A stretch of DNA of 64,000 nucleotides, from contig DASTDY010000077.1 of assembly GCA_035710125.1 (NCBI GenBank), positions 5,401 to 69,400 on the forward strand, read 5' to 3'. This stretch comes from Candidatus Saccharimonadales bacterium. Lineage in GTDB: Bacteria > Patescibacteriota > Saccharimonadia > Saccharimonadales > EFPC-124. Of the stretch, positions 1 through 64,000 are shown in pieces. The translations under genes and the position numbers were made by a program. The notes below the pieces were generated by a model, which had not been told where the DNA came from, searched no databases, and worked only from the letters and a program-made list of their open reading frames with translations. Every line of letters begins with the position of its first letter. Position 1 is the stretch's first letter.

Positions 1-1
1 A

Positions 2-1168
2 TTCGGAACGTCAGAAGATGATCCAGGCCACCCGGGCGCCGATTTAACAGATTCAATCATGCTGCTTAGTGTTAACCAGAAGCGCAAAGATGCCTTCTTG
101 GTGAGCATCCCCCGTGACTTTTACGTAAAATACGGCAAGGCTTGCGTACCTGGGTACCAGGGCAAAATAAACAGCGTGTACCAGTGTGGTAAAACTGAAG
201 CCGGCGAAGAAAAAGGCGCGGCCGACCTGCGCGCAAAAGTAGGCGAGATATTCGGCTTAGACGTACAGTACAGCGTGCATGTAAACTACACCGTGCTGCG
301 CCAGGCAGTCGATGCAGTTGGTGGAATTACGGTAGAGATTAAAAGCGATGACGCCCGTGGTATCCTGGACCGCAACTTCGACTGGGATTGCCCCAAAGGC
401 GTCTTCACTTGCTACAACGTAAAATACCCTAATGGCCCCGCAAACTTAAACGGCAAACAAGCCTTGTATTTGGCGCGTGCACGCGGCGATATAGCGCCCA
501 CCTACGGCCTGAGCCGTTCCAACCCCGACCGCCAAGATAACCAGCGCAAGATTTTAATCGCCCTTAAAGACAAGGCTGCGAGTGGCGGTGTGCTCGCAAA
601 CCCTGTAGCAGTCAACAATTTGCTCGATGCGCTCGGCGACAACCTAAGGACTAACTTTATTACCGAAGAAGTTAAGACGCTAATAGATTTAGCGCAAAAT
701 ATACCATCGGCCAGTATTATGTCGTGGAGCCTTGAAGACCCTGCTAGGCCGCTTGCAACCGTAAGCTGTACGGGCGGCAATATCTGCCCTAATAAGGGTA
801 CGTATGATTACACAGAAATCCAGCGCATAGCATCTATTCTGTCTGTTGGTGACTTTGCAGCCCTAGAAAACGCCAAGGTAGATGTCCTTAACGCATCTGG
901 TACGGCTGGCTTAGCCCAAACAAAATCAGCAGAGCTAAAAGAAAAGAATATAACGGTTGGAATTGTAGGCAATGCCCCAACTAGCCTAGGCGTGCAACCG
1001 ATCCAGTTTTACGACATGACGGGCGCAAAACCCGCAACGCTCAAAAAATTAGAGTCCCTGCTCGGCGTAAAGGTAAGCGAAGGCAAGCCAGCTGGTGTAA
1101 GTACAAATTCAGACTTTGTAGTGATTATCGGTGCACAGCCGGCTCCTGCCGCAAATACAAACCAATAG
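2..1168 (+). CDS. LCP (LytR-CpsA-Psr) family envelope phosphotransferase, 5' end cut by window edge
   Basis: Frame stays open back to nt 2 (FGTSEDDPGHPGADLTDSIMLLSVN). LCP-like blocks SIPRD and LNGKQALYLARAR. C-terminal LytR_C-like segment VDVLNASGTAGLA. Confidence 0.8.
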   Translation, partial: FGTSEDDPGHPGADLTDSIMLLSVNQKRKDAFLVSIPRDFYVKYGKACVPGYQGKINSVYQCGKTEAGEEKGAADLRAKVGEIFGLDVQYSVHVNYTVLRQAVDAVGGITVEIKSDDARGILDRNFDWDCPKGVFTCYNVKYPNGPANLNGKQALYLARARGDIAPTYGLSRSNPDRQDNQRKILIALKDKAASGGVLANPVAVNNLLDALGDNLRTNFITEEVKTLIDLAQNIPSASIMSWSLEDPARPLATVSCTGGNICPNKGTYDYTEIQRIASILSVGDFAALENAKVDVLNASGTAGLAQTKSAELKEKNITVGIVGNAPTSLGVQPIQFYDMTGAKPATLKKLESLLGVKVSEGKPAGVSTNSDFVVIIGAQPAPAANTNQ

Positions 1169-1213
1169 CAAAACCCGCCATAAACTGCATGCGAGTGTTA
1201 TAATAAACGTATT

Positions 1214-1981
1214 GTGATGGAGCTTTTAAGAGCAAAAGCCACGCGTACCCGCGTGAGTGAAATAATTTATGTCGGCCTTAACGCCTTACTGCCGCTAGCG
1301 GTGCTGGCGCTAGTACGGTTAGTTGATCCGCCATATCTGGCCGTTGTATTAGTGCTTCTTAGCAAATGGCGGATCCTCGCCCTGCGCCCTCGGTTCTGGT
1401 GGGCAAACATCAAGGCAAACCTAGTGGATATTATGGTAGGCCTTAGCGCCGTGGGGCTCATGTACCTAGCTTCAAACGACCAGCTCTGGTTGCAGATATT
1501 ATTTACAATTTTGTATGGGTTGTGGTTGCTGGTGCTCAAGCCTCGCTCGGGCATTCACGGCATTACTTTACAGGCGGGGATCGCGCAGTTTGTGGGCCTG
1601 CTGGTGCTGTTCCATTTTTACAGGCTCCCCGAGGCGCTTGTGCTGGTCGGGTGTTGGCTGATCGGTTATGTGAGTGCACGGCATATTGTAAGTAACTACG
1701 AAGAAACCCACATTGAGCTGCTTGCTAACCTTTGGGGATTGTTCTTGCTGCAATTGGGCTGGCTTTGTTACCGCTGGACAGTGGTGTATAACTTAGGGTT
1801 GCCTATTTTGATTCCGCAAATTGCGCTTATAATGGTGGTAATTGGCTTTTGCGCGGCACGCATGTACCATGCCAACAAGCACGACCGCATGACTCCCGCG
1901 GCTTTACGTGGTACGGTGCTGTTCGGGTCGGCAATGCTTGCAATAATTTTACTATTCTCACCCTGGGATGCCACAATTTAA
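1214..1981 (+). CDS. multi-pass membrane protein, function unknown
   Basis: 255-aa ORF with repeated hydrophobic helices. GTG at 1214 or ATG at 1217. Tightly packed between the LCP gene and htrA. Confidence 0.6.
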   Translation: MMELLRAKATRTRVSEIIYVGLNALLPLAVLALVRLVDPPYLAVVLVLLSKWRILALRPRFWWANIKANLVDIMVGLSAVGLMYLASNDQLWLQILFTILYGLWLLVLKPRSGIHGITLQAGIAQFVGLLVLFHFYRLPEALVLVGCWLIGYVSARHIVSNYEETHIELLANLWGLFLLQLGWLCYRWTVVYNLGLPILIPQIALIMVVIGFCAARMYHANKHDRMTPAALRGTVLFGSAMLAIILLFSPWDATI

Positions 1982-1990
1982 GGAGGTTTT

Positions 1991-3151
1991 ATGACCGAGC
2001 AGCCTCATCAACCAAGATCGTTTCGTAATTTACTTCGCACACTATGGCCAAAAGCCGCGCCTGTTGTCATTAGCCTAGCCGCCGGATTTGTTGGTGCGTG
2101 GCTTTTGCTTGCCACTGGTATCGTTAAGTCCGAGGCCGCACAGACGCTTACCGATAGCCGGCAAACCTTGGTGCTGCAGCAGGGTGAAATCGTTTCTGAT
2201 GTATTTAAAAAGGTTAGCCCGAGTACTGTAGCGATTACCACCGAGTCTATAAGCACCTCACAGCGGTATCTTGCGCCAAGGGTAAGCGAAGGGGCGGGTA
2301 GCGGCATAATCGTTTCTAAAGACGGCTACGTGCTCACAAACAAGCATGTCGTGCCGAACGGTACGAGCAAGGTGTCTGTTGTTACGTCTGACGGAACACA
2401 GTACGACAACGTGCGGCTAGTCGGCCGCGACCCGAGTAACGACATTGCGTTTTTAAAGATCGACGGCGCTACGGACCTGCCGGCTGCCACAATTGGCGAT
2501 TCCAGCCAAGTAGAGCCTGGCCAGCAAGTTGTTGCCATCGGTAACGCGCTTGGGTTGTTCCGTAATAGTGTGACAAGCGGGATTATTTCGGGGCTGGGCA
2601 GGCCTATCCAGGCGGCAGATGAATCTACTGGAATGGCAGAACAGCTAGAAGACATGCTGCAGACCGATGCTGCCATTAACCCCGGCAACTCTGGTGGCCC
2701 GCTAGTTAATTTAAAGGGCGAGGTAATAGGCATAAACACGGCCGTGTCTCAAGATGGGCAGGGTATTAGTTTTGCGATTCCGATCAATACTGCCCGAGGG
2801 CTCATAAAATCGGTGCTCAACAAGGGTAAGATCGAGAAGGCATTCTTGGGTGTTGCCAACCTCACCATTAATGCAGACGTCGCAAAACAGCTTAATCTAA
2901 GCGTAAAAGCTGGTGCTTTGGTGCGGGCGAGTAGCCGGCAGCCAGCCATAATTGCGGGCAGTCCAGCCGCAAAGGCGGGGATTAAAGCCGGCGATATTAT
3001 AACTAAAGTTAACGGACAGGCAATAACACCCGAATCTGGCCTTCCTTCTAAATTAGCCCAATTTAGCCCTGGCGATACGGTAGAACTTACACTGGTACGT
3101 GATGGCCAAGAACAAAAGATTTCTGTAACCCTAGAAAGCTACCCGCAGTAG
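1991..3151 (+). CDS. htrA: HtrA/DegP-family serine protease with C-terminal PDZ domain
   Basis: N-terminal TM anchor. Trypsin-like blocks VLTNKHV, DIAFLKI and GNSGGPL. PDZ-like tail GSPAAKAGIKAGDIITKVNG. Confidence 0.85.
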   Translation: MTEQPHQPRSFRNLLRTLWPKAAPVVISLAAGFVGAWLLLATGIVKSEAAQTLTDSRQTLVLQQGEIVSDVFKKVSPSTVAITTESISTSQRYLAPRVSEGAGSGIIVSKDGYVLTNKHVVPNGTSKVSVVTSDGTQYDNVRLVGRDPSNDIAFLKIDGATDLPAATIGDSSQVEPGQQVVAIGNALGLFRNSVTSGIISGLGRPIQAADESTGMAEQLEDMLQTDAAINPGNSGGPLVNLKGEVIGINTAVSQDGQGISFAIPINTARGLIKSVLNKGKIEKAFLGVANLTINADVAKQLNLSVKAGALVRASSRQPAIIAGSPAAKAGIKAGDIITKVNGQAITPESGLPSKLAQFSPGDTVELTLVRDGQEQKISVTLESYPQ

Positions 3152-3735
3152 TGCGTCGCGTTATCCCCGATGATGCGATCCTAGTGCCAGACCATGCAGA
3201 ATGCGTTTTTAAAGGTGTTATATTCGATGTCTACCAGTGGCCTCAGCAGTTGTTCGATGGCTCGCACGCCACATTCGAGATGCTCAAGCGCCCTGACACA
3301 GTAAAAACGATCGCCATTAAAGATAATGCCATAATTATGCTCGACGAGCAGCAACCCCACGGCGGGAGTGGCTTTGAGCTACCCGGTGGGCGCCACGACG
3401 TACCTAGCGAAGACGAGCTCGCATGCGCCAAGCGCGAACTACTAGAAGAAACCGGAATGTCTTTTAAAAATTGGCGGCTACTATCTGTGTACCAGCCAGC
3501 TCCAAAGGTAGAAGCATTCGTTTATATCTTTTTAGCTACCGAATTTTTGGAACAAACCACGCCGCACACCGACGCCGGAGAAAAGATTACCTTGCACCCC
3601 GTGAGTTTTGACACATTTTTAAGCCTTGCCCGCGACCCACGGCATGGTACGTACTTGCCGCTGCATGTGCTCGACCAAGCTGGCTCGCTACAGGGTTTAT
3701 TGCAGCTACCGAGCTATTCCAATAAGAACGAATAA
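3151..3735 (+). CDS. NUDIX hydrolase
   Basis: Nudix box GGRHDVPSEDELACAKRELLEETG. GTG start overlaps the htrA stop. Confidence 0.8.
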   Translation: MRRVIPDDAILVPDHAECVFKGVIFDVYQWPQQLFDGSHATFEMLKRPDTVKTIAIKDNAIIMLDEQQPHGGSGFELPGGRHDVPSEDELACAKRELLEETGMSFKNWRLLSVYQPAPKVEAFVYIFLATEFLEQTTPHTDAGEKITLHPVSFDTFLSLARDPRHGTYLPLHVLDQAGSLQGLLQLPSYSNKNE

Positions 3736-3742
3736 AAACTTT

Positions 3743-4186
3743 ATGCACATCGACCCCCGTTTGAATGATATAGACGACTGTTTATACCGTGTCGCAGCCC
3801 GGTTGATTGTACTGCAGGATAATAAGGTATTGCTTATAAAAGAGCGAAGCCACGGCCTATGGGCACTACCAGGTGGCGGAATAGACCATGGCGATAGCAT
3901 ACAATCTAGCTTACTCCGAGAAATACAAGAAGAAATAGGTGTGCCGCCAGGGTATGTGTCCTGTGATTTTGAGATTGTATATTACAATATTGGGACTGTA
4001 GTGAATGCCGTCCCCCGAATGAACCTTTATTTTAAAGCGTCGATTGCCGAAGGCCAGGTTCAAAAAACCAGCCACATAAGCGAACTTGCATGGTTTACAA
4101 AAGACGAGTTTTTAACCTTACAGCTGCACTCATCGTACAACAAAGGCCATCTTGAGGCTGCAATTTGGGGCGATGGTGGCGCCTAA
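3743..4186 (+). CDS. NUDIX hydrolase (second copy)
   Basis: Nudix box GGGIDHGDSIQSSLLREIQEEIG. I moved the start to the ATG at 3743 (MHIDPRLN), because the longer track ORF overlaps the previous gene. Confidence 0.75.
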   Translation: MHIDPRLNDIDDCLYRVAARLIVLQDNKVLLIKERSHGLWALPGGGIDHGDSIQSSLLREIQEEIGVPPGYVSCDFEIVYYNIGTVVNAVPRMNLYFKASIAEGQVQKTSHISELAWFTKDEFLTLQLHSSYNKGHLEAAIWGDGGA

Positions 4187-4194
4187 AAGTGTTG

Positions 4195-4989
4195 TTACAG
4201 CGCGCGGAGTACCACAATAAACCCGTCTGTAGATACATGGCCAAAATGCGGCTTAGCGGCCTTAATGATCGCAGCGTGTTGGCGTGGATCAGCTTCGAGC
4301 ACAAGTAAACCTTGTTTCGTCAGACGACGTGGCGCTTGAAGAAGAAGCTTGTATATGATGTCGAGACCGCCGTTGCTGGCGAATAAAGCTATCTTAGGTT
4401 CAACGCGGGTTTCCGGTGAGCGCTCCCATGATCTATCTACATAAGGCAAATTGGCAACGATCATATCGAACTTACCGGGAACTTTACTTAGAAGGTCAGA
4501 TTTCCAAAAATCAACGTCGGTACCCAGCGAGCAGTTATTGCCGGCCGCTATGTTGAGTGCCTGCTGGCTAATATCGCTGGCTGCCACTGCGCAAGCAGGC
4601 AGCTCCAGTTTGGCGGTTATGGCTATGCAGCCGCTGCCAGTGCCAACATCGAGTAATGACGCGGGGGAGTATTTTTTAACAATTTCTATGATCGTTTCTG
4701 ATTCAGGACGGGGAATAAGTACGTCTGGCGTTACAGTAAAATAGCGGCCGTAAAATTGCTGTTTTTTACGGATGTAGGCGAGCGGTACGTGTTTGCTCCG
4801 GCGCTTGCATTGCTTGCGTAATTTGTAATGCTGGAAAAAGTTCAGTGGCATGTCTAGATGGGCCAGGATCCAGCTTTTATCTTTTTTAAGCTGGTCGCTA
4901 AGTAGTACAAGCACATCTAAACGTGGCGTTGTGATCCCCACAACGCCTAGTGATTTTGTTTGTTGCTGCAAAAAAACGCCAATGGTCAT
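4195..4989 (-). CDS. prmC: release-factor glutamine N5-methyltransferase
   Basis: SAM motif LDVGTGSGCIAI and NPPY-type motif IVANLPYV. Lies directly downstream of prfA. Confidence 0.85.
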   Translation of the reverse strand: MTIGVFLQQQTKSLGVVGITTPRLDVLVLLSDQLKKDKSWILAHLDMPLNFFQHYKLRKQCKRRSKHVPLAYIRKKQQFYGRYFTVTPDVLIPRPESETIIEIVKKYSPASLLDVGTGSGCIAITAKLELPACAVAASDISQQALNIAAGNNCSLGTDVDFWKSDLLSKVPGKFDMIVANLPYVDRSWERSPETRVEPKIALFASNGGLDIIYKLLLQAPRRLTKQGLLVLEADPRQHAAIIKAAKPHFGHVSTDGFIVVLRAL

Positions 4990-4997
4990 GGGCGCGT

Positions 4998-6077
<1,080 letters not shown>

Positions 6078-6113
6078 TTAGAGCGCCCCCGGAGTAGGCG
6101 ATGCCGCCTGAAG

Positions 6114-6455
6114 TTATTTATCTTTAGTTGTTGAGGCTTCTTCGGCCTTTTTGGTGGCTTGAGCAGCAGCCTTTTTAGCCTTGTTGGCAAGGGCTTCGCG
6201 GCGAGCCTTGGCGGCTTCGGTGCGGGCCTTAAAGCGGTCTACGCGGCCTTCGGTGTCAATAAGGGTTTCTTTGCCAGTGTAAAAGGGGTGTGAGGCACTA
6301 CTAATGTATACCTCGAGCAGAGGGTATTCGTTGCCATCTTCCCATTTAATGGTCTTGTCGGTCTTAGCGGTAGATTGCGTTAAAAACGCAAAACCAGCGC
6401 TGGGATCCTGGACCACTACTGGGCGGTAGTCGGTTGGGTGAAGATCTTTTTTCAT
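6114..6455 (-). CDS. rpmE: 50S ribosomal protein L31 (no CxxC, type-B-like) with Lys/Ala-rich C-terminal tail
   Basis: [15 protein letters not shown] ... [24 protein letters not shown]. Start set at the ATG at 6455, since the track start at 6542 is an upstream extension. Confidence 0.9.
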
Positions 6456-6499
6456 AATCCTTGGTATTTTATCTATTTTTACACTTTTTGTAAAGGGTA

Positions 6500-6543
6500 G
6501 TTGGTGAGCGCTGCGGATACTGCGGTTACGCGCGCTCACCAAC
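6500..6543 (-). terminator. 12-bp GC-rich hairpin downstream of the 6558..7109 cassette
   Basis: GTTGGTGAGCGC (6500-6511) pairs with GCGCTCACCAAC (6532-6543). Confidence 0.6.
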
Positions 6544-6557
6544 CTTCAGAGATCCCT

Positions 6558-7109
6558 TTACGCGACTGGCTGTACGACGCTGGCGTGCCACGTGGTGATG
6601 TGGTCGGTAACCTTGGTTGGCTCGATCGGTTCATCGGAGACCAGGTGCAGAATGCTTGCGGCGGTCCTCCATTGCAAGGATCGTTGCAATTCTTGGCATA
6701 GGGTGTCGTTGGACAACGCTCCAGATGGCACCAGCAGCACGAAGAAGTTGTTCGGGATGTAGTCGATCAACGCCTTGAGCTCGTAGTCGTCGTCTACGAA
6801 CATGTCGGCGTGGATCGACAACACGTAGGGCTCCCCAGGAGCGGCTTGGTTCGCTAGCCAGATGAGGCATTCAACCAGCCGCGCACCATCGCCCAACTGC
6901 GGCCGGTTGCACAGCGCCGGCGGCCGGTACATGTCAAATGGCAGGCCATTGTCGGCGACATCGCCGAAGTAGAACAAGTCGCCAGTGTCGCTGACGAGCT
7001 CCATGTGCGCCAGCGCTTTTACCACGTCGCCGAAGCGGTGCGCCAGGTGGCCATCGGCTTCTTTTACGACGGATTGCTGCACGAGGAACATAGCTTTAAC
7101 CTGAGTCAT
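6558..7109 (-). CDS. GC-rich cassette gene A, hypothetical protein
   Basis: 183-aa ORF with ordinary protein-like composition. Upstream TTGCCA-N18-CATAAT lies on the minus strand at 7163-7192. GC-rich body with an overlapping alternative-frame ORF. Confidence 0.6.
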   Translation of the reverse strand: MTQVKAMFLVQQSVVKEADGHLAHRFGDVVKALAHMELVSDTGDLFYFGDVADNGLPFDMYRPPALCNRPQLGDGARLVECLIWLANQAAPGEPYVLSIHADMFVDDDYELKALIDYIPNNFFVLLVPSGALSNDTLCQELQRSLQWRTAASILHLVSDEPIEPTKVTDHITTWHASVVQPVA

Positions 7110-7192
7110 CGAGCGTCGCGCCCTTTCTGATAGTGGGATCTCAGCCTTTGGGCTGTATATAAATTATGGCTCGCGAAAAGGCTTTTTGGCAA

Positions 7193-8215
7193 CTATAAGG
7201 TATGCCTAGGCGCGAAGCGTTTGCTCCATAAAATAGCTAGCAGAATGAAACCGAGGCCGAGGCTGCCTACAATCCATTCTGGTGGCTCTATGTGGTACAG
7301 TTTGAGCCACATGATGGCACCTAAAAAGGCGATTGCCCAGTGTGCGCCATGTTCTAAGTAAATGTAACGGTCGAGTGCCTTGGTGCGTACTAAATGTACG
7401 GTCATGGCGCGTACCCACACAGCGCCAGCGCCGAGCCCTGCCATAATAAGGAGTACGCTGCTGGTTATGGCGAAGGCGCCGATTACGCCATCGAGCGAAA
7501 ACGACGCGTCTAACACTTGTAAGTACATAAATCCTACAAAGCCGGCAATGCCTGTCTTAACTTTTTTGCCAAGGTGTTTTTTGCCTTGATGTTCAAATGC
7601 AGCGTCTATGAGTTCTAGGCCGGAGTGTAGTGCCATAGCGCAAATAGCAGCTAAAAGCACGGCTGTTTGGTGTTCGTGCTGCACGGTGAGGTATAAAAGT
7701 ATGCTGCCAAGAAGCATGACAAACGTAGTGAGGTTGTCGAACTTGCCAAGTTTTCCTAAGCGTTTTTCGATCCAGTGCAGCCAGTGGGTGTGTTTTTCGT
7801 AGTCTATAAAATAGCTGAGCGCAATAAGGAGTAAAAAGCTGCCGCCAAAGGCGTTAATGGCGGGCGCGGCGATTTCTAGGTAGTGGGCATACGTGTGGGC
7901 ATCGTTGAGCGCCAGGTTAATCACCTGCATAAACCCTAACTGGGCGGTGAGGCACACAATAATAATCGGCACAATAAAGCGCACTAAAAATACGGCTATT
8001 AAAATGCCCACCGTCATGAATAATTTTTGCCACAGCGGCGAGAGCGTTACCAGTACCTTACTGTTTACTACAGCGTTGTCGGCGCTAAAAGTGATTTCTA
8101 ACAGCGTAAGCACTACTACAGTAAACAGTGCTTGCGGCCCACCCCAAATTGCTGCGGCGGCCCAAATTAGAAACGTGCATATAAGTGAAAAGGCGTAGAT
8201 TTTAAGAAGTTTCAT
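7193..8215 (-). CDS. TerC/DUF475-like integral membrane protein
   Basis: Multi-TM protein with block LEITFSADNAVVNSKVL. Start set at the ATG at 8215 (MKLLKIYAF), because the track start at 8236 is a TTG. Confidence 0.6.
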   Translation of the reverse strand: MKLLKIYAFSLICTFLIWAAAAIWGGPQALFTVVVLTLLEITFSADNAVVNSKVLVTLSPLWQKLFMTVGILIAVFLVRFIVPIIIVCLTAQLGFMQVINLALNDAHTYAHYLEIAAPAINAFGGSFLLLIALSYFIDYEKHTHWLHWIEKRLGKLGKFDNLTTFVMLLGSILLYLTVQHEHQTAVLLAAICAMALHSGLELIDAAFEHQGKKHLGKKVKTGIAGFVGFMYLQVLDASFSLDGVIGAFAITSSVLLIMAGLGAGAVWVRAMTVHLVRTKALDRYIYLEHGAHWAIAFLGAIMWLKLYHIEPPEWIVGSLGLGFILLAILWSKRFAPRHTL

Positions 8216-8237
8216 TATTACGTATTGTAGGTGCAAA

Positions 8238-8290
8238 AGAGGCCCGCGGGAAGGGGCTCGAGCGAGAATTTCCCGCGAACCTTTTTTGCG
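8238..8290 (-). terminator. hairpin terminator of cassette B, sharing a 14-nt block with 9053-9066
   Basis: CGCGGGAA (8245-8252) pairs with TTCCCGCG (8270-8277). AGAGGCCCGCGGGA at 8238-8251 is identical to 9053-9066. T runs follow on both strands. Confidence 0.6.
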
Positions 8291-8297
8291 GACCTTG

Positions 8298-8951
8298 CTA
8301 CATCAGTTCTTTCCCTGTGAGCAGTGGCCAGGCCGCTTGTCTTACCCACTGTAATGCGGCTTCGCGGACTGCCAGTGGTGCGTGGATGGTGCCAATGTAC
8401 CGCCGGTAGGTGTGTAGGATGGCTTCGAGCGCATCCACGCGGCCGCTATTGGTGTCACTTTGCTCTAACCGTCTGGCCAGCTTGTATTCTTCGAAGCCGC
8501 CGCTGACAGGTATGTCAAAAAGTGTCATGGCGTGGTCGGTGAGCGTCAGGATGCTTTTGCCGAGGTCTCCAACGTTACCTATTGGGTAGCGGGCACCGTT
8601 GTAACACCGTGAGTGGCGCCTGAGCGCGTGCTCTAGCTCGTTGGTGTGCGTCAGCTTTGCGTCAAATAGCTGCTTGTAGGCCTGGCCAAGGACGCGCAGC
8701 ATCATGGCGGCGCGCATGGTGACAACGAACGCTGGCTCTTGCCAGTACGTGATGGCCATGCATGTCATGGCCGCACGCATAGCAGCGGTGACAGGAGGTG
8801 AGGCTGCGAGGTCGGGGGAGTACAAGATCTCAATCTGCCCAGTCAAGGGAAAGTCGTCGGTAGGTTCGACAGCCGGCAAGCTTTCGGGGCCGAACGCCGT
8901 GCTTGCCACCATAAACACCTGGAAAGCGTTAGTGGGGGTTGTCCTGCACAT
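8298..8951 (-). CDS. GC-rich cassette gene B, hypothetical protein
   Basis: 217-aa ORF. The minus-strand upstream region reads ...cagaTATACTttc...ctAGGAGtcgccATG. Overlapping ORFs in other frames. Confidence 0.55.
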   Translation of the reverse strand: MCRTTPTNAFQVFMVASTAFGPESLPAVEPTDDFPLTGQIEILYSPDLAASPPVTAAMRAAMTCMAITYWQEPAFVVTMRAAMMLRVLGQAYKQLFDAKLTHTNELEHALRRHSRCYNGARYPIGNVGDLGKSILTLTDHAMTLFDIPVSGGFEEYKLARRLEQSDTNSGRVDALEAILHTYRRYIGTIHAPLAVREAALQWVRQAAWPLLTGKELM

Positions 8952-9052
8952 GGCGACTCCTAGTACGAAGTTGCGACCTGTTGATGAAAGTATATCTGAA
9001 TAGTAAGGCGTCGGCTAGGACCACCTAGAAGTTCGCAAATAAAAGGCATGAA

Positions 9053-9129
9053 AGAGGCCCGCGGGAGCGGGCACCGGGGAAGGTGCACCCTTCCCGCGAG
9101 GCCTCTCCCTGACGGGCCGTCACCGTCAG
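9053..9129 (-). terminator. nested hairpins downstream of cassette C
   Basis: AGAGGCCCGCGGGA (9053-9066) pairs with TCCCGCGAGGCCTCT (9092-9106). A second hairpin is CTGACGG (9109-9115) with CCGTCAG (9123-9129). Confidence 0.55.
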
Positions 9130-9150
9130 TCTAGGGGGTGGAGCCGGCGG

Positions 9151-9507
9151 CTAGTGGTGCTGCTGTGTGGTGGGTGCCGGTGTGGTGAACAGCATGCCGC
9201 GGATCTTCAGGTGGAACTCGCCGCAGAACTTGGCGAGGTCGGTGAGCGAATCACCCCACTGGCGTACGGCGAAGCCGAACAGCCCGGTGATCTCGCCAGC
9301 GATGCGTTCGGCGCTGACAGCGTTGCTGCCGCTGGTGCCATGCACTGCCTTTGCTCGGTGGTCCACGGTGCGGATGGTGGTCTGGAGATCCCTGATGTTC
9401 ATCGGTTCGGCGGTGGGCATGGCGCTCCACAGCGTCTCCACGAACTCGCGCGTGACCGGGTGGGCATCGGCAGCCAGCTCTGGCATCTTGGGGCTTTCTT
9501 CCGACAT
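9151..9507 (-). CDS. GC-rich cassette gene C, hypothetical protein
   Basis: 118-aa ORF. Minus-strand upstream has TTGCTT-N17-TATTAT, then cGAGAGGactccgccATG. Three other long ORFs overlap it. Confidence 0.55.
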   Translation of the reverse strand: MSEESPKMPELAADAHPVTREFVETLWSAMPTAEPMNIRDLQTTIRTVDHRAKAVHGTSGSNAVSAERIAGEITGLFGFAVRQWGDSLTDLAKFCGEFHLKIRGMLFTTPAPTTQQHH

Positions 9508-9695
9508 GGCGGAGTCCTCTCGAATCTTGACGATGTTTGGTTATAATAAAACTAACTTGCATAAAAAGCAAATCATTCTAGACAACAGGGGCGGAATCAG
9601 GTATAATTTGAGGGTAAACAATTTTTAACGAATCACCCTGACGCGCGTATATCCTCCCTTAGGGGCAAATGCGCAGGGGAAGAAAGAAGGATTTT

Positions 9696-10406
9696 ATGGC
9701 AGTAGCCGTAGATATTAAGGCCTTGCTCGCCGCTGGCGCACACTTTGGCCACAACACAAGCCGTTGGCACCCTAAAATGGCACCGTTTATTCACAGCAAG
9801 CGGGCCGGCAGCCACATTATTGACCTTACTAAAACAGTAGAAGGCCTCGAGGCGGCGCTGCCATTTATTACAAAGCAGATTGCCTCAGGAAAACAAATCC
9901 TGCTCGTAGGTACTAAGCGCCAGGCAAAAGCGATTGTCCGCGCTGCAGCCGAAGAAATAAAAATGCCGTTTGTAACAGAACGCTGGATGGGCGGCATGCT
10001 TACAAACGTACAAACCGTCTCGACCCGAATCAAACACCTTAAATTACTCGAGACCCGTATGGCTTCGGGCGAGCTTGCAAACCGCTATAACAAACTAGAG
10101 GTGCAACGTTTCCAAGAAGAAATAGACGACCTCAACCTTAAATACGGTGGTATCAAAGACCTAAACGGCCAGCCAGGCGTGATGTTTGTGGTAGACGTAA
10201 TTGCCGAACAAAACGCGATTAACGAAGCCAAGCGCCTTGGTGTGCCTGTGGTCGCAATTGTAGACAGCAACGCCAATCCAACTGGTATCGATTACGTAAT
10301 CCCTGCAAACGACGACGCCATTAAAAGCATCCAGCTGATTGTTGATTACGTAAAACAAGCTGTTGCCGAAGGCATGGCTAACCGCAAAACAGTAACCGAA
10401 AAATAG
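9696..10406 (+). CDS. rpsB: 30S ribosomal protein S2
   Basis: MAVAVDIKALLAAGAHFGH... Start moved to the ATG at 9696. TAGACA-N17-TATAAT lies upstream. Confidence 0.95.
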   Translation: MAVAVDIKALLAAGAHFGHNTSRWHPKMAPFIHSKRAGSHIIDLTKTVEGLEAALPFITKQIASGKQILLVGTKRQAKAIVRAAAEEIKMPFVTERWMGGMLTNVQTVSTRIKHLKLLETRMASGELANRYNKLEVQRFQEEIDDLNLKYGGIKDLNGQPGVMFVVDVIAEQNAINEAKRLGVPVVAIVDSNANPTGIDYVIPANDDAIKSIQLIVDYVKQAVAEGMANRKTVTEK

Positions 10407-10419
10407 GGGATCCATAAAA

Positions 10420-11022
10420 ATGGCAGTCTCACTCGAAGAAGTAAAAAAACTTAAAGAATTAACTGGCGTAGGCTTAACCGACGCCAAAAAAGCACTCGAA
10501 GAAGCAAGCGGCGACTTCGACAAAGCCCTTGCCGAAATGCGCAAAAAGGGTATGACCAAAGCAGAAAAGCGCGGCGAGCGCGAAGCTAGCCAGGGGTTGA
10601 TCGAGGCCTACGTGCATGGTGCCCGCATTGGCGTTTTAGTAGAGATCAACTGCGAAACCGACTTTGTTGCCCGTACCGACGATTTTAAAAACCTTGCCCA
10701 CGATGTTGCTATGCACGTTGCTGCAACAAGCCCGCTTTACATAAGCACCGACCAAATCCCGGCCGACGTGCGAGATGCCAAAGCCGCAGAGTTTACCGAA
10801 AAGGTAAAAGCAGAAGGCAAACCAGAGGCCATGGTTCCAAAAATTGTTGACGGCATGCTTAACAAGTATTTTGCCGAACAATGTTTACTAGAACAGCCTT
10901 TTATTAAGAACCCCGATGAAACCGTTGGCGACTTAGTAAAAAACCACGGTGCAAAGTTAGGCGAAAACATTGTAGTGCGCCGCATTGCCCGTTTTGAACT
11001 TGGCGTAAGCGAACAAAAATAG
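10420..11022 (+). CDS. tsf: elongation factor Ts (short, 200-aa form)
   Basis: UBA-like N-terminus VKKLKELTGVGLTDAKKALEEASGDFDKA and core block NCETDFVART. Confidence 0.95.
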   Translation: MAVSLEEVKKLKELTGVGLTDAKKALEEASGDFDKALAEMRKKGMTKAEKRGEREASQGLIEAYVHGARIGVLVEINCETDFVARTDDFKNLAHDVAMHVAATSPLYISTDQIPADVRDAKAAEFTEKVKAEGKPEAMVPKIVDGMLNKYFAEQCLLEQPFIKNPDETVGDLVKNHGAKLGENIVVRRIARFELGVSEQK

Positions 11023-11046
11023 TATTCTTTTTACCCCAAGACGTAC

Positions 11047-11073
11047 AGAGCCCCCGACTGGGGGCTCTTGTTG
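11047..11073 (+). terminator. tsf intrinsic terminator
   Basis: AGAGCCCCC-GACT-GGGGGCTCT followed by TGTTG. Confidence 0.6.
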
Positions 11074-11117
11074 TAGAGAGTCTTCGTCGGGGGAAGTTGG
11101 GGGTTGGAGTGGTTACA

Positions 11118-11540
11118 TCAGAGAACAAACATCATCGCGCACACGCAGGCGGACAGCGTGGCCTTTCGGCCTCTGTCGGCGATGAGTGGCGCGACGGTGA
11201 GCCCTCCCGAGCGTTGGCTGCGTCGTTGGATCAACTTCGCCAGCGCCAGGGCGATGCCAGCTGCGCCAACGTGCACCAGCAACGTGAGCTTCCAGCTCCA
11301 GGTTGTGTTGCAGTGCATCCAGGCGAACAGCAGTACCTGGAACAGAACGCTTGCCTTAAGAAGGTAGCGTTTTTCGTGATGGAAGAACGTGGTGCTTTTT
11401 GTGAAATTGCCCGCCACGCGGACAATGAGCGCGATGTACGCGCTTGTACCGGCGCCGAAGATCAGCAACCAGTCAATAGCGACTACCTTTTCCCATTCCA
11501 GGCCTTGCGTCATGTTGGGCCTCGTCTTGATGATGTACAT
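11118..11540 (-). CDS. GC-rich cassette gene D1, small membrane protein
   Basis: 140-aa ORF with about 3 hydrophobic helices. Competing plus-strand ORFs look like wrong-frame products. The start is uncertain (11540 or 11513). Confidence 0.45.
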   Translation of the reverse strand: MYIIKTRPNMTQGLEWEKVVAIDWLLIFGAGTSAYIALIVRVAGNFTKSTTFFHHEKRYLLKASVLFQVLLFAWMHCNTTWSWKLTLLVHVGAAGIALALAKLIQRRSQRSGGLTVAPLIADRGRKATLSACVCAMMFVL

Positions 11541-11593
11541 CTCGGCCGCACGAATGCGGGCTCTCCAGATCGGATAGCGCTATATATTGTTGC

Positions 11594-11619
11594 ATATATT
11601 GACTAAAAAGTCAATATAT
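11594..11619. promoter_or_regulatory. perfect 26-bp palindrome (11-bp arms, AAAA spacer), operator-like
   Basis: ATATATTGACT-AAAA-AGTCAATATAT. Sits in the AT-rich promoter region of gene D1 and contains TTGACT on the minus strand. Confidence 0.5.
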
Positions 11620-11684
11620 TTTATGAGTAATTTCCTCTGTTAAGCGTCTTACACGCTGAGTAGTGTTTGCTAAGGAATGCGAAA

Positions 11685-11726
11685 CACCCTGTCGCCTGCC
11701 ATGTGGGGACGGCGGGCAACAGGGTG
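11685..11726 (-). terminator. GC-rich hairpin downstream of cassette D2
   Basis: CACCCTGTCGCCTGCC (11685-11700) pairs imperfectly with GGCGGGCAACAGGGTG (11711-11726). Confidence 0.5.
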
Positions 11727-11733
11727 CGGTTCG

Positions 11734-12291
11734 TTACGAGGCAAGAAGGGTGCGGTCGAACCTGGCGAGGCCGAGTTCGGCCTGGAATTCCAGGCCCTGC
11801 AAGGCCGGGATCGTGGTGTCGCCGCCTGCCGCTCGCCAGGCGACAAACGCAAACGCTTTCCAGCGGTTGCCCTCGATCCTGACCACCAGAACCGGCTGCA
11901 TGCCGACCGGCCTCGTGGCAAGCGGCAGGCGCTGTACCAGGCCTGGGGTTGCCTGCAACAGACCGTCTTGGCTCGTCCAGCCTGCCTGGCCAACCAGCAG
12001 CTCGTCCGCGGTGATGTCTTGCGCTGTGATGAACTCGTGCGCAAGCTGCACCGGCAGCATGTGGCGCACCGTTGCCCGTAGCCGTTTGAACGACCACGGT
12101 CTCCATGCCATCACCACTCCCCAGCAGCCTAAGCAGGCCAACAGGAAGCCGCCGATCCAGCATGCCAGCGCGGCAACCGGGGTGCTGCTGGTAGCGATGC
12201 CGGTCACGAACAACGTTGCTGCGCCACCAAAAATCGTGGTCAGCACCTTGCGGTTCGATACTTCGTCCCAGTAGGGCCACATCATGCTCAC
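11734..12291 (-). CDS. GC-rich cassette gene D2, N-terminally membrane-anchored protein
   Basis: Chosen among 7 overlapping ORFs because the minus-strand upstream carries TTGTAA-N17-TATAAT and an AAGGAG SD. Two N-terminal TM helices. Confidence 0.55.
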   Translation of the reverse strand: MSMMWPYWDEVSNRKVLTTIFGGAATLFVTGIATSSTPVAALACWIGGFLLACLGCWGVVMAWRPWSFKRLRATVRHMLPVQLAHEFITAQDITADELLVGQAGWTSQDGLLQATPGLVQRLPLATRPVGMQPVLVVRIEGNRWKAFAFVAWRAAGGDTTIPALQGLEFQAELGLARFDRTLLAS

Positions 12292-12446
12292 TCCTTGCGG
12301 TAGTAGCGGAAATGAAATTATAGTATATTATTTGCTATTTTACAAATTTTAAGGGAGCGATTCATTTTTTGTTGTTCCGGCTAGTGTTGACCGCTTGCCT
12401 AAACTTATCTAGCTCAATCTGATATAGTTACGTATAAGGAGTAAAA

Positions 12447-13001
12447 ATGTTCGATACCACCCCGTATACAACTCGCATGCAGCATGCATTGCAACACTTT
12501 GAAGACGAGCTTAAAAAAATCCGCACCGGCCGCGCCAACCCAGGAATGCTAGACGGCATTATGGTTGAGGCATACGGCCAAAAGATGCCGCTTATTCAGG
12601 TGGCGACCATTACCGTGCCCGAACCGCAACTATTACAGCTCAACCCCTTTGATCCGACCAACCTGCAGGCGATCGTGGCTGCGATCCGCGACAACCAAAC
12701 CCTTGGGCTCAATCCTAGCGACGACGGACGGCTTATCCGCGTGCCGATTCCTCCGCTCACCCAAGAACGCCGGCAACAAATTGTAAAACAACTGGGCGAA
12801 AAAATAGAAGATTGCCGCATAGCCATGCGCAATGTCCGGCACGATGCGCTTAAAGCTGCAAAAGCCAAAAAAGACGCCAAAGAACTGTCTGAAGACGACG
12901 TAAAACGGATCGAAAAATCTTTTGACGACACCATGCGCGACAACCAATCTAAGCTCGACGCCCTAGCAAAAGCCAAAGAGCAAGAGATAATGACAATCTA
13001 G
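12447..13001 (+). CDS. frr: ribosome recycling factor
   Basis: Full-length RRF-like sequence (LKKIRTGRANPGMLDGIMVEAYG...). Confidence 0.95.
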   Translation: MFDTTPYTTRMQHALQHFEDELKKIRTGRANPGMLDGIMVEAYGQKMPLIQVATITVPEPQLLQLNPFDPTNLQAIVAAIRDNQTLGLNPSDDGRLIRVPIPPLTQERRQQIVKQLGEKIEDCRIAMRNVRHDALKAAKAKKDAKELSEDDVKRIEKSFDDTMRDNQSKLDALAKAKEQEIMTI

Positions 13002-13029
13002 TGGCCTAGGGCTGCTATAATGTGCAGAT

Positions 13030-13725
13030 ATGGAAACATCAACCCTTAAGGTGGTGCCTGAACACATAGGTTTTATTGTTGACGGCAACCGCCGATGGGC
13101 AAAAAAACACGGCCTTCCAGGCTATGAGGGCCATTTGGCCGGCCATGCAGCGTTAAAAGAGGTGCTTCGGACTGCTGTGCAGCGGGGCATTAAATACGTG
13201 TCGTTTTATGTGTTTTCTAGCGAAAACTGGAAACGTTCCCAAGACGAAGTCTCGCATATCATGAACATGGCCGTGCGACTTATAAAAGACGACGTAAAAG
13301 AGCTACTTAAAGAGAATACCCGTTTGGTTGTAATCGGAAAGCGGCAAGGTTTACCCGATAAAGTTGCCCAAGCTTTCGACGATGCCGAGGCTAAAACTGC
13401 GCACTGCTCCCGCGCAACCGCATTATTTTGCTTTAACTACGGCGGGCAGCAAGAAATTGCCGATGCGGCTAGCCAATGTGCACAAGATGGCGTGCCGATT
13501 ACACCCGAATCTATCCGCGAGCGGTTATATTACCCACAGGCGCCCGACATAGACTTGGTTGTCCGTACTAGTGGCGAACAACGCTTGAGCAACTTTATGC
13601 TCTGGCGCACCTCGTACAGCGAATTTTTGTTTTTAGACACGCTTTGGCCCGATTTACGTCCGGCCGATGTTGATGTAATGTTAGAAGAATATAATAAGCG
13701 CCAGCGTCGTTTCGGAGGAAGTTAG
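13030..13725 (+). CDS. uppS: undecaprenyl-diphosphate synthase
   Basis: HIGFIVDGNRRWA, FSSENWKRS and RTSGEQRLSNFMLWR blocks. Confidence 0.95.
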   Translation: METSTLKVVPEHIGFIVDGNRRWAKKHGLPGYEGHLAGHAALKEVLRTAVQRGIKYVSFYVFSSENWKRSQDEVSHIMNMAVRLIKDDVKELLKENTRLVVIGKRQGLPDKVAQAFDDAEAKTAHCSRATALFCFNYGGQQEIADAASQCAQDGVPITPESIRERLYYPQAPDIDLVVRTSGEQRLSNFMLWRTSYSEFLFLDTLWPDLRPADVDVMLEEYNKRQRRFGGS

Positions 13726-13729
13726 CTAA

Positions 13730-14818
13730 GTGGACATCTTAATTTTTTTGTTGGGAATTTTGTTGCTTGTGGGCTTAATCGTGCTCCATGAATTCGGCCA
13801 TGCCATTGCAGCGAAACGTAACGGAGTGCAGGTAGAAGAATTCGGTATTGGATTTCCGCCAAAAGCGTGGGGCCGCAAGCTTAAAAATGGCACTGAATTT
13901 ACTCTAAACTGGCTGCCTTTGGGAGGATTTGTCAAACTAAAGGGCGAGCACGATTCGGCGCAAGGTCCGGGCACGTATGGCGGTGCATCGTTGTGGGCTA
14001 AAGTTAAAATCCTTATGGCTGGCGTCGCTATAAACTGGGCAACAGCTGTTGTAATATTTACATTTTTGGCTTTGGTAGGCATTCCAAAGTTATTGCCACA
14101 CCAATTTGCGGTGCAGGGCGACAATACTGTGGTGTCGAGCGGTGTTAAGGCGGGGTCGGTGAGTCCATCGTCACCAGCGGCGAAAGCAGGGCTCCAACAA
14201 GGCGATAAGCTAATTTCGCTCGGCGGTGAACCAGTGCAAAGCGCTGCGGGGTTTTCGCAGCAGACCGCAGCCCACGCCGGACAGACCACTATTGTTGAGT
14301 ACGAACGCGGTGGCGAAGTTAAAAAAGTAGAGGTTACGCTTAACAAAGACCGTGCCGATGGCCAAGGCCATTTGGGCGTTGGCCCAATGGAACTCACGAC
14401 GCAACGTGCAACGTGGTCGGCGCCGATAGTGGGGGTAGGCCTCACAGCCCAGCTTACCTACGAAACGTTTAAAGGCCTGGCGACCACCGTTGCAGATTTG
14501 TTCCAGGCGAAATTTGCGCAGGCAGGCGCGAACGTCGCAGGGCCAATTGGCATTGTAAATATCCTAAAAGACAGCAGTTCTTTGGGGGTGGTACCGGTGT
14601 TGTTTTTGCTAGGGGTGATCTCGCTGACACTAGCGGTTATGAACACGTTGCCAATACCTGCGCTCGATGGCGGCCGGCTTTTTGTAACGCTACTGTTCCG
14701 GGCCATAAAAAAACCGCTCACAAAAGAGCGTGAAGAATCAATTCAGTTTGCCGGTTTTATGGTGCTCATGGCGTTGTTGTTAGTAATAACTGTATTAGAT
14801 GTTAAAAGGTTCTTTTAG
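13730..14818 (+). CDS. rseP: RIP site-2 metalloprotease (M50) with PDZ domain
   Basis: HEFGHAIAA zinc motif, PDZ-like block SPAAKAGLQQGDKLISLGG, C-terminal NTLPIPALDGG. Confidence 0.85.
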   Translation: MDILIFLLGILLLVGLIVLHEFGHAIAAKRNGVQVEEFGIGFPPKAWGRKLKNGTEFTLNWLPLGGFVKLKGEHDSAQGPGTYGGASLWAKVKILMAGVAINWATAVVIFTFLALVGIPKLLPHQFAVQGDNTVVSSGVKAGSVSPSSPAAKAGLQQGDKLISLGGEPVQSAAGFSQQTAAHAGQTTIVEYERGGEVKKVEVTLNKDRADGQGHLGVGPMELTTQRATWSAPIVGVGLTAQLTYETFKGLATTVADLFQAKFAQAGANVAGPIGIVNILKDSSSLGVVPVLFLLGVISLTLAVMNTLPIPALDGGRLFVTLLFRAIKKPLTKEREESIQFAGFMVLMALLLVITVLDVKRFF

Positions 14819-15488
14819 TAAAAAATCCTGGGGGCCAATTGCTGGCGTTGTGCTAGGTTTTTTGGCTTTCAAGATTCCCGAATGGCTAATGATCGGCATA
14901 AAGCCGCTCCTTGTGCCTCTGTTACCTGTAGGTAACACCCAAACGCTTTTGCTTTATGGGGTGTTCGAGGCGCTCACGATCGGCGTGTTGTATCTTATGG
15001 TCACATGGTATTACCAAAGGTTTTCCGATATCGGCCTTGGGCGTTTTAAGCCGGACTACATTGTTAAGGCGGCGCTCGCTTTTTGTGCATATTTTGTGTT
15101 TACTTTCGCGCTTTCTAAGTTTGTAGAGCAGTTTCTTGTTATCCCAGACCAGGCACAGGAACTTGGTTTTGCAGGCCCAACAAGCCTAGAATTGGTGCTT
15201 ATTTTTGCCGCTTTGGTTGTAGTTGTGCCAATTGCCGAGGAGCTTTTGTTTAGAGGCTTTATTTTTAAAGGGGTGCGGGCAGCATTTTCTTTTCCGATTA
15301 CTGCGCTAGTGGTGAGTGTCTTATTTGCAGTGGCGCATGGCCAGCTGAATGTGGGGCTCGATGTGTTTGCGCTCAGCCTAGTGCTGTGCTACTTACGTGA
15401 AAAAACTAACAGCCTGTGGCCAGGCATATTGCTGCACGCTACCAAAAATGGCGTGGCATTCTTTCTGTTGTTTATCTATAATGGGTAA
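14799..15488 (+). CDS. CPBP family intramembrane glutamic endopeptidase (CAAX protease-like)
   Basis: EELLFRG, FAVAHG and HATKN motifs in a multi-TM protein. The start overlaps the rseP end. Confidence 0.8.
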   Translation: MLKGSFSKKSWGPIAGVVLGFLAFKIPEWLMIGIKPLLVPLLPVGNTQTLLLYGVFEALTIGVLYLMVTWYYQRFSDIGLGRFKPDYIVKAALAFCAYFVFTFALSKFVEQFLVIPDQAQELGFAGPTSLELVLIFAALVVVVPIAEELLFRGFIFKGVRAAFSFPITALVVSVLFAVAHGQLNVGLDVFALSLVLCYLREKTNSLWPGILLHATKNGVAFFLLFIYNG

Positions 15489-15588
15489 AGATATGACACA
15501 TTTGTTTATTATGCCTAATCTTCCGGCCGGCGGCCGAATATAATTTTTACCTCGTTTTTTTAATAATCTAATGTGTAGAGAATAATGT

Positions 15589-17301
15589 ATGAGAGTTTCT
15601 AAACTTTTTGGAAAACCAAGCAAAACTGAAGGTTCAGACTATAAAATTGATTCGCACCGGTTGCTCACGCAGGCTGGTTTTATTAGGGAGTCGAGCGCAG
15701 GACGTTACTATTTGTTGCCGCTCGGCTTAAAGGTACACGAAAAAATTATCGCTATTGTGCGCAAGCACATGAACAAAGCCGGCGCACAAGAGCTGGTTAT
15801 GCCAATTTTGCACCCGCTAGAGCTTTGGCAAGAGACCAACCGTACTACCACAGTTAGCTTTGAGCTCATGAAAATCACCGACCGCCGCGGCGCCGAATTC
15901 GCACTGGGCGGCACCGCAGAAGAAATGGCCGTGGATTTAATCCGCCACTTTAATATAAGCTACAAAGATTTGCCATTTAACGTGTACCAATTCAGCAATA
16001 AGTTCCGCGATGAGCTCCGTGCCCGCGGCGGCCTGCTGCGCGTTCGCGAATTTGTTATGAAAGATGCCTACAGTTTTGGCACCGAAGACCAATTTAAAGA
16101 TGTGTACCAAGGCATGTGGGACACCTACAAGGCAATCTTTAATGAGGCAGGCCTAAAAGTAGACGTGGTTGCGGCAGACAACGGCTACATTGGCGGCGAT
16201 TACTGCCACGAATTTGTAGCAGAGGCCAAGGCAGGGGAGAGCCGCTACTTTATAGATGAAAAATCTGGCTACGCTGCACACGAAGATGTCGCTACATTTA
16301 CAATCGGCGATAAAAACACAGAAGAAGCGCTTAAGCCCTTGCAACAAGTGGCTGCCGACCGCGGCCCTACCATGAAAGATGGCGAGGACTTTCATAAGCT
16401 ACCGTTGTGGCAACAAGTAAAAGATGTGCTATATTTTGACGAAGCGACCAAGCGCTACATTCTAGCTGTAATCCGTGGCGACCTAGACGTAAACGAAACC
16501 AAGCTTATGCAAGCCGCAGGCGCATGGGACTTGCGTGCGGCCACCGAAGACGAAATCCGGCACGACCTTGCCAGTGAACCTGGCTTTATATGCCCTGTGG
16601 ATTTTGTAAAACATGGCAAAAAAACCAAGTTTCCAGTGGTAATTGTGGGTGACAAATCGCTAAGGACCGCCCGCAATATGTATGGCGGCGCCAACAAGAA
16701 ACACCTGGACCACCTTAATATAAACATTGACCGTGACTACAAGGTGGACATAGAAGCCGACATAGCACTTGCCCAGGCTGGTGTGCCCAGCCCAGACGGT
16801 AATCCATTAGTAGAAAAACGCGGCATAGAAGTAGGTAATATATTCCAACTAGGATATCACTACTCCAACCTGATGGAAGGCGCAGAATACACCGACGAAT
16901 CCGGCAAACGCCAAAAATACTACATGGGCTGTTACGGTATTGGCATTGGCCGCACTTTGGCTGCAATTGTAGAGGCAAACCACGACCAAAAGGGGATTAT
17001 GTGGCCGGAAAGCGTGGCTCCGGCTAAAATATACCTTGCCCGCCTTGGCAACAATCCCGATACTACCAAAGTTGCCGATGACCTGTACCAAACACTCCTC
17101 GAAAAAAATATAGATGTGCTCTACGATGACCGTGACGCCCGCCCTGGCGAAAAGTTTGCCGACGCCGACCTCATGGGAATCCCATATCGAGTTGTAGTGA
17201 GCGACAAACTGGTGGCCGCCAAACAATTTGAGCTAAAGGCACGCTCCCAAGACGAGTTTGAACTGCTTACGCACGCCGAATTACTCCAAAAAATTAGCTA
17301 A
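15589..17301 (+). CDS. proS: prolyl-tRNA synthetase
   Basis: 570-aa class II ProRS-like sequence, including an insertion/editing-like middle region. Confidence 0.95.
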   Translation: MRVSKLFGKPSKTEGSDYKIDSHRLLTQAGFIRESSAGRYYLLPLGLKVHEKIIAIVRKHMNKAGAQELVMPILHPLELWQETNRTTTVSFELMKITDRRGAEFALGGTAEEMAVDLIRHFNISYKDLPFNVYQFSNKFRDELRARGGLLRVREFVMKDAYSFGTEDQFKDVYQGMWDTYKAIFNEAGLKVDVVAADNGYIGGDYCHEFVAEAKAGESRYFIDEKSGYAAHEDVATFTIGDKNTEEALKPLQQVAADRGPTMKDGEDFHKLPLWQQVKDVLYFDEATKRYILAVIRGDLDVNETKLMQAAGAWDLRAATEDEIRHDLASEPGFICPVDFVKHGKKTKFPVVIVGDKSLRTARNMYGGANKKHLDHLNINIDRDYKVDIEADIALAQAGVPSPDGNPLVEKRGIEVGNIFQLGYHYSNLMEGAEYTDESGKRQKYYMGCYGIGIGRTLAAIVEANHDQKGIMWPESVAPAKIYLARLGNNPDTTKVADDLYQTLLEKNIDVLYDDRDARPGEKFADADLMGIPYRVVVSDKLVAAKQFELKARSQDEFELLTHAELLQKIS

Positions 17302-17334
17302 ATAGGCAAATATATGTAACTTGTGTGTAAATTG

Positions 17335-17363
17335 TTGCATACACAAAAACAGGTTGCTATACT
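17335..17363 (+). promoter_or_regulatory. sigma70-like promoter upstream of greA (TTGCAT-N17-TATACT)
   Basis: TTGCAT at 17335-17340, 17-nt spacer, TATACT at 17358-17363. The same hexamers recur upstream of several GC-rich cassettes. Confidence 0.55.
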
Positions 17364-17476
17364 GTTGCATAAATCAGGGAAGGTGACGGAAAAACGACCA
17401 CCAAAAACAGACTCCAAATCCCTGAGTTTTACAGATTGCAACATAGTGCCGTAAGGCATAAAGAAAGAGAGACTAT

Positions 17477-17941
17477 ATGAAAAAAGCATATCAGCTAACA
17501 GCTGCTGGTAAAGCGGATCTCGAGCTAGAATTAAGTGAATTAAAGTCCCGCCGCAGTGAAATTGCCCAAAAAATAGCCGACGCCCGTGATTACGGCGACT
17601 TGAGTGAAAACTCAGAATACGCCGCAGCCCGCGACGAACAGGGCCAGGTTGAAAGCCGTATTGCAGAAATCGAAGAGATCCTGCAGAACGCAACCCTTAT
17701 TAAGGGCAGGACTAGCAAGCCAACCAAGGTTATGCTCGGTGTTCAGGTAGATTTAGAATCCGACAAAAAGAAAAAAGTAAGCTACACGATTGTGGGTTCG
17801 GTAGAAGCCGATCCGCTAGCTGGTCGCATTAGCGACGAATCGCCAATTGGCCAAGCGTTAATTGGCAAAGCGGTCGGCGACAGTGTGACTATTAAAACCC
17901 CTGGTGGCGACGCAAGTTACGCAGTGGTTGCGATTAGTTAA
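17477..17941 (+). CDS. greA: transcription elongation factor GreA
   Basis: Coiled-coil N-terminus, conserved AREYGDLSENSEYAAAR-type block, FKBP-like C-terminus. Confidence 0.95.
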   Translation: MKKAYQLTAAGKADLELELSELKSRRSEIAQKIADARDYGDLSENSEYAAARDEQGQVESRIAEIEEILQNATLIKGRTSKPTKVMLGVQVDLESDKKKKVSYTIVGSVEADPLAGRISDESPIGQALIGKAVGDSVTIKTPGGDASYAVVAIS

Positions 17942-17960
17942 GTTTTTACATAGCGGCTCT

Positions 17961-17990
17961 AAAAAGCACCCTTTAAAAAAGGTGCTTTTT
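17961..17990 (+). terminator. greA intrinsic terminator
   Basis: AAAAAGCACC-CTTTAAAAAA-GGTGCTTTTT. Confidence 0.75.
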
Positions 17991-18036
17991 AGTATATAAT
18001 TTTGCAGTTGAGTCAAGCATCACGGAAGGAAGTTTC

Positions 18037-18696
18037 GTGGAAATCAAGGTGTTGGTGTTCAGCGACTGTGGCAACGCACCCTTTTTTGAGTTCGCGCCCG
18101 ACGGCCGCCGGTACACCGAGTTCCGCTCGTTGCGGGACGTGCCGGACCGCATCAAGAAAGCGGGGGTCAGTTGCGAAATCAGCGCTACAGTGGAAACCAA
18201 CGGCTACAACCTGGGTGTGTTCGTGTACGAAGACTGGGGCAACGCCGAGGTAATCGCAACCGGCAACATGGTCCGAGTGGTGGCAGACACGGTGGAATGG
18301 GCTAACGTCGCGTTTACGCAGCACATGGGCGGTGTTGCCCAGTGGCTGCTAGAACACGGCGGGTTTGCGCCTGTCGACGTCGGTTTTGAGATCAGAGCCT
18401 ACGGCAAGGATCCCAAGCGTTACCCCTTGCAAGAGGGGGGTCAGCGGTACACCGTGTTCACTTCGACCACGGTGGCCAAGGATCTGAAGAAGCCGCTGTA
18501 CTTCCAGTACCGCTGTACATCACCTCATCGCTTCGAAAACTACGCCTTGGGTCGGTCGACTATCGAGGCCGAAGGGGGGCCGGTGGAGTTCATCAACACC
18601 GGCGTCTGCGTGATTGCCAGCGGTAAGTTGCTCAGCGATGTAGACAGCGTGTGGCAGCAGATGCTACGAGAAGCGTTCGACCAGCAGCACGGCTGA
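18037..18696 (+). CDS. array paralog 1, two-module protein of the NGYxLG module family
   Basis: GTG start after GGAAGGAAG. Module a: IKVLVFS..NGYNLG..IATGNMVRV..WANVAFTQHMGGVAQW. Module b: FEIRAYG..ENYALG..INTGVCVI. Confidence 0.7.
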   Translation: MEIKVLVFSDCGNAPFFEFAPDGRRYTEFRSLRDVPDRIKKAGVSCEISATVETNGYNLGVFVYEDWGNAEVIATGNMVRVVADTVEWANVAFTQHMGGVAQWLLEHGGFAPVDVGFEIRAYGKDPKRYPLQEGGQRYTVFTSTTVAKDLKKPLYFQYRCTSPHRFENYALGRSTIEAEGGPVEFINTGVCVIASGKLLSDVDSVWQQMLREAFDQQHG

Positions 18697-18703
18697 CTCA
18701 CGC

Positions 18704-18739
18704 GCGGTGCGGCACGGTTTCTGACCGGTGCCGCACCGC
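18704..18739 (+). terminator. 12-bp perfect hairpin after array paralog 1
   Basis: GCGGTGCGGCAC (18704-18715) pairs with GTGCCGCACCGC (18728-18739). Confidence 0.6.
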
Positions 18740-18782
18740 AAGTGTCATGCAATTAATCCCACGAGAGACCAGGATGGGCGAC

Positions 18783-19457
18783 ATGTTTGTGAAGGTCCGC
18801 GTTTTTGGCCCCGAGGGCCACCGTGCGTTCAAGGACGGCAACGAGCACGGCAGCTTCAAGGACTATGCCGGCTTGGAGCTGGTGCCGGGCGTGATCCAGA
18901 AGGTGGCGATCATGTATCAAGTGGTTGCCATGGTCGCGCGCAACGGCTACAACCTGGGCACGCTGCCATCGCCGGTGAACCCGTCGGTGATGGTGACAGC
19001 CACAGGCGACCGAGTGACCTTTACGGCACTCGATCTGGACACCGCCTTCAAGGTGTGGAACCACCACGCCGAGGAGATGGGTAAGTGGATGCAGGGCATC
19101 CAGCGGGTGGAGTTCAACCTGGGTACGCCTTTCGAGATCCGTGCCTACGGTGAGAACCCCATGGTCTATCCACACATCGACTGCGGCCAGCAGTACGCGG
19201 CCGTCAAGACGTTCGGCGAGGCGGCGCGCTTCAAGGACGCCACGTTTTTCCGCGTAGGAAGCATCGTGCCGCTCAACTACCACACGTTCGGTGTGAGCCT
19301 GTGTGGCGAGAACGGCGATGTAGAGGTGATCCACACCGGCAACTGGCTGGTCGTGGGCGCTTCGTCGCTGGAGGCAGCCAAGCAGGCGTTCAACGACGTG
19401 ATGCTCAAGCTGCACGCCTGCGTGGTAGACGAACACGCCGCGAAGCAACTGCTGTGA
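18783..19457 (+). CDS. array paralog 2, two-module protein
   Basis: MFVKVRVFG..NGYNLG..VTATGDRVTF..AFKVWNHHAEEMGKW, then FEIRAYG..LNYHTFG..IHTGNWLVV. Start chosen by analogy to paralogs 3 and 4. The in-frame ATG at 18774 is also possible. No clear AT-rich promoter of its own. Confidence 0.65.
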   Translation: MFVKVRVFGPEGHRAFKDGNEHGSFKDYAGLELVPGVIQKVAIMYQVVAMVARNGYNLGTLPSPVNPSVMVTATGDRVTFTALDLDTAFKVWNHHAEEMGKWMQGIQRVEFNLGTPFEIRAYGENPMVYPHIDCGQQYAAVKTFGEAARFKDATFFRVGSIVPLNYHTFGVSLCGENGDVEVIHTGNWLVVGASSLEAAKQAFNDVMLKLHACVVDEHAAKQLL

Positions 19458-19478
19458 CGGGCTGATTCAACGCTGGGC

Positions 19479-19505
19479 GGGTGTCAGGCGTTCTGTCTGA
19501 CACCC
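19479..19505 (+). terminator. hairpin after array paralog 2
   Basis: GGGTGTCAG (19479-19487) pairs with CTGACACCC (19497-19505). Confidence 0.6.
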
Positions 19506-19631
19506 ACTCACATCCCTTTTTATCATTTTTTGTGTGTAACGAGCTGCCATCTTGCTTAAGCTGGCAGATTTTATTTTTAGTGTTATAATATTCCATCGAG
19601 TCATTACACCTATGCAAGGGAAGTGATCGGC

Positions 19632-20744
19632 ATGTTTGCTATTGTCCGTGCGTTTGGTAAGTACGACGGCGTTGTGTTCAAGAGGAAGGCCAGCGGCGGC
19701 GGCCCGATGCAGTGCTACGTGGATTTCGTGAGCTTCGAGGCCGTCACCGAGGCAGCAAAAGCCGCCGCGGATTACTACGAGGTCACTTTTGCTGTCGCAG
19801 CCAACGGCTACCGCTTGGGCACACACCCAGCGCCCAACCACCCTAGCGTTGAGGTGTCGGCCACCGGTGACCAAGTGGTTTTTACCACGACCAACTTTGA
19901 TACTGCCAAAGCGGTGTGGAACGACCACGCCGCTGGAATGGCTGTCTGGTTGGAGGACTACGGTAGGCCAGAGTTCCACTTTGGCGAGTTGTTTGAGGTG
20001 CGCGTGTGCGGCGTTCGAGCCGACCTTCCCAAGAAAGGCGATGCCTACAAGTATCTCTGCTGCGGCTCGTTCGGCGAGGCCGCCGAATACAGCGACACCG
20101 CAGAGTTCTTCGAAGTGCGCACGGTGATGGAGGCCAACGGCTACCGCATGGGATCCTACGCCATCGGCTCAGGAGACCAAGCGGTTGACGTGACCGCAAC
20201 GCCGATGGGCCTTGTGGTCACTGGCATGGACCTGGCATCGGTGCAAGCGGCATGGACCGACCACATGGCCGGTTACCAGCAGTACGTGGAGCAATCCAAG
20301 CTGGTTGCCCGCGAGGTGACAGGTATGCGGATCAGCGTGTTCAGCAATCGCCCGCACACCATGTTGCCGTTTAGGCAAGGGAGCGGCCACTTTGGGGTTT
20401 TCGATGGCCTTACCGGCCTGCCGGAAGCACTGATCGGTGAAGGGTCGGATGATGAGTTTTCTTACAGCATCGAATCGCCTGCGCCGAGTAACCCCTTCTT
20501 GCTTGGCATGCACATACTCACGAAGGACGCAGAGGAAGGGTCTCCCAACGCCACACTGGTGGCTACAAACGCCGTCTTCAAGGTTGTGTCGTCTAGCTAT
20601 GCGTTTGCCCTGGTCGTATGGAATTGCTATCAGGTCACGATGAACGGTACGCATGTGGAGATGTCCCAAGAGGCGAGCCGGCGGCTCTTTGAGCTCTGCC
20701 GGAACACGGCTATCCTTGCTGAGCAGGCTGACCAACAGGGCTGA
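19632..20744 (+). CDS. array paralog 3, three-module protein
   Basis: AAGGGAAG SD, then ATG (MFAIVRAFG). Modules contain NGYRLG..SATGDQVVF..AVWNDHAAGMAVW, then FEVRVCG..NGYRMG..VTATPMGLVV..AAWTDHMAGY, then MRISVFS..FLLG..VATNAVFKV. TATAAT at about 19593. Confidence 0.7.
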   Translation: MFAIVRAFGKYDGVVFKRKASGGGPMQCYVDFVSFEAVTEAAKAAADYYEVTFAVAANGYRLGTHPAPNHPSVEVSATGDQVVFTTTNFDTAKAVWNDHAAGMAVWLEDYGRPEFHFGELFEVRVCGVRADLPKKGDAYKYLCCGSFGEAAEYSDTAEFFEVRTVMEANGYRMGSYAIGSGDQAVDVTATPMGLVVTGMDLASVQAAWTDHMAGYQQYVEQSKLVAREVTGMRISVFSNRPHTMLPFRQGSGHFGVFDGLTGLPEALIGEGSDDEFSYSIESPAPSNPFLLGMHILTKDAEEGSPNATLVATNAVFKVVSSSYAFALVVWNCYQVTMNGTHVEMSQEASRRLFELCRNTAILAEQADQQG

Positions 20745-20865
20745 TCTGCCGCATCGCAGGCATCTCTTGGTAGTTGCAACATTGGCTCACCCGCGGCGCG
20801 GATGCTGGGCACTCGCCCGGCACCCGCGTCCGCAGATCTGAAATTATTTTAATTATGCAAGATTT

Positions 20866-20894
20866 TTGCATAGATAAGTTATTTAGTATATAGT
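20866..20894 (+). promoter_or_regulatory. promoter of array paralog 4 (TTGCAT-N17-TATAGT)
   Basis: TTGCAT at 20866-20871, 17-nt spacer, TATAGT at 20889-20894, inside an AT-rich spacer. Confidence 0.55.
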
Positions 20895-20936
20895 TTTTGT
20901 TGAGTTGACCCCATCAACCCCAGAGGAGTGGTTAAC

Positions 20937-21671
20937 GTGTTGTTTGGTGTGAGCGTGTTCGGACCTCCCATCGGCCAGATTTTTCCCAAGATCGACGAAC
21001 AAAAGGGTTCGTACGCAGAGTTCGACAGCTTCGATGCCATCACCGGCGACGTGCAGGAGCAGGCGTTGCACTACGAGGTGCTCGGTGAGGTGTCGCCCAA
21101 CGGTTACCGCTTGGGCGAGCACAGGGCGCCGAACTACCCGTCGGTTCTGGTGCAGGCGTCGGGCAACAGGGTGGCGGTTTCTGCCCCAACGTTGATCGAG
21201 GCCAAGTCGGCGTGGAACGACCACCTCGCGGGCATCGACCAGTGGCTCCAAGCCCACTTGCGGTCGCAGGCCTCTCAGCCGATCTCGGTGAGAATCACAG
21301 TGCACGGCCCAGCTGGCACCGAGGCCCTCACCGAATTTCTCGCCGACGGCACTGCCTGCGCCACGTTCGATGACTTCGAGATGGTGCCGGCGCACTTGGC
21401 GGGGGCGAACAACCTGACTTTTGTGGTCACATCGCCGACGCTGCCCAACCATTTCATGATCGGCGGCTTCCGCGTGAGCGAGGAGCCAAGGGCGGGCCAC
21501 TACGGCACGGTGTCGTCCAACGGCCTGAGTCTGCGGGTGCAGTCGCACAACTTGCTGTTCGCCATGAGGGTTGTGTACGTCTTCCTTGGCGCTATCGGCA
21601 AGGACTCCGTGTACGCCACTGAGGCGAGGGATGAGCTCTTGCAGTTGCGCCGCAACGGCAGAATGAGCTGA
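20937..21671 (+). CDS. array paralog 4, two-module protein
   Basis: The GTG at 20937 lies 8 nt after GAGGAG, whereas the track start at 20928 overlaps the SD. LFGVSVFG..NGYRLG..QASGNRVAV..SAWNDHLAGIDQW, then VRITVHG..HFMIGG..SSNGLSLRV..ELLQLRRNG. Confidence 0.7.
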   Translation: MLFGVSVFGPPIGQIFPKIDEQKGSYAEFDSFDAITGDVQEQALHYEVLGEVSPNGYRLGEHRAPNYPSVLVQASGNRVAVSAPTLIEAKSAWNDHLAGIDQWLQAHLRSQASQPISVRITVHGPAGTEALTEFLADGTACATFDDFEMVPAHLAGANNLTFVVTSPTLPNHFMIGGFRVSEEPRAGHYGTVSSNGLSLRVQSHNLLFAMRVVYVFLGAIGKDSVYATEARDELLQLRRNGRMS

Positions 21672-21682
21672 CTCACCGCGGG

Positions 21683-21712
21683 GTGGATGCCGGACAACCG
21701 CTCGGCATCCAC
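21683..21712 (+). terminator. hairpin after array paralog 4
   Basis: GTGGATGCCG (21683-21692) pairs with CGGCATCCAC (21703-21712). Shares GATGCCGGAC with the hairpin at 22564-22595. Confidence 0.6.
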
Positions 21713-21812
21713 GCCCGCAGGCACATGTAATCACCTTTTTAATATTGATTTTATTTTAATTTTAGTTTATAATTTTTACCCGTCAGACAAATTCTGCTTC
21801 GGGAGGATTAGC

Positions 21813-22553
21813 GTGGACGCGCTCCGAATCACTGTTTCTGTTGACCGCAAAGTCGAGGAGGTGCTCGGCCGCCTTTATAAGGGCGAGAATGACGGATACT
21901 GCGTTGACTTCATCGTCTTCGACGACATCCCCGCCAGCGTGGCCGCCGTGGCCACAGGGTGCAGGGTGGTCTGCCCGACGGCTGAGCATCGCTACGCGCT
22001 CGGCACGTTCGACTCAGACATCAGCGTGGACGAGCACACCCTCGAGAGGGTGCGCTACAACGTGACCGGCCGCAGTGCTGTGATCGACGCCAAGACTGTG
22101 GCCGGCGCACGTGCTGCCTGGCAACACCTCATGGCGTGTGTTGCGGCGTGGCGGCCAAACACAACCGGGTTCAACATTCGGGTGTTCGCCGAGGCCGACA
22201 ACCCGCTGACGCCCATCGCAGTGGGCGACGGCCGCGGGTACGCGGATTTCCCCAACCTGGAGTCCGTGCCCACCACGCTGGTAGAGCACGCGCTCACCGT
22301 GGTTGTGGAGTCGCCAGTACCCGACAACTGCTATCAGTTGAGTTCGTACACGGTGTGCGAGGATCCAACTGGCAGGGGAGACCGCGCCAAGGTCACCGCA
22401 ACCGGCATGTCCGTGAAGGTTGCCTCGACCAGCTTGAGTTTCGCCTGGCGTGTGTTCAACCTGTACCTCGGTGGTCTGCCGCAAGTGCCGACGGGGTGCC
22501 GCGAGGAACAGCAGGCTGAGTTCCGGCAGCTGCGCAACAACGCTGTGTCCTGA
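21813..22553 (+). CDS. array paralog 5, two-module protein
   Basis: GTG at 21813 after GGGAGG. TTGATT-N17-TATAAT upstream. LRITVSV..HRYALG..NVTGRSAVI..AAWQHLMACVAAW, then FNIRVFA..CYQLSS..VTATGMSVKV..EFRQLRNN. Confidence 0.65.
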   Translation: MDALRITVSVDRKVEEVLGRLYKGENDGYCVDFIVFDDIPASVAAVATGCRVVCPTAEHRYALGTFDSDISVDEHTLERVRYNVTGRSAVIDAKTVAGARAAWQHLMACVAAWRPNTTGFNIRVFAEADNPLTPIAVGDGRGYADFPNLESVPTTLVEHALTVVVESPVPDNCYQLSSYTVCEDPTGRGDRAKVTATGMSVKVASTSLSFAWRVFNLYLGGLPQVPTGCREEQQAEFRQLRNNAVS

Positions 22554-22563
22554 CAACCGCGAT

Positions 22564-22595
22564 GCAGATGCCGGACGGGAACGTCCGGCATCTGC
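22564..22595 (+). terminator. 14-bp perfect hairpin (GGAA loop) after array paralog 5
   Basis: GCAGATGCCGGACG-GGAA-CGTCCGGCATCTGC. Confidence 0.65.
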
Positions 22596-22676
22596 TCGCG
22601 CAAACCGCCCTTCTGTAATCAGCGGTAGCATTAAAGTATAATTTTATTTTGTCAGTCCAATCGAGTAGGGAGGAAC

Positions 22677-23081
22677 GTGAGCGACAAAGCGCTTACAATT
22701 GTGGTGTTCACCAAGGCTGCAGGCCTGGGCACCGGACGTTTCGCTTCGGATTCCGAGGAGCAGGAAACGTTTCAGACGTTCAACCAGATCCCCGAAGAGC
22801 TCGCCAAAAAAGTGATTCGCTGCCGTGTAAGCAGTGAAGTTGCAGAAAGCGGCTACGGCCTGGGCGAAACCGAAAGGCGGTTTGGCCCTATCGCCGACGA
22901 GCAGGTAGTGCGCCTTACGTCGACGGGTGTGTGGCTGTGTGTCGAGGGCCCCAATGTGGCTTCCGTCCGTGAGGCATGGGACTACCACTTGAAGGAGATC
23001 GGAAACTGGCGCCGTGCCAACTGGTCACCACGGCGCGTTGCCATGCCGGGTGAGTACGGCGAGCAGGATCCGCTCAGGTGA
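22677..23081 (+). CDS. array paralog 6, single-module protein
   Basis: GTG after AGGGAGGA. TATAAT at about 22645. LTIVVFT..SGYGLG..LTSTGVWLCV..EAWDYHLKEIGNW. Confidence 0.65.
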   Translation: MSDKALTIVVFTKAAGLGTGRFASDSEEQETFQTFNQIPEELAKKVIRCRVSSEVAESGYGLGETERRFGPIADEQVVRLTSTGVWLCVEGPNVASVREAWDYHLKEIGNWRRANWSPRRVAMPGEYGEQDPLR

Positions 23082-23133
23082 ACGTGGTGAACTAGTGATC
23101 TTGAGTTCTCCCTGAGCTACGGCTGATCGACGG

Positions 23134-23173
23134 CGAGGCAGGTACAGGACATTACTGCCCTAGACCTGCCTCG
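23134..23173 (+). terminator. 10-bp hairpin closing the array
   Basis: CGAGGCAGGT (23134-23143) pairs with ACCTGCCTCG (23164-23173). Confidence 0.55.
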
Positions 23174-23209
23174 CGCAACCGCCCCTGTTGTGCTACTATA
23201 GCTAGCAGT

Positions 23210-25531
23210 ATGGCGACACTAAAAGAACTCCGCGACGAACGGCTCCGCAAGTTAAATGAGCTTACACAATTGGGCGTTAACCCGTATCCGGCTAAAGCCG
23301 AGCGCACGCATACATTACGGGCAGTTAACGAGCAGTTTGCCAAGCTTGAAGGCGCACAGGCCAGTGTAGTTGGCCGTATCACCAACATCCGCAAATTTGG
23401 CAAAATAGCTTTTGTGGTAATTCGCGACGCTACTGGTAGTTTGCAATTATTTTTGGGTGCCGATAAAGTTGCGGACTTAAACGCCGAAGACTCGCAAATT
23501 GGGTTCGACCAACTGCCGCTACTAGATTCAGGCGATTTTATCCAGGCCGACGGCCAGATAATCAAAACCAAAACTGGCGAAATCAGCATTGGAGTAGAAC
23601 GTCTGCGCCTGCTCACTAAATCGCTCCGCCCGCTGCCTGGCGCGCACGATGGTTTTACCAACAAAGAAGAACGCCTGCGCCGCCGCTACGTAGACACCAA
23701 CGCCAACCCTGACGTATACGAACGCTTTTTACGCCGCAGCGCGTTTTGGCAAGCCACACGCGACTTTTTGTTGAGCGCTGAATTTGTAGAAATCAACACG
23801 CCAGTGTTAGAACTTACCACCGGTGGGGCAGACGCCAACCCATTTGTTACCCACATGGACGCCCTAAACCAAGATTTTTACCTGCGCATTAGCCACGAAC
23901 TGCCATTAAAGCGTTTGTTAGTTGGCGGCTACGAAAAAGTCTTTGATATTGGCCCCCGGTTCCGTAACGAAAATTACTCAGACGAACACCTACCCGAGCA
24001 CATCGCCATGGAATGGTACTGGGCCTACGCCGACTGGAACATGGGCATGCGCTTAACTGAACAGTTGGTGCGTAGTATTGCCGACAAAACCTGGGGCACC
24101 CGCCAGTTCACCCTGGCAAATGGCATGCAGGTAGACCTTGGCGCAGACGGCGAAGACTGGCCGCGCATTAGCTTTGTAAATATTATGCAGGAGCATTTTG
24201 GCCTAAACGTGTTTACCTGCACGCTCGACGAAGTAAAAGCCCAGCTTAAAAAATACGGTGTCGAAGTAGAGAAGTCAGAGAATAGGCCGCGCGGCATTGA
24301 TAAATTATGGAAGAAGATTCGCGGTACCCTGCCTGGCCCCGCATTTTTAGTTGATATTCCAACCTTTTTGCAGCCACTCGCCAAAACCCAAGCCAGCAAC
24401 CCCGAGCTAACTGAACAATTTAACTTGCTCCTGGGCGGCAGCGAATTATGTAAGGCGTACTCTGAGCTCAACGACCCCATAGACCAATTGAACAGATTTG
24501 TTGAACAACAAGCCATGCGCGACGCCGGCGACGATGAAGCTATGATGCTCGACATCGACTACGTTGAAGCCCTGGAATACGCCATGCCCCCAGCCTGCGG
24601 ATTTGGCTTTAGCGAACGCCTATTTTGGGTGCTAGAAGGCGTCACCGCCCGCGAAGGCGTGATATTCCCAGCCCTTCGCCGCGAAATAGACGAAACCACC
24701 AAAACGGTATATCCCGATTTAAAATTTGAGGCGCCTGCACCAAAACCGGCGCCCAAAGCATCAGCCAAAGACCTGCCAGAATCCGCAGCCGAGCAGGGGA
24801 CGGTCAAGCTATATTTAGATAATTACCAACTAACCGAATGCAACGCCACGTTGGTAAGCACAGAAGATCTTGGCGAAGGCAGCTACCGTTTTGTACTAGA
24901 CCAAACCTGCCTGTATCCGGGCGGTGGCGGCCAAGATTTCGACCTCGGCAAATTAGAATGGGACGGCGGCGAGCTTGTTTTAACCTCTGTCAGCAAAGAT
25001 AAAGACGGCATTGTGTACCACGACGGCACCCTGCAAGGCGAGCTGCCAAAACCAGGCGACCGCATAGAATGCGAAGTAGACGAACCCCGCCGTTTATTAA
25101 ACTCGCGCCTGCACTGTGCCGGTCATTTAATAGACTACGCAATCGCAAAACTCGGCAAAGACTGGAAAGCCGGCAAGGGCGCGCACTACCCAGGCCGCAG
25201 CTACGTAGAATACGACGGCGAATATGTGGCCGAAGAATCCGAAACCCTGGCGCGCTCAATCGAAACCGTGCTGCAAAACCTAGTGCAAGAAGGCGGCGCA
25301 ATCACACCATCGCGCGTACCCGGCGCCGACGCCAACAAATACAGCGCCTACCTGCCGCAAACCATTTTAGATTCTTACAAAAACGTGCACGTCACCAAAT
25401 ACCCGCACGACTTTGCAGTGTGCTGCGGCGGGACACATCTTAAAGACGTATCCGAGCTCGGTGAAGTAAAAATCACAAAGATTAAGAAAAAAGATGGCCA
25501 TATCCGCGTAAGTTACGAATTGGTGAGTTAG
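23210..25531 (+). CDS. lysS: class II lysyl-tRNA synthetase fused to a C-terminal AlaX-like (tRNA_SAD) editing-type domain
   Basis: LysRS core (OB fold, GPRFRNENYSDEHLPEH, class II motifs) to about aa 500. A Pro/Ala/Lys linker follows, then a domain with HxxxH (LHCAGHLI) and CxxxH (CCGGTH) motifs. Confidence 0.85.
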   Translation: MATLKELRDERLRKLNELTQLGVNPYPAKAERTHTLRAVNEQFAKLEGAQASVVGRITNIRKFGKIAFVVIRDATGSLQLFLGADKVADLNAEDSQIGFDQLPLLDSGDFIQADGQIIKTKTGEISIGVERLRLLTKSLRPLPGAHDGFTNKEERLRRRYVDTNANPDVYERFLRRSAFWQATRDFLLSAEFVEINTPVLELTTGGADANPFVTHMDALNQDFYLRISHELPLKRLLVGGYEKVFDIGPRFRNENYSDEHLPEHIAMEWYWAYADWNMGMRLTEQLVRSIADKTWGTRQFTLANGMQVDLGADGEDWPRISFVNIMQEHFGLNVFTCTLDEVKAQLKKYGVEVEKSENRPRGIDKLWKKIRGTLPGPAFLVDIPTFLQPLAKTQASNPELTEQFNLLLGGSELCKAYSELNDPIDQLNRFVEQQAMRDAGDDEAMMLDIDYVEALEYAMPPACGFGFSERLFWVLEGVTAREGVIFPALRREIDETTKTVYPDLKFEAPAPKPAPKASAKDLPESAAEQGTVKLYLDNYQLTECNATLVSTEDLGEGSYRFVLDQTCLYPGGGGQDFDLGKLEWDGGELVLTSVSKDKDGIVYHDGTLQGELPKPGDRIECEVDEPRRLLNSRLHCAGHLIDYAIAKLGKDWKAGKGAHYPGRSYVEYDGEYVAEESETLARSIETVLQNLVQEGGAITPSRVPGADANKYSAYLPQTILDSYKNVHVTKYPHDFAVCCGGTHLKDVSELGEVKITKIKKKDGHIRVSYELVS

Positions 25532-26242
25532 GTGAACTCCAACTATTTGATTAGCTTCAAGGAGGAGCTGGAACAGATTGATAAACTCGTAGCAACGCCA
25601 AATCTTATACGGGAGTTTGCCATAAGTCAACTCAGGGGAGTGACACGAAAGGCGACTCTCTCATATCAAGACAATTTAAAGATAAACAACGCTATCCAAG
25701 CCTTGGCGAATATTAAGGATGCCTCTATTAGCAGTAACTATCGTGTGATTTATAATCAGGTGTGTGTCTTGGCAGCATCGGCGCTTGAAGCTATTTTAAA
25801 GCGATATTTTATCGATGCCGCTAATGATTACACCCGACTCAATCTAAATAATAAAAAGCTAGATGAGATCAAGGTGACTCTGAGAGTGCTAATAGACAAA
25901 GACCTTAAAGAAGGAACACTTGGAGAAAATATAATTTTATCTGATAACAGTTTAAAATTTCAAGATTTACAGTCGATTAAGCGTGCCTTTTTAGATTATT
26001 TTTCCGGCATGAGCCTGAATTTAGATACGGATCTAGAGAAGAAATTAATTTTTTACCTTGAAGTTAGACACGTAATTGTACATAAATCCTCGTATGTGGA
26101 TAAAAAGTTTTTGCATGCAACGAGTGGTCGTGAAGCAAATTTACGGAGTTGGCAACTGGGCGATAAAGTACAGCTTGATGAAGAAGATTGGAAGAGCATA
26201 AAAGAGTCGTATGCTCTATTATTGGCTGAGATAATTAAGTAA
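25532..26242 (+). CDS. AT-rich gene, HEPN-like protein (Rx4H motif)
   Basis: Visibly AT-rich 236-aa ORF starting at a GTG right after the lysS stop. All-helical-looking, with LEVRHVIVHKSSY (R-x4-H). Confidence 0.45.
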   Translation: MNSNYLISFKEELEQIDKLVATPNLIREFAISQLRGVTRKATLSYQDNLKINNAIQALANIKDASISSNYRVIYNQVCVLAASALEAILKRYFIDAANDYTRLNLNNKKLDEIKVTLRVLIDKDLKEGTLGENIILSDNSLKFQDLQSIKRAFLDYFSGMSLNLDTDLEKKLIFYLEVRHVIVHKSSYVDKKFLHATSGREANLRSWQLGDKVQLDEEDWKSIKESYALLLAEIIK

Positions 26243-26245
26243 TTA

Positions 26246-26274
26246 TTGACAAAACCCCAAATTCGTGCTACACT
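26246..26274 (+). promoter_or_regulatory. consensus-like promoter driving a non-coding transcript
   Basis: TTGACA (26246-26251), 17-nt spacer, TACACT (26269-26274). No ORF follows. Confidence 0.55.
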
Positions 26275-26279
26275 GCAAG

Positions 26280-26851
26280 TACCAATCGTTTCTCTTACAT
26301 AAAAATTCGGTAAACAGTTGTCTGCATGTAGCTTAATAAGTCGCTATGCAGGGCTAAAGCCGCGTTCGCGCCTGGGAACAGGTGTGGGTATCGGGATAAT
26401 AATCAAAACCAGGTGCTTTCGTGCCAATGAAAAGGCACGCGGGTGTGATGCTATCTACGTCCAATGTCACTGGCAAAAGACTGCAGAAGATAGCGTATGC
26501 GGATAGGGCGTATGGTGTTTGCTTGACCTTCTAAGCGAGCTTTGGGGAAACCCGGAGCAGCCTATGGTTGGAATGGCGCAGTGTGCGGACCGCCGCCAAA
26601 CAGGCAACTGTTTGCCGAATTACATCTAAAAAGCTTCTTGCCAACCGGCAAGCGACCGTAGGAACCCAAAGATAGGCACAAGAAGGCCTGGGCCACGGAT
26701 CGTACCAGAAAGCAACCAGATGTTTTTACGAGAAATTATTGCGCGCCAGTGCGTAGGGCGCAGCCTAAAAGTAGGGCAGTTATACTACTTTGTACATTTG
26801 CGCACAGAAACGATTTTAAAACCCCGCTAGGCGAAGGCTTGGCGGGGTTTT
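26280..26851 (+). ncRNA. about 570-nt structured RNA, possibly a divergent RNase P RNA
   Basis: Promoter and intrinsic terminator (AAAACCCCGC...GCGGGGTTTT, 26818-26851) bracket an ORF-free region. A 10-bp 5'-3' closing helix pairs AATCGTTTCT (26284-26293) with AGAAACGATT (26806-26815). Several hairpins have UUCG or GNRA loops. Blocks resemble RNase P conserved regions: UAAGUCGCUAUGCAGGGC, GGGGAAACCCGGAGCAGCCUAUGG, CAGAUG, ACAGAAAC. Confidence 0.45.
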
Positions 26852-26960
26852 AATAAAATGGTGCAGGCACTATTTTACGGGATTATTATTTTGACTTTTT
26901 TACTCTTATATTTTATCATATATTGAGGTTTACCCATCTCCAATCGACTGAGGAGTTTCG

Positions 26961-27860
26961 ATGCAGCAGTTCGACCTTTCCTGGTACGAGGGCGTCACCG
27001 ACAAGAAGTTTGCCGACGTCACGCCGGGTTCGGTTCTGACGTACCAGATCTGGAGTCCTACCAGCGAGCAGGACGGCGCCATGCGCGTGCTCACCGAACC
27101 GTTCGCGCGGACCACGTGGCACGGCAACGTCGACCACAGCACCCACAACCGCGGGGAGTGGCTGGAGTTCCAGGTCGTCTACGGCGAGCTGGTGTTCAAC
27201 CACAGCGCCAAGCTGTTCGGCGAGCCGGACTGGCGGGTGTACCCCGAGGGTCTGGGTGAGCCGCCTGCAGCTACACCGGCTGTGGTGGTCTGGCGCACCG
27301 AGCGCGAGCCCCACCTCATTCCGGTGGCTTCCATCTGGTGGGGCGAGCCGGGGCAGGACGCCGAGGAGTTCCGTCAGCAGGTGTTGGCGGAACTGCCTCA
27401 GCCGTTGGCTGTGGAGGAGCGTTTCGCCCTCCGCGAGGGCACGCCGGTGACGGTGCTGGTGGTTGCCGAGCAGAGCGAGGAGCTCACCGAGCTCCTCGGG
27501 CAGCTCAACCACCCGCTGGTCACGGTCAAGGCGGCGCACTCGGCCGAGGAGACCCTGGCCAAGCTGAACGGTACCGATGTGATCATCGTGGCCGATGAAC
27601 TGCCGATCCGTGCCGGCGAGCAGCCCGTGCGGACGTACTGCGCCGGGTTCATCAGGGATGGCTTGGTGCAGCTCGACATCCCGCTCATCGGCTGGCCCGT
27701 GAACGTGCTTCGGCGCCGCAACAGGGAAGACAACCCCGACCTGGTGACGATGCACCTGCAGGCCGAGTGCGGCCAGGTGCTGGGTGCCATGCCGGAACGG
27801 GGGCGCGTGCCCCTGCACCACGTGCTGGACGCCCTCGGTGTCCACACCACCTACGTGTAA
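26961..27860 (+). CDS. GC-rich cassette gene F, with a receiver (CheY)-like central segment
   Basis: GAGGAG SD and ATG. TTGACT-N17-TATCAT upstream. VTVLVVAEQSEELTELLGQL..VTVKAAHSAEETLAKLNGTDVIIVADELP resembles a degenerate REC domain. A fully antisense 326-aa ORF was rejected. Confidence 0.55.
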   Translation: MQQFDLSWYEGVTDKKFADVTPGSVLTYQIWSPTSEQDGAMRVLTEPFARTTWHGNVDHSTHNRGEWLEFQVVYGELVFNHSAKLFGEPDWRVYPEGLGEPPAATPAVVVWRTEREPHLIPVASIWWGEPGQDAEEFRQQVLAELPQPLAVEERFALREGTPVTVLVVAEQSEELTELLGQLNHPLVTVKAAHSAEETLAKLNGTDVIIVADELPIRAGEQPVRTYCAGFIRDGLVQLDIPLIGWPVNVLRRRNREDNPDLVTMHLQAECGQVLGAMPERGRVPLHHVLDALGVHTTYV

Positions 27861-27977
27861 CCACGCGTTACACAGCCCAGGACTGTCAGGGCACACTGTG
27901 ACAGCACCCGTCGGCCGCTCTTTAAAAAGGGCAGCCGGCGGGGATTACCGCAATGCACAAATCGTCTTCGGACGATT

Positions 27978-28358
27978 TTATTTAATTTCGGTCAGTTCAA
28001 TATCAAATACTAAGTCTGAATTTGCTGGAATATTCGGCGATGGCGAAGCGCTGCCGTATGCCTGCGCAGCAGGAATGATTAACCGACGGGTGCCGCCAAC
28101 TTTCATGCCGGGTACACCTTTTTGCCAGCCTTCGATCACGCCATTGAGCGGAAAGGTAATAGGCTGGCCAAAGTCGTGTGAGCTTTGAAAGATTGTGCCA
28201 TCTGCCACCAATGCGCCGGTATAGTGTGCGGTAATGGTAGCGCCTGCTGGCACGGGATCGCCCGAACCTTGTACGGTGTCGATAATTTGTAATTCGGTAA
28301 CTTGGGCTTGCGGCTCAAAATTTGTTAGTTTTGTGCCTTCTAATTTAGTTGTATCCAT
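27978..28358 (-). CDS. FKBP-type peptidyl-prolyl cis-trans isomerase
   Basis: ITAHYTGALVADGTIFQSSHDFGQPITFPLNGVIEGWQKGVPGMKVGGTRRLIIP..LVFDIELTEI. Start moved to the ATG at 28358. Confidence 0.9.
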   Translation of the reverse strand: MDTTKLEGTKLTNFEPQAQVTELQIIDTVQGSGDPVPAGATITAHYTGALVADGTIFQSSHDFGQPITFPLNGVIEGWQKGVPGMKVGGTRRLIIPAAQAYGSASPSPNIPANSDLVFDIELTEIK

Positions 28359-28394
28359 TCCACGATTGTACCAAATGGCTGCTACAATAGGGCA

Positions 28395-28811
28395 ATGTCT
28401 ACCATTTATTACACCGATGGCTCGTGTAGCCCTAACCCTGGCCCTGGCGGATTTGCCGTTATAAAAAATATGGAAGTGTGCGCGCTGGGGAGCGAGTCTG
28501 CCAGCACTAATATACGCATGGAAGGCCACGCCCTTATTGCCGCCATGAAAGATGCAAACGGCCAGCCCTGCACAATCCACACCGACAGCGAATTTTGGAT
28601 TAACGTTATCACCAAATGGGCGCCTGGCTGGCAAAAAAAGGGTTGGAAGAAGTCGAATGGCGAAATCAAAAACCTCGATTTAGTAAAAGAAGCTTACGCG
28701 CTCCACCAGCAAAGCAAGGCCACGCTTATTTGGGTGCGCGGCCACAATAATGACCCTGGCAACGAACTCGCCGACCAGTGGGCAAACAAAGCCCGCGAAA
28801 CAAAGGCGTAG
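28395..28811 (+). CDS. rnhA: ribonuclease HI
   Basis: IYYTDGSCSPNPGPGGFAV..TNIRMEGHALIAA..HTDSEF..WVRGHNNDPGNELADQWA. Confidence 0.9.
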   Translation: MSTIYYTDGSCSPNPGPGGFAVIKNMEVCALGSESASTNIRMEGHALIAAMKDANGQPCTIHTDSEFWINVITKWAPGWQKKGWKKSNGEIKNLDLVKEAYALHQQSKATLIWVRGHNNDPGNELADQWANKARETKA

Positions 28812-28874
28812 ACGAAATTTTATTTTAGTGTGATAATTTGTAGGCTCACTTGTTGAGAACTACAAAGGGGACAC

Positions 28875-29228
28875 ATGGAGAACGAAGAGAGGTTCAGGAA
28901 CCACGACAACGACGTCAACGTTGCCCGGATGGCCATGGCGGCGGGTATCGCCCAATTCTTCATGGCTGGCATGGGGTTGGTCTTGTTGATCTTGGCCGGC
29001 CTGGCGATGTGGCGTGCCATTGGTGACGGCTGGGTGGACTACGTGTTGGTCCTTCCTCCGGCTGTGACCGGCGGCATTTGGCTGCACACGGTGTGGTTCT
29101 ACCGCTACAGCAAGATGTCGCCTGCGCTGGATATTCATATTCGCATGACCTTCCGGGGTCTGTGGCGTGGGTGTGGGGCGTTGGTGGCCTTGGGGTTGCT
29201 GTATCTGGCCGTCGCTGCAATCTTCTAG
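28875..29228 (+). CDS. GC-rich small membrane protein G1
   Basis: 117 aa with 3-4 TM helices. Extended -10 TGTGATAAT and AAAGGGGA SD upstream. Confidence 0.55.
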   Translation: MENEERFRNHDNDVNVARMAMAAGIAQFFMAGMGLVLLILAGLAMWRAIGDGWVDYVLVLPPAVTGGIWLHTVWFYRYSKMSPALDIHIRMTFRGLWRGCGALVALGLLYLAVAAIF

Positions 29229-29272
29229 CAAGTCCTGTGCCCAAAGGGTTATACGCCATAGATTGGGGTGAG

Positions 29273-29608
29273 ATGAACGACGACATGGCAGTAACACTAG
29301 TCATCCGACAGATGTTTCGGCGGCTTGCAGGATTCATGAAGTGGATCATGCGGATCGTGGGGCCGGCAGCCTTAGTGGTGGGTATCTGGGCGCAAGATGT
29401 CAGCGAGTTCGAGGGTGACATTGCTGTGGTGCTCACCTACGTGTTGCTTGGTCTTGGTTGGTCATTGCTCGGGTGGCTCGGCAAGCTTTGCAATCCCAGA
29501 AACTCTGAACTTGTCTATTTCCGGACCATGATCGCCATTGGGATCATCTGGATGGTCGCGACGTTTTTCCTGGGGTTGGTGGTATTTGCGGCTGTCACCC
29601 TGCTCTAG
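29273..29608 (+). CDS. GC-rich small membrane protein G2
   Basis: ATG at 29273 after GGGGTGAG. About 3 TM helices. The track ORF start at 29078 overlaps G1. Confidence 0.5.
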   Translation: MNDDMAVTLVIRQMFRRLAGFMKWIMRIVGPAALVVGIWAQDVSEFEGDIAVVLTYVLLGLGWSLLGWLGKLCNPRNSELVYFRTMIAIGIIWMVATFFLGLVVFAAVTLL

Positions 29609-29619
29609 AAAGAGGTGGT

Positions 29620-29982
29620 TTGTTGGCTAAAAAAGCATTCGCCAATACACAGTGCAGGCGGCGCGCCAACGCACTGTTTGCACTGCTTGCGGTGGCAGGG
29701 CCAAGCTTGGTTGTGACCGGCATTGTCTTTGCATTGGCAATGCGGTTGGCTGTGCGTCCGTGGGGCGGGTCGTGGCTCGAGTACCTCGTTGTTGCGGTCT
29801 GCTTTGCTGTTGGCCTGCCGTGGACATACACGGCTAGCCGATGGCGACGGGCAAAGACACCCGTCGAGGACTTTTACAAGGCCATGAAGTCCGGCTTTGC
29901 AAATGGACTCGTGGGCGGTGCGCTTGCGGCGTATGCCGTGAGTTGGGCTGGTTCGATCCAGCTGCAGTTTTTGTCCCTGTAG
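29620..29982 (+). CDS. GC-rich small membrane protein G3
   Basis: TTG start 11 nt after the G2 stop. 3-4 TM helices. Confidence 0.5.
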   Translation: MLAKKAFANTQCRRRANALFALLAVAGPSLVVTGIVFALAMRLAVRPWGGSWLEYLVVAVCFAVGLPWTYTASRWRRAKTPVEDFYKAMKSGFANGLVGGALAAYAVSWAGSIQLQFLSL

Positions 29983-29987
29983 TTATG

Positions 29988-30050
29988 CGCTGGGCGGTAC
30001 CGTCTGTATGCGGTGTCCGCCCAGCGTAGGGATTTTGTTATTATTTTAGC
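29988..30050 (+). terminator. terminator of the G1-G3 unit
   Basis: CGCTGGGCGG (29988-29997) pairs with CCGCCCAGCG (30017-30026), followed by a T-rich tract. Confidence 0.65.
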
Positions 30051-30056
30051 GTTTTT

Positions 30057-30096
30057 GGTTGCCCCGACTCCGGTGGTAATTGGAGTCGGGGCAACC
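30057..30096 (-). terminator. 15-bp perfect hairpin downstream of G4
   Basis: GGTTGCCCCGACTCC pairs with GGAGTCGGGGCAACC. No U tract on either strand. Confidence 0.5.
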
Positions 30097-30125
30097 GCGC
30101 GGTTCAGTTTGTATGCCGGTCCGGG

Positions 30126-30929
30126 TCACGCTGCAATGCGTACCCGTTTTGGCGTCCACGACGAAAAGCTCTTGACCGCAAGCGAAAACGCCTGGTCGAC
30201 CAGCTTGGCACGGTCCTTGTAGCTTGCCGGCCATTCACCGGTCCACCAGTCGGGCTTGTTGCTCGGCGGCTTCCTCAGCTGGCCTGGAACCAGCTGTCGC
30301 CAGTGGAAGGCAGGCCCATCGCGCGTCAGCAGCCGCAGGTGCCGGTCGCGCTCGTGCTTGCCATCGTGGGTGAGCGGCAGGTGCTCCCTGTCGAGCCAGA
30401 AGGTGAACAGCACCATGTACGACACCACACCAACCAACAAGGCCATGATGGCCGAAATCGCAGATGTGGTGCTGGCAACAAAAAGCACTGCTCCCTGTAT
30501 GGCCGCAAAGATCAGCTTGAACATCACAACCACGCTCCATGGCAAATCAAGGTACTTGCGGAGCAGGCCGCCTTTGGTAAGCCTGTCGCGTGACGACGAC
30601 GCCAGTTGGTCGGTCATGTGTTGTAGCGGCGATCCGTCCAGCACCAGCGTAGGCGCGGGGTCGTGGGGATCGTCGAACAACGTGCGCAGCGTTTCGGCGA
30701 GACTTGCCGACATGTCGCACGGTACGTGTACCAGCTGCAGTGTCAGGGACTCGGCATGATGCGTTATCTGCACTATGCCTAACTGGGCCAGCTCGAACAC
30801 AGTTGAGGCCAACGCATGCCCAACAAACTGGCGCCTTCCCGACAGCAACATGTACTGTTCGAGCAGTGTGCGCTCCACGAACAACTCCTTTTGCGTGGGA
30901 TCAAAACTAAAACCTGAATTATTATACAA
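30126..30929 (-). CDS. GC-rich protein G4 with a soluble N-terminal domain and central TM helices
   Basis: 267-aa ORF. Two adjacent TM helices (VVVMFKLIFAAIQGAVLFV..AIMALLVGVVSYMVLFTFW). Several overlapping alternative-frame ORFs. Confidence 0.5.
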   Translation of the reverse strand: MYNNSGFSFDPTQKELFVERTLLEQYMLLSGRRQFVGHALASTVFELAQLGIVQITHHAESLTLQLVHVPCDMSASLAETLRTLFDDPHDPAPTLVLDGSPLQHMTDQLASSSRDRLTKGGLLRKYLDLPWSVVVMFKLIFAAIQGAVLFVASTTSAISAIMALLVGVVSYMVLFTFWLDREHLPLTHDGKHERDRHLRLLTRDGPAFHWRQLVPGQLRKPPSNKPDWWTGEWPASYKDRAKLVDQAFSLAVKSFSSWTPKRVRIAA

Positions 30930-30983
30930 CGATTTACTTATATGTGGCGTATAATTTTATGGCCAGACAACAAGGAGGCGTAT

Positions 30984-31268
30984 ATGTCGTGGCCATTGCG
31001 TGGCGTCGTTGCTGCGGCGATTGGCATCATGCTGATCACCCACCAGGTGTACCTGCTGACCATGGGCGTTGCAAACGTGTTTGCAGGCCTGATCGCTACA
31101 GTGGTTCTTGTAGGTGGTGCAGCAAGCGGGGTGATTTCATGCTGGACGCCCAATGAGCTGAACAGGCCGGCAGCCAAACGGGCTGCAGCGCTGTTTGCGA
31201 TCGTGCTGGTGGTTCTCGGTGGGTTCATGCAGCTCATGTCGTGGCTTTTTGGTCCACAGCTAACGTAA
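30984..31268 (+). CDS. GC-rich small membrane protein G5
   Basis: ATG at 30984 after AAGGAGG. 3 TM helices. Followed by a 13-bp hairpin at 31283-31313. Confidence 0.55.
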   Translation: MSWPLRGVVAAAIGIMLITHQVYLLTMGVANVFAGLIATVVLVGGAASGVISCWTPNELNRPAAKRAAALFAIVLVVLGGFMQLMSWLFGPQLT

Positions 31269-31348
31269 GTGCTCCACCTGGCGCCGCGTACCCTAGTTCT
31301 TAGGGTACGCGGCAAGTCCTTGGTAGAATAGAGTAAGAAGGAGTACGT

Positions 31349-31651
31349 ATGAAAGCAATTTGGCATGATAAAGTAATCGCCCAATCACAAAAAGAAGACC
31401 TTATTTACATAGAAGGCAACTGGTATTTCCCGCCACAATCAGTTAAGCAGGAGTTTTTGCAAAAAAGCCCCACACCCTACACCTGCCCCTGGAAAGGCGA
31501 GTGCCAATACTTTAACGTAACCGATGGCACCCAAACCAGCCAAGACAACGCCTGGTGTTACCCAAGCCCAAAACCAAGCGCAATCCAAACTGTTAAGAAA
31601 GATTTTAGTGGGTACGTTGCATTTTGGCGGGACGTGCACGTAACGGAATAG
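31349..31651 (+). CDS. DUF427-like protein
   Basis: MKAIWHDKVIAQS..IYIEGNWYFPP..TCPWKGECQYFNV pattern. Confidence 0.7.
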   Translation: MKAIWHDKVIAQSQKEDLIYIEGNWYFPPQSVKQEFLQKSPTPYTCPWKGECQYFNVTDGTQTSQDNAWCYPSPKPSAIQTVKKDFSGYVAFWRDVHVTE

Positions 31652-31696
31652 TCGATACGGTATAAATCAGCCGGTGATGGCTACCAATGGATCGTA

Positions 31697-32485
31697 ATGA
31701 CTCTTAAAGAATTCGTATGGCATAAATTATTGCGCCGCCCGTATACGCTCGCCGTAAAAGATTCGGGCACCGGCGATCCAGTGGTGCTTTTGCATGGTTT
31801 GGCTTTAAACGGTGCGGTGTGGCAAAAGCTAGTCGCCTTGCTTGGCGATAACGTGCGCGCAATCCGCCCGGATTTACTTGGGTTTGGCGATTCGCCCCGG
31901 CCAGACTGGAGTGATTATTCGGTAGACGACCACGCCCGTGCGGTAATGGCCACCCTCAAAAAACGCGGTGTGACAAAGCCGGTTACTATAGTGGGCCATT
32001 CTATGGGTTGCTTAGTTGCAGCCCATATTGCAACCAAATATCCGCAGAGAGTAAAACGTTTGGTGTTGTATGCGCCCCCATTATTTGTAGACGAGCCTGA
32101 TTTTCCCATCCATGGCAAGATGCGTAGCCGCTATTTTGCGTTTTACGAATATATTGCTAGCCGGCCCCAACTGGCGCTCCTTCCACAACAACGCTTGTGG
32201 CGCATAGCCCGGAGCATGTTTGGACTACACCTAGACCAAGAAAGGTGGCTGCCGTTTGAACGCAGCTTGCGTAACACAATCATGGCCCAGCAGGCTTACG
32301 AAGAATTTATTGCCTTGCGGGTTCCAACCGATATTGTGCACGGAAGGCTGGACTTTGTTATTGTGCGGGCAGAAATCGCCGCTATATTAAAGGCTAATCC
32401 GCACATTACCATGCATACTTTTACGGGAACTCATAACCTTTCGGGGCGAGCCGCAAAGTTTTTATATGATATTCTTACCAAATAA
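31697..32485 (+). CDS. alpha/beta hydrolase
   Basis: HGLALNG oxyanion region and nucleophile elbow VGHSMG. Confidence 0.8.
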   Translation: MTLKEFVWHKLLRRPYTLAVKDSGTGDPVVLLHGLALNGAVWQKLVALLGDNVRAIRPDLLGFGDSPRPDWSDYSVDDHARAVMATLKKRGVTKPVTIVGHSMGCLVAAHIATKYPQRVKRLVLYAPPLFVDEPDFPIHGKMRSRYFAFYEYIASRPQLALLPQQRLWRIARSMFGLHLDQERWLPFERSLRNTIMAQQAYEEFIALRVPTDIVHGRLDFVIVRAEIAAILKANPHITMHTFTGTHNLSGRAAKFLYDILTK

Positions 32486-32505
32486 AGAAGGCTAATCAAA
32501 AAGTA

Positions 32506-33069
32506 ATGTCTAACAACATAACCATTGCGCTCATTGCGGGCACCTCGCGTGCGGGCAGGGAATCCATTAAGGCCGCCCGTTACGTTGCCGAGTTCGGCCA
32601 GAATCTGCCTGATGTGACTATAGTCTTTGTAGATCCTACCGATTTTCATTTGGCGGGCGATGGTAACGACCCAGAAGCTAAAGACCCTGCCTACACAGCA
32701 ATTACCCAGAAAGCCGACGCTTTTTTTATTGTGACCCCCGAATACAACCACAGTTTCCCTGGTAGCTTAAAGCGGTTGCTCGACAGCGAATATGCAAATT
32801 ACATCCACAAACCCGTGGCGCTGGCCGGGGTTTCTAACGGGGCATGGGGTGGGGTGCGGGCAGTTGAGGCGTTGGTGACGAGCGTGCGCGAAATGGGGCT
32901 GGTAGCCACAAGTTACAGTGTGTATTTTCCGCGAGTCCAAGATTTATTTACCGCAGACGGCCAGTTAAAAGCTGCCCACGTCGGCCAATATTCGCGCTCT
33001 GTGGGTTATGCGTATAACGAACTTTTGTGGCTCGCCCGTGCGCTAAAATCCGCCAGAAAAGAGAAATAA
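32506..33069 (+). CDS. NAD(P)H-dependent FMN reductase family protein
   Basis: IALIAGTSRAGRES and TPEYNHSFPGSLKRLLD blocks. Confidence 0.8.
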   Translation: MSNNITIALIAGTSRAGRESIKAARYVAEFGQNLPDVTIVFVDPTDFHLAGDGNDPEAKDPAYTAITQKADAFFIVTPEYNHSFPGSLKRLLDSEYANYIHKPVALAGVSNGAWGGVRAVEALVTSVREMGLVATSYSVYFPRVQDLFTADGQLKAAHVGQYSRSVGYAYNELLWLARALKSARKEK

Positions 33070-33096
33070 CTTGCAAAGAGGGGTATAATAAGTTGC

Positions 33097-33471
33097 ATGG
33101 TAGACTTTTTTATTATGATAGCTAGGTTTTTTATGGCCATTGGCCGAAGTATACGGCATGAGCCCCAAGCCCGTGCTTTGCTGCTGTTTATCATTATCCT
33201 TTTAGTGAGTGGCACCATTTTTTATGTAGAGGTAGAGCATTGGGGCATTATAGACGCTTTATACTACTGCGTTACCACGTTAACCACTGTAAGCGGCGGG
33301 CTGTACCCCAAAACTGAGGTGGGCAAGATTTTTACCATCATCTATCTGTTTATGGGAGTTGGGGCTATGCTGGCCGCGCTTAAGTTAATCTCGCGGCATG
33401 CGCTAAAAGACGAAGAAGAATCGCCCTTGCAAAAAATCCGCGCCAAATTTGCGCCTGAAAAAACCAAATAA
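33097..33471 (+). CDS. small two-TM potassium-channel-like pore protein with non-canonical filter
   Basis: Pore-helix and filter region DALYYCVTTLTTVSGG, where canonical channels read TVGYG, flanked by two TM helices. Confidence 0.6.
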   Translation: MVDFFIMIARFFMAIGRSIRHEPQARALLLFIIILLVSGTIFYVEVEHWGIIDALYYCVTTLTTVSGGLYPKTEVGKIFTIIYLFMGVGAMLAALKLISRHALKDEEESPLQKIRAKFAPEKTK

Positions 33472-33878
33472 TGTTCCATATTTCAGATGATGAGTTTGCG
33501 GTGCTCGTTGGCCAGGCTTTAGACGAGCTGCCAACTAAGTACACCCACAACATGGACAACGTTGCAATTGTGCACCAAGACGAACCAACGCCCGAGCAGC
33601 GCCAAAAATTGCAGCTGCATTGTGACGAAACGCTGTTCGGTCTGTATGAAGGCATTCCGCTTACCGCCCGTGGCGCAGGGTACAACCTAGTGATTCCCGA
33701 TAAGATCACTATTTTTAAAGGGCCAATTTTGGAAGTCAGTACTAGCGAGGCTGCATTAAAAGCGCATATAAAACATACATTGTGGCACGAAATCGCGCAT
33801 CATTTTGGGCTTGACCACGGGCGGATCCACGAGCTCGAGCGGCGGAATGCGTTGAGGGCCAGTAGCGAGAGTGTATAG
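33471..33878 (+). CDS. zinc metallopeptidase-like protein (zincin fold, HExxH)
   Basis: C-terminal TLWHEIAHHFGLDH. Start overlaps the previous stop. Confidence 0.65.
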   Translation: MFHISDDEFAVLVGQALDELPTKYTHNMDNVAIVHQDEPTPEQRQKLQLHCDETLFGLYEGIPLTARGAGYNLVIPDKITIFKGPILEVSTSEAALKAHIKHTLWHEIAHHFGLDHGRIHELERRNALRASSESV

Positions 33879-33884
33879 ATTTTT

Positions 33885-34011
33885 CGACAACTAGCGGGCT
33901 GCACTGCCTTCTTGAAAGCACCTAAGCATTCTGCAAACAGCGGAATGTTTACTTCGCCCTTCGGGTCAGAAGAGTGCTTTCGAGAGGGCAGTGTGCAGCC
34001 CGCTAGTTGTC
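33885..34011. repeat. 127-nt imperfect long hairpin (inverted repeat) in an intergenic gap
   Basis: GACAACTAGCGGGCTGCACTGCC (33886-33908) pairs with GGCAGTGTGCAGCCCGCTAGTTGTC (33987-34011), with a 2-nt bulge. Inner sub-helices involve TGAAAGCAC with GTGCTTTCG. Confidence 0.7.
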
Positions 34012-34057
34012 TGCTTATTGCGTAGTATTAGCCTTCAACCTGGCATATACTAAAACC

Positions 34058-35839
34058 ATGCGAAAATGTTTACTTGCCTTGCTTATAATTGTTGGGCTTT
34101 TAGTTCCGGCAACTGGGGTCCGGGCCGACGCCCAGGATTTTACATTTACTTCTTTTAGTGGCGACTACTACCTTGATTACGTAGAGGGTACTACTATTGC
34201 AGGGCTGCGGGTGGTGGAACGGCTCGATGCCGAGTTTCCCGACTTTGACCAAAACCATGGAATTTTAAGGGCAATCCCCGAAGACTACCAAGGCCATCCG
34301 CTCGAACTAGACATAAAAAAGGTGGCTATGGCAGATGGTACTCCTGTTAACTACCAAACATCTCACCAAAATGGCAATTTGGTATTAAAAATTGGTGATC
34401 CCAATAGTTTTGTGCATGGATCGCAAGCCTATGTTATTGAATACACCATGCGCGGCGTCACCTTGCAGCTACCCGACCACGAAGAATTTTTTTGGGATAT
34501 TAATGGCGACCAATGGGCCCAGCTGTTTAAGAAAGTAGAGGCAAGGGTGCACCTGCCAGCAAATATTGCGAATTCACTACAAAGCCGGTGGGCCTGTTAC
34601 GCTGGCCAGACTGGAACAAACGAACCTAACAAGTGTGCTGCAGTGCTGACAGACCAGCCTGACGGCGGCAAGCTAGTGACATTTACAACAACTGCTGGTA
34701 TGCAAGTGTTGCCGCACCAAACTATGACAATTGTGCTTGGGTTTAATAAGGGTACGTTCGCCGAATACTCACCAAGCGCAAAACAAATACAGCAATGGTT
34801 GTGGATTGGGCTTAGTATTGCGTTGTTGCCGGCGGCCGCCCTGGCATTTACCACGTACCAGTGGTGGCGACGGGGTCGTGACCCTAAGTCTAAGCATGCA
34901 ATTGTGCCACAGTACCTGCCGCCAAAAGATCTGGGCGTTATAAGCAGCGGCATTGTGCTTAAAGAGGCGTTCGATCCAAAAACAGTCACCGCCGCAATTG
35001 TAGACCTTGCCGTGCGCCATTACATAAAAATTTACGAGACCAAACAAAAAGGGCTGTTTACAAGCGCTGAATACCAGCTTGAACTGGTAAAAGCGCCAAC
35101 AGATGTACGGGCAGAGGAGCTTTTGGTCATAATGTTAGTCTTTAAAACAGATACAGTAGGCACAAAAGTCAATTTGGATGACCTCAAGCTAAAGTTAGCA
35201 GAAGAGGCCCGACAAATTGGTAAAAGTTCAGAACGGCAACTCACGACAGATGGCTATTTTAGGGTTCTGCCGTCGCGGGCGACGTTTCCGTACTACTTGA
35301 GCGGCTCCATATTTTTAATTATTGGGTTTTTCTTGTTTGCAGTGGGTGGACTCGAGCAGCCATGGGCCCTTGGTTGGGCGCTAGCCGGTATTTTGCTAAT
35401 AATTTGCGCCCACGCTATGCCTGCGCGCACAGCTAAGGGGGTAGAGGCGCGCAATTATTTGCTTGGTGTGCGTGATTACATAAAACTTGCCGAAGCTGAG
35501 CGTATAAAAGTGCTGCAAAGCCCCCACGGGGACCTGACCGAAAAGATAGAAGTCGGCGACAACCGGCAGTTAATAAAGGTATACGAAAAACTTTTACCCT
35601 ATGCTATTTTGTTTAACCTAGAAAAGGACTGGGCAAAGGCTATGGCAGGATTGTACCAGGAATCGCCAGATTGGTACTCGGGCAATGCTGCATTTAATGC
35701 CGCGTGGTTTGCGGGTTCTATCGCTTCATTTAACACCAGTGCGAATACAGTATTCGCACCACCTAGTAGCTCGTCGTCGAGCGGTTTTGGCGGTGGTGCT
35801 GGTGGCGGCGGAGGCGGCGGCGGAGGCGGCGGTTGGTAG
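34058..35839 (+). CDS. DUF2207-like membrane protein with poly-Gly C-terminus
   Basis: Signal peptide MRKCLLALLIIVGLLVPATGVRA, large extracytoplasmic domain, TM helices, terminal SSSSSGFGGGAGGGGGGGGGGGW. Start moved to 34058. Confidence 0.7.
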   Translation: MRKCLLALLIIVGLLVPATGVRADAQDFTFTSFSGDYYLDYVEGTTIAGLRVVERLDAEFPDFDQNHGILRAIPEDYQGHPLELDIKKVAMADGTPVNYQTSHQNGNLVLKIGDPNSFVHGSQAYVIEYTMRGVTLQLPDHEEFFWDINGDQWAQLFKKVEARVHLPANIANSLQSRWACYAGQTGTNEPNKCAAVLTDQPDGGKLVTFTTTAGMQVLPHQTMTIVLGFNKGTFAEYSPSAKQIQQWLWIGLSIALLPAAALAFTTYQWWRRGRDPKSKHAIVPQYLPPKDLGVISSGIVLKEAFDPKTVTAAIVDLAVRHYIKIYETKQKGLFTSAEYQLELVKAPTDVRAEELLVIMLVFKTDTVGTKVNLDDLKLKLAEEARQIGKSSERQLTTDGYFRVLPSRATFPYYLSGSIFLIIGFFLFAVGGLEQPWALGWALAGILLIICAHAMPARTAKGVEARNYLLGVRDYIKLAEAERIKVLQSPHGDLTEKIEVGDNRQLIKVYEKLLPYAILFNLEKDWAKAMAGLYQESPDWYSGNAAFNAAWFAGSIASFNTSANTVFAPPSSSSSSGFGGGAGGGGGGGGGGGW

Positions 35840-35853
35840 CGTTTTTGTCGTTT

Positions 35854-36225
35854 AAAAATAAAAATAAGGCGGACGTCCGCGGCTTCAGTAAAAACTGAGG
35901 CAGCGGACGTTCGCAAAAGCGCTGCTACGGCATACAAAAAACCAATTGCGTGACCCGAAGCCGAAGTTGACCTCTCTTTGCTTACAGAGGCAAGAAACAG
36001 AACTGTCTGCCGGACCATCTGTTTTAAGCCTAGGCCAATAACTAGTGCCAGTCTTTGTGCACCCCGACTGGCTCGCCTGTTTGGGCGCTTTCCAAACAGT
36101 GTCGGAAACTTGCAGAGCCGACATGCCTGGTGGTTGTGAGTGTTGGACCACCATAAGCCCACAGTGGTGTCCGTATTAGTGCAACACTCCCTCTGGTAGG
36201 AACGTGGTTTTTTGTATGGCCAGCT
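35854..36225 (-). ncRNA. about 370-nt structured RNA of unknown class
   Basis: Minus-strand extended -10 TGATATACT (plus coordinates 36232-36240). A 13-bp closing helix pairs CATACAAAAAACC (plus coordinates 36206-36218) with GGTTTTTTGTATG (35931-35943). Many internal helices. Terminator hairpin at 35869-35914 followed by TTATTTTTATTTTT on the minus strand. No credible ORF. Confidence 0.45.
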
Positions 36226-36289
36226 AAGTAAAGTATATCACGCGGAGAGAGTGTTATACTGGGTATAAACCAAAGGGGGTTATTTCACC

Positions 36290-37531
36290 GTGAACAGTAT
36301 GTTAGCGACCGCGCAGGCTGCAATTCGTAACGCTGCAAAAGATTTAGGGTACGACGAGGCAACAATTGAAGCACTTATAGAGCCCGAAAACGCCCATGTG
36401 TTCGAGGTAGCGACATCGGGCGGCAAAAAATACGCTGCTTACCGCGTGCAACATAGCAGCAAGCTTGGGCCGCATAAAGGTGGCATTAGGTTTCACCCTA
36501 ATGTATCGCTCGATGAAGTCCAGGCGCTTGCCACGCTTATGACCATTAAAACGGCCGCAGTCGGTTTGCCGCTTGGTGGCGGAAAAGGCGGGATAGTAGT
36601 TGATCCTCGCGACTTAAGCCGCCAAGAGCTAGAAGAAATATCACGCGATTACGCCCGCTACCTTGCGCCGCATATTGGCTCAGATAAAGACATTCCCGCG
36701 CCAGACGTAAACACCAACGCCGAGATCATGGACTGGATGGTAGACGAGCTAGAAAAAGTAAAAGGCCACCGCGATCCAGGCGCATTCACTGGCAAAACCA
36801 TGCAAGGCGGCGGCAGTGAAGGGCGCGAGGCTGCAACTGGCCGAGGTGGCGTTATTTCGTTAATCCAATTACTAAAACATAACGGCCTCGACAAAAAACC
36901 CCTCACCGTTGCAATGCAAGGTTTTGGCAACGTGGGTTACTTTTTTGCCAAAGTGTTGCAAGAAGAGCTGCCGCATGTACGGCTCATTGCGGTTGCCAAC
37001 AGTAAAAATACGTGGCTTAAGCCAGACGGAATCCGTATAGACGACGCCCAAGCGGCAGGGACGCCACGGCCAGAACATCTTACCGACCTTAAAAATGTAA
37101 GCACGCTGCCGGCAGCTGCAATCACCAGTGTAAAAGCCGATATTTTAGTGCTAGCCGCGCTAGAAGATGCTATAGTTCAAACAAATATGCACCTTGTAAA
37201 CGCAGACATCTTGGTTGAGCTGGCCAATGGCCCTGTTAGCCAAGAAGCACACGAATATCTTACCCAAAAAGGCATCACAATCTTGCCCGATATCATCGCC
37301 AACGCTGGTGGTGTTATTGTTTCTTGCCTGGAATGGCAGCAAAACCTACAACACGAACATTGGTCCGAACAAGAAGTGAACCAAAAACTCGCCGATACGC
37401 TAGTGCCTGCTACCAACGCTATGATTCATTACGCCCAAGATAAAAAAGTAAGTTTAAAGCAGGCGGCGTTTGAGCTAGCACTTAGGCGACTCCTGCAGGA
37501 GCAAGGCCGTGACAAAAACGTGGTGGACTAA
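36290..37531 (+). CDS. gdh: Glu/Leu/Phe/Val dehydrogenase family (glutamate dehydrogenase-like)
   Basis: GPHKGGIRFHP, GGGKGGIVVDP and GFGNVG Rossmann motifs. Confidence 0.85.
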   Translation: MNSMLATAQAAIRNAAKDLGYDEATIEALIEPENAHVFEVATSGGKKYAAYRVQHSSKLGPHKGGIRFHPNVSLDEVQALATLMTIKTAAVGLPLGGGKGGIVVDPRDLSRQELEEISRDYARYLAPHIGSDKDIPAPDVNTNAEIMDWMVDELEKVKGHRDPGAFTGKTMQGGGSEGREAATGRGGVISLIQLLKHNGLDKKPLTVAMQGFGNVGYFFAKVLQEELPHVRLIAVANSKNTWLKPDGIRIDDAQAAGTPRPEHLTDLKNVSTLPAAAITSVKADILVLAALEDAIVQTNMHLVNADILVELANGPVSQEAHEYLTQKGITILPDIIANAGGVIVSCLEWQQNLQHEHWSEQEVNQKLADTLVPATNAMIHYAQDKKVSLKQAAFELALRRLLQEQGRDKNVVD

Positions 37532-38264
37532 AAAAAGACAACAAAACGCGCTCGTAATAGGCATATGCGCCGCGGCCATAGTGATAGCCGGTTTTGTAGT
37601 ATGGAGCAGTAAACCGGCTGCCGCCGAACCAAAACCCCTCATGCAGGCGCAGGGGATGGTATCTGTGCACTACACCCAAAAACCAGGTGCAATTTTGCTG
37701 ACACCGGCGCTACCGGCAACAAAGGGGATAGTGCTGTATCCTGATGCGCACGTTGACCCTGCTGCTTATGCATATAAAATGAGCGGTTTGGCTCAGAGTG
37801 GTGTGGCGATTGTTATTGTGAAGCCACTCTTCAATATGCCACAGTTCGATTTGCAATCGTTTAAAGATTTTGCCGCGTTGGTGCCCGAAGTAAAAGAGTG
37901 GTACATGGCCGGCCACGGACAAGGCGCAAATAAGGCTTGCCAGAATGCAGAAAACAATTCATATAAGGGCATTATTGTACTGGCGGCGTATTGCACGAGA
38001 TCGATTGCGTCAGTTTCTATGCCCGTACTGGTAATGTTTGGCGCAAATGATGGAATTGTGGCGCGGCAAGCAGTTGAACAGAATAAACTGTTCATGCCTG
38101 ATACGACCCAATACGATTTAGTGGAGGGTTTAAACCATGCTGGATTTGCCGATTATGGCGCGCAGCAAGGCGACGGAGACACAACTCTTACCGATAGCGA
38201 AGTGCGCCTTAAAATGACCGAGCGCATCTCGCAGTTTATAGGCGTCACTGCCAGGGCAGACTAG
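37509..38264 (+). CDS. membrane-anchored alpha/beta-hydrolase-fold-like protein
   Basis: N-terminal TM helix. Dienelactone-hydrolase-like layout, but the elbow reads AGHGQGA with no Ser. GTG start overlaps the gdh end. Confidence 0.45.
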   Translation: MTKTWWTKKRQQNALVIGICAAAIVIAGFVVWSSKPAAAEPKPLMQAQGMVSVHYTQKPGAILLTPALPATKGIVLYPDAHVDPAAYAYKMSGLAQSGVAIVIVKPLFNMPQFDLQSFKDFAALVPEVKEWYMAGHGQGANKACQNAENNSYKGIIVLAAYCTRSIASVSMPVLVMFGANDGIVARQAVEQNKLFMPDTTQYDLVEGLNHAGFADYGAQQGDGDTTLTDSEVRLKMTERISQFIGVTARAD

Positions 38265-38265
38265 T

Positions 38266-38859
38266 ATGCCTGCAAAACGGCGGACATTTTGGGCGCGATT
38301 AAACCGCTGGTGGCTGCGGTACGAGTACAAGCACACCACGCTTGCGGTGATGGCAGTCATTTTGTTTGTGTCGTTGTTTGACAGCGCATTGCTTGGCACG
38401 GCATTCTCGTATTTGCAGGGCCTTGGCTATATTGGCGGTTTTTTGGCTGGCGTGCTTTCGACCACCTTTTTTACCGCTGTACCAGCAGTAGTCCTGATTG
38501 TTGAGCTAGCTACTGCTGGCCACGATCCACTTTTTTTGGCGCTCATCGTGGGTCTTGGCAGCGCTGCGGGCGATATGCTTTTGTTGGTTTTCTTTGAAGA
38601 GAAAATTTTTTACGAGCTGCGCCCCATCTTTAAGCGCCTGCGACTGTCTTTTTTGCTGCACGACAAAAGAAAACGCGCCTCGGTATCTAAGTTGTTAGCC
38701 GGCGCCCTTATTATTATGACACCTTTGCCAGACGAAATCGGCCTTGGGCTGCTTGGTATCTCTAGGTTTCCTAAAGCGTTTATTTTTGTGATATGCCTAG
38801 CGTTAAATACCCTTGGCGCGGCATTAGTAATACTGGCAGTCAGGGCGGTTGCGGCGTAG
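38266..38859 (+). CDS. integral membrane protein, unknown function
   Basis: 197 aa with about 5 TM helices. Confidence 0.55.
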   Translation: MPAKRRTFWARLNRWWLRYEYKHTTLAVMAVILFVSLFDSALLGTAFSYLQGLGYIGGFLAGVLSTTFFTAVPAVVLIVELATAGHDPLFLALIVGLGSAAGDMLLLVFFEEKIFYELRPIFKRLRLSFLLHDKRKRASVSKLLAGALIIMTPLPDEIGLGLLGISRFPKAFIFVICLALNTLGAALVILAVRAVAA

Positions 38860-38868
38860 AATAAGCTT

Positions 38869-39375
38869 ATGGCAACGCAAATAGCAATTTTTGCAGCTGG
38901 CTGTTTTTGGGGAGTCCAGGCATATTTTGACCAAGTCCCTGGTGTACTTAATACAACAGTTGGGTACACAGGCGGGCATGTGCCCAACCCAACTTACGAG
39001 CAAGTATGCACGCATACCACAGGCCATGCGGAGGCCTGCCGTATTGAGTTTGATCCAAATCAGGTTTCATTCCGTGATTTAGTGCGCCAATTTTACCGTA
39101 TGCACGATCCAACCCAAGTGGACGGCCAGGGCCCCGACATTGGCGATAGTTACCGTAGCGCAATTTTTTATACGTCGCCCATCCAGCAACAAGAGGCAGA
39201 TGAGGTGACAGTCATGGTGCAAAAAACCCTAGATAAGCCAATTGCCACCGAAATCACAAAGGCTACAGATTTTTACGAAGCAGAGGATTACCACCAAAAA
39301 TATTTTGAAAAGACTGGCCAGGGTGCGTGCCATGTTGCATATGCGCCATTAGATAAAGAGAGCTTCTATAAGTAG
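38869..39375 (+). CDS. msrA: peptide methionine (S)-S-oxide reductase
   Basis: FAAGCFWGVQAYF and GHAEACRIEFDP blocks. Confidence 0.95.
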   Translation: MATQIAIFAAGCFWGVQAYFDQVPGVLNTTVGYTGGHVPNPTYEQVCTHTTGHAEACRIEFDPNQVSFRDLVRQFYRMHDPTQVDGQGPDIGDSYRSAIFYTSPIQQQEADEVTVMVQKTLDKPIATEITKATDFYEAEDYHQKYFEKTGQGACHVAYAPLDKESFYK

Positions 39376-39394
39376 TTGCTTAAGGGTAAGCGAA

Positions 39395-39434
39395 AGGCCC
39401 GCCGCACATGCACGAATGCATGGCGGGCGGGCCT
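39395..39434. terminator. bidirectional nested hairpin between msrA and cassette H
   Basis: AGGCCCGCC pairs with GGCGGGCCT. The inner hairpin is CATGCA-CGAA-TGCATG. Confidence 0.6.
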
Positions 39435-39469
39435 GTTGCCGTAGAACACACAGTTGGAACTCTCCGTTC

Positions 39470-39889
39470 TCAGGCGCACTGCAAGAGCTGTTCGGTGGCG
39501 CAACGGCCGCAGTTGGGCGCGCCGTCGCACGAGATGAACCACTCCCAGTTGCCCTCGGCGGTCAGCTCCCCGTCCAGGAAGCAGATGTCGGGCAGTGGCA
39601 CGAAGTCGAAGATCGGCGTGGCGTCAACGAAGAATCGCACGCTGGTTCGATCCTTGACCGGCCTCCAGTCGTTCTGGTCAGAGGGCCTGATGAGCAGTAA
39701 GCATTCCTCGTCCTTGGCGGGGAGCAGCGCACGCTCGTGACGGCCGGCACCTTCGACGGTGAACCCGGCGAGGGTAGCCACCACGGGGTCGTGGTGGAGT
39801 CCGAAGGTGGCGGAGATGTGCGCCAGCGCTTCTTCGGGTGCCGCAGCGATGCCGTCGAACCGAATACGGGCTTTGGCGAGATCACACAT
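39470..39889 (-). CDS. GC-rich cassette gene H, hypothetical protein
   Basis: ATG at 39889 after CCGGAGG. TTTAAA-N17-TAGAAT upstream on the minus strand. Cys-rich C-terminus. Confidence 0.55.
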   Translation of the reverse strand: MCDLAKARIRFDGIAAAPEEALAHISATFGLHHDPVVATLAGFTVEGAGRHERALLPAKDEECLLLIRPSDQNDWRPVKDRTSVRFFVDATPIFDFVPLPDICFLDGELTAEGNWEWFISCDGAPNCGRCATEQLLQCA

Positions 39890-39998
39890 GGTTGCCTCCG
39901 GTATGTAGAACAGCAAACTACACGGTGTAGTTCAATTCTATATGATACCATACTTCCTTTAAAAAAGCAACTATCACCAGAGACACTTATTAGTTATA

Positions 39999-41303
39999 AT
40001 GGCCGGTATGTTAGATATACGATACATCCGCGAACACCCCAAAGAAGTCCAGCTAAAGTCCGAACAAAAAGGGTACTCAGTTGATGTGTCGAGTTTATTA
40101 CGATTAGACGACGAGCGTCGTGAGCTCCAACAAAAAGCCGACACAATCCGCCAAGCCCGTAACGAGTTGGCCGCCGGCCTTAAGAAAGGTAAGCCTAGCG
40201 AGGTAGATCTGCAAAAAGGCCGCGACCTTAAAACCGAACTTACTGCGGTTGAGACCACACTGCGCGATGTAGACGCCACGTTTTTGGCCATGCTTAAAAA
40301 GATCCCGAACATGCCACTCGACTATGTTCCGGTTGGCGAAAGCGAAACCCAAAACGTAGTAATAAAAACTGTCGGGACACCACCAGCATTTAGCTTTGAG
40401 CCGAAAAACCATTGGCAGATTGGTGAGTCGCGCGACCTAATAGATAAAGAACGTGCAGCCAAGGTAGCAGGCAGCCGGTTCGCCTACATTAAAGGTGATT
40501 TAGTGCGGTTGCAGGTTGCGGTTGTGCACTGGGCAATCGACGCTTTAACAGATGAGTCTGTGATTAAAAAGATTATCGCTGATAACAACTTACAAGTTCC
40601 GGCAAAACCATTCGTTCCAGTTATGCCGCCGGCGGTAATCCGCACCGATGTATATGAGGCCACCGGCCGCCTAAACGCCGAAGAAGTTACTTACAAACTT
40701 GCAGACGACGACCTTTGGTTAAATGCGAGCGCCGAGCACAGCATGGCACCAATGTACATGAACGAAATTTTACCCGAAAGCCAACTGCCCGTACGTTACG
40801 TGGCCTATGCCACCAGCTTTAGGCGCGAAGCCGGCACGTACGGCAAAGACATGGAGGGTATTTTTAGGCTGCACCAGTTCGATAAACTAGAGATGGAGAG
40901 TTTTTCTACCGCCGAGACCGGCCTAGAAGAACATAAGCTTATGGTGGCGATCCAAGAGTACCTTATGCAGCAGCTCGAGTTGCCATACCAAGTATTACAA
41001 AAATGCACCGCAGACATCGGTGGGCCGAATGCCGCTGGCGTAGATATCAACGCATGGTTGCCTGGCCAAGGTAAGTACCGCGAAACACACACCGCCGATT
41101 ACATTACAGATTACCAAACCCGTCGTTTGCAGTCACGCGTGCGCCGCGAAAACGGTGATTTAGAGCTAATGCACACTAACGACGCAACTGCGTTGTCTAT
41201 GAGGCCACTTATTGCAATTGTAGAAAACTACCAGAACAAAGATGGGTCTATTACCGTTCCAACGGTGCTACGCCCATATGTAGGCGGCAAAGAAAACTTG
41301 TAA
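39999..41303 (+). CDS. serS: seryl-tRNA synthetase
   Basis: N-terminal coiled-coil arm, class II core. The start may instead be the ATG at 40008 (MLDIRYIR). Confidence 0.95.
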   Translation: MAGMLDIRYIREHPKEVQLKSEQKGYSVDVSSLLRLDDERRELQQKADTIRQARNELAAGLKKGKPSEVDLQKGRDLKTELTAVETTLRDVDATFLAMLKKIPNMPLDYVPVGESETQNVVIKTVGTPPAFSFEPKNHWQIGESRDLIDKERAAKVAGSRFAYIKGDLVRLQVAVVHWAIDALTDESVIKKIIADNNLQVPAKPFVPVMPPAVIRTDVYEATGRLNAEEVTYKLADDDLWLNASAEHSMAPMYMNEILPESQLPVRYVAYATSFRREAGTYGKDMEGIFRLHQFDKLEMESFSTAETGLEEHKLMVAIQEYLMQQLELPYQVLQKCTADIGGPNAAGVDINAWLPGQGKYRETHTADYITDYQTRRLQSRVRRENGDLELMHTNDATALSMRPLIAIVENYQNKDGSITVPTVLRPYVGGKENL

Positions 41304-41366
41304 GGGTGGGTGCGGGCGAGACGTTTCTGGTGAACGCCTCGCCGCGCGGCAACCAACAGGTTCGGT

Positions 41367-42332
41367 TTACTGGTCGGCCAGGAGCCGTTGTTGTGCAAGC
41401 GGCCACAACTTACGGACTAGCGCGCCTTGCTTGTTTTTTTGTTCCGAGAGGAAGGTCTCGACCATGCGCTTGGCCTGCTTGTACAGCGTGCCATGGAATC
41501 CGCTTGAAGGCCCGAAGTGTTTGCAGACCGCCATGAGTTCCCAGGCTGAATCAACATTGGCGAGCGCCGCCCGCCACGAGCTACACGAGTCGATCGTGGG
41601 TTGGTACATCGCACCAAAATCTTGGTCGACGGTACTCCAGTAGGTCGGCTCATTGCCCATGTCGGACGCCTCGCAGTGCTTATCGAACCCTTGCGCTGCG
41701 CGTTCCATGATCGAGAACCAGTGGCCGTTCATTCCTCTCGGCCATTTGTCGCCCTTGGTGTCGACGTGCCGGAAGCTCAGGTCAATGCTGCTTTCTGCAT
41801 GGCCTTGGTACCTTCGCCGGACTATTTTGGTGACAAACACAAACCGATTGCGAAGGCTGCCATTTACCAACGCTCGGCCGAGCAACACTCCTTTGGCCGA
41901 TGGCGAGGCCCAGATGTTCCACTGTTCGGGAAGCAAGGGCGTGTTGAGCGCCTTTTCGAACGGCCGGTTGAGGCCTCCCCATGCCATGAACAGCTGATGT
42001 GGCGTAGACACGCGGCCGACGTGTGGCTGGTGGTACGTACGAGGCCCGTCAACAAAGAAGCAGTCGTAGGCCACAGCCAGATTGGGGTCTTTGAGCGGAA
42101 TGTTGGTCATGCCGTCGACCGTGGGGAGGCCCTGGGTTGACGCCATGAGGCAGTCAGGGACTCCCAGATTCCAGCGCTCCAAGGGCACAAAACCCTTGCC
42201 GTAGGCGGTGAACGATTCCAGCTTGCTGCCGTTTGCGTAGCTCCAGATTGCCCCGGGTTCGCCAACGAGTGACAACACAGAGAGTGCATCGGTTGCTCCG
42301 AAGTCGTTGAAGAAATGAACGGGCGGCGACAT
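41367..42332 (-). CDS. GC-rich cassette gene I, hypothetical protein (321 aa)
   Basis: ATG at 42332 after AAGGGAG. The GC-rich body begins exactly there. At least 8 overlapping alternative ORFs in the track. Confidence 0.55.
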   Translation of the reverse strand: MSPPVHFFNDFGATDALSVLSLVGEPGAIWSYANGSKLESFTAYGKGFVPLERWNLGVPDCLMASTQGLPTVDGMTNIPLKDPNLAVAYDCFFVDGPRTYHQPHVGRVSTPHQLFMAWGGLNRPFEKALNTPLLPEQWNIWASPSAKGVLLGRALVNGSLRNRFVFVTKIVRRRYQGHAESSIDLSFRHVDTKGDKWPRGMNGHWFSIMERAAQGFDKHCEASDMGNEPTYWSTVDQDFGAMYQPTIDSCSSWRAALANVDSAWELMAVCKHFGPSSGFHGTLYKQAKRMVETFLSEQKNKQGALVRKLWPLAQQRLLADQ

Positions 42333-42485
42333 GAGGCTCCCTTGTCTGTTGGTGCAACTTTTGGCTGATGCCAAGAGTACTTTTACTGTACATGGCATGT
42401 TTTACATCAGTCAATTAGTGCAACGGGGTGTATAATAAAGCTGTACAAGGTAAGGCCTAAAAGTGAACGGAGGAAGCTACGACAC

Positions 42486-42857
42486 ATGATCGCACGTATA
42501 GATACCGCTGGGATCAACGTAGATTTAAGCGACGAAATTAAAAAATATATCTCACGCAAACTTGGCAGGCTCGATAAATATATTCCCAGGCATGCCAGAA
42601 AAAGCGTCCACGTAGAAGTTAAACTTCGCGAAACCAATAATCGTCTTGGTAATAAATACGAATGTGAAGTTATATTCCATTTACCGAGTGCGCAGTTACA
42701 GGCAAAGGAATCTACGCTTAACATGTTTGCTGCGGTAGATATCGCTGAAGCAAAAATGAAAAACCAACTTGTTAAGTATAAGCAAGCCCATATTGCGCAT
42801 TTGCACGAAAAGCACCCAGGCGCCCTTGGCCGGCTAAGGGTGAGGCTGCTTCAGTAG
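42486..42857 (+). CDS. hpf: ribosome hibernation promoting factor / RaiA family
   Basis: S30AE-like sequence (SDEIKKYISRKLGRLDKY..VEVKL..YECEVIFHLP..DIAEAKMKNQLVKYK). Confidence 0.85.
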   Translation: MIARIDTAGINVDLSDEIKKYISRKLGRLDKYIPRHARKSVHVEVKLRETNNRLGNKYECEVIFHLPSAQLQAKESTLNMFAAVDIAEAKMKNQLVKYKQAHIAHLHEKHPGALGRLRVRLLQ

Positions 42858-42918
42858 CTTGTAGGCGGCCAGTATTTAATCTACAGTAGGTGAGTCCCCT
42901 AAGAACTGAGGAGTCTCT

Positions 42919-43830
42919 TTGAAGTATTCGGAGTGCGATCTTCATGAGCTGGAGTTTAGCTTGCGCTACATGGCTGTGCGCAGCGCTAGGGTGGCCCGAA
43001 AACTTCGCGGCCGAACCAAGAATATCCCAAAGAATCGTCCAGACGGTACGCCCGAACCTTTGACCGACGGTGACCTTGAGTCCCACAGGTGCTTCGTGCG
43101 GGAGTTCCACGAACTGCCCGAAGGTTTTGGCTGTGTGGGCGAGGAGGAAGATCTCCGGATCGAGTGCACCTTTGAAGACGCAGAGGTGCGTATTACCTTC
43201 GACGCTGTTGACGGCACCAAGGTGTATGCCGCTGACTATGTGTTTGGCTCTACCGTCATGATCGCCTTGGTGGTCAACGACCAGGTGGTGGCAGCGTATA
43301 TCGCAGATATCAACTCGGGCGACGTGTTCGGGTACGGACCATCTACCTCCGAGGTGAGGCGTTGGCGCGACTTCGACGTGGCACGGGCCGGTGGCGAGCC
43401 GCTATCTACTGAATTCCCGGGATCGCTGAAAGACCAGCCGATCCTGCTGCGCAACGAACGTGAGGACTACCCGCCGCGTGTTGCCGCAATTGCTCGGTCG
43501 ACCAAGCACAGCGGCGGTATCTTCAGCCGCTACGTCAGCTGTGATAGCGGCGTCAGCATTGGCCTGAGCATGGTGCAGTTGCTATGCGGGCATGTGGGCG
43601 CGTTGGTCATGGCCAGCAAGCGCTGGTCGCCGTGGGACGACACGCCGCTCATTGGGCTCGCGAAAGCAATGGGCATGGTGTTCCTGCGGCCTATCAGCGA
43701 CGGCACCACATTGGAGGAGTTCGAGCCGCCGTTGGTGGAAGAGGTTGCCCCGCGCGACTATGTGATCTTTGTGGTGCACCGATCTAGTGCCGCCGCGCTA
43801 CAAGAGGGCTACGCAGCTGCAGTGCTTTAG
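42919..43830 (+). CDS. GC-rich cassette gene J, inositol-monophosphatase-fold (IMPase/CysQ-like) protein
   Basis: TTG start after GAGGAG. Metal and substrate motifs VGEEED, FDAVDGT (DPxDGT-like) and SPWDDTPL (WDxxA-like). Confidence 0.55.
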   Translation: MKYSECDLHELEFSLRYMAVRSARVARKLRGRTKNIPKNRPDGTPEPLTDGDLESHRCFVREFHELPEGFGCVGEEEDLRIECTFEDAEVRITFDAVDGTKVYAADYVFGSTVMIALVVNDQVVAAYIADINSGDVFGYGPSTSEVRRWRDFDVARAGGEPLSTEFPGSLKDQPILLRNEREDYPPRVAAIARSTKHSGGIFSRYVSCDSGVSIGLSMVQLLCGHVGALVMASKRWSPWDDTPLIGLAKAMGMVFLRPISDGTTLEEFEPPLVEEVAPRDYVIFVVHRSSAAALQEGYAAAVL

Positions 43831-43947
43831 TGCAAAGGGGTAAGGTGTAGGGGCGGGTTGATTCCGCTCCTACACTCTGCTAATTTGTTTTAAGTTGAAC
43901 CCAATAACCATCCTACAAATACACCTTAAGTTCCGTACCTCATTATT

Positions 43948-45558
43948 ATGAATCCAGAGACATTCCCTCGACCACCAGAAATCCTGCACGACACACCAGA
44001 ATACAATCCCGATGCATTGCATGATGCGTTACTTTTACTACCTGAAGGGACCGACTTAAGTGTAGAACCTAATAAAGACTCAGAACCCGACATTATTATT
44101 ACGGACGACTCTACCATTTTGGTAGATGGTCATCCACTAGAACTCAATAGGTCACAAAGATTTATTTTTAACTGTTTACGGCTTTCTAAAGGCGAACAGC
44201 AGACTGGACCAGAACTTAGAGACCTGGGGTATCAGGGTACCAAAGTGGCATTTAATGTCTCCATGAAAAAGTTTTTACAAAAAATAAACGGAGAATTGGG
44301 CGTAGATCTTATAAAGGTGGAAAAGCTCATTGGTCAGGGTAAAAAAGGAGGTAGCAAACCAACGCATGCCTATACGCTCCTTAAAGAGGTCGCGATTGTT
44401 GATATGCGACACACATGGTCTCCGCGTAAACAGTTGCTCCGTGGTTGTTTACAGTACAAGAACGATGCTCTAGTTACGTCCCCTGAAGGTTACGCGATGT
44501 TTAAAAGCCAAGCGGCACGCGAGACGGTTGCAGCCGCCATGCTGCAAGAGTACCGGCGGCACCCCGATGTGAACAAAGAGTTGATAGAAATGCTCGATGG
44601 CCATATTGGTAAGCGCTCCCCGAAGACTGGGATTCTGCCAATTAAGACGTACCCCGAGTTATCTGAGGAGCAAGAGATTGGCCTTTTTGAATTAATAGAT
44701 CAAGGTCTATTCCGGTATGTTTCTGATGAGACGGTTCATAACCCCGAAATCATAGAGGCTGTGAACTCTGTGTTTAAACTTTATTTGCATCATGCTCATC
44801 ATATAGGTTATTTAGCTAAGTATTTAATGGGCCCTGGGGCCTTATTTGAAGACCTGTATCAGGCTGGCGCATTGCGGTTGCTAAGTACAGTAGTGCGGCA
44901 TTCAACGGAAAGGCGCAAGCGTTATGGGCTGTTTCGACACACCGTAACCGCAAATCTGCGGTACGCAATGCTTACAGAAAGACGCGCAGGCTTGTCACAT
45001 ATTGTTGTGCATCATAAGATGACTGGCGAACTAAACGCTGCCATGGAAGCACTCCAAACTGCACAGGAGACTGAAGGGCGAGTGCTGTCGCTCGAGGAAA
45101 TCGCAAAAGAGATTAATGTTTCTGAACGTCGAGTTATGGCGTTGTTAGCGCTTGCGCCCCGGATTTTGTCTGACGACGAAACATATAGCGAGGCAATGGA
45201 GGCGGAAAGAGAAGACGAATTTGACAATCATATAAACCAATTCGAATCAGCCGAAATGCTGCACGATTTGTTTATAGATACAACGCTCAGCGATAAAGAA
45301 AAAATTGTACTCAGTATCTTTTATGGTATTTTTGAGAATGCGCTGTGCGGTGCGGAGTTTTACATCCGTGGCAAGGGTGTCACTTTTGTATATCCTTATG
45401 AACAAGAAGAATTCGATACGCTCCATCGACGCATAGGATCATTCATTGACCTAGATAATGAATTTGGCGCAAAGCCCGGTCTTTGCTCGTCCCTCCACAC
45501 GGCAGCGCTTGGTAAGGCGCGTGATATTATTGAATACAATCCGTACGACGAAGTATAG
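43948..45558 (+). CDS. divergent sigma-70-family-like protein with long N-terminal extension
   Basis: Lower-GC gene. Region 1.2-like LSEEQEIGLFELIDQG, region 2-like FEDLYQAGALRLL, region 3-like LSLEEIAKEINVSERRV, region 4-like LSDKEKIVLSIFYG. The N-terminus has a winged-helix-like segment. Confidence 0.5.
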   Translation: MNPETFPRPPEILHDTPEYNPDALHDALLLLPEGTDLSVEPNKDSEPDIIITDDSTILVDGHPLELNRSQRFIFNCLRLSKGEQQTGPELRDLGYQGTKVAFNVSMKKFLQKINGELGVDLIKVEKLIGQGKKGGSKPTHAYTLLKEVAIVDMRHTWSPRKQLLRGCLQYKNDALVTSPEGYAMFKSQAARETVAAAMLQEYRRHPDVNKELIEMLDGHIGKRSPKTGILPIKTYPELSEEQEIGLFELIDQGLFRYVSDETVHNPEIIEAVNSVFKLYLHHAHHIGYLAKYLMGPGALFEDLYQAGALRLLSTVVRHSTERRKRYGLFRHTVTANLRYAMLTERRAGLSHIVVHHKMTGELNAAMEALQTAQETEGRVLSLEEIAKEINVSERRVMALLALAPRILSDDETYSEAMEAEREDEFDNHINQFESAEMLHDLFIDTTLSDKEKIVLSIFYGIFENALCGAEFYIRGKGVTFVYPYEQEEFDTLHRRIGSFIDLDNEFGAKPGLCSSLHTAALGKARDIIEYNPYDEV

Positions 45559-45636
45559 GACTGGTTTTAATTCCGTCCAAACCTGGGTATACTAAACCTA
45601 GTCCGATAGACTTTTTTAACCGTTTTTGGGAGTAAT

Positions 45637-48231
45637 ATGAAACAAATCCTAACCAAGATTTTTGGTGATCCGCAAAATAAAACGTTGCGCCGCCTCCGTA
45701 AAAAGGTGCGCCAAATTAATGCGCTGCAAGACGAATTTAAATCTAAAGACGACGCGCAGCTAAAAAAATATACCGCCACACTAAAAGAAAAACTAAAAAA
45801 GGGTAAAACGCTCGACGACATCTTGCCCGAAGCATTCGCGCTGGTCCGCGAGGCCGGTGCCCGCGTGCTTAAAATGCGCCATTTCGATGTACAGCTGATT
45901 GGCGGTATGGCGCTGCACGAAGGCAACGTAGCAGAAATGAAAACCGGTGAAGGAAAAACGCTTGTTGCCACACTCCCGATGTACCTGAACGCGCTCGAAG
46001 GCAAGGGTACCCACCTGGTTACTGTAAACGATTACCTTGCCCAGCGCGATGCAGGGTGGATGGGCGCGCTCTATAATTATTTAGGGCTGTCGGTTGGTGT
46101 GGTTATTGCCGATAAATCATTTATTTACGACCCTACATTCGACAACAAAGAGCACGACGACCCACGCATGCGCAAACTAAAACCAGCCACCCGCAAAGAG
46201 GCCTACGAGGCTGACATTACGTATGGTACCAATAACGAATTCGGGTTCGATTATCTGCGCGACAACATGGTAAACGAAGTAGACCTGCTGCGCCAGCGCG
46301 AGCTACACTTTGCAATAGTAGACGAAGTAGACAGTATTTTAATCGACGAAGCCCGCACGCCGCTTATCATTAGCGCACCAGCCAGTGACAGCGGTAATAA
46401 TTACGCCACGTTTGCGGCAATCGCTAAAAAGTTACTCCCAGAAGACTACGTGCTCGACGAAAAGCGCCGCTCAGTCAGCCTTACCGACGAAGGTGTAGAG
46501 AAGGTCGAAAAGCTGCTAAGTATCGACAACTTTTATGCACCCGAAAATATCCGCTCCGTTTACCACATGGAGCAAGCACTCCGCGCCCAAACCCTATTTA
46601 AGCGCGACAAAGACTACGTTGTATCTAAAGATGGACAGGTAGTTATTGTAGATGAATTTACCGGCCGCCTTATGCATGGCCGCCGCTACAACGAAGGTCT
46701 GCACCAGGCAATCGAGGCCAAAGAAGGCGTACCTGTACTGCAAGAAAGCATGACGCTCGCCACAATTTCGTTCCAGAACTACTTTAGGCTGTACAAAAAA
46801 CTAAGTGGTATGACAGGTACGGCATACACCGAGGCCGAAGAGTTCCAGCAAATTTATGGGCTAGATGTTGTGCAAATCCCGGCCAATAAGCCAGTGATCC
46901 GCGATGACCGCTCCGACATGATTTTTAAGACTGAAGCTGGCAAAATCCGCGCGATTGTAGCTGAAGTAAAGGAGTTCCAAAAGCAAGGACGGCCAGTGCT
47001 TATTGGGTCGGCAAGCATTGCTAAAAACGAAGAAATCAGCCATGCGCTTACAAAGGCAGGCGTAAAACACGCACTCCTTAACGCTAAAAACAACGAGCGT
47101 GAAGCCGTAATTATTGCCGAGGCCGGCCAAAAAGGCGCAGTAACTTTAGCCACAAACATTGCAGGCCGTGGTACCGACATTGTGCTCGGTGAGGGAGTAA
47201 AAGAGTTGGGCGGCTTGGTGGTAATAGGCTCTGAGCGCCACGAATCACGCCGCATAGACAACCAGCTGCGTGGCCGCGGCGGCCGCCAGGGCGACCCAGG
47301 TTTAACGCAGTTTTATGTGTCTACCGAGGACGACCTAATGCGTATTTTCCAGGGTGAACGGATCCGAAGCCTCATGGATAGGCTAGGGGTAGACGAAGAA
47401 ACCCCAATCCAAAACCGTGCAGTGAGCAAAACACTCGAAAGTGCCCAAAAGAAGGTAGAAGGCTACAACTTTGACTCGCGCAAAAACGTGGTGCAGTACG
47501 ACAACGTAATGAACCGCCACCGCAAAGCTGTATATGGAATCCGCAAAGGCATTTTGTTGGGCGAAGATATTTCTGACCGCATTAAAGAGATGCTGGCAGA
47601 AGAAGTTGCCGTGCTTACGGCATTGCCACTCAAGCAAAATCCACAGATGGCGCAGCAGTTTGAGGCGGTTATTCCTGTAGACAGCAAAACGCTAAAAGCA
47701 ATCGTAAAAGAAGAAAAAGACAAAGAGCGTACACAAAAGGCCTTGGCTGCCGCGCAAAAATTGTATGCCGCGCGCGAAGATGAAATTTCGCCAGAGATTA
47801 TGCGCAAAGTAGAGCGCGAAGTGTACTTGCAAGTTATGGACACGCTGTGGATGCAGCATTTAGAGAACATGCAGCACCTGCGCGAGGGGATTCACTTGCG
47901 GGGCTATGGCCAGCGTGATCCGTTGGTAGAGTACCGCCAAGAATCGCAGCATGTGTTTGAGCTGTTGCAGGCTACGCTGCGCGAAGAAGTAATCCGCGCG
48001 CTTTACCACATAACTAAAGGTGAAGTTGCCCAAGCCAAAGACGATAAGTTTGACACTGCGCTAACGCACGCCGCCGAAAATTCGGTAGAGGTGGGTGTGA
48101 ATGAAGTGAGCGAGGTTGAACGCAAGGCAGAATTCAAAACAGAGCCTGCCACCGAGGCCAAAAAGAAAACCCACGACGACCTGCGCAAAAAACGCAAAAA
48201 AGAGCGGCAAAACCGCAAAAAGAAAAAATAA
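45637..48231 (+). CDS. secA: preprotein translocase ATPase SecA
   Basis: 864 aa with Walker A MKTGEGKT, DEVDSILIDEARTPLIIS, and a basic C-terminal tail. Confidence 0.97.
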   Translation: MKQILTKIFGDPQNKTLRRLRKKVRQINALQDEFKSKDDAQLKKYTATLKEKLKKGKTLDDILPEAFALVREAGARVLKMRHFDVQLIGGMALHEGNVAEMKTGEGKTLVATLPMYLNALEGKGTHLVTVNDYLAQRDAGWMGALYNYLGLSVGVVIADKSFIYDPTFDNKEHDDPRMRKLKPATRKEAYEADITYGTNNEFGFDYLRDNMVNEVDLLRQRELHFAIVDEVDSILIDEARTPLIISAPASDSGNNYATFAAIAKKLLPEDYVLDEKRRSVSLTDEGVEKVEKLLSIDNFYAPENIRSVYHMEQALRAQTLFKRDKDYVVSKDGQVVIVDEFTGRLMHGRRYNEGLHQAIEAKEGVPVLQESMTLATISFQNYFRLYKKLSGMTGTAYTEAEEFQQIYGLDVVQIPANKPVIRDDRSDMIFKTEAGKIRAIVAEVKEFQKQGRPVLIGSASIAKNEEISHALTKAGVKHALLNAKNNEREAVIIAEAGQKGAVTLATNIAGRGTDIVLGEGVKELGGLVVIGSERHESRRIDNQLRGRGGRQGDPGLTQFYVSTEDDLMRIFQGERIRSLMDRLGVDEETPIQNRAVSKTLESAQKKVEGYNFDSRKNVVQYDNVMNRHRKAVYGIRKGILLGEDISDRIKEMLAEEVAVLTALPLKQNPQMAQQFEAVIPVDSKTLKAIVKEEKDKERTQKALAAAQKLYAAREDEISPEIMRKVEREVYLQVMDTLWMQHLENMQHLREGIHLRGYGQRDPLVEYRQESQHVFELLQATLREEVIRALYHITKGEVAQAKDDKFDTALTHAAENSVEVGVNEVSEVERKAEFKTEPATEAKKKTHDDLRKKRKKERQNRKKKK

Positions 48232-48251
48232 GTTTGGTGTAACTGGGTGCG

Positions 48252-48296
48252 ACAGGGCGTTCCGAGATTTAAGAATCTGCGGAACGCCCTGTTTTT
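48252..48296 (+). terminator. secA intrinsic terminator
   Basis: ACAGGGCGTTCCG pairs with CGGAACGCCCTGT, followed by TTTT. Confidence 0.8.
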
Positions 48297-48320
48297 GCAA
48301 CCCTCGCGCGGAAGAGGCGG

Positions 48321-49010
48321 CTACTTGGACGTGTCGCCTACGCGCTCAGCGACTGCATTGAACCCGTGCAAGAAGAATTCTTTGTGCCACGGGCCGCGCT
48401 CTACGAACGTTTGGCCTGGTGGTGTAGTGAGCAGGCGCTCAGCTTCGTTTACATGGATCCACTCGAACACCCGCGCATCGGCTGTGTCACGTGTGTCGTC
48501 TGATCCCTGGGTTGGGTCTTCGTTTGTCAGATGCTCGCGCTTGTTTTCGGACCACCGGCCCAGGCGGACCACAAATGTGAAGTTTATGGTTTTGTCCACC
48601 CACAATGCCTCGTGGTCCGCCACGGTCAGCAAGCTGCGAGTTGTGCCAACAAATTGGGCATTGCTGGCCACGGAGTCGCAGATGCCTTTGCCGAAGAGGC
48701 TCCGCATTGAGTCGTCGATGGCGGTGAGCGCCTGTGTTTCGATTGCGGGGGCGTCGTGCCGAAGCTGTGGCTCGTCTTGGCGGGCAAGCGGCGCTTGGAT
48801 GTGCGTGGCTAGGGTGACATCGAGCAAGCCTGCGCCCACCCTGTCTTGGGCATCGCGTCGGCGGAACAAGATGTTGCCGCCGGCATCGTGCACCCACAAG
48901 TGGGCAACTGCGTGGGCGAACGCGCCGGCGTGTGCGTGCTTGATCGGTTTAAACGAACTGAGGGGCTTACCGCTCCCCCAATCAAAGTCCTGCACCTGAT
49001 GAACGCGCAT
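48321..49010 (-). CDS. GC-rich cassette gene K, Nudix-fold-like protein with degenerate Nudix box
   Basis: ATG at 49010 after AAAGGAG. TTGACC-N18-TATAAA upstream. HAGAFAHAVAHLWVHDAGGNILFRRRDAQDRVGAGLLDVT follows the IDI/Nudix N-terminal pattern, but the GX5EX7REUXEEXGU box is not intact. Confidence 0.45.
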   Translation of the reverse strand: MRVHQVQDFDWGSGKPLSSFKPIKHAHAGAFAHAVAHLWVHDAGGNILFRRRDAQDRVGAGLLDVTLATHIQAPLARQDEPQLRHDAPAIETQALTAIDDSMRSLFGKGICDSVASNAQFVGTTRSLLTVADHEALWVDKTINFTFVVRLGRWSENKREHLTNEDPTQGSDDTRDTADARVFEWIHVNEAERLLTTPPGQTFVERGPWHKEFFLHGFNAVAERVGDTSK

Positions 49011-49293
49011 GAAGTTCACTCCTTTTGTCGCGCGGGGTAACAATGTTTATTTATATGATGAAATTTGGTGGTTGGTCAAGTTGTTTCATCAACCAACGTT
49101 TCGAATATTTTTTGCATAGTGTGGACAAGTCAAAAAGGGGAGTGGCGTGACTAGCTCACCCATCACAAGGCCGCAGGTGCACCTCGCATCTGCGGCGTCC
49201 GTTTGTTTTAGGCAAAATAGCACCTCCCCTGAATCGAACCAAAATGGTACCATAGGTAACAGTTACTCTATTAACCTAACCCCTGGATTTTTT

Positions 49294-50580
49294 ATGAAGC
49301 ATTCTGTAGAAGAAGTTGTACTCACTAACGGCAGCCGCGGACTGCTCATACATGTGCCAAACGCAACTGTTATGAGTTACGATTTTGAGTTTCGTGCTGG
49401 CCACGACTATTGCCCTAAAGACGACATTTACGAAACGCCGCATATTATGGAGCACATGGTGCTCGGTGCGAACGAAACATACCAAAACGCCCGCCAATTT
49501 AACGCAGAACTCGAAAAAAACGGCGCGTATAGCAACGCCAGCACGTCGAGCGCCAGCCTAAAGTATGTGGCTGACTGCGCCGATTTTGAATGGGATAGGG
49601 TACTCGACCTTCTGCGCCTCGCGATCACCAAACCCCTGTTTTTGCAAAGCGAATTCGAGGCCGAATATGGCAACGTAAAAGAGGAGCTCACCGGCTACTT
49701 AAGCAACAACGGCCGCGTGCTTTGGCAGCGGATTGGCCAGGCTAGCGGCGAGCATTTTTTTAACGACGACCAACGGCTTAAAACCATGCCGCAAATAAAA
49801 CTCAAGGATATAAAAGAACACTATTACCGCACCCATACCAGTGATAATCTGCGGTTCATTATTGTGGGCAATTTAAAAGATGACCGCAAAGCCACTGTTG
49901 TTAAAATGCTTGAAAAGTGGGATTTACCTCGTGGCGAGCGCTTTGGCTTGGTCCGCGAAGAGCTGGTAGGTGCGCAAACACCAATCCATATTGTTCGCAA
50001 AGACGTAGAAAACCTTATTTTTGGGTTTAGCGTGCAAGCCAACTGGCGCATGCCAGATAACGAAGCCGACGCCATGGCCGCGCTCAACCACATGCTTACC
50101 GGTTCACTGCATTCGGCAATTTATGGCCGCGCCCGCGAAAACGGCCTGGCATACAGTGTATGGTCAGACTTTGTAGTAAGCGACTCAGCCAGCGAGTGGG
50201 ATTTTGGCGGCCAAGTAAGCCTTAAAAACGCGCCAAAATTATTTGCAATCGTTGCCGAAGAAGTCAAAAAAGTCATGTCTGGCCAGCTTACCGTGGCAGA
50301 GATTAACACAGCCAAGCAGTTTGCGCTCGGAAAACACCAAATGGGCTGCCAAACAGTTGGTTCAATCGCCAGCTGGTATGCGCGCCGTTATTATTTTGAT
50401 GGCTACATAGACACTTACCAAGACCGTCCTAAAGCAATTGCAGCAGTCGATAAGGCAATTATTATAAAAGCCGCCAGCGATTTAATCGACGGCAAACGTT
50501 GGGCATTTGGCGGTTTGGGCAACGTGCAAGACGCACAGATGCAGTCGTTGCATACGCAGCTCGGCACAATTTTTGAATAA
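49294..50580 (+). CDS. M16 (pitrilysin/insulinase) family zinc peptidase
   Basis: Inverted zinc motif HIMEH with downstream E residues. Start moved to the ATG at 49294. Confidence 0.8.
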   Translation: MKHSVEEVVLTNGSRGLLIHVPNATVMSYDFEFRAGHDYCPKDDIYETPHIMEHMVLGANETYQNARQFNAELEKNGAYSNASTSSASLKYVADCADFEWDRVLDLLRLAITKPLFLQSEFEAEYGNVKEELTGYLSNNGRVLWQRIGQASGEHFFNDDQRLKTMPQIKLKDIKEHYYRTHTSDNLRFIIVGNLKDDRKATVVKMLEKWDLPRGERFGLVREELVGAQTPIHIVRKDVENLIFGFSVQANWRMPDNEADAMAALNHMLTGSLHSAIYGRARENGLAYSVWSDFVVSDSASEWDFGGQVSLKNAPKLFAIVAEEVKKVMSGQLTVAEINTAKQFALGKHQMGCQTVGSIASWYARRYYFDGYIDTYQDRPKAIAAVDKAIIIKAASDLIDGKRWAFGGLGNVQDAQMQSLHTQLGTIFE

Positions 50581-50661
50581 TAGTAGGCGGGCGAACGTAC
50601 AGCCCGTTTTGCGGCGCGCGGAGGTTCAGGCCCGCGCGCCGCACTCGCGGTTCTTCGTTGG

Positions 50662-51285
50662 TCAGGCAAATGCCTTAGGCTTGCCCGACCCGATCATTTC
50701 CCACAAGTGGATGCCCTGATCGAAGTGGTCCGTGAGCTTTTTGAGCGCGGCGATGAACTCATCGTCGGGTGTTTTCGGGTTGAGAACCTTGTTGAGCTTC
50801 AGCAGATCCGGTTCCAGGAACTCTGGCGACTGCGACTCCAACATGATGTAGGCACTCACCATACGGCGCAGATCCTGTATATCCAGGACGTCGCGGTCAC
50901 GGTAGGCGTCTCCCAAGAACAAGCCCAGCTCGTAGAGCATGCAGTATCGCAGCCGGATTGCGTGCCACGTTTCACCGCGGCCCAATCCGGCATCGCACCG
51001 CTCCGCGAAGTAGGCGCGCGTTGTCGCCATTTCGTCCATGAGTTGTACGAATCTGTTCACCTGGGCAGGTAGGGTGAATGCCTGGTGGTCAGGTGCGAAG
51101 TTTTGGTACAGGAATGTCTGGGCGCTAGGCAATGCCCGCAGACCGTCTTTGAGCTGTTGCTGTGCGGCCTTGGGTTTGACACCGTTTTTCAGCTGATCGT
51201 GGGCGGTGACGCACAGGGCGCGCAAGCGGGCCATGCGACGAGCGGCGTGCCACTCGTGGATGTCAATAACTTGGGTGGTGGTCAC
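50662..51285 (-). CDS. GC-rich cassette gene L1 (downstream gene of duplicated module, copy I)
   Basis: GTG start preceded by AACCGAGAGGCA (plus coordinates 51290-51301), identical to the leader of 55072..55797. Helical-looking 207-aa protein. Confidence 0.55.
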   Translation of the reverse strand: MTTTQVIDIHEWHAARRMARLRALCVTAHDQLKNGVKPKAAQQQLKDGLRALPSAQTFLYQNFAPDHQAFTLPAQVNRFVQLMDEMATTRAYFAERCDAGLGRGETWHAIRLRYCMLYELGLFLGDAYRDRDVLDIQDLRRMVSAYIMLESQSPEFLEPDLLKLNKVLNPKTPDDEFIAALKKLTDHFDQGIHLWEMIGSGKPKAFA

Positions 51286-51535
51286 TGGATGCCTCTCGGT
51301 TCAAGGGAACTGTACGTTCGGCGATTATTATAAACGAAAATAGCTGATCCTGCAATTTATGATATCTCATTTTGGCCAAGTTGGCACAGCATTTTGAGGG
51401 ATTTATATGGGTTTGTGCAATCACGCAGAACGACGTTGCGTGAGGGTAAAAACACATATTTACAAGGGTGATGAACATGTAGGCTGGCCGCGTGGCGGCG
51501 CGCGAGTTTGAGCCCCGCGCGCCGACCATGCCAGA

Positions 51536-52393
51536 TCACCAGGCCAACAGTTGGTCGGCTATTGAGGCCGGTGCCAGCTTAGCGAGCTGGTTGAGCTCGT
51601 GCGTGCGGGTAAGAAGCTCCGCGAACGCGGCGGTGAAGTCGTGCACCCTGTCTTCGACCAGGTTGCGCACATCTGCGTTGTCGCGGATGAGGGCAATTAA
51701 TGCCGGCGACACCTTGTAGCGCTGCCCTTTCAGGTAGGCCTTGGCAGCTGCTTCGCCATAGTTGCGCCAAACAGCTTGCGTTTCGAGCAGGAGACTCTCC
51801 AACTCGGCGTAGGCGTCCATCAGGGACTTGATCCGCTCTAGCATTATCTCGAACGCTGAAGGGGGTTGCGGCTCGGGCTGTGACTGCGGGTTTGGGTTGT
51901 ACCTGGAGAATGTGGCCACGATTAGCCGCATGTCGTCCGTGAAACCTCTCGCGGTGAACCTGATGTTGTCGAAGATATTCAACAACTCTGGTCCTGAGTG
52001 GATCACCCGCAACAGTGCCTCGAATTGCGGCAATCCCAGCAATGCAATCACGTGCTCAAAGCCAGCCTCGGGTGCGCCTTTGGCCAACACTGCACCGTTC
52101 ATCAGGTCGCACTGGTGCTGGCCAGGCTCGCCCGTTGTTGGTGCAATCATGTCCAGCGCGTGTTGGGCAATTTGGGCGAACTCCAGCTGGCGCGGCACCT
52201 GGAGCATTTTTAGCCAAGTGAGGTCTCTGAAATCACCGGCGCCCGCCTCCAACCTTGCTCTTTCTTCGGCCGAATCTGCATTTTCGCAGGCAGCCATTAG
52301 TGCCTTGGCGCCCGCCAGATGGTCTTGCATGGTGTCGATGACAATGTTGTTAAAAGCGATGGCGAACGCGATTTTCAGTTCCTCGGCGATCAT
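51536..52393 (-). CDS. GC-rich cassette gene L2 (upstream gene of duplicated module, copy I)
   Basis: TTGCAT-N17-TATAAT (plus coordinates 52443-52471). Leader ACGTTAGGAAACGC is shared with 55974..56594. Shared protein block IALLG..F.ALLRVIH...LL.IFD....F.G...M.LIVATF. Confidence 0.6.
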   Translation of the reverse strand: MIAEELKIAFAIAFNNIVIDTMQDHLAGAKALMAACENADSAEERARLEAGAGDFRDLTWLKMLQVPRQLEFAQIAQHALDMIAPTTGEPGQHQCDLMNGAVLAKGAPEAGFEHVIALLGLPQFEALLRVIHSGPELLNIFDNIRFTARGFTDDMRLIVATFSRYNPNPQSQPEPQPPSAFEIMLERIKSLMDAYAELESLLLETQAVWRNYGEAAAKAYLKGQRYKVSPALIALIRDNADVRNLVEDRVHDFTAAFAELLTRTHELNQLAKLAPASIADQLLAW

Positions 52394-52552
52394 CTGCGTT
52401 TCCTAACGTGGAAGGACTATCTGCCCACATGTTCAGCCATACATTATATAAAAAATAGATAGTTTATGCAATTATAAATTATGCTTGTCAATAATTTGAT
52501 AGGGCAATTATCCCTTGACAGTAGGTAAACAGAGGTGTACACTTAAAGTAAG

Positions 52553-53413
52553 ATGAAATACACCATCAAAGACCTACAACGTGACTTTCCGACTGACGAA
52601 GCCTGTTTAGACTGGCTAGTAGGTTATTTGTACCCAGATGGTATCTATTGCAAGGTGTGCGAGAAGACTACGCCACACCACCGTATGCGTACCCGCAAGT
52701 CGTACTCATGTGAGACCTGCGGCCACCATGTCCATCCAACTGCCAATACTATTTTCCATAAGTCTACAACGCCGCTGACACTGTGGTTCTACGCCATATA
52801 CCTCATGGCACAGACCCGAGCCGGTATCTCTGCTAAGCAATTAGAGCGCGAGTTGGGCGTCACCTACAAGACCGCGTGGCGCATGTTCCACCAAATCCGC
52901 TCCATGATGGGAGACGACGAAAGCGACAATCTGACTGGCGAAGTAGAAGTGGATGAGACATATGTTCATCCAAACCCTCAGAAGCGATCTACTGCTAAGC
53001 CCCATGACAATCAAATCGTGTTTGGTATGGTTGAGCGTGGTGGCCGGGCAAAGGTACGCCATGTCAAAAGCTCCGGCACTCGTGTTTTGATGCCTGAAAT
53101 TGAAAGTCAGATTAGCAATCGAGCTGTGGTTTATAGCGACGAATGGGGCGCTTACAAGACCTTGAAGCGTCGCGGTTACTACCACGAGACAATCATTCAC
53201 AGCAATCGGCAGTACGTTCGTGGCGTTGTCCACACGCAGAACGTCGAGAACTTGTGGTCAACTATGAAGCGCGGTATTAAGGGCGTGTATCGCCATGTAG
53301 ACGCTAAATATTTGCAAGCTTATGCTGATGAATACGCGTTTCGCTACTCGCACCGTAAAAGTGCTGAGCCTATGTTCTTTGTGCTGCTAAATCGAGTAGC
53401 AAATAGCAATTGA
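52553..53413 (+). mobile_element. IS1595-family (ISXO2-like) transposase ORF, element ends not resolved
   Basis: N-terminal zinc ribbon CKVC..C..C..H, HTH-like AGISAKQLERELGVTYKTAWRM, DDE region EVEVDETYV..VYSDEWGAY. Lower-GC context. Confidence 0.8.
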
Positions 53414-53569
53414 GTTAGCGATTTAATTAGCAAAATACTAGTGTTTAACAAAATGCTTATGCTCTACCTCTGTAAAAAGTGACGACCAGCGTGTTGACTC
53501 GCTGCGTTAAGCGTAATACACTCTATTTAGACAAGCATTTCGCTTGCGAGCATCTCACGGGTGCTTGTC

Positions 53570-53588
53570 CAACTACCTTCGTCGCTAT
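53570..53588 (+). repeat. 19-nt direct repeat, copy 1
   Basis: CAACTACCTTCGTCGCTAT, identical to 53734-53752. Confidence 0.7.
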
Positions 53589-53733
53589 ACGAAAACCAAA
53601 AGAGTCGGTTAAGTCCGGCTCTTTTGTTATTTTACTGGCTAATTTTTGACAAAAGAAAAAAGCAGGGCAACCCGTCAGTTGAACGACCCTGCTTATTTTC
53701 GACTACTTAGGCGGCCAAGCGTTAATTTTTGAT

Positions 53734-53752
53734 CAACTACCTTCGTCGCTAT
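53734..53752 (+). repeat. 19-nt direct repeat, copy 2
   Basis: CAACTACCTTCGTCGCTAT. Each copy is followed within about 60 nt by a hairpin plus T run. Confidence 0.7.
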
Positions 53753-53876
53753 GAAGGCTTGGCGGTGTTTCACTTCCCAAGAAGCTTCCTTTCGGATTTG
53801 CAACTCCTCAATTGATATATACTTTACTCGCAACCTGAGCAGGAGTCAATTCTTGAGATTTAACTGTATTATGTCG

Positions 53877-53993
53877 CTATTGGTTTTTTCTTTTTTGCTT
53901 TGCTTTCGCCTTCCGTGCGACCTTCTTGAGCACTCTCATGAACCCTTCTTGGGTGAGGTCGTCTGGCTGCTTTTTGGGCTTTTTCTTGTCCAT
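53877..53993 (-). CDS. possible 38-aa highly basic peptide
   Basis: MDKKKPKKQPDDLTQEGFMRVLKKVARKAKAKQKRKNQ, read by hand. Below the ORF-track cutoff. Lies immediately downstream of the DUF3800 gene. Confidence 0.25.
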   Translation of the reverse strand: MDKKKPKKQPDDLTQEGFMRVLKKVARKAKAKQKRKNQ

Positions 53994-54000
53994 GTACCTA

Positions 54001-54714
54001 TTATAACCCGCGTGGCTTAAAGAGGCAGTGTTGCATCTTTTGGGCTCCTAGCCTTGGAAACCCGGGCGAGCTAAACGTTAGTGGGACGCCGTTGTTCAAG
54101 GCGGTCAAGTGCTCCACAAAATCAATGCACGCATCTTGTTTAGAAAATTTCTCATCATACTGAGACATAACCGCTCCAGTTAGTAAATCAACGACCTGCA
54201 TTGCACCACAAGAGGTTGAGTTACCTGTATTGCAGAAATCAATCGAGGCAGGCGGGTCGATCTTTGCATCATTCTTTAGTAGCTCTTGAGTGATTTTGTA
54301 TTCTTCGCGCCCTAACTTGCCAGTCTCATCGGCCAGGATATAAAAGGGGCCACGATAACCACTGTTACGGCATTTCCAGATGACGGTTCTGATGAGAAGA
54401 TACGCATGGCGATAGATGATCTTACTCGAATCGGAACCATTATAATATTGCTTTCGCTCTTCGGCACTAGGTATGGAATATGTCCACGAATGGTAGGTTA
54501 CCTGGCTAGAGGCGAGATAATTACTCACCATACTTTTATATTTATCGCAATATGGAGTACAAAGTCGGCTCCATTTCACTTCCGCCCAGACCCTATGCTT
54601 TATCCTATCTGCAATAAACACAGACTCAAGCTCCGGCATTATAGCTCGAGGGAAGCAAAGGCAGCCAATCGTTTCCATGCTACTGCCTAGGCTCTCATCA
54701 AGCGCCAAGAACAT
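54001..54714 (-). CDS. DUF3800-like protein
   Basis: N-terminal MFLALDES (hhhDES motif) and C-terminal QVVDLLTGAV block. Low-GC gene. Confidence 0.6.
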   Translation of the reverse strand: MFLALDESLGSSMETIGCLCFPRAIMPELESVFIADRIKHRVWAEVKWSRLCTPYCDKYKSMVSNYLASSQVTYHSWTYSIPSAEERKQYYNGSDSSKIIYRHAYLLIRTVIWKCRNSGYRGPFYILADETGKLGREEYKITQELLKNDAKIDPPASIDFCNTGNSTSCGAMQVVDLLTGAVMSQYDEKFSKQDACIDFVEHLTALNNGVPLTFSSPGFPRLGAQKMQHCLFKPRGL

Positions 54715-54717
54715 TGA

Positions 54718-54912
54718 CTAGGCCGCCACCAACCTGGCGCTCTGTATCTTCTTCTCCAGAGCCTCTGCTACAGCTATTTCTTTCTTTATCTCTTTATCTT
54801 TGATTACGGCGTCCAACCCGCTAAGCTGGAAAGCCTCCTCTTTGAGCAGCGTCTTTAGAAATTCAATCTCCTTAGCCGTGATCACTAAACTAAGTTTGTA
54901 GCATTTCTCCAT
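54718..54912 (-). CDS. small coiled-coil protein translationally coupled to the DUF3800 gene
   Basis: ATG at 54912 after AAGGAGG. Stop lies 4 nt before the DUF3800 start. Lys/Glu-rich helical sequence. Confidence 0.45.
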   Translation of the reverse strand: MEKCYKLSLVITAKEIEFLKTLLKEEAFQLSGLDAVIKDKEIKKEIAVAEALEKKIQSARLVAA

Positions 54913-55071
54913 GGCACCCTCCTTGATTATCTTTATCATAACTAATTATGCTTACGTTGTTTACCTACGCTCACGGTATAATTGCCTTTGATAGCTAATT
55001 ATTTTTTTGGGGATACAAACTAGGGGAGGGTGGCGCGTGCGTCGCTACGCACGCGCCACCTGCCCGAGAGG

Positions 55072-55797
55072 CTACGGCTGGAGGGGTTCCGGCAGTTGCT
55101 CGTCGCAGAGTCGCAGGAAGTGTTCCAGCTTGCTCTTGAGCCCCGGCCTGTCCTTGTCGAACAAGGCCCTGTTGTGCACGCTGGTCGTGAGCAGTTGCTT
55201 CACGGAGGCAGCGTTGCCGTAGTTGCCTTCGTCCAGGGCCGCGATTGCCTTGTCGGGGTCGTTCTCTTCATCCAGGATCCGGAGTGCCTGCTGCAAGACC
55301 CGCTTGAGGTCCAGGATGGCCTCCAGATTTTGGGGCGGCTCGGCCGGCACCATGGGAGCCGGTGTTGCCGGATCCCATGGTGTTACAGGATCGATTTTAC
55401 CGATCAGCCATTCCATGCTTGCGCCGGTTGTTTTGACTCGTTCGATCGGCTCCGTCACCTTGATGTACTTTGCCAGCACAGAGGTGAAATGCTGCGGGAA
55501 GCTCGCCGCGATGCTCCACAGGCCGTCCAAGAATGTGTCGGCGTCGCTGGTGTCCAGCGTAGCCCACACCTCTGGGTCGTTCTGCAGTAACTGGCGCACG
55601 CCTGCGTACTCGGCAGACTCCAGCGACGACCGTGCGTGCTGGTGTGCTGTTGGCGAGTCGTTTGCCATGGCGATTTCCATGACCTCGCCGGTCAGCGTAG
55701 CCAACGTCGACAGCAGGTGGTCCAGAGTGTCCTGCCTGCCCTGATGCAAACGCCAGCTTGCCTGCTCGATCCTGACTTTGAGTTCCTGGGAAAACAA
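55072..55797 (-). CDS. GC-rich cassette gene M1 (downstream gene of duplicated module, copy II)
   Basis: TTG start preceded by AACCGAGAGGCA (plus coordinates 55802-55813). TTGCAT-N16-TATACT (plus coordinates 55847-55874). Confidence 0.55.
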   Translation of the reverse strand: MFSQELKVRIEQASWRLHQGRQDTLDHLLSTLATLTGEVMEIAMANDSPTAHQHARSSLESAEYAGVRQLLQNDPEVWATLDTSDADTFLDGLWSIAASFPQHFTSVLAKYIKVTEPIERVKTTGASMEWLIGKIDPVTPWDPATPAPMVPAEPPQNLEAILDLKRVLQQALRILDEENDPDKAIAALDEGNYGNAASVKQLLTTSVHNRALFDKDRPGLKSKLEHFLRLCDEQLPEPLQP

Positions 55798-55973
55798 GGA
55801 GTGCCTCTCGGTTACATGAGTGTTGCTACTACATGTTGCGTAAGTAAGTATACAGAAATCTTAGGTTAATGCAATATTATATTATCGTTGTCAATTTATA
55901 AAACATGCAGGCGTTCTGAGGTTGTGGATGGTGTTCGTGCGCCATCCACAACCTCAGGAGTCTATTGGGGCGG

Positions 55974-56594
55974 CTACCCGCGTTTGTAAGGGCTAGGCCT
56001 GGGGATGATGACCGTGGGCGCTTCTGCACTGGCGGTACCGATAAAGGGTATGACAACAGTCTGCGCGTTCATCTCGGTTTGCGTCATCAGCGGAGTGTCG
56101 GCGCATTCCACAAACGTAGCCACGACCAGCTCCATGTTGCCCTTGAACCGCTCAATGTTTTCGTGGTCGAAGAGCAGCAACAGGTGGTTCGAAGCGTGGA
56201 CCATTCTTAGCAAGCCTTTGAACTTAGCATGTCCAAGGATCTCGCAGGCGTGGGTGTGTGCAGCTACGCCGCCCGTGTCGGTGTATGTTTTTCCCAGAAG
56301 GCTACACCAGTGTTCCGACTGCCCGTAAATAGCCAGGACATGTGTTGCGACCTGCCAGAGTTCCACTGCCCGCATGTGGACCGAGGTGTAAGGCGCGTCG
56401 CGGTCGTTGTCGCTCACTTCTCTGAGATCGAGCAACTTCCGTGCGCCGTCGACCACGCCAAGCCAACGGCCGTTTGCGCTTTTCTCTGTAGGATCCTCTC
56501 TGTTTACCCTGTCTTGGGCATATATAGCGTCGATCTGCCTCACGAAGCCTGCAAACGTTGCCTCGAACTCTTCGCGCAGTTCTTGCGGGGTCAT
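55974..56594 (-). CDS. GC-rich cassette gene M2 (upstream gene of duplicated module, copy II), paralog of 51536..52393
   Basis: TTGCAT-N17-TATACT (plus coordinates 56642-56670). Leader ACGTTAGGAAACGC-ATG. Protein block EILGHAKFKGLLRMVHASNHLLLLFD..F.GNMELVVATF. Confidence 0.6.
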   Translation of the reverse strand: MTPQELREEFEATFAGFVRQIDAIYAQDRVNREDPTEKSANGRWLGVVDGARKLLDLREVSDNDRDAPYTSVHMRAVELWQVATHVLAIYGQSEHWCSLLGKTYTDTGGVAAHTHACEILGHAKFKGLLRMVHASNHLLLLFDHENIERFKGNMELVVATFVECADTPLMTQTEMNAQTVVIPFIGTASAEAPTVIIPRPSPYKRG

Positions 56595-56679
56595 GCGTTT
56601 CCTAACGTAAAGGTCTTGCGGCCTGCATGTTTAACTAAAAAAGTATATAAAAAATGGTCACACTATGCAACGCGAGTGG

Positions 56680-57966
56680 TTAGCTGTCAATTTTTTTAAT
56701 TGCGCCAGCAAACGCTTCGCCTCTGGCTACAAAATCTTTGAATAAATTAAAGCTAGGGCTCGCACTCGACAACAGCACAGTCTTGCCAGGTGCTGTGTTG
56801 GCCGCTGCCCAGGCAACAGCATCGTCCATGTTGGTCGTTTCGTAAAAAGTTTTGTTGTGTGGGTGGGCTGCCATAAGGTCACGGATTTTTAGGCCGGTGT
56901 CTGGGAACACAACAATATTACGCACGGTAGATTCCGCCAGGAATTTTGCAATTCCGGTAAAATCTACGCCACGGTCGAACCCGCCTATTAATAGGGTGTC
57001 AACGTTATTGCCCAAGGCTTGCAGGCCTGCAATTGTGGCCTCTGGCGCGGTAGAAAACGAGTCGTTCACCCACACAACACCGCGGTGTTTGCCGAGGTTT
57101 TGCAGGCGATGGGGGAGGGGCTCGGCATTGGTGAGCGCGGCCATGGCGGTTTTATGTGGCACGCCCACAAATTCGGCCACTTTTAAGGCTGCCGCCAGGT
57201 TGCTACGGTTGTGCTCGCCGGTGAATTTGGTTTGCGAGATTTCAATTGGCAGATCATGGGCAGTGAAAGGGATTTTTGTGCCAGGGCTTTCTTTTGCAAT
57301 AAGGGCACATTCTGGAAAGGCAGCGTTGTAAAAAACACAATCGTCTTTTGTCTGGTGCTTTGCGATGTGTTTTTTGGCCTCCCAGTAGGCAATGAGTGAC
57401 CCGTGCCGGTCGAGGTGCTCTGGGAAAAAGCTCGTTACAACAGCAATGTTGGGGCTTACGCGCAGGTGTTCGAGCATGTAGCTGCTGAGTTCAATGACAA
57501 AAATCATGCCAGGTTTGGCGTCGGCAATATAGTTAATCATTGGAATGCCGATATTGCCCATAAGCCGGACATTCGGCGTGTGTGCTTTTATTGCTTCGTA
57601 AATAAGCGACGTGGTGGTGCTTTTGCCTTTGCTGCCAGTGATTCCTATAGTTTGCACGCCACTGTCTTTAATAGTGTCAAAAAAGATGCGGGTCATATCT
57701 GTTGTTTTGGCCGCGGCATCCTTTAGCTTGGGTGAATCTTTTATGCCGGAGCTGCGGATTATAATGTCGAACTCTTGTAGGCTGTCTTGGTGGTGCTCGC
57801 CAAGGAGCATCTGTGCGCCTTTTACAGGCGGAATTGTTTTGTTGCGGTCGGCAATGGTAATGTGTGCGTCGGGCGCAAAGGTTTTGAGCGCGGCAAACAT
57901 GGCCTGGCCCTCACGGCCGTAGCCTAAAATGCAGATTTTTTTGCCATTGAGCGAACGTATATTCAT
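56680..57966 (-). CDS. murD: UDP-N-acetylmuramoyl-L-alanine--glutamate ligase (MurD family)
   Basis: N-terminal Rossmann ICILGYGREG, P-loop GITGSKGKSTT, Mur ligase middle and C-terminal domains. Confidence 0.85.
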   Translation of the reverse strand: MNIRSLNGKKICILGYGREGQAMFAALKTFAPDAHITIADRNKTIPPVKGAQMLLGEHHQDSLQEFDIIIRSSGIKDSPKLKDAAAKTTDMTRIFFDTIKDSGVQTIGITGSKGKSTTTSLIYEAIKAHTPNVRLMGNIGIPMINYIADAKPGMIFVIELSSYMLEHLRVSPNIAVVTSFFPEHLDRHGSLIAYWEAKKHIAKHQTKDDCVFYNAAFPECALIAKESPGTKIPFTAHDLPIEISQTKFTGEHNRSNLAAALKVAEFVGVPHKTAMAALTNAEPLPHRLQNLGKHRGVVWVNDSFSTAPEATIAGLQALGNNVDTLLIGGFDRGVDFTGIAKFLAESTVRNIVVFPDTGLKIRDLMAAHPHNKTFYETTNMDDAVAWAAANTAPGKTVLLSSASPSFNLFKDFVARGEAFAGAIKKIDS

Positions 57967-57967
57967 G

Positions 57968-59305
57968 TTAAAGCACCTGCGAGATTAAGGTTTTTGCGAT
58001 TTCTGGCACATCTGTAAAGTCGGGTTGGAGCACTTGTTCTACGAGCTGTTCTGGGTTGTTGATTGCCGGCAGCACGTGGGTGGCAAAATCCCGCCCAATG
58101 ACGCTTTGGCTAAAGGCAGGTTTTTTAAGCGCCAAGTACATAGTTGCTTGCATTTCTTCAGGTGTGCCAACGCAGTCGAATGGTTTTATGCCTTCTGCAC
58201 CCCAGAGTTGGCGGTATTTGTGCAAAAGTTCGGGGTTGTCGAATAAGTTTTGGTTGTACATGGTAATAACAGTGTTATCGGGGAGCATGGCGGCATACAG
58301 CGCAAAAATGAAACAGCATTTGTAGCAGTGGCCACACCATGGATTAGATGCAGGTTGGGAATCTAGCAAGCGCCAGTTTTGGTTGCAGCCAGTGGTGTGG
58401 GCAAAATATTTTGGATAATTTGCAAATATGCGGGTAATCGCCAGCTCACTCAATGGGCGGAGCGGGTTAACGTACCGTACCTTTGTGGTGACGTACGATT
58501 GCAGGTAGTCGGTGATAAGCTGTTCGGCCTCGAGGCCCTTACTCCACTGGTGGTTTACCTGCATGCCTAAGTAATCTACATTGCCGTAATCGGCGCTGCG
58601 TTCGTTGCTAAACGCTACGCTGTCGAATCCGCCCAACAAACAAACTACGATACTGTAAAAAGTAATGTAGCCGGTTATAGGGATGTGGCCGTTGAGCGCA
58701 CCCTGGGCGTTAAGTTCAAAAAGCTGCGGGTCGAGTTGTCGTCCGACTGTGATAAGCGGGCGCTGTGCCACCTCGGCAAGCGTATCTATGTAGGAGTGCC
58801 CGCGCACTCTAAATAGTGTCGGCGCTGCCCCGAATTGCTGTAAAATCTCAAGCGACACAGCCGAATCTTTGCCGCCGCCAAATGGGAGTAGTGTTTTTGC
58901 GAGCGGCGCTTCTGGTGCGGACGGCAGCAGCGGGTCTTGTGCAGTGCCTACAGGGAATGCTACGAGGCCACGGAAATCTATTTTATTTTGGTAAAAGAAT
59001 TCACCCAAGCCCTTAGTGTAAAAAGTGTTCCAAAATTCGGCCTGTTGGCTGCTGAGCGTACCGCTGCGCACTTGTATTTCTTTGGGGAGCGCTGCTTTGT
59101 AGTAGCTTATGCCTCCAATGAGGTGGAGCGCAAATAATGCACGGTCTAAATCGGGTGAAATGGGTGATTGTAGGTTTAGGCTGGCGGGTAGCGGAAGGGT
59201 CTCGGTAAATGTAATGTCGTCGTCAAAGCAGTAGCGAAGCACAATGCTGTGGCTGGCAGTATCTAGGTGGTAGCTATCGTAAATAAACCGGCGGGGTGTG
59301 TGCAT
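57968..59305 (-). CDS. PP-loop-motif protein upstream of and adjoining murD (1-nt gap), candidate MurL-like epimerase
   Basis: 445-aa ORF with LLPFGGGKDSAVSLE (SGGxDS-like PP-loop) and Cys cluster CGHCYKCC. Its stop lies 1 nt from the murD start. Confidence 0.35.
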   Translation of the reverse strand: MHTPRRFIYDSYHLDTASHSIVLRYCFDDDITFTETLPLPASLNLQSPISPDLDRALFALHLIGGISYYKAALPKEIQVRSGTLSSQQAEFWNTFYTKGLGEFFYQNKIDFRGLVAFPVGTAQDPLLPSAPEAPLAKTLLPFGGGKDSAVSLEILQQFGAAPTLFRVRGHSYIDTLAEVAQRPLITVGRQLDPQLFELNAQGALNGHIPITGYITFYSIVVCLLGGFDSVAFSNERSADYGNVDYLGMQVNHQWSKGLEAEQLITDYLQSYVTTKVRYVNPLRPLSELAITRIFANYPKYFAHTTGCNQNWRLLDSQPASNPWCGHCYKCCFIFALYAAMLPDNTVITMYNQNLFDNPELLHKYRQLWGAEGIKPFDCVGTPEEMQATMYLALKKPAFSQSVIGRDFATHVLPAINNPEQLVEQVLQPDFTDVPEIAKTLISQVL

Positions 59306-59396
59306 GATTTTAGTATACCTTACGCGGGGTCAATTGTTGGACGGGCGGACTGCCCAGGCGCGTAATGGGGCGCCAAGGCAGTCCTGCGGCGTTGTC

Positions 59397-59840
59397 TCAG
59401 GTGGTTGTTGCGCGGGTGATCGTTGCCAGCCGCTCCTCGTTGAACGCGTGCTCGCACTTGGCGAGCGTCTTGGCGGAGGGAACCAGGCCAGGCCTGAAGT
59501 AGCCCTCCGGCAGATACACCATGATCCTGTTCAGCAGCGACAGTACCGGTGCCGCGTTGCCGATGGTTTGCAGGCTGCCGTCGGGGTTCTTCTTTACCTC
59601 TTCACCCAGGGCTTTCACCAGTTCTCTGTAGAAGGCCTTGGTGTCGGCGAAGTCGAGCGTCATTTCATCGAAGCAATCGGCAATCGCCGGCAGCATCATG
59701 AGCTTGACGGTCGGGAGGTCCAGCAGCCGCAACAGCGACAGGATTTCGAGCTCCTCCTCTTTGGTGAGTGTGCTGTCGAACTCCCCGACGGGAGTATCTG
59801 CGGCCTGCCGAGTTTTGTCCCCGGCGTCTGCACTAGACAA
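59397..59840 (-). CDS. GC-rich cassette gene N1, hypothetical protein
   Basis: TTG start after CAGGAG. GTGACA-N16-TATAAT upstream on the minus strand. Confidence 0.5.
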   Translation of the reverse strand: MSSADAGDKTRQAADTPVGEFDSTLTKEEELEILSLLRLLDLPTVKLMMLPAIADCFDEMTLDFADTKAFYRELVKALGEEVKKNPDGSLQTIGNAAPVLSLLNRIMVYLPEGYFRPGLVPSAKTLAKCEHAFNEERLATITRATTT

Positions 59841-59915
59841 AGCAACTCCTGTAGACTTTTGTCACCTAGGCGCCCGGTTGAAGCGCCGAATAATTATATC
59901 ATGATTTTAGTAGGT

Positions 59916-59950
59916 GTCACCCCCTGCTCAACGTGCGGGCAGGGGGTGAC
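59916..59950 (-). terminator. 12-bp perfect hairpin after cassette N2
   Basis: GTCACCCCCTGC (59916-59927) pairs with GCAGGGGGTGAC (59939-59950). Confidence 0.6.
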
Positions 59951-59997
59951 GTGTTGTCTGGGCGTGCCCTGCAGGTCGCTGCCCAAACGGTTGCAGC

Positions 59998-60393
59998 CTA
60001 GAAGACGCGTTGGTGGTAAGCCAGCATGATCTTACGAGCCGTCTCGTCCGACAGCAGGGTCGAGCCTGGAAGGGCGAGTTGGTGGCCGGCGCGCTGGTTC
60101 ACCTTGTATAGCAGGTCGTTCAGCTCCACCAGGCACGGGCCGGCCGTCACCAGCAGTGCGTTTTCGGGCAACACGTGCTCGTAGTACGAGTCGAGCAGCC
60201 GGCTCAGTTCTTCGAACGACTGGTCGCCCGGGATCTCGGGGTACTTGCAGCGCATCTCCACCAAGAGTTGGGGCTTGAGCCACGGGGTGGTGCGAAGGCA
60301 GTCCAGGATCATGCTGATCCTGGTGTGGTCGCTGGCCTCCAGGAAGTCGAGCGCGGCTACGTTTTCTGGTATGGCACTCATACTGGTACCCAT
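59998..60393 (-). CDS. GC-rich cassette gene N2, hypothetical protein
   Basis: ATG at 60393 (or 60381). TATAGT -10 upstream. The track start at 60498 runs into the AT-rich promoter. Confidence 0.5.
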   Translation of the reverse strand: MGTSMSAIPENVAALDFLEASDHTRISMILDCLRTTPWLKPQLLVEMRCKYPEIPGDQSFEELSRLLDSYYEHVLPENALLVTAGPCLVELNDLLYKVNQRAGHQLALPGSTLLSDETARKIMLAYHQRVF

Positions 60394-60552
60394 TTCACGT
60401 ATTCTGACAACAAAAACACCCCATATCGGGGCTACATAACTATACAGGGTTTTATCCGCTAAAGAAAGTTGGCAAGCAAGTGGCGGTCTGTACGCCACCC
60501 ACGCATGTGACTACATGAGTGGGTGGCGTACGGGGTGTACCGAGGGCCAGGA

Positions 60553-60933
60553 CTACAGCGCTACCAGCAGATGGAGGTCTTGGAGGCAGTTTCGCAAGGC
60601 CTTCTCACTCGGTCGCGCATGAGATGGAATCACCTTGGAGTACTTGTCGTAGGCGTCCACCAGTTCGAGCAACTGCTCCAGGCTGAGCGCGGCCATGCCG
60701 ATGCGGCTCAGATCTTGCTGGCCGTCATCGCCTTGCCTGGTGTGACTGATGATGTCGTTGATGAGCTGGTTGACCAGGGTGTTCGGGTCGACCGTGAGCG
60801 CGTGGCACATCTGCTTGGCCTTCTGCGCAATCAGCCATAGCCGGAATCCCTGTACTTGCAGGTACGGCAGGAATGCCCTGATTTGCTGCATGTCTTCATC
60901 AGTCAGGTTGGTGGCGAAAGAGCTCTTTCCCAT
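60553..60933 (-). CDS. GC-rich cassette gene N3, hypothetical protein
   Basis: ATG at 60933. TTGATT-N16-AATAAT upstream on the minus strand, divergent from the prfB promoter. Confidence 0.5.
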   Translation of the reverse strand: MGKSSFATNLTDEDMQQIRAFLPYLQVQGFRLWLIAQKAKQMCHALTVDPNTLVNQLINDIISHTRQGDDGQQDLSRIGMAALSLEQLLELVDAYDKYSKVIPSHARPSEKALRNCLQDLHLLVAL

Positions 60934-61011
60934 GGGTGTCTCACTTTGCTTGCCGGATACTGCGCGGGTGCGCAGACCCATTATTACACCTGGTGCGCTA
61001 TAATCAAACCA

Positions 61012-62082
61012 ATGCATGAATTAGTTAAAGAATTAACAAAGCTACAGCACAATGTAGAGGCCGGCCTGCAAAAGCTAGGCTATAAAGACTTGCTGGATGA
61101 GTCCGCAGCCATAGATTCTAAAATGGCCGAGCCAGATTTTTGGCAACACGCCAAAGATGCACAGGCAGTCGCGAAGCGCCAGGCAAAAATTAAGGCTCTT
61201 ATTGAGCCATGGCTTAGTTTGCAGACAGAGCTACATGAGGCGCTGGAACTCGCTAAAGAAAGTGACCCCGCGTTACTCACCGAACTTTCTGCGCAGGCGG
61301 CCGAGCTAGGTGAGGTGTTCCGATCGCTTAAGCAGAACTTATTATTTAACGGCCGTTACGACGGCTACGATGCCATTGTTCGTTTAAGTGCCGGCGTTGG
61401 CGGCACTGACGCACAAGATTGGGCGCAGATGTTGCTGCGTATGTACACTCGGTGGGCAGAGCGCGCTGGCATGAAAGTTGAGTTATTAGAAGAATCTCCG
61501 GGCGAAGAAGCCGGCCTTAAAAGCGCCACCTTGGCAATAAGCGGGCCGTTCGCGTATGGCAAATTGCGCAGCGAACACGGCGTGCACCGTCTGGTGCGAT
61601 TGAGCCCGTTTAACGCTGACAATCTGCGCCAAACTAGCTTTGCGCTTGTAGAGGTGCTGCCACAAATCGACCAGCCTGACCAAGTAGCCATAGACGACAA
61701 AGACCTCCGCATTGATGTATTCAGGTCTGGCGGAAACGGCGGCCAAAGCGTGAACACTACCGACAGCGCCGTGCGGATAACCCATGTGCCAACTGGTATT
61801 GTGGTGAGTATCCAAAACGAGCGCAGCCAGCTGCAAAACAAAGAAACCGCCATGAAGGTATTACGGTCTAAATTGGCGCAATTGCAGCTAGAGCAGCACA
61901 AAGAAAAGTTGGCTGACCTTAAGGCTACAAAATCTGCTGATTGGGGCAGCCAAATTCGTAACTATGTACTGCACCCGTACACATTAGTAAAAGATACCCG
62001 CACCGGCCACGAAACGCATGATGCCCAAGGGGTGCTCGACGGCGCAATTGACCCATTCGTAGAGGCATTCCTCGCAAAATAG
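61012..62082 (+). CDS. prfB: peptide chain release factor 2, single in-frame ORF
   Basis: GGQ block [24 protein letters not shown] and RF2-type SPF region RLSPFNADNLRQTSF. ATG at 61012, only 8 nt after TATAAT (60998-61003). Confidence 0.95.
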   Translation: MHELVKELTKLQHNVEAGLQKLGYKDLLDESAAIDSKMAEPDFWQHAKDAQAVAKRQAKIKALIEPWLSLQTELHEALELAKESDPALLTELSAQAAELGEVFRSLKQNLLFNGRYDGYDAIVRLSAGVGGTDAQDWAQMLLRMYTRWAERAGMKVELLEESPGEEAGLKSATLAISGPFAYGKLRSEHGVHRLVRLSPFNADNLRQTSFALVEVLPQIDQPDQVAIDDKDLRIDVFRSGGNGGQSVNTTDSAVRITHVPTGIVVSIQNERSQLQNKETAMKVLRSKLAQLQLEQHKEKLADLKATKSADWGSQIRNYVLHPYTLVKDTRTGHETHDAQGVLDGAIDPFVEAFLAK

Positions 62083-62085
62083 TTT

Positions 62086-62112
62086 AAAAAAATAGCCATA
62101 GTTAATGTGGCT
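62086..62112 (-). terminator. minus-strand intrinsic terminator
   Basis: On the minus strand, TAGCCA-loop-TGGCTA is followed by TTTTTTT. On the plus strand no T tract follows. Confidence 0.55.
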
Positions 62113-62149
62113 AACCACGGACGAATTTAGTAGAATTAATTATAGAAAG

Positions 62150-62750
62150 ATACTCCGCTGTCTGCGCGCGAGTGTTGCGAGAGCGGTTAGTGCCCACAGC
62201 GGTGGACGCTGATCGAACACTCATGCACGGTGTGCGGACGTGGCCGAATTTTGGCCGTTATCTTTCTAGCCCCTCCCGCGCAGTTGATCGGAAGGAATGC
62301 TCGTGGTGATTGTCGCACTGGCCGGTGCACCGGCCAACACCCCGCCGCAGTTACACCGCCCGCCTGACGCGGACGAGACCGCGGTCGGGTCGCACCTGCG
62401 AGGCAGACGCTGTGCCATCAGAGGCAGTGGTTGCTTCTCCACGACATCCCCCGGCGAAGACCCGGGGCAGGGCAACTCGCCCTCCTGGGCGGCCTGAACT
62501 GCAGGCGACGAACGGCCCTACAAGCTGTTTGATCTCCTGCTGCACGTGACCCCTACCCGTAGAGGAAGTGGTGATTACATAATGGGAACCTAGGACCGCT
62601 ACCAGTGAAGCATCCGACAAGGGTGAACGGTGGCGTGGACTCCCGCCGTAATCCCCTACAACTGAATCAGGGGAAGGTGCGCGCCTGCACGAGGCGCACC
62701 TGAAGGGAGATGGTGGCAAGCTACGCGCCACCATCTCCCTCTCCACACTT
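62150..62750 (-). other. GC-rich about 0.6-kb element without a credible ORF (structured RNA or decayed cassette)
   Basis: Dense perfect hairpins: 13-bp GGGAGATGGTGGC with GCCACCATCTCCC, 8-bp AGGTGCGC with GCGCACCT, GGCCGG-TGCA-CCGGCC. Only Arg/Ser/Pro/Gly-rich ORFs. Minus-strand TATAAT at 62758-62763 and minus-strand terminator at 62086-62112. Confidence 0.4.
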
Positions 62751-62794
62751 TGCTATAATTATATAGGCATTATCTTACACAAATAGAGGCAATC

Positions 62795-64000
62795 ATGGTT
62801 GAGCAAGGTGCAAGGGGTCCTGAGCAAAACGAAGTAGTCGAAGTTAAAAAAGGAATGTTGCCTGGCGAGAGGGTACAGGGCCTTATCCAAAATCCAGAAA
62901 ACCCTTTAGTCGCGGCCAGCAAAGTTAAAGAGTTGACCGGAATAGACTCACCAGCCACTATGGCAATAGAAATCGGTGACGGCCAAGAGCGGAGGCGCCT
63001 TTTGGTAGTGCCAGTAGAACATGGCGTTAAATCAGACCAAGGTGTCCAATTTAATGCCGACGTTTTATTAGTAGACCCCAACCTTGTAGAGTTTGACGAA
63101 CGAGGCCCAATTGGCGGTTTCGGGCTTAAAGGGCTAAACCGTGAAGAACGCGTGGCATTTAGTGGCGATAGCCGTAGGGTAGACCAAAAGCTCGATCTAG
63201 TCCCTGGCAGAGATCCGTCGTTTATGGTCAGTGTCAGTCGCACTGGTAGCCTAGACATAATGGTCCACCCCAATAGCCCAGCCGAAATTAAGCTGATTTT
63301 CCCTGACGTAACCAAAAAAGAGGCGCCTGCCGGACAGCCTGCGCCAGAAGTACCAACTCCTCAAGAAACGTCTCTGCCAATCGCGCCGCCAGAATCGATC
63401 ACGCAGCGGCTTGCCCCCACTGTAGAGACTGAACATGCAGAACAAGAACTCACAGCCGACGAAATATTTGCCAGCCCCGAAGCCTTTATGGATACACTTA
63501 ATAAAAAAGACTTAGGCCAGGCCACGCGCATAGAATTACTCCACATCATGAGCGCCAGCGAAAAGCGGCTGTCTGTGCAGCAAGTTACGGCTTTATGGGA
63601 GTCTGGCCTTGGTGAATCACTCAAGGAGCTATCGCCATCAGCCCAGGCTGCCTTTGCCGAGTCATACCAGCTTGAGGGCATGTTTAGTGAGTTTGAGACT
63701 ATGTCGAGAAGTTCATTAAGTTATCCAGAAGAAATGCCACAAAACCTAGGCAGGATAGAACAAATGGCACAGCAAGTGGCCCAGGCGCTCGACCAAGCCG
63801 AACAGAGCGACACTTTTTTAGAAAAGACGGCCGATTTTATGCAGCACGACGACCGCCTTGCCAAGGTGCAAGCCGCACTCGAGACACCGCTTATTGTTGA
63901 TGATCCAACTAAAGTAGACGCGTTAGTCGCTGCTCATGTACGAGGTGAGGATTTAGGTACCATGCGGCAGCGGTTAGATAGCCAACTCCAAGAGGAGCCA
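62795..64000 (+). CDS. hypothetical protein, 3' end beyond window (not in ORF track)
   Basis: Hand translation from the ATG at 62795 is open for 402 codons to the window end (MVEQGARGPEQNEVVEVKKGMLPGE...). Antisense track ORFs 62770..63315 and 63361..63681 look spurious. Possible FHA-like segment GRDPSFMVSVSRTGSLDIMV. Confidence 0.6.
   Translation, partial: MVEQGARGPEQNEVVEVKKGMLPGERVQGLIQNPENPLVAASKVKELTGIDSPATMAIEIGDGQERRRLLVVPVEHGVKSDQGVQFNADVLLVDPNLVEFDERGPIGGFGLKGLNREERVAFSGDSRRVDQKLDLVPGRDPSFMVSVSRTGSLDIMVHPNSPAEIKLIFPDVTKKEAPAGQPAPEVPTPQETSLPIAPPESITQRLAPTVETEHAEQELTADEIFASPEAFMDTLNKKDLGQATRIELLHIMSASEKRLSVQQVTALWESGLGESLKELSPSAQAAFAESYQLEGMFSEFETMSRSSLSYPEEMPQNLGRIEQMAQQVAQALDQAEQSDTFLEKTADFMQHDDRLAKVQAALETPLIVDDPTKVDALVAAHVRGEDLGTMRQRLDSQLQEEP

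Follow-up and report, generated by a model that had tools for sequence, protein, structure and literature searches.

Why would a lysyl-tRNA synthetase (LysRS) carry a module of the kind that strips wrong amino acids from tRNA, and is the joined gene real? The question is raised by one open reading frame, read from an ATG start, in a 64,000-nucleotide stretch of DNA (the window). Its host is a Candidatus Saccharimonadales bacterium (Patescibacteria/CPR), an ultra-small soil bacterium with a reduced genome, as the initial annotation of this DNA had presumed. As Table 1 shows, the product consists of a class II LysRS (residues 1-492), a linker (493-530) and a full AlaX-M-type module (531-773), so that editing domain and synthetic site lie in one polypeptide. 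The initial annotation had read the gene as a complete class II LysRS followed by an AlaX-type module with intact HxxxH and CxxxH motifs. Pfam, NCBIfam and the translated motifs bore this out, and the observation of a LysRS-AlaX fusion is confirmed. The protein combines known parts in a new domain architecture. LysRS is not normally associated with this module, as had also been stated, and no LysRS with an AlaX-type editing module was found described in the literature searched.

Table 1. Features of the lysS-alaX gene, with positions counted from the first nucleotide of the window.
Feature	Residues	Position	Strand	Evidence
lysS-alaX fusion gene	1-773	23210..25531 (including stop codon)	+	773 aa, single ORF; identical protein P0001; same architecture in 84 clusters
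OB-fold anticodon-binding domain of LysRS	52-135	23363..23614	+	Pfam PF01336 tRNA_anti-codon, 6e-12; AF2 pLDDT ~90
Class II catalytic core of LysRS	152-487	23663..24670	+	Pfam PF00152 tRNA-synt_2, 4.4e-58; motif 2 GPRFRNE, motif 3 GFGFSER
Pro/Ala/Lys-rich linker (~38 residues)	493-530	24686..24799	+	Least conserved stretch of the protein; AF2 pLDDT 50-62
AlaX-M N-domain, beta-barrel	531-626	24800..25087	+	Pfam PF01411 (tRNA-synt_2c) C-terminal part at 559-626, 4.4e-11; pLDDT >90
GGGQ glycine-rich loop	572-575	24923-24934	+	Translation; invariant
AlaX/AlaRS-type zinc editing core	627-773	25088..25528	+	NCBIfam AlaXM, PDB sequence matches, Foldseek
HxxxH zinc motif, H635-C-A-G-H639	635-639	25112..25126	+	Translation; H635, G638, H639 invariant in 84 clusters
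CxxxH zinc motif, C739-G-G-T-H743	739-743	25424..25438	+	Translation; C738-H743 invariant in 84 clusters

The gene is predicted to encode the housekeeping class II lysyl-tRNA synthetase of the organism, with lysylation as its predicted activity. The NCBIfam lysine--tRNA ligase model PRK00484 matched residues 6-492 with 480.2 bits, above its cut-off of 468, and the stricter equivalog TIGR00499 was just missed (420.8 vs 427.6 bits). NCBIfam also includes a model of a LysRS-MprF fusion. Class IIb motif 2 (fRNE) and motif 3 (GxGxGx[DE]R) were invariant across 44 aligned homologues, and a Foldseek search with the LysRS part retrieved LysRS crystal structures at E ~1e-43 and a TMt of 0.80. The locus order RRF-UppS-RseP-Rce1-ProRS-GreA-lysS was common to the fused gene and to relatives with a solo lysS. 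In Southlakia epibionticum, a cultivated and strongly reduced relative, lysS is essential by Tn-seq and stands in the same gene order as in the window (PMC10633639).

For the C-terminal part, the Pfam check proposed in the initial annotation found tRNA_SAD at residues 738-766 (3.8e-5, with a score exactly at the gathering threshold), beside tRNA-synt_2 in the LysRS half. NCBIfam AlaXM NF040865 matched residues 532-771 over model positions 2-233 of 234, with E 1.7e-26. The module scored 93.4 bits against an equivalog cut-off of 300, and its sequence places it in the bacterial (Patescibacteria) AlaX-M-like branch, not in the archaeal AlaXM equivalog. The editing core matched AlaRS 2ZTG at 1.3e-16 and AlaX-M 2E1B at 8e-15 in the PDB. 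A model of the isolated module reached a pLDDT of 95 and a pTM of 0.91, with the barrel strands present. Foldseek gave this model a TMq/TMt of 0.78/0.83 and 0.72/0.81 with the AlaX-M structures 3KEW and 2E1B, respectively, and a TMq of 0.80-0.81 with AlaRS 2ZTG/3WQY; the fold match to AlaX-M and the AlaRS editing region was put at TM 0.77-0.83. The AlaRS editing region was the best PDB match by both sequence and fold. The GGGQ barrel, the feature separating AlaX-M from AlaX-S, was present.

Conservation within the module had two layers. The four zinc ligands H635, H639, C739 and H743, together with R628 and the GGGQ loop, were invariant in the 84 clusters of fused proteins described below and common to free AlaX relatives; G572-Q575, D578 and G580 were invariant in both sets. 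An Arg of the module was aligned by hand with R693 of E. coli AlaRS, a position that we take to be tied to tRNAAla specificity. The second layer was specific to the fused clade and lay by the active site: Q571 was changed to G, P738 to C and R727 to H, all invariantly. At position 738, C in the fused clade stands against P in free-standing relatives. Together with W584, W652, Y731 and F735, which are likewise invariant and specific to the fused clade, these residues lie on either side of the catalytic loop and of a zinc ligand.

The two parts are joined by a stretch that had been described as Pro/Ala/Lys-rich and indeed reads IDETTKTVYPDLKFEAPAPKPAPKASAKDLPESAAEQG. The linker had the highest dN/dS of the protein (0.13-0.17), its AF2 pLDDT fell below 50 at residues 508-516, and the pTM of the whole-protein monomer was 0.50. 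The split genes of relatives break within this linker. Some relatives have two separate ORFs, the linker being interrupted by a frameshift or a stop codon, so a merger of two genes through faulty assembly or sequencing had to be considered. Several observations stand against it. The same 760-790 aa architecture was found in 84 of the 120 best database clusters, at 54-82% identity and in independent assemblies from four data sources (NCBI, JGI, ENA and Logan), and an identical 773-aa protein has been deposited from a Saccharimonadales MAG. GC/GC3 was 0.518/0.571 in the LysRS part and 0.519/0.578 in the AlaX part. The end of the linker and the start of the barrel were conserved in frame (SA...GT.KLYL). 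Furthermore, linker homology in the split forms runs upstream of their start codons, and these forms look fusion-derived. With dN/dS of ~0.09 in the LysRS core and ~0.10 in the AlaX part, both halves were shown to be intact, conserved and under strong, comparable purifying selection. The initial annotation had named a junction artefact as what would overturn its reading; at least 84 clusters, matched GC, dN/dS of ~0.1 in both halves and the invariant zinc ligands rule it out, and we regard the chance of a merged pair as negligible.

Where the appended domain came from was examined among the best 150 of 1.84 billion representatives matching the AlaX part. Almost all were free-standing AlaX-M-like proteins of ~240 aa with 31-40% identity, including proteins of Gracilibacteria, and AlaRS was absent from these 150. 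Two apparent close free-standing homologues (P0121 and P0122) were rejected as fragments on contigs of ~1 kb. The free-standing AlaX family is widespread in Patescibacteria, with 1733 matches at E <1e-10. By these comparisons, the appended domain is shown to branch from the free-standing Patescibacteria AlaX family and not from AlaRS.

The initial annotation had also called for a survey of the phylogenetic distribution. The fusion proved widespread among Saccharimonadales, with distant cases in Peribacteria and Gracilibacteria. In Peribacteria, one locus was fused (L066), with CGGTP in place of CGGTH, and another had alaX near lysS (L060); the fusion in Gracilibacteria (P0276) had a DUF2000 domain inserted. 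LysRS was the sole synthetase partner among the relatives of the AlaX domain. Fused genes labelled 'Magnetospirillaceae' (P0003/L017) and 'Verrucomicrobiia' (L020) were not accepted under those labels, which are probably due to mis-binning because their LysRS cores match the Saccharimonadales core at 84% and 61% identity, respectively. In public annotation the fused proteins are labelled 'lysine--tRNA ligase' or 'amino acid--tRNA ligase-related protein' and nothing more, so that the editing domain is hidden.

Close relatives showed the same syntenic locus in four states: fused, split, lacking the module, or carrying a fused DUF2000 or NUDIX domain in its place. In the split pairs of L008, L010 and L011, alaX lies immediately 3' of lysS. 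L011 was the exception among split forms in having a clean stop and restart, with a TGA stop, a GAGGG Shine-Dalgarno-like sequence and a TTG start. In L013, alaX was 4 kb away from a lysS-DUF2000 gene. The DUF2000 domain fused to LysRS is a putative, PTH2-like ester hydrolase (2GAX), and a NUDIX domain was found on LysRS of the same clade (P0119). The module was lost repeatedly among relatives whose LysRS cores are >=80% identical to that of the window, and the solo-lysS relatives L001, L003 and L015 had neither alaX nor a remnant of it downstream of lysS. Fusion of adjacent genes was rejected as the origin, since these three have no downstream alaX and the split forms other than L011 resemble fusions that were later disrupted. 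That the fusion is ancestral, as drawn from an NJ tree, was rejected as stated because the top-120 list leaves out distant solo LysRS by score. Use of the tree was limited to the interleaving of states within the subclade with >=80% core identity, which is supported by the way in which core and AlaX identities vary together (r = 0.62).

Because in relatives the two genes lie side by side or the module is gone, we infer that covalent linkage is convenient and not obligatory. Among the GTDB matches listed, no assembly combined a fused gene with a free-standing AlaX, and at least 5 fused species stood against at least 18 with free AlaX; from this co-occurrence, it is possible that the fused form substitutes for free AlaX. 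The initial suggestion that a reduced genome had scavenged a trans-editing activity does not match the distribution, for the fusion is widespread in Saccharimonadales and is repeatedly lost or split in its own subclade, and the strongly reduced Southlakia is without AlaX. Given this repeated loss and splitting and the AlaX-free S. epibionticum, the module looks like something that reduced lineages discard rather than acquire.

Compared with known systems, the module resembles free AlaX-M proteins (Pyrococcus horikoshii PH0108, 2E1B; P. furiosus, 9IUW; Clostridium perfringens, 3KEW) in its GGGQ barrel and HxxxH/CxxxH zinc core, but here it is the C-terminal part of a LysRS. It shares its two-domain build with the Patescibacteria 'alanine--tRNA ligase-related protein' family, whose members of ~240 aa are its nearest relatives and are free-standing. 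From these free-standing forms it differs in its low identity, given above, and in the clade-specific invariant G571, C738 and H727 near its active site. AlaRS (Archaeoglobus fulgidus, 2ZTG/3WQY; P. horikoshii, 2ZZF) also carries a homologous barrel and editing core within a class II synthetase polypeptide; in contrast to AlaRS, the host here is LysRS (subclass IIb), there is no C-Ala, and a low-confidence linker takes the place of a packed interface. The YbaK/INS family (bacterial ProRS INS; free YbaK and ProXp-ala) is likewise a hydrolytic module that is fused, split or free depending on lineage, but the AlaX fold is different and the synthetase is LysRS. For ProRS, cis-editing by INS has been established by experiment.

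As to function, the module is most likely active in removing small amino acids (Ser/Gly) from mischarged tRNAs. For AlaRS, AlaX provides a third sieve, and in eukaryotes it deacylates almost every tRNA mischarged with Ser (PMC11260482). Class II LysRS attaches Ala, Thr and Ser to tRNALys by error, and it has no post-transfer editing (PMC4173786). We consider it rather probable that the protein is a tethered active deacylase acting mainly on Ser/Gly-tRNAAla in trans and also clearing mischarged tRNALys. The zinc-dependent module would hydrolyse Ser- and probably Gly-mischarged tRNAs as AlaX-M does, its main job being the canonical third sieve in trans, and it may support an AlaRS of the truncated CPR type, which in the cultivated relative has only the editing core. 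Since the tether places the module beside the LysRS active sites, Ser-tRNALys, and perhaps Ala- or Thr-tRNALys, would also reach it and be cleared. Against this explanation, the repeated losses at >=80% core identity and the AlaX-free Southlakia indicate that the function of the module is dispensable in some lineages.

The only AlaX-type domain found in the literature on a synthetase other than AlaRS or ThrRS, that of Plasmodium TrpRS, also joined by a long linker, is a precedent for a non-catalytic role: it is AlaX-S-like and N-terminal, has lost the four zinc ligands and is regarded as a tRNA-binding aid (PMC3680381). The LysRS module could in the same way only aid tRNALys binding or complex formation, and CGGTP in the Peribacteria fusion would agree with this. 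However, the LysRS module is AlaX-M-like and C-terminal and has kept every catalytic signature; where zinc ligands were replaced in Plasmodium, H635, H639, C739, H743, GGGQ and R628 are invariant here, dN/dS is ~0.1, and free loss in close relatives is unlike the behaviour of a domain required for aminoacylation. We judge a mere appendage very unlikely.

Deacylation by the tethered module might instead be directed entirely at LysRS. The module would be re-targeted to tRNALys and supply post-transfer editing of Ala-, Ser- or Thr-tRNALys, with hydrolysis taking place when the acceptor end moves out of the synthetic site within the same dimer. LysRS is the sole synthetase partner seen for the domain, the pair is linked or adjacent in Saccharimonadales, Peribacteria and Gracilibacteria alike, alaX is still directly 3' of lysS in split forms, a second putative ester-hydrolase domain (DUF2000) also occurs on LysRS, and the invariant residues specific to the fused clade lie around the active site. 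The constant partner, the DUF2000 fusion and the clade-specific changes are easier to explain by a role directed at LysRS than by a generic one. The documented mischarging by LysRS (PMC4173786) and the relaxed tRNA specificity possible in AlaX enzymes (PMC11260482) also speak for it. On the other hand, all canonical AlaX/AlaRS signatures are kept, including the Arg aligned with R693; the AF2 monomer did not dock the two parts confidently; the module was lost in very close relatives with no visible change in LysRS; one ancient fusion could explain the recurrence in three CPR groups; and AlaX pockets are built to exclude alanine, which is reported as the chief error of LysRS in S. pneumoniae. 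We therefore hold this role to be possible but doubtful. The new proofreading specificity proposed in the initial annotation, here for tRNALys, is a possibility with circumstantial support. In its broadest form, LysRS of several Patescibacteria lineages would have acquired a genuine self-directed post-transfer editing domain (for Ser-, Ala- or Thr-tRNALys), G571/C738/H727 would mark a new amino-acid or tRNA specificity, and DUF2000, which some relatives have in the same position, would be a second tRNA-ester hydrolase; this, too, is a tentative reading that we think is rather unlikely.

LysRS has been recruited to non-translational tasks in the LysRS-MprF fusion LysX. With that precedent, the module could tune the pool of charged tRNA by deacylating cognate tRNA (e.g., Lys-tRNALys or Ser-tRNASer) or serve a non-translational use, and the NUDIX domain on a LysRS of this clade hints at regulatory or nucleotide-linked side functions. 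Cognate Ser-tRNASer is also hydrolysed by human and yeast AlaX (PMC11260482). But the sequence bears no sign of a larger, lysine-sized pocket, and no conserved lipid or cell-wall transferase gene adjoins lysS-alaX; we hold either role to be highly improbable.

A natural LysRS with an intact AlaX module is a ready-made test case of whether the post-transfer editing gap of LysRS is ever filled, because in the literature read LysRS mischarges with small amino acids without such editing, and of whether AlaX modules can be re-targeted to another tRNA. If LysRS-directed editing were true, this would be the first lysyl-tRNA synthetase with hydrolytic proofreading. Furthermore, within one clade the locus shows an editing module at every stage of its life cycle: as a free gene, as a neighbour of lysS, fused, joined by DUF2000 or NUDIX, or gone. 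This bears on the erosion of translation quality control in reduced genomes.

The initial annotation had raised the idea of an AlaRS without its editing domain. In S. epibionticum, AlaRS has 635 aa and retains the editing core, with the beta-barrel and C-Ala absent (PMC10633639 Table S2), and LysRS is solo, with no AlaX in the published annotation (PMC10633639); in this relative the idea was not supported. With an approximate E. coli AlaRS probe, tblastn found no AlaRS gene in the window, where the fused domain was the only match, and none in the 96 other loci compared. An 864-aa ORF at 45637-48231, considered as AlaRS, was rejected as it is SecA. Scanning the window with Rfam and for tRNAs gave no matches, and neither the window nor the Saccharimonadales loci contained a tRNAAla or tRNALys gene. 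The neighbouring ProRS occurs in the same clade both with and without an INS domain.

The lysS-alaX gene is a single unbroken ORF of 773 codons on the + strand (23210-25531 of the window in the ORF listing). The domain assignments of Pfam and NCBIfam agreed with the initial annotation in placing a complete class II LysRS and an AlaX-type domain on this one ORF. The lysine--tRNA ligase subfamily model of NCBIfam covered residues 6-492 with 480 bits, exceeding the curated cut-off of 468. The AlaXM model was matched nearly in full (positions 2-233 of 234) by residues 532-771 with an E value of 1.7e-26, scoring well under the NCBIfam equivalog cut-off. Together with the Pfam tRNA_SAD match, this bears out the tRNA_SAD/AlaX assignment of the C-terminal part, and the HxxxH and CxxxH zinc signatures quoted earlier were located by translation as HCAGH and CGGTH. 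The best PDB sequence matches of the editing region were the barrel-plus-editing part of an archaeal AlaRS (2ZTG, 1.3e-16) and AlaX-M (2E1B, 8e-15).

Domains (product residues) and motifs (window nucleotides) of the fused lysS-alaX gene
Feature	Position	Strand	Source
OB-fold anticodon-binding domain	residues 52-135	+	Pfam
Class II D/K/N catalytic core	residues 152-487	+	Pfam, E 4e-58
AlaRS-model beta-barrel end	residues 559-626	+	Pfam
tRNA_SAD	residues 738-766	+	Pfam
GGGQ glycine-rich motif	24923-24934	+	translation
HCAGH motif	25112-25126	+	translation
CGGTH motif	25424-25438	+	translation

The AlphaFold model of residues 528-773 was confident (pLDDT 95, pTM 0.91) and gave TM scores of 0.77-0.83 against AlaX-M and the AlaRS editing region, and LysRS crystal structures superposed on the N-terminal two thirds (TMt 0.80). 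The full-length AlphaFold model predicted both parts well; residues 493-530 had a pLDDT of about 50-62, falling below 50 at 508-516, and the whole-model pTM was 0.50. Because of these low linker and overall values, the prediction gives no fixed orientation of LysRS and AlaX. As modelled, the AlaX module appears to be tethered as a separate domain, by about 38 residues, and a tether of this length may bring it to the synthetic sites of the dimeric LysRS.

The initial annotation had allowed that the junction might be an assembly or frameshift artefact. However, an identical protein has been deposited from a Candidatus Saccharimonadales MAG, and the same architecture of 760-790 aa was found in 84 of the 120 best clusters of the protein collection (54-82% identity), drawn from NCBI, JGI, ENA and Logan assemblies. 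The LysRS and AlaX parts also matched in GC/GC3 (0.518/0.571 vs 0.519/0.578), and the fusion is a real gene, not an artefact. In comparisons with two relatives of about 80% identity, the LysRS core and the AlaX part had dN/dS values of 0.09 and 0.10, and the linker one of 0.13-0.17; with dS near saturation these values are approximate, yet clearly far below 1. H635, G638, H639, C738 and C739-G-G-T-H743 were invariant in all 84 fused clusters, as were G572-G-G-Q575, D578, G580 and R628. Selection thus maintains LysRS and the AlaX-M module, both intact, on one polypeptide, with a low-confidence linker between them.

The AlaX module would be an active zinc-dependent deacylase, with tRNAs carrying small non-cognate amino acids as its substrates. 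Given its invariant zinc ligands, the module is unlikely to have a non-catalytic role of the kind proposed for the AlaX-like domain of Plasmodium TrpRS (PMC3680381). The lineage's AlaX probably rides on LysRS and works in trans on Ser/Gly-tRNAAla as a third sieve, and editing of tRNALys, driven by proximity, would come as an extra benefit; the retention of all AlaX signatures favours this reading. That the module proofreads the products of LysRS itself ranks below it and is less likely, although the literature documents for LysRS both the loading of Ala, Thr and Ser onto tRNALys and a lack of post-transfer editing (PMC4173786), and the tRNA specificity of some AlaX enzymes is relaxed (PMC11260482).

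A HMMER search found 5165 relatives of the C-terminal domain in 1.84 billion cluster representatives. Free-standing proteins about 240 aa long (31-40% identity) made up nearly all of the best 150, with no AlaRS among them, and the free-standing family is widespread in Patescibacteria (1733 matches, E <1e-10). This makes the AlaX part a diverged offshoot of the AlaX native to the CPR. Invariant changes of the fused clade lie close to the catalytic loop and to a zinc ligand (Q571 to G, P738 to C, R727 to H), and several aromatic residues are likewise clade-specific and invariant; altered residues near the active site would fit proofreading of LysRS products. Among the GTDB species-genome matches listed, at least five Saccharimonadales species carried the fusion and at least 18 Saccharibacteria species had an AlaX that stands alone (32-40% identity); in those 18 the 3 kb on either side of it had no lysS. 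No assembly among these matches contained both, and this apparent mutual exclusion favours an AlaX acting in trans.

The long matches of the C-terminal domain included more distant LysRS-AlaX fusions (P0237, 786 aa; P0263, 762 aa) and, in Candidatus Gracilibacteria, a protein with the domain order LysRS-DUF2000-AlaX (P0266, with the 1002-aa P0276 in its cluster), and LysRS as the constant partner across CPR groups argues for proofreading of its products. Among the GTDB matches from Candidatus Peribacteria, one locus (L066, 1375-3717) encodes a 780-aa fusion that keeps HSAGH and GGGQ but reads CGGTP in place of CGGTH, so that the fourth zinc ligand is lost; judging from these motifs, its AlaX part may be inactivated or altered. 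Another (L060) has alaX 1.3 kb downstream of lysS. Fused genes also occurred on short contigs of MAGs labelled 'Magnetospirillaceae' (P0003/L017) and 'Verrucomicrobiia' (L020), with LysRS cores 84% and 61% identical to the Saccharimonadales one; these are probably mis-binned contigs.

In a neighbour-joining tree, sister pairs of fused and solo lysS were interspersed among the LysRS cores with 80% or more identity to that of the window, and neither alaX nor a remnant was found downstream of solo lysS in three relatives (L001, L003, L015). Pairwise identities of core and AlaX part co-varied among fused proteins (r = 0.62) and AlaX parts were most alike within the window's subclade. The fusion is therefore older than this subclade and its solo members are losses, an inference limited to the subclade, as the top-120 list leaves out distant solo LysRS by score. 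In other relatives alaX was a separate ORF right after lysS, split off by a frameshift within the linker (L008/L009, L010) or by an in-frame TGA (L011, 5881-6060), after which come GAGGG and, at the conserved 'LP.SA' where the AlaX module begins, a TTG start. The latter is either a clean split of the gene with re-initiation or a candidate for read-through of the stop codon. Such split and distant arrangements must act in trans, which again favours the third-sieve reading, although split forms keep the gene order, as proofreading of LysRS products would suggest.

Within this clade, LysRS also carried at its C-terminus DUF2000 alone (P0116), DUF2000 followed by AlaX (P0104, P0118) or NUDIX (P0119), and one locus (L013) had a lysS-DUF2000 gene (1-1665) and a free alaX 4 kb later, with a transposase in between. 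The DUF2000 (PF09391) segment gave a weak Pfam PTH2 match and matched the uncharacterised structure 2GAX (Atu0240); no link of DUF2000 to tRNA was found in the literature searched. Its co-recruitment to LysRS is a further point for proofreading of LysRS products. The NUDIX protein has 685 aa, with an 81% identical LysRS core and the NUDIX domain at residues 541-631. LysRS is a known source of Ap4A, which some NUDIX enzymes hydrolyse, so this fusion may couple synthesis and breakdown.

The cultivated relative Southlakia epibionticum ML1 has a solo LysRS of 501 aa (PMC10633639 Tables S1/S2). Its AlaRS of 635 aa has an editing core (PF07973 at 580-630; ECOD editing domain 486-635) besides the catalytic and tRNA-recognition domains, without beta-barrel or C-Ala (PMC10633639); a preprint has described 'small-AlaRS' of this kind in CPR. 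This group thus does not simply lack AlaRS editing, and the possibility raised earlier of an AlaRS without its own editing domain is not borne out in this relative. The same Tables S1/S2 listed no PF01411 or PF07973 protein beyond AlaRS and ThrRS and no DTD, YbaK/INS, DUF2000 or AlaX entry, and the editing repertoire of S. epibionticum is therefore unusually thin. In this most reduced lineage AlaX was lost, not fused, which does not fit the suggestion of scavenging in a reduced genome. The barrel-less AlaRS of this one genome examined favours a third sieve in trans.

The LysRS-AlaX architecture was undescribed in the literature searched full-text for AlaX with lysyl-tRNA synthetase fusion or Saccharibacteria, and in that searched on CPR/Saccharibacteria synthetase editing; public annotation of the protein reads 'lysine--tRNA ligase' or 'amino acid--tRNA ligase-related protein'. 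All of the parts are known, and what is new is how they are combined and how plastic this arrangement is in evolution.

The fused gene sits in the conserved order RRF-UppS-RseP-Rce1-like-ProRS-GreA-lysS...DUF2207, which relatives share whether their lysS is fused or solo. S. epibionticum has the same order, and its lysS is essential by Tn-seq (PMC10633639 Table S1); the window's lysS is hence the housekeeping copy. No AlaRS, tRNA gene or Rfam match was found within the window. The editing equipment of the neighbouring ProRS (15589-17301, +) also varied among close relatives: it had 566-570 aa with an INS/tRNA_edit domain in the window, L003, L006 and L015, 415-418 aa without INS in L001, L004 and L011, and 473 aa with ProRS-C_1 in L010, showing no correlation with the LysRS-AlaX state among these loci.

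Six tandem ORFs (18037-23081, +; 219, 268, 373, 247, 288 and 134 aa) were inserted between greA and lysS, where relatives had other small unannotated ORFs. They were mutually paralogous (25-39% identity, E down to 2e-33), had no Pfam matches, and showed GC of 0.59-0.62 and GC3 of 0.68-0.84 vs GC of 0.49-0.52 in flanking housekeeping genes. A 236-aa ORF of very low GC (25532-26242, +; 0.374) begins at the first base past the lysS-alaX stop codon, and a nearby 299-aa ORF (26961-27860, +) had very high GC (0.671; GC3 0.887), both without Pfam matches. The DUF2207 gene (34007-35839) lies 8.5 kb from lysS in the window and within about 0.5 kb after it in relatives; lysS thus has insertions of foreign composition on both sides.

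Follow-up and report, generated by a model that had tools for sequence, protein, structure and literature searches.

The window analyzed here is a stretch of 64,000 nt from contig DASTDY010000077.1 (positions 5,401 to 69,400, forward strand) of a Candidatus Saccharimonadales bacterium, a member of the candidate phyla radiation. Positions 26246–26852 (+) of this chromosomal region form a promoter-to-terminator gene for a structured RNA of ~570 nt (Table 1). The near-consensus promoter described in the initial annotation was recovered by a promoter scan as TTGACA, N17 and TACACT (26269–26274), with 10 of 12 matches plus a TG extension. Its strong terminator was confirmed as a 17-bp G+C-rich hairpin followed by UUUU (26818–26852), and its view that the region contains no credible ORF also holds, as the longest + strand ORF between promoter and terminator has ≤62 aa. 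Both transcript ends were placed from sequence signals only, with the start set 7 nt past the −10 hexamer. The + strand folds with an MFE of −222 kcal/mol (z = −7.3 versus shuffles); the folding z-score of the − strand is −3.4 versus shuffles.

Table 1. Features of the RNA gene in the window, with pairing partners or the basis of each assignment.
Feature	Position	Strand	Remarks
Sigma-70-type promoter	26246..26274	+	−35 TTGACA 26246-26251; 17-nt spacer; extended −10 TGCTACACT 26266-26274
Predicted transcript, ~570 nt	26281..26852	+	promoter and terminator positions
P1 5' strand (closing helix), CAAUCGUUUCU	26283..26293	+	pairs with 26806-26816
P2 5' strand, AUUCGGUAAACAG	26305..26317	+	pairs with 26608-26620
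Lineage-specific expansion, P2 tip, 290 nt	26318..26607	+	~290-nt form only in window and L094
P2 3' strand, CUGUUUGCCGAAU	26608..26620	+	pair counts
Px 5' strand, ACAUCU	26622..26627	+	pairs with AGAUGU 26718-26723
Pc 5' strand, GCUU	26633..26636	+	pairs with AAGC 26710-26713; closes three-way junction
P3 hairpin, CUUGCC-AACC-GGCAAG	26637..26652	+	
P4-P5-P6 arm	26653..26702	+	RNAalifold and single-sequence MFE folds
P4, CGACCG/CGGAUCG	26653-26658 with 26696-26702	+	
P5, CCC/GGG	26665-26667 with 26690-26692	+	
P6, AGGC-ACAAGAAG-GCCU	26674-26689	+	
Junction strand UACCAGA, near-invariant	26703..26709	+	sequence comparison
Pc 3' strand AAGC (26710-26713), linker, Px 3' strand AGAUGU (26718-26723)	26710..26723	+	pair counts
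Segment C7, GAGAAAUUAUUGC	26730..26742	+	unpaired in model; conserved in five long-3'-domain copies
P8 hairpin, GCGCC-AGUGCGUAG-GGCGC	26743..26761	+	loop strand GUGCGU (26749-26754) in pseudoknot
P9 hairpin, AAGUAG-GGCAGUUAUA-CUACUU	26769..26790	+	pair counts, RNAalifold
Pseudoknot 3' strand GCGCAC (26800-26805), then P1 3' strand AGAAACGAUUU (26806-26816)	26800..26816	+	
Intrinsic terminator	26818..26852	+	A-tract, 17-bp G+C-rich hairpin, U-tract (UUUU); MFE fold and sequence

Profile searches with nhmmer (--max) identified eight further complete copies in related metagenome genomes (L002, L013, L086, L092, L093, L094, L099 and L101) and one truncated copy in L095, with scores of 39–89 bits. 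Family members are 199–577 nt long, the shortest being that of L013 (199 nt), and this roughly three-fold size range stems from an optional domain and a helix tip that is hypervariable. The arrangement TTGACA-N17-TGCTAnnnT (TTGACAAA...TGCTAnnnT) precedes 10/10 copies, and a terminator consisting of a G+C hairpin and a U run, with a different hairpin sequence each time, closes all nine full copies. The window copy shows the full set of family features, i.e., promoter, terminator, P1/P2/Px/Pc, the three-way junction, UACCAGA and the P6 loop ACAA. We propose the name Saccharimonadales lysS-downstream RNA for this family.

The distribution of the RNA is narrow and patchy. On the chromosome it holds a conserved place between lysS and rnhA/Zincin_1. 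It was not found within 7 kb of lysS in the close relatives L091, L096, L097 and L098, indicating that it is either dispensable or relocated there and arguing against a core housekeeping role. Loci from 78 further species likewise lacked it. Scanning 241 million metagenome records for an exact motif returned ten matches, one of which is a true homolog (L086) while the others are coincidences in coding sequences. On viral contigs, motif 1 had no match, and the 14 matches to motif 2 were discarded as chance, since only a 16-mer matched and none exceeded 20 bits against the core profile. Blastn searches of phage and plasmid collections gave no match to the RNA. Genes of high G+C content and actinobacterial appearance repeatedly adjoin the RNA.

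In the model, the core consists of P1, the sequence-conserved P2, and the nested helices Px and Pc, which open into a three-way junction joining Pc, the free-sequence hairpin P3 and the P4-P5-P6 arm, with the UACCAGA strand inside the junction. P1 corresponds to the closing helix already seen in the initial annotation, where AATCGTTTCT (26284–26293) is perfectly complementary to AGAAACGATT (26806–26815); 97.8% of its cells are paired across the nine sequences and five pairs changed on both sides; L002 has a matching U/A insertion, and the short forms carry CAAGUU/AACUUG. A candidate pairing of the 5'-terminal GUAC with an internal UGUAC was rejected, as L002 and L093 do not conserve it and it would cross P1. 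The 13 pairs of P2 are 92% paired, with a conserved U.G wobble and both-side changes in four pairs. In Px, five of six pairs changed on both sides (e.g., UAUC/GAUA in L092 and CUGCC/GGCAG in L086). The outer pair of Pc occurs as G-C, U-A, A-U and G.U, and the second pair as C-G, U-A and G-C. The evidence for a further, AU-rich helix joining J12 to the segment that follows Px was too weak, and this helix was dropped.

P3, which was placed in the hand-made alignment by pairing alone, varies in sequence in nearly every lineage and is 100% paired, with both-side changes in 6/8 pairs. P4 is imperfect in three copies, and the P6 loop starts with ACAA in eight of nine. The junction strand UACCAGA is identical in 7/9 copies and reads UAUCAGA in L002 and UACAUA in L101. 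A resemblance of its ACCA to a tRNA acceptor end was not retained, since L002 has AUCA instead.

The long forms, including the window copy, carry an added 3' domain with two hairpins, P8 and P9, in which the P8 loop forms a pseudoknot with the bases directly preceding the 3' strand of P1. Both hairpins are 100% paired, with both-side changes in 3/5 pairs of P8 and in 3/6 pairs of P9. The six pairs of the pseudoknot are also 100% paired, with three wobble-type changes and one both-side change. Judged from its sequence, segment C7 might alternatively pair with the P1 5' strand. The short copies (199–252 nt) lack the pseudoknot altogether.

The second source of length variation is the tip of P2, which is 290 nt long in the window copy, 294 in L094, 67 in L093, 46 in L092, 40 in L002, 39 in L086, 29 in L099, 47 in L101 and 7 in L013. 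The expansion harbors hairpins capped by UUCG, GGAA, GAAA and GCAA. The local hairpins listed in the initial annotation are indeed present (GCG-UUCG-CGC, 26362–26371; CCUG-GGAA-CAGG, 26371–26382; CAAACAG-GCAA-CUGUUUG, 26597–26614). All eight predicted pairs that carry substitutions between the window and L094 expansions remain paired. A candidate 11-nt GAAA-tetraloop receptor (UCUAAG...UAUGG) in the expansion was rejected, since the predicted secondary structure assigns its bases to other helices.

The comparison of homologs for covariation that had been suggested with the initial annotation was carried out on a hand-made structural alignment of nine copies, and covarying pairs were found. The 11 helices of the model, one of them a pseudoknot, hold 77 pairs. 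Canonical pairing is seen in 96.1% of the 537 pair cells, and both sides changed in 32 of the 77 pairs; these values are inflated because the alignment was fitted by hand to the proposed structure. The nine sequences represent about eight lineages, the window and L094 being close relatives. None of 500 shuffles matched the observed values on any measure, and when the 3' partners were slid, 36–42% of the cells were paired and at most ten pairs had both-side changes. The model was first drawn from seven sequences; L099 and L101, which came to light only later, fit it with new compensatory changes. RNAalifold recovered P4, P5, P6, P9 and the pseudoknot helix from an unedited MAFFT alignment, which misaligns P3, Pc and Px. 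Moreover, each copy folded alone adopts the same architecture, with P4, P5 and P6 in every MFE fold. We conclude that the region encodes a real noncoding RNA, predicted to be transcribed separately, with a conserved, covarying fold.

A search against Rfam, also proposed with the initial annotation, matched none of the 4227 families at gathering score for the window or the nine homologous loci. At E≤10, the region together with L002 and L013 yielded only chance-level matches. Most of them were to models of short sRNAs, miRNAs or CRISPR repeats, and many lay over the terminator hairpin. ARAGORN detected no tRNA or tmRNA, and the covariance models of OLE, ROOL, GOLLD, raiA, HEARO, group I/II introns, tmRNA, SRP RNA and 6S RNA (RF00013) were unmatched. 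OLE, ROOL, GOLLD, raiA and HEARO are structured RNAs of several hundred nucleotides with covarying, multi-helix, pseudoknotted folds and restricted taxonomic ranges; their functions are unknown or were so for a long time, and all are in Rfam. The window family shares with them a large, covarying, pseudoknotted fold and a narrow taxonomic range. In contrast, it matches none of their models, is Saccharibacterial and chromosomal rather than phage-borne, and varies about three-fold in size. With 6S RNA and Ms1-type RNAs it has in common an abundant-looking, noncoding, stand-alone transcript with paired ends, a strong promoter and a strong terminator, whereas it folds into a branched core around a three-way junction, with hairpins at its sides, and not into a long rod with a central bubble. 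A literature search for structured or noncoding RNAs of Saccharibacteria or Patescibacteria yielded only a paper on divergent RNase P (PMC8172020).

Taken as a whole, the best explanation, which we consider probable with some reserve, is that the RNA belongs to a previously undescribed family confined to a subclade of the Saccharimonadales (Saccharibacteria). Several other readings of the locus were weighed against it.

The defense-type gene that occupies the slot between lysS and the RNA varies among relatives: the window has an Rx4H-motif orphan, L095 a Ymh/HEPN protein, L002 a RelA/SpoT-like PADLOC PDC-S33 protein (E 8e-118), L091 Mrr and L101 an AAA ATPase. In addition, the RNA borders on high-G+C, foreign-looking ORFs in four cases (window, L094, L086 and L099), and close relatives differ in whether they carry it. 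The RNA might therefore be part of a mobile or defense island, e.g., as an antitoxin, guide or scaffold for the variable genes after lysS. However, no protein family co-occurs with it: L013, L092 and L093 have the RNA and no defense-like neighbor, while L091 and L098 carry related genes directly after lysS, yet no RNA. Neither an integrase nor repeats nor a copy on viral contigs, phages or plasmids was found, and the conserved position between lysS and rnhA/Zincin_1 points to vertical descent, so that we regard an island origin as unlikely. The neighboring 236-aa ORF found nothing in Pfam, NCBIfam or PADLOC and is an orphan in a database of 5.8 billion proteins; neither this ORF nor the LysRS of the window has an exact-protein match on record.

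A compact three-way junction with a near-invariant strand, together with the pseudoknot of the long forms, is typical of catalytic or ligand-binding cores, and the junction and pseudoknot could be the putative active site of a self-cleaving or otherwise catalytic RNA. We consider a ribozyme quite improbable, since no Rfam ribozyme family matched, the junction strand varies in two copies (UAUCAGA and UACAUA), and the short forms do without the pseudoknot domain.

Because the RNA ends in a terminator and is followed by a same-strand gene within 35–130 nt in the window, L094 and L093, it could also be a cis-regulatory leader, e.g., a riboswitch or attenuator, acting on the downstream gene through this terminator. 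The following gene, however, differs by family (a 299-aa orphan, RNase H or NTP_transf_9) and lies on the opposite strand in L002, L013 and L092. This variation in both identity and strand argues that the RNA is not a leader. Moreover, no conserved anti-terminator alternative was found, and the downstream ORF in the window has its own promoter-like site at 26891–26919, making this reading very unlikely. The more specific idea of a T-box-like leader was rejected, since there is no constant downstream gene.

The headline of the initial annotation was a candidate divergent bacterial RNase P RNA. As the catalytic subunit, such an RNA would trim tRNA 5' leaders, and the four sequence blocks listed in that annotation would stand for CR-I, P15, CR-IV and CR-V. 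The RNase P RNAs of the candidate phyla radiation are known to be divergent, and some were found only after the RF00010 threshold had been lowered to 5 bits (PMC8172020). The window family shares with RNase P RNA (RF00010/RF00011) the nature of a stable RNA, the closing helix, a strand of a long-range pseudoknot that adjoins the P1 3' strand, lineage-specific expansions at helix tips, and peripheral hairpins capped by GNRA and UUCG loops. The four strings themselves exist on the + strand (26337–26354, 26544–26567, 26717–26722 and 26804–26811), whereas their RNase P meaning does not survive comparison of the copies. Blocks 1 and 2 lie inside the expansion (26318–26607), which is found only in the window and L094 and missing from 7/9 copies; blocks 3 (CAGAUG) and 4 (ACAGAAAC) are 3' strands of ordinary helices, the freely covarying Px and the closing helix P1, respectively. 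The short copies (199–252 nt) lack blocks 1, 2 and 4 as well as the pseudoknot, and the sequence of block 3 is not conserved.

The fold also differs from that of RNase P RNA in its topology. We found no P4 pseudoknot of the GGAAAGUC/ACAGAA type, and the sole AAGUC string (26337–26354) lies in the expansion that seven of nine copies lack. In the pseudoknot, a 3' strand pairs with a hairpin loop ~50 nt upstream, and this loop, not a strand after P3, serves as the 5' strand. CR-I to CR-V are missing from conserved positions, and the specificity domain (P7–P12, CR-II/CR-III) has no counterpart in the conserved fold, whose shortest member measures 199 nt. RF00010 and RF00011 gave no match at E≤10 in the window region, L002 or L013, a listing that would omit a match of only 5–15 bits, and no RNase P model matched at gathering score in the ten sources. 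RNase P RNA occurs once in essentially every bacterial genome, whereas this family appears narrow and patchy; it was not found at the syntenic locus of four close relatives or at the loci of 78 other species, and near lysS most related genomes lack it. The single copy among 241 million metagenome records would be much rarer than expected if a common soil order depended on this RNA. In the depositor's annotation, consecutive locus tags flank the region. An RNase P RNA is thus a highly improbable reading. What stands is the alternative that the initial annotation had offered, a new large structured RNA, which proves to be conserved, noncoding and strongly covarying, with predicted independent transcription and no match in Rfam. 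String-level resemblance to RNase P RNA can arise in lineage-specific expansions and vanishes once homologs are compared.

Finally, a small protein whose coding constraint would explain the conservation has a negligible probability: ORFs of 20–62 aa can be drawn in every copy, but they vary in frame, start codon and position, L094 has a frame shift in the sole ATG ORF of the window copy (26720–26830, 36 aa), substitutions come in pairs across helices without a three-base period, and the hairpin loops and the expansion vary by lengths other than multiples of three.

As to the function of the new RNA family, one tentative possibility is a trans-acting role, in which the RNA would be a stable scaffold for binding a protein or a small ligand. 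P2 and P4 are conserved in sequence, including the U.G wobble and a bulged U, and this conservation beyond the needs of pairing suggests specific recognition. The invariant junction together with P2 and P4 would then form the putative binding site, while the variable P2 tip and the 3' domain may be peripheral and stabilize or tune the fold. Among the loci compared, no protein gene was constantly adjacent to the RNA.

A more far-reaching and rather unlikely reading is that the family represents a new class of ornate RNAs in an ultrasmall epibiotic lineage, with a catalytic or ligand-sensing junction, optional domains that build an RNA or RNA-protein particle, and a role tied to symbiosis. The 290-nt expansion with its GNRA-capped hairpins and the 3' pseudoknot domain would be the particle-building optional domains, and the role might be, e.g., the handling of host-derived nucleic acids or genes.

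Saccharibacteria and other bacteria of the candidate phyla radiation have tiny genomes, and to our knowledge their noncoding RNAs beyond rRNA, tRNA and divergent RNase P RNA are almost unexplored. In such a genome, a well-supported pseudoknotted family of 200–575 nt with a strong promoter, an invariant junction and no relative among the 4227 Rfam families is unexpected, and its retention despite genome streamlining implies a valuable function. The series of copies from a minimal 199-nt form to an expanded 577-nt form should be convenient for structural studies and for narrowing down the functional core of the RNA.

For the region at 26246-26852, the initial annotation had proposed either a divergent RNase P RNA or a new large structured RNA. 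The second proposal was right: the transcript has a conserved, covarying fold and no Rfam family, and it very probably represents a true structured RNA family that is new and distinct from RNase P. The annotation was also largely right as a description, as its promoter, ORF-poor stretch of ∼570 nt, terminator, and closing helix are all found in the sequence. The window comes from the chromosome of a member of the Saccharimonadales (Saccharibacteria, candidate phyla radiation), and the lysyl-tRNA synthetase that it encodes (LysRS, lysS gene) shares 56-84% identity with that of 80 other species, most of them labelled Saccharibacteria or Saccharimonadales. The RNA promoter begins 4 bases past the stop codon of the preceding ORF, the ∼570 nt after it hold no plus-strand ORF of more than 62 aa, and AATCGTTTCT (26284-26293) is complementary to AGAAACGATT (26806-26815) with no mismatch. 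The folding energy of the plus strand is −222 kcal/mol (z = −7.3 relative to dinucleotide shuffles), compared with z = −3.4 for the opposite strand. The flanking ORFs carry consecutive depositor locus tags (VFO38_06455 and VFO38_06460) with no annotated feature in between.

Searches with Rfam 15 (4227 models) gave no match at the gathering score across the whole 64 kb, and at E≤10 only chance-level matches to unrelated small-RNA models, mostly on the terminator hairpin, within 26100-27000. The RNase P, ROOL, GOLLD, OLE, and raiA models, which the initial annotation had named, left this interval unmatched at E≤10, as did the HEARO, 6S, SRP, and intron models. None of the homologous copies matched Rfam either, ARAGORN detected 0 tRNAs and 0 tmRNAs in the 64-kb window, and in Rfam and the literature we found no family and no paper on an RNA like window 26246-26852.

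Homologs, suggested earlier as a check, were sought in the DNA around lysS of 80 species, in contigs reached via close LysRS relatives, and in one metagenome motif scan. Besides the window, this yielded 8 complete copies and one cut by a contig end. All copies are preceded by the promoter TTGACAAA...(A/T)TGCTAnnnT, and all full copies close with a G+C hairpin and a U run, the terminator sequence never being the same. L091, L096, L097, and L098, four close relatives that share the upstream synteny, carry no copy within 7 kb, and none was found at the loci of 78 other species. The metagenome scan, an exact-motif search of 241 million records, retrieved 1 true copy, and viral contigs, phages, and plasmids yielded 0. 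The RNA family is thus real, but narrow and patchy.

Features of the RNA, its homologous copies, and neighbouring genes. Loci with L numbers are from related metagenome genomes and are given in their own coordinates.
Feature	Locus	Coordinates	Strand	Details
LysRS gene	window	23210-25531		upstream of RNA
Gene after lysS	window	25532-26242		236-aa ORF, RHVIVH (Rx4H, HEPN-like) motif
Gene after lysS	L095	9310-10113		Ymh/HEPN protein
Gene after lysS	L002	8635-9690		RelA/SpoT-like PADLOC PDC-S33 protein
Gene after lysS	L091	10087-10680		Mrr nuclease
Gene after lysS	L101	9311-11050		AAA ATPase
Gene after lysS	L099	3277-4308		RhuM
RNA promoter	window	26246-26251, 26269-26274	+	TTGACA, 17-nt spacer, TACACT; TG extension
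P1	window	26283-26293 / 26806-26816		CAAUCGUUUCU / AGAAACGAUUU
P2	window	26305-26317 / 26608-26620		AUUCGGUAAACAG / CUGUUUGCCGAAU; conserved in sequence, U.G wobble kept
P2 insert	window	26318-26607		290 nt
Px	window	26622-26627 / 26718-26723		ACAUCU / AGAUGU
Pc	window	26633-26636 / 26710-26713		GCUU / AAGC; outer pair G-C, U-A, A-U, G.U
P3 hairpin	window	26637-26652		sequence differs in most lineages, pairing always kept
P4	window	26653-26658 / 26696-26702		CGACCG / CGGAUCG; nearly invariant, bulged
P5	window	26665-26667 / 26690-26692		CCC / GGG; one pair C-G to G-C
P6 hairpin	window	26674-26689		two pairs switch, A-U/G-C to G-C/A-U
P8 hairpin	window	26743-26761		only in five copies with 3′ domain
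P9 hairpin	window	26769-26790		only in five copies with 3′ domain
Pseudoknot	window	26749-26754 / 26800-26805		GUGCGU / GCGCAC; only in five copies with 3′ domain
RNA terminator	window	26818-26852	+	A-tract, 17-bp G+C hairpin, U-tract
RNA copy	L094	3803-4412		577 nt; P2 insert 294 nt
RNA copy	L093	about 3060-3436		346 nt; P2 insert 67 nt
RNA copy	L092	about 3043-3403		330 nt; P2 insert 46 nt
RNA copy	L002	10507-10858		319 nt; P2 insert 40 nt
RNA copy	L101	about 13150-13435		about 250 nt; P2 insert 47 nt
RNA copy	L086	850-1117		237 nt; P2 insert 39 nt
RNA copy	L099	about 6504-6765		about 225 nt; P2 insert 29 nt
RNA copy	L013	8167-8396		199 nt; P2 insert 7 nt
RNA copy	L095			5′ end only, truncated
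High-G+C ORF beside RNA	window	26961-27860	+	299 aa
High-G+C ORF beside RNA	L094	4539-5432		other long-form locus with expansion
High-G+C ORF beside RNA	L086	about 520-770	-	no identity found
DUF397 ORF beside RNA	L099	6203-6430	-	same position as L086 ORF

Every copy, folded singly, gave the same architecture. Each RNA was split into modules, the joined modules were verified to equal the genomic sequence, and the modules were hand-aligned and then run through MAFFT with gaps as N to hold the columns. The proposed structure (9 sequences) comprises 77 pairs in 11 helices. Standard pairs occupy 96.1% of its 537 cells compared with 36-42% when the 3′ partners are slid by 1-3 columns, both sides change in 32 of the 77 pairs compared with at most 10 after sliding, and 0 of 500 column shuffles match it on any of five measures; because the alignment was fitted to the structure and few sequences are available, these numbers overstate statistical certainty, but the qualitative conclusion is robust. 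RNAalifold on the unedited MAFFT alignment recovered P4, P5, P6, P9, and the pseudoknot helix without hand alignment. Moreover, the model was drawn from seven sequences before L099 and L101 were found, and both fit it with new compensatory changes (CCGCU/AGCGG and CUGC/GCAG in P3, GUU/AAC in Pc, and a U-A pair inserted in P4). P1 is supported by compensating U and A insertions in L002, by CAAGUU/AACUUG in the short forms, and by CUCGUUUCCC/GGGAAUGAG in L013; Px varies as UAUC/GAUA (L092), CUGCC/GGCAG (L086), and UGCCG/CGGCA (L099). Pc, P3, and the P4-P6 arm meet at a three-way junction whose sole unpaired strand, UACCAGA (26703-26709), is identical in 7 of 9 copies, and the P6 loop starts with ACAA in 8 of 9. 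This compact conserved junction would suit a ribozyme or ligand sensor, a reading of the RNA that is possible but speculative.

A further conserved segment, GAGAAAUUAUUG (26730-26742), can pair with UUUCUC in the P1 5′ strand (26288-26295) and would then compete with the P1 3′ strand; L002 has a matching extra U or A in this segment and in both P1 strands. As the segment could replace the P1 3′ strand, the alternative pairing may constitute a conformational switch.

The P2 strands enclose a hypervariable insert across the family, expanded to ∼290 nt in the window and L094 only. These two expansions are closely similar except for one replaced sub-hairpin, and predicted pairs with a substitution stay paired (8/8). 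The UUCG-, GGAA-, GAAA-, and GCAA-capped hairpins noted initially lie within the window expansion.

The proposal of an RNase P RNA, based on four blocks likened to bacterial conserved regions, is wrong. Blocks 1 (26337-26354) and 2 (26544-26567) fall inside the optional expansion, block 3 (CAGAUG, 26717-26722) is the Px 3′ strand, which unrelated complementary sequences replace in other members, and block 4 (ACAGAAAC, 26804-26811) extends from the pseudoknot strand into the 3′ strand of P1. The copies share no conserved GGAAAGUC-type strand. The pseudoknot involves a hairpin loop and the 3′ end, in contrast to the strand after P3 in RNase P RNA, and is absent from all four short forms; the RNase P specificity domain has no counterpart in the conserved fold. 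RNase P RNAs of the candidate phyla radiation are divergent and some are detected only below usual thresholds; nevertheless, the RF00010 model recovered one in each of 35 genomes, two Saccharimonadia among them (PMC8172020). Furthermore, an essential RNA would be expected at the syntenic site in close relatives and would not be expected to be so rare among the metagenome records scanned, which argues against RNase P RNA.

Directly downstream of lysS, each relative carries a different gene, many of them defence-like, and the first of these ORFs directly adjoins or overlaps the stop codon of lysS at several loci; the site has the appearance of a variable-gene hot spot. The 236-aa ORF of the window is an orphan, matching only itself among 5.8 billion proteins. 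ORFs with 63-67% G+C adjoin the RNA gene in genomes of ∼52% G+C. The 299-aa ORF of the window is 65% identical to its counterpart in L094 and has just six homologues, all unnamed, in a large protein database. DUF397 is typical of actinomycetes, and since Saccharibacteria live on Actinobacteria as their hosts, the high-G+C ORFs may be host-derived. A promoter-like site (TTGACT-N17-TATCAT, 26891-26919) in the A+T-rich spacer that immediately precedes the window's high-G+C ORF is consistent with a foreign gene under a native-type promoter.

A role of the RNA in a mobile or defence element, to which the defence-type genes between lysS and the RNA and the foreign-looking high-G+C ORFs at four loci could point, is nevertheless improbable: no protein family tracks the presence of the RNA, which moreover occupies a seemingly inherited position between lysS and rnhA/Zincin_1. 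A cis-acting leader is rejected, because the following gene varies in family and strand by locus and the downstream ORF in the window has its own promoter-like site. The RNA is not coding either, because its ORFs vary in frame, start, and position between copies, the window's only ATG ORF being frame-shifted in L094; the conserved small protein considered initially is not found in the relatives.

Among the neighbouring genes, the window LysRS has a fused C-terminal AlaX-like editing module (tRNA-synt_2c and tRNA_SAD), which is a separate ORF in L094 and is replaced by another C-terminal extension in L013; many relatives have LysRS alone (roughly 505 aa). The 218-aa ORF call of the FKBP gene (27978-28634, minus strand) overlaps the RNase H gene (28395-28811, plus strand), and its true start is probably further in, because the L094 homologue has just 127 aa.

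Altogether, the region specifies a conserved and pseudoknotted non-coding RNA, predicted to be transcribed independently. It would act in trans as a stable RNA. Its putative functional site comprises P2 and P4, whose sequences are conserved, together with the P6 loop and the invariant strand of the junction; the tip of P2 and the pseudoknot domain at the 3′ end are presumably dispensable peripheral elements. Recognition of a protein or ligand is suggested because the conserved wobble and bulge of P2 and P4 exceed the needs of pairing, and we tentatively suggest that members of this family might serve as trans-acting protein or ligand binders.
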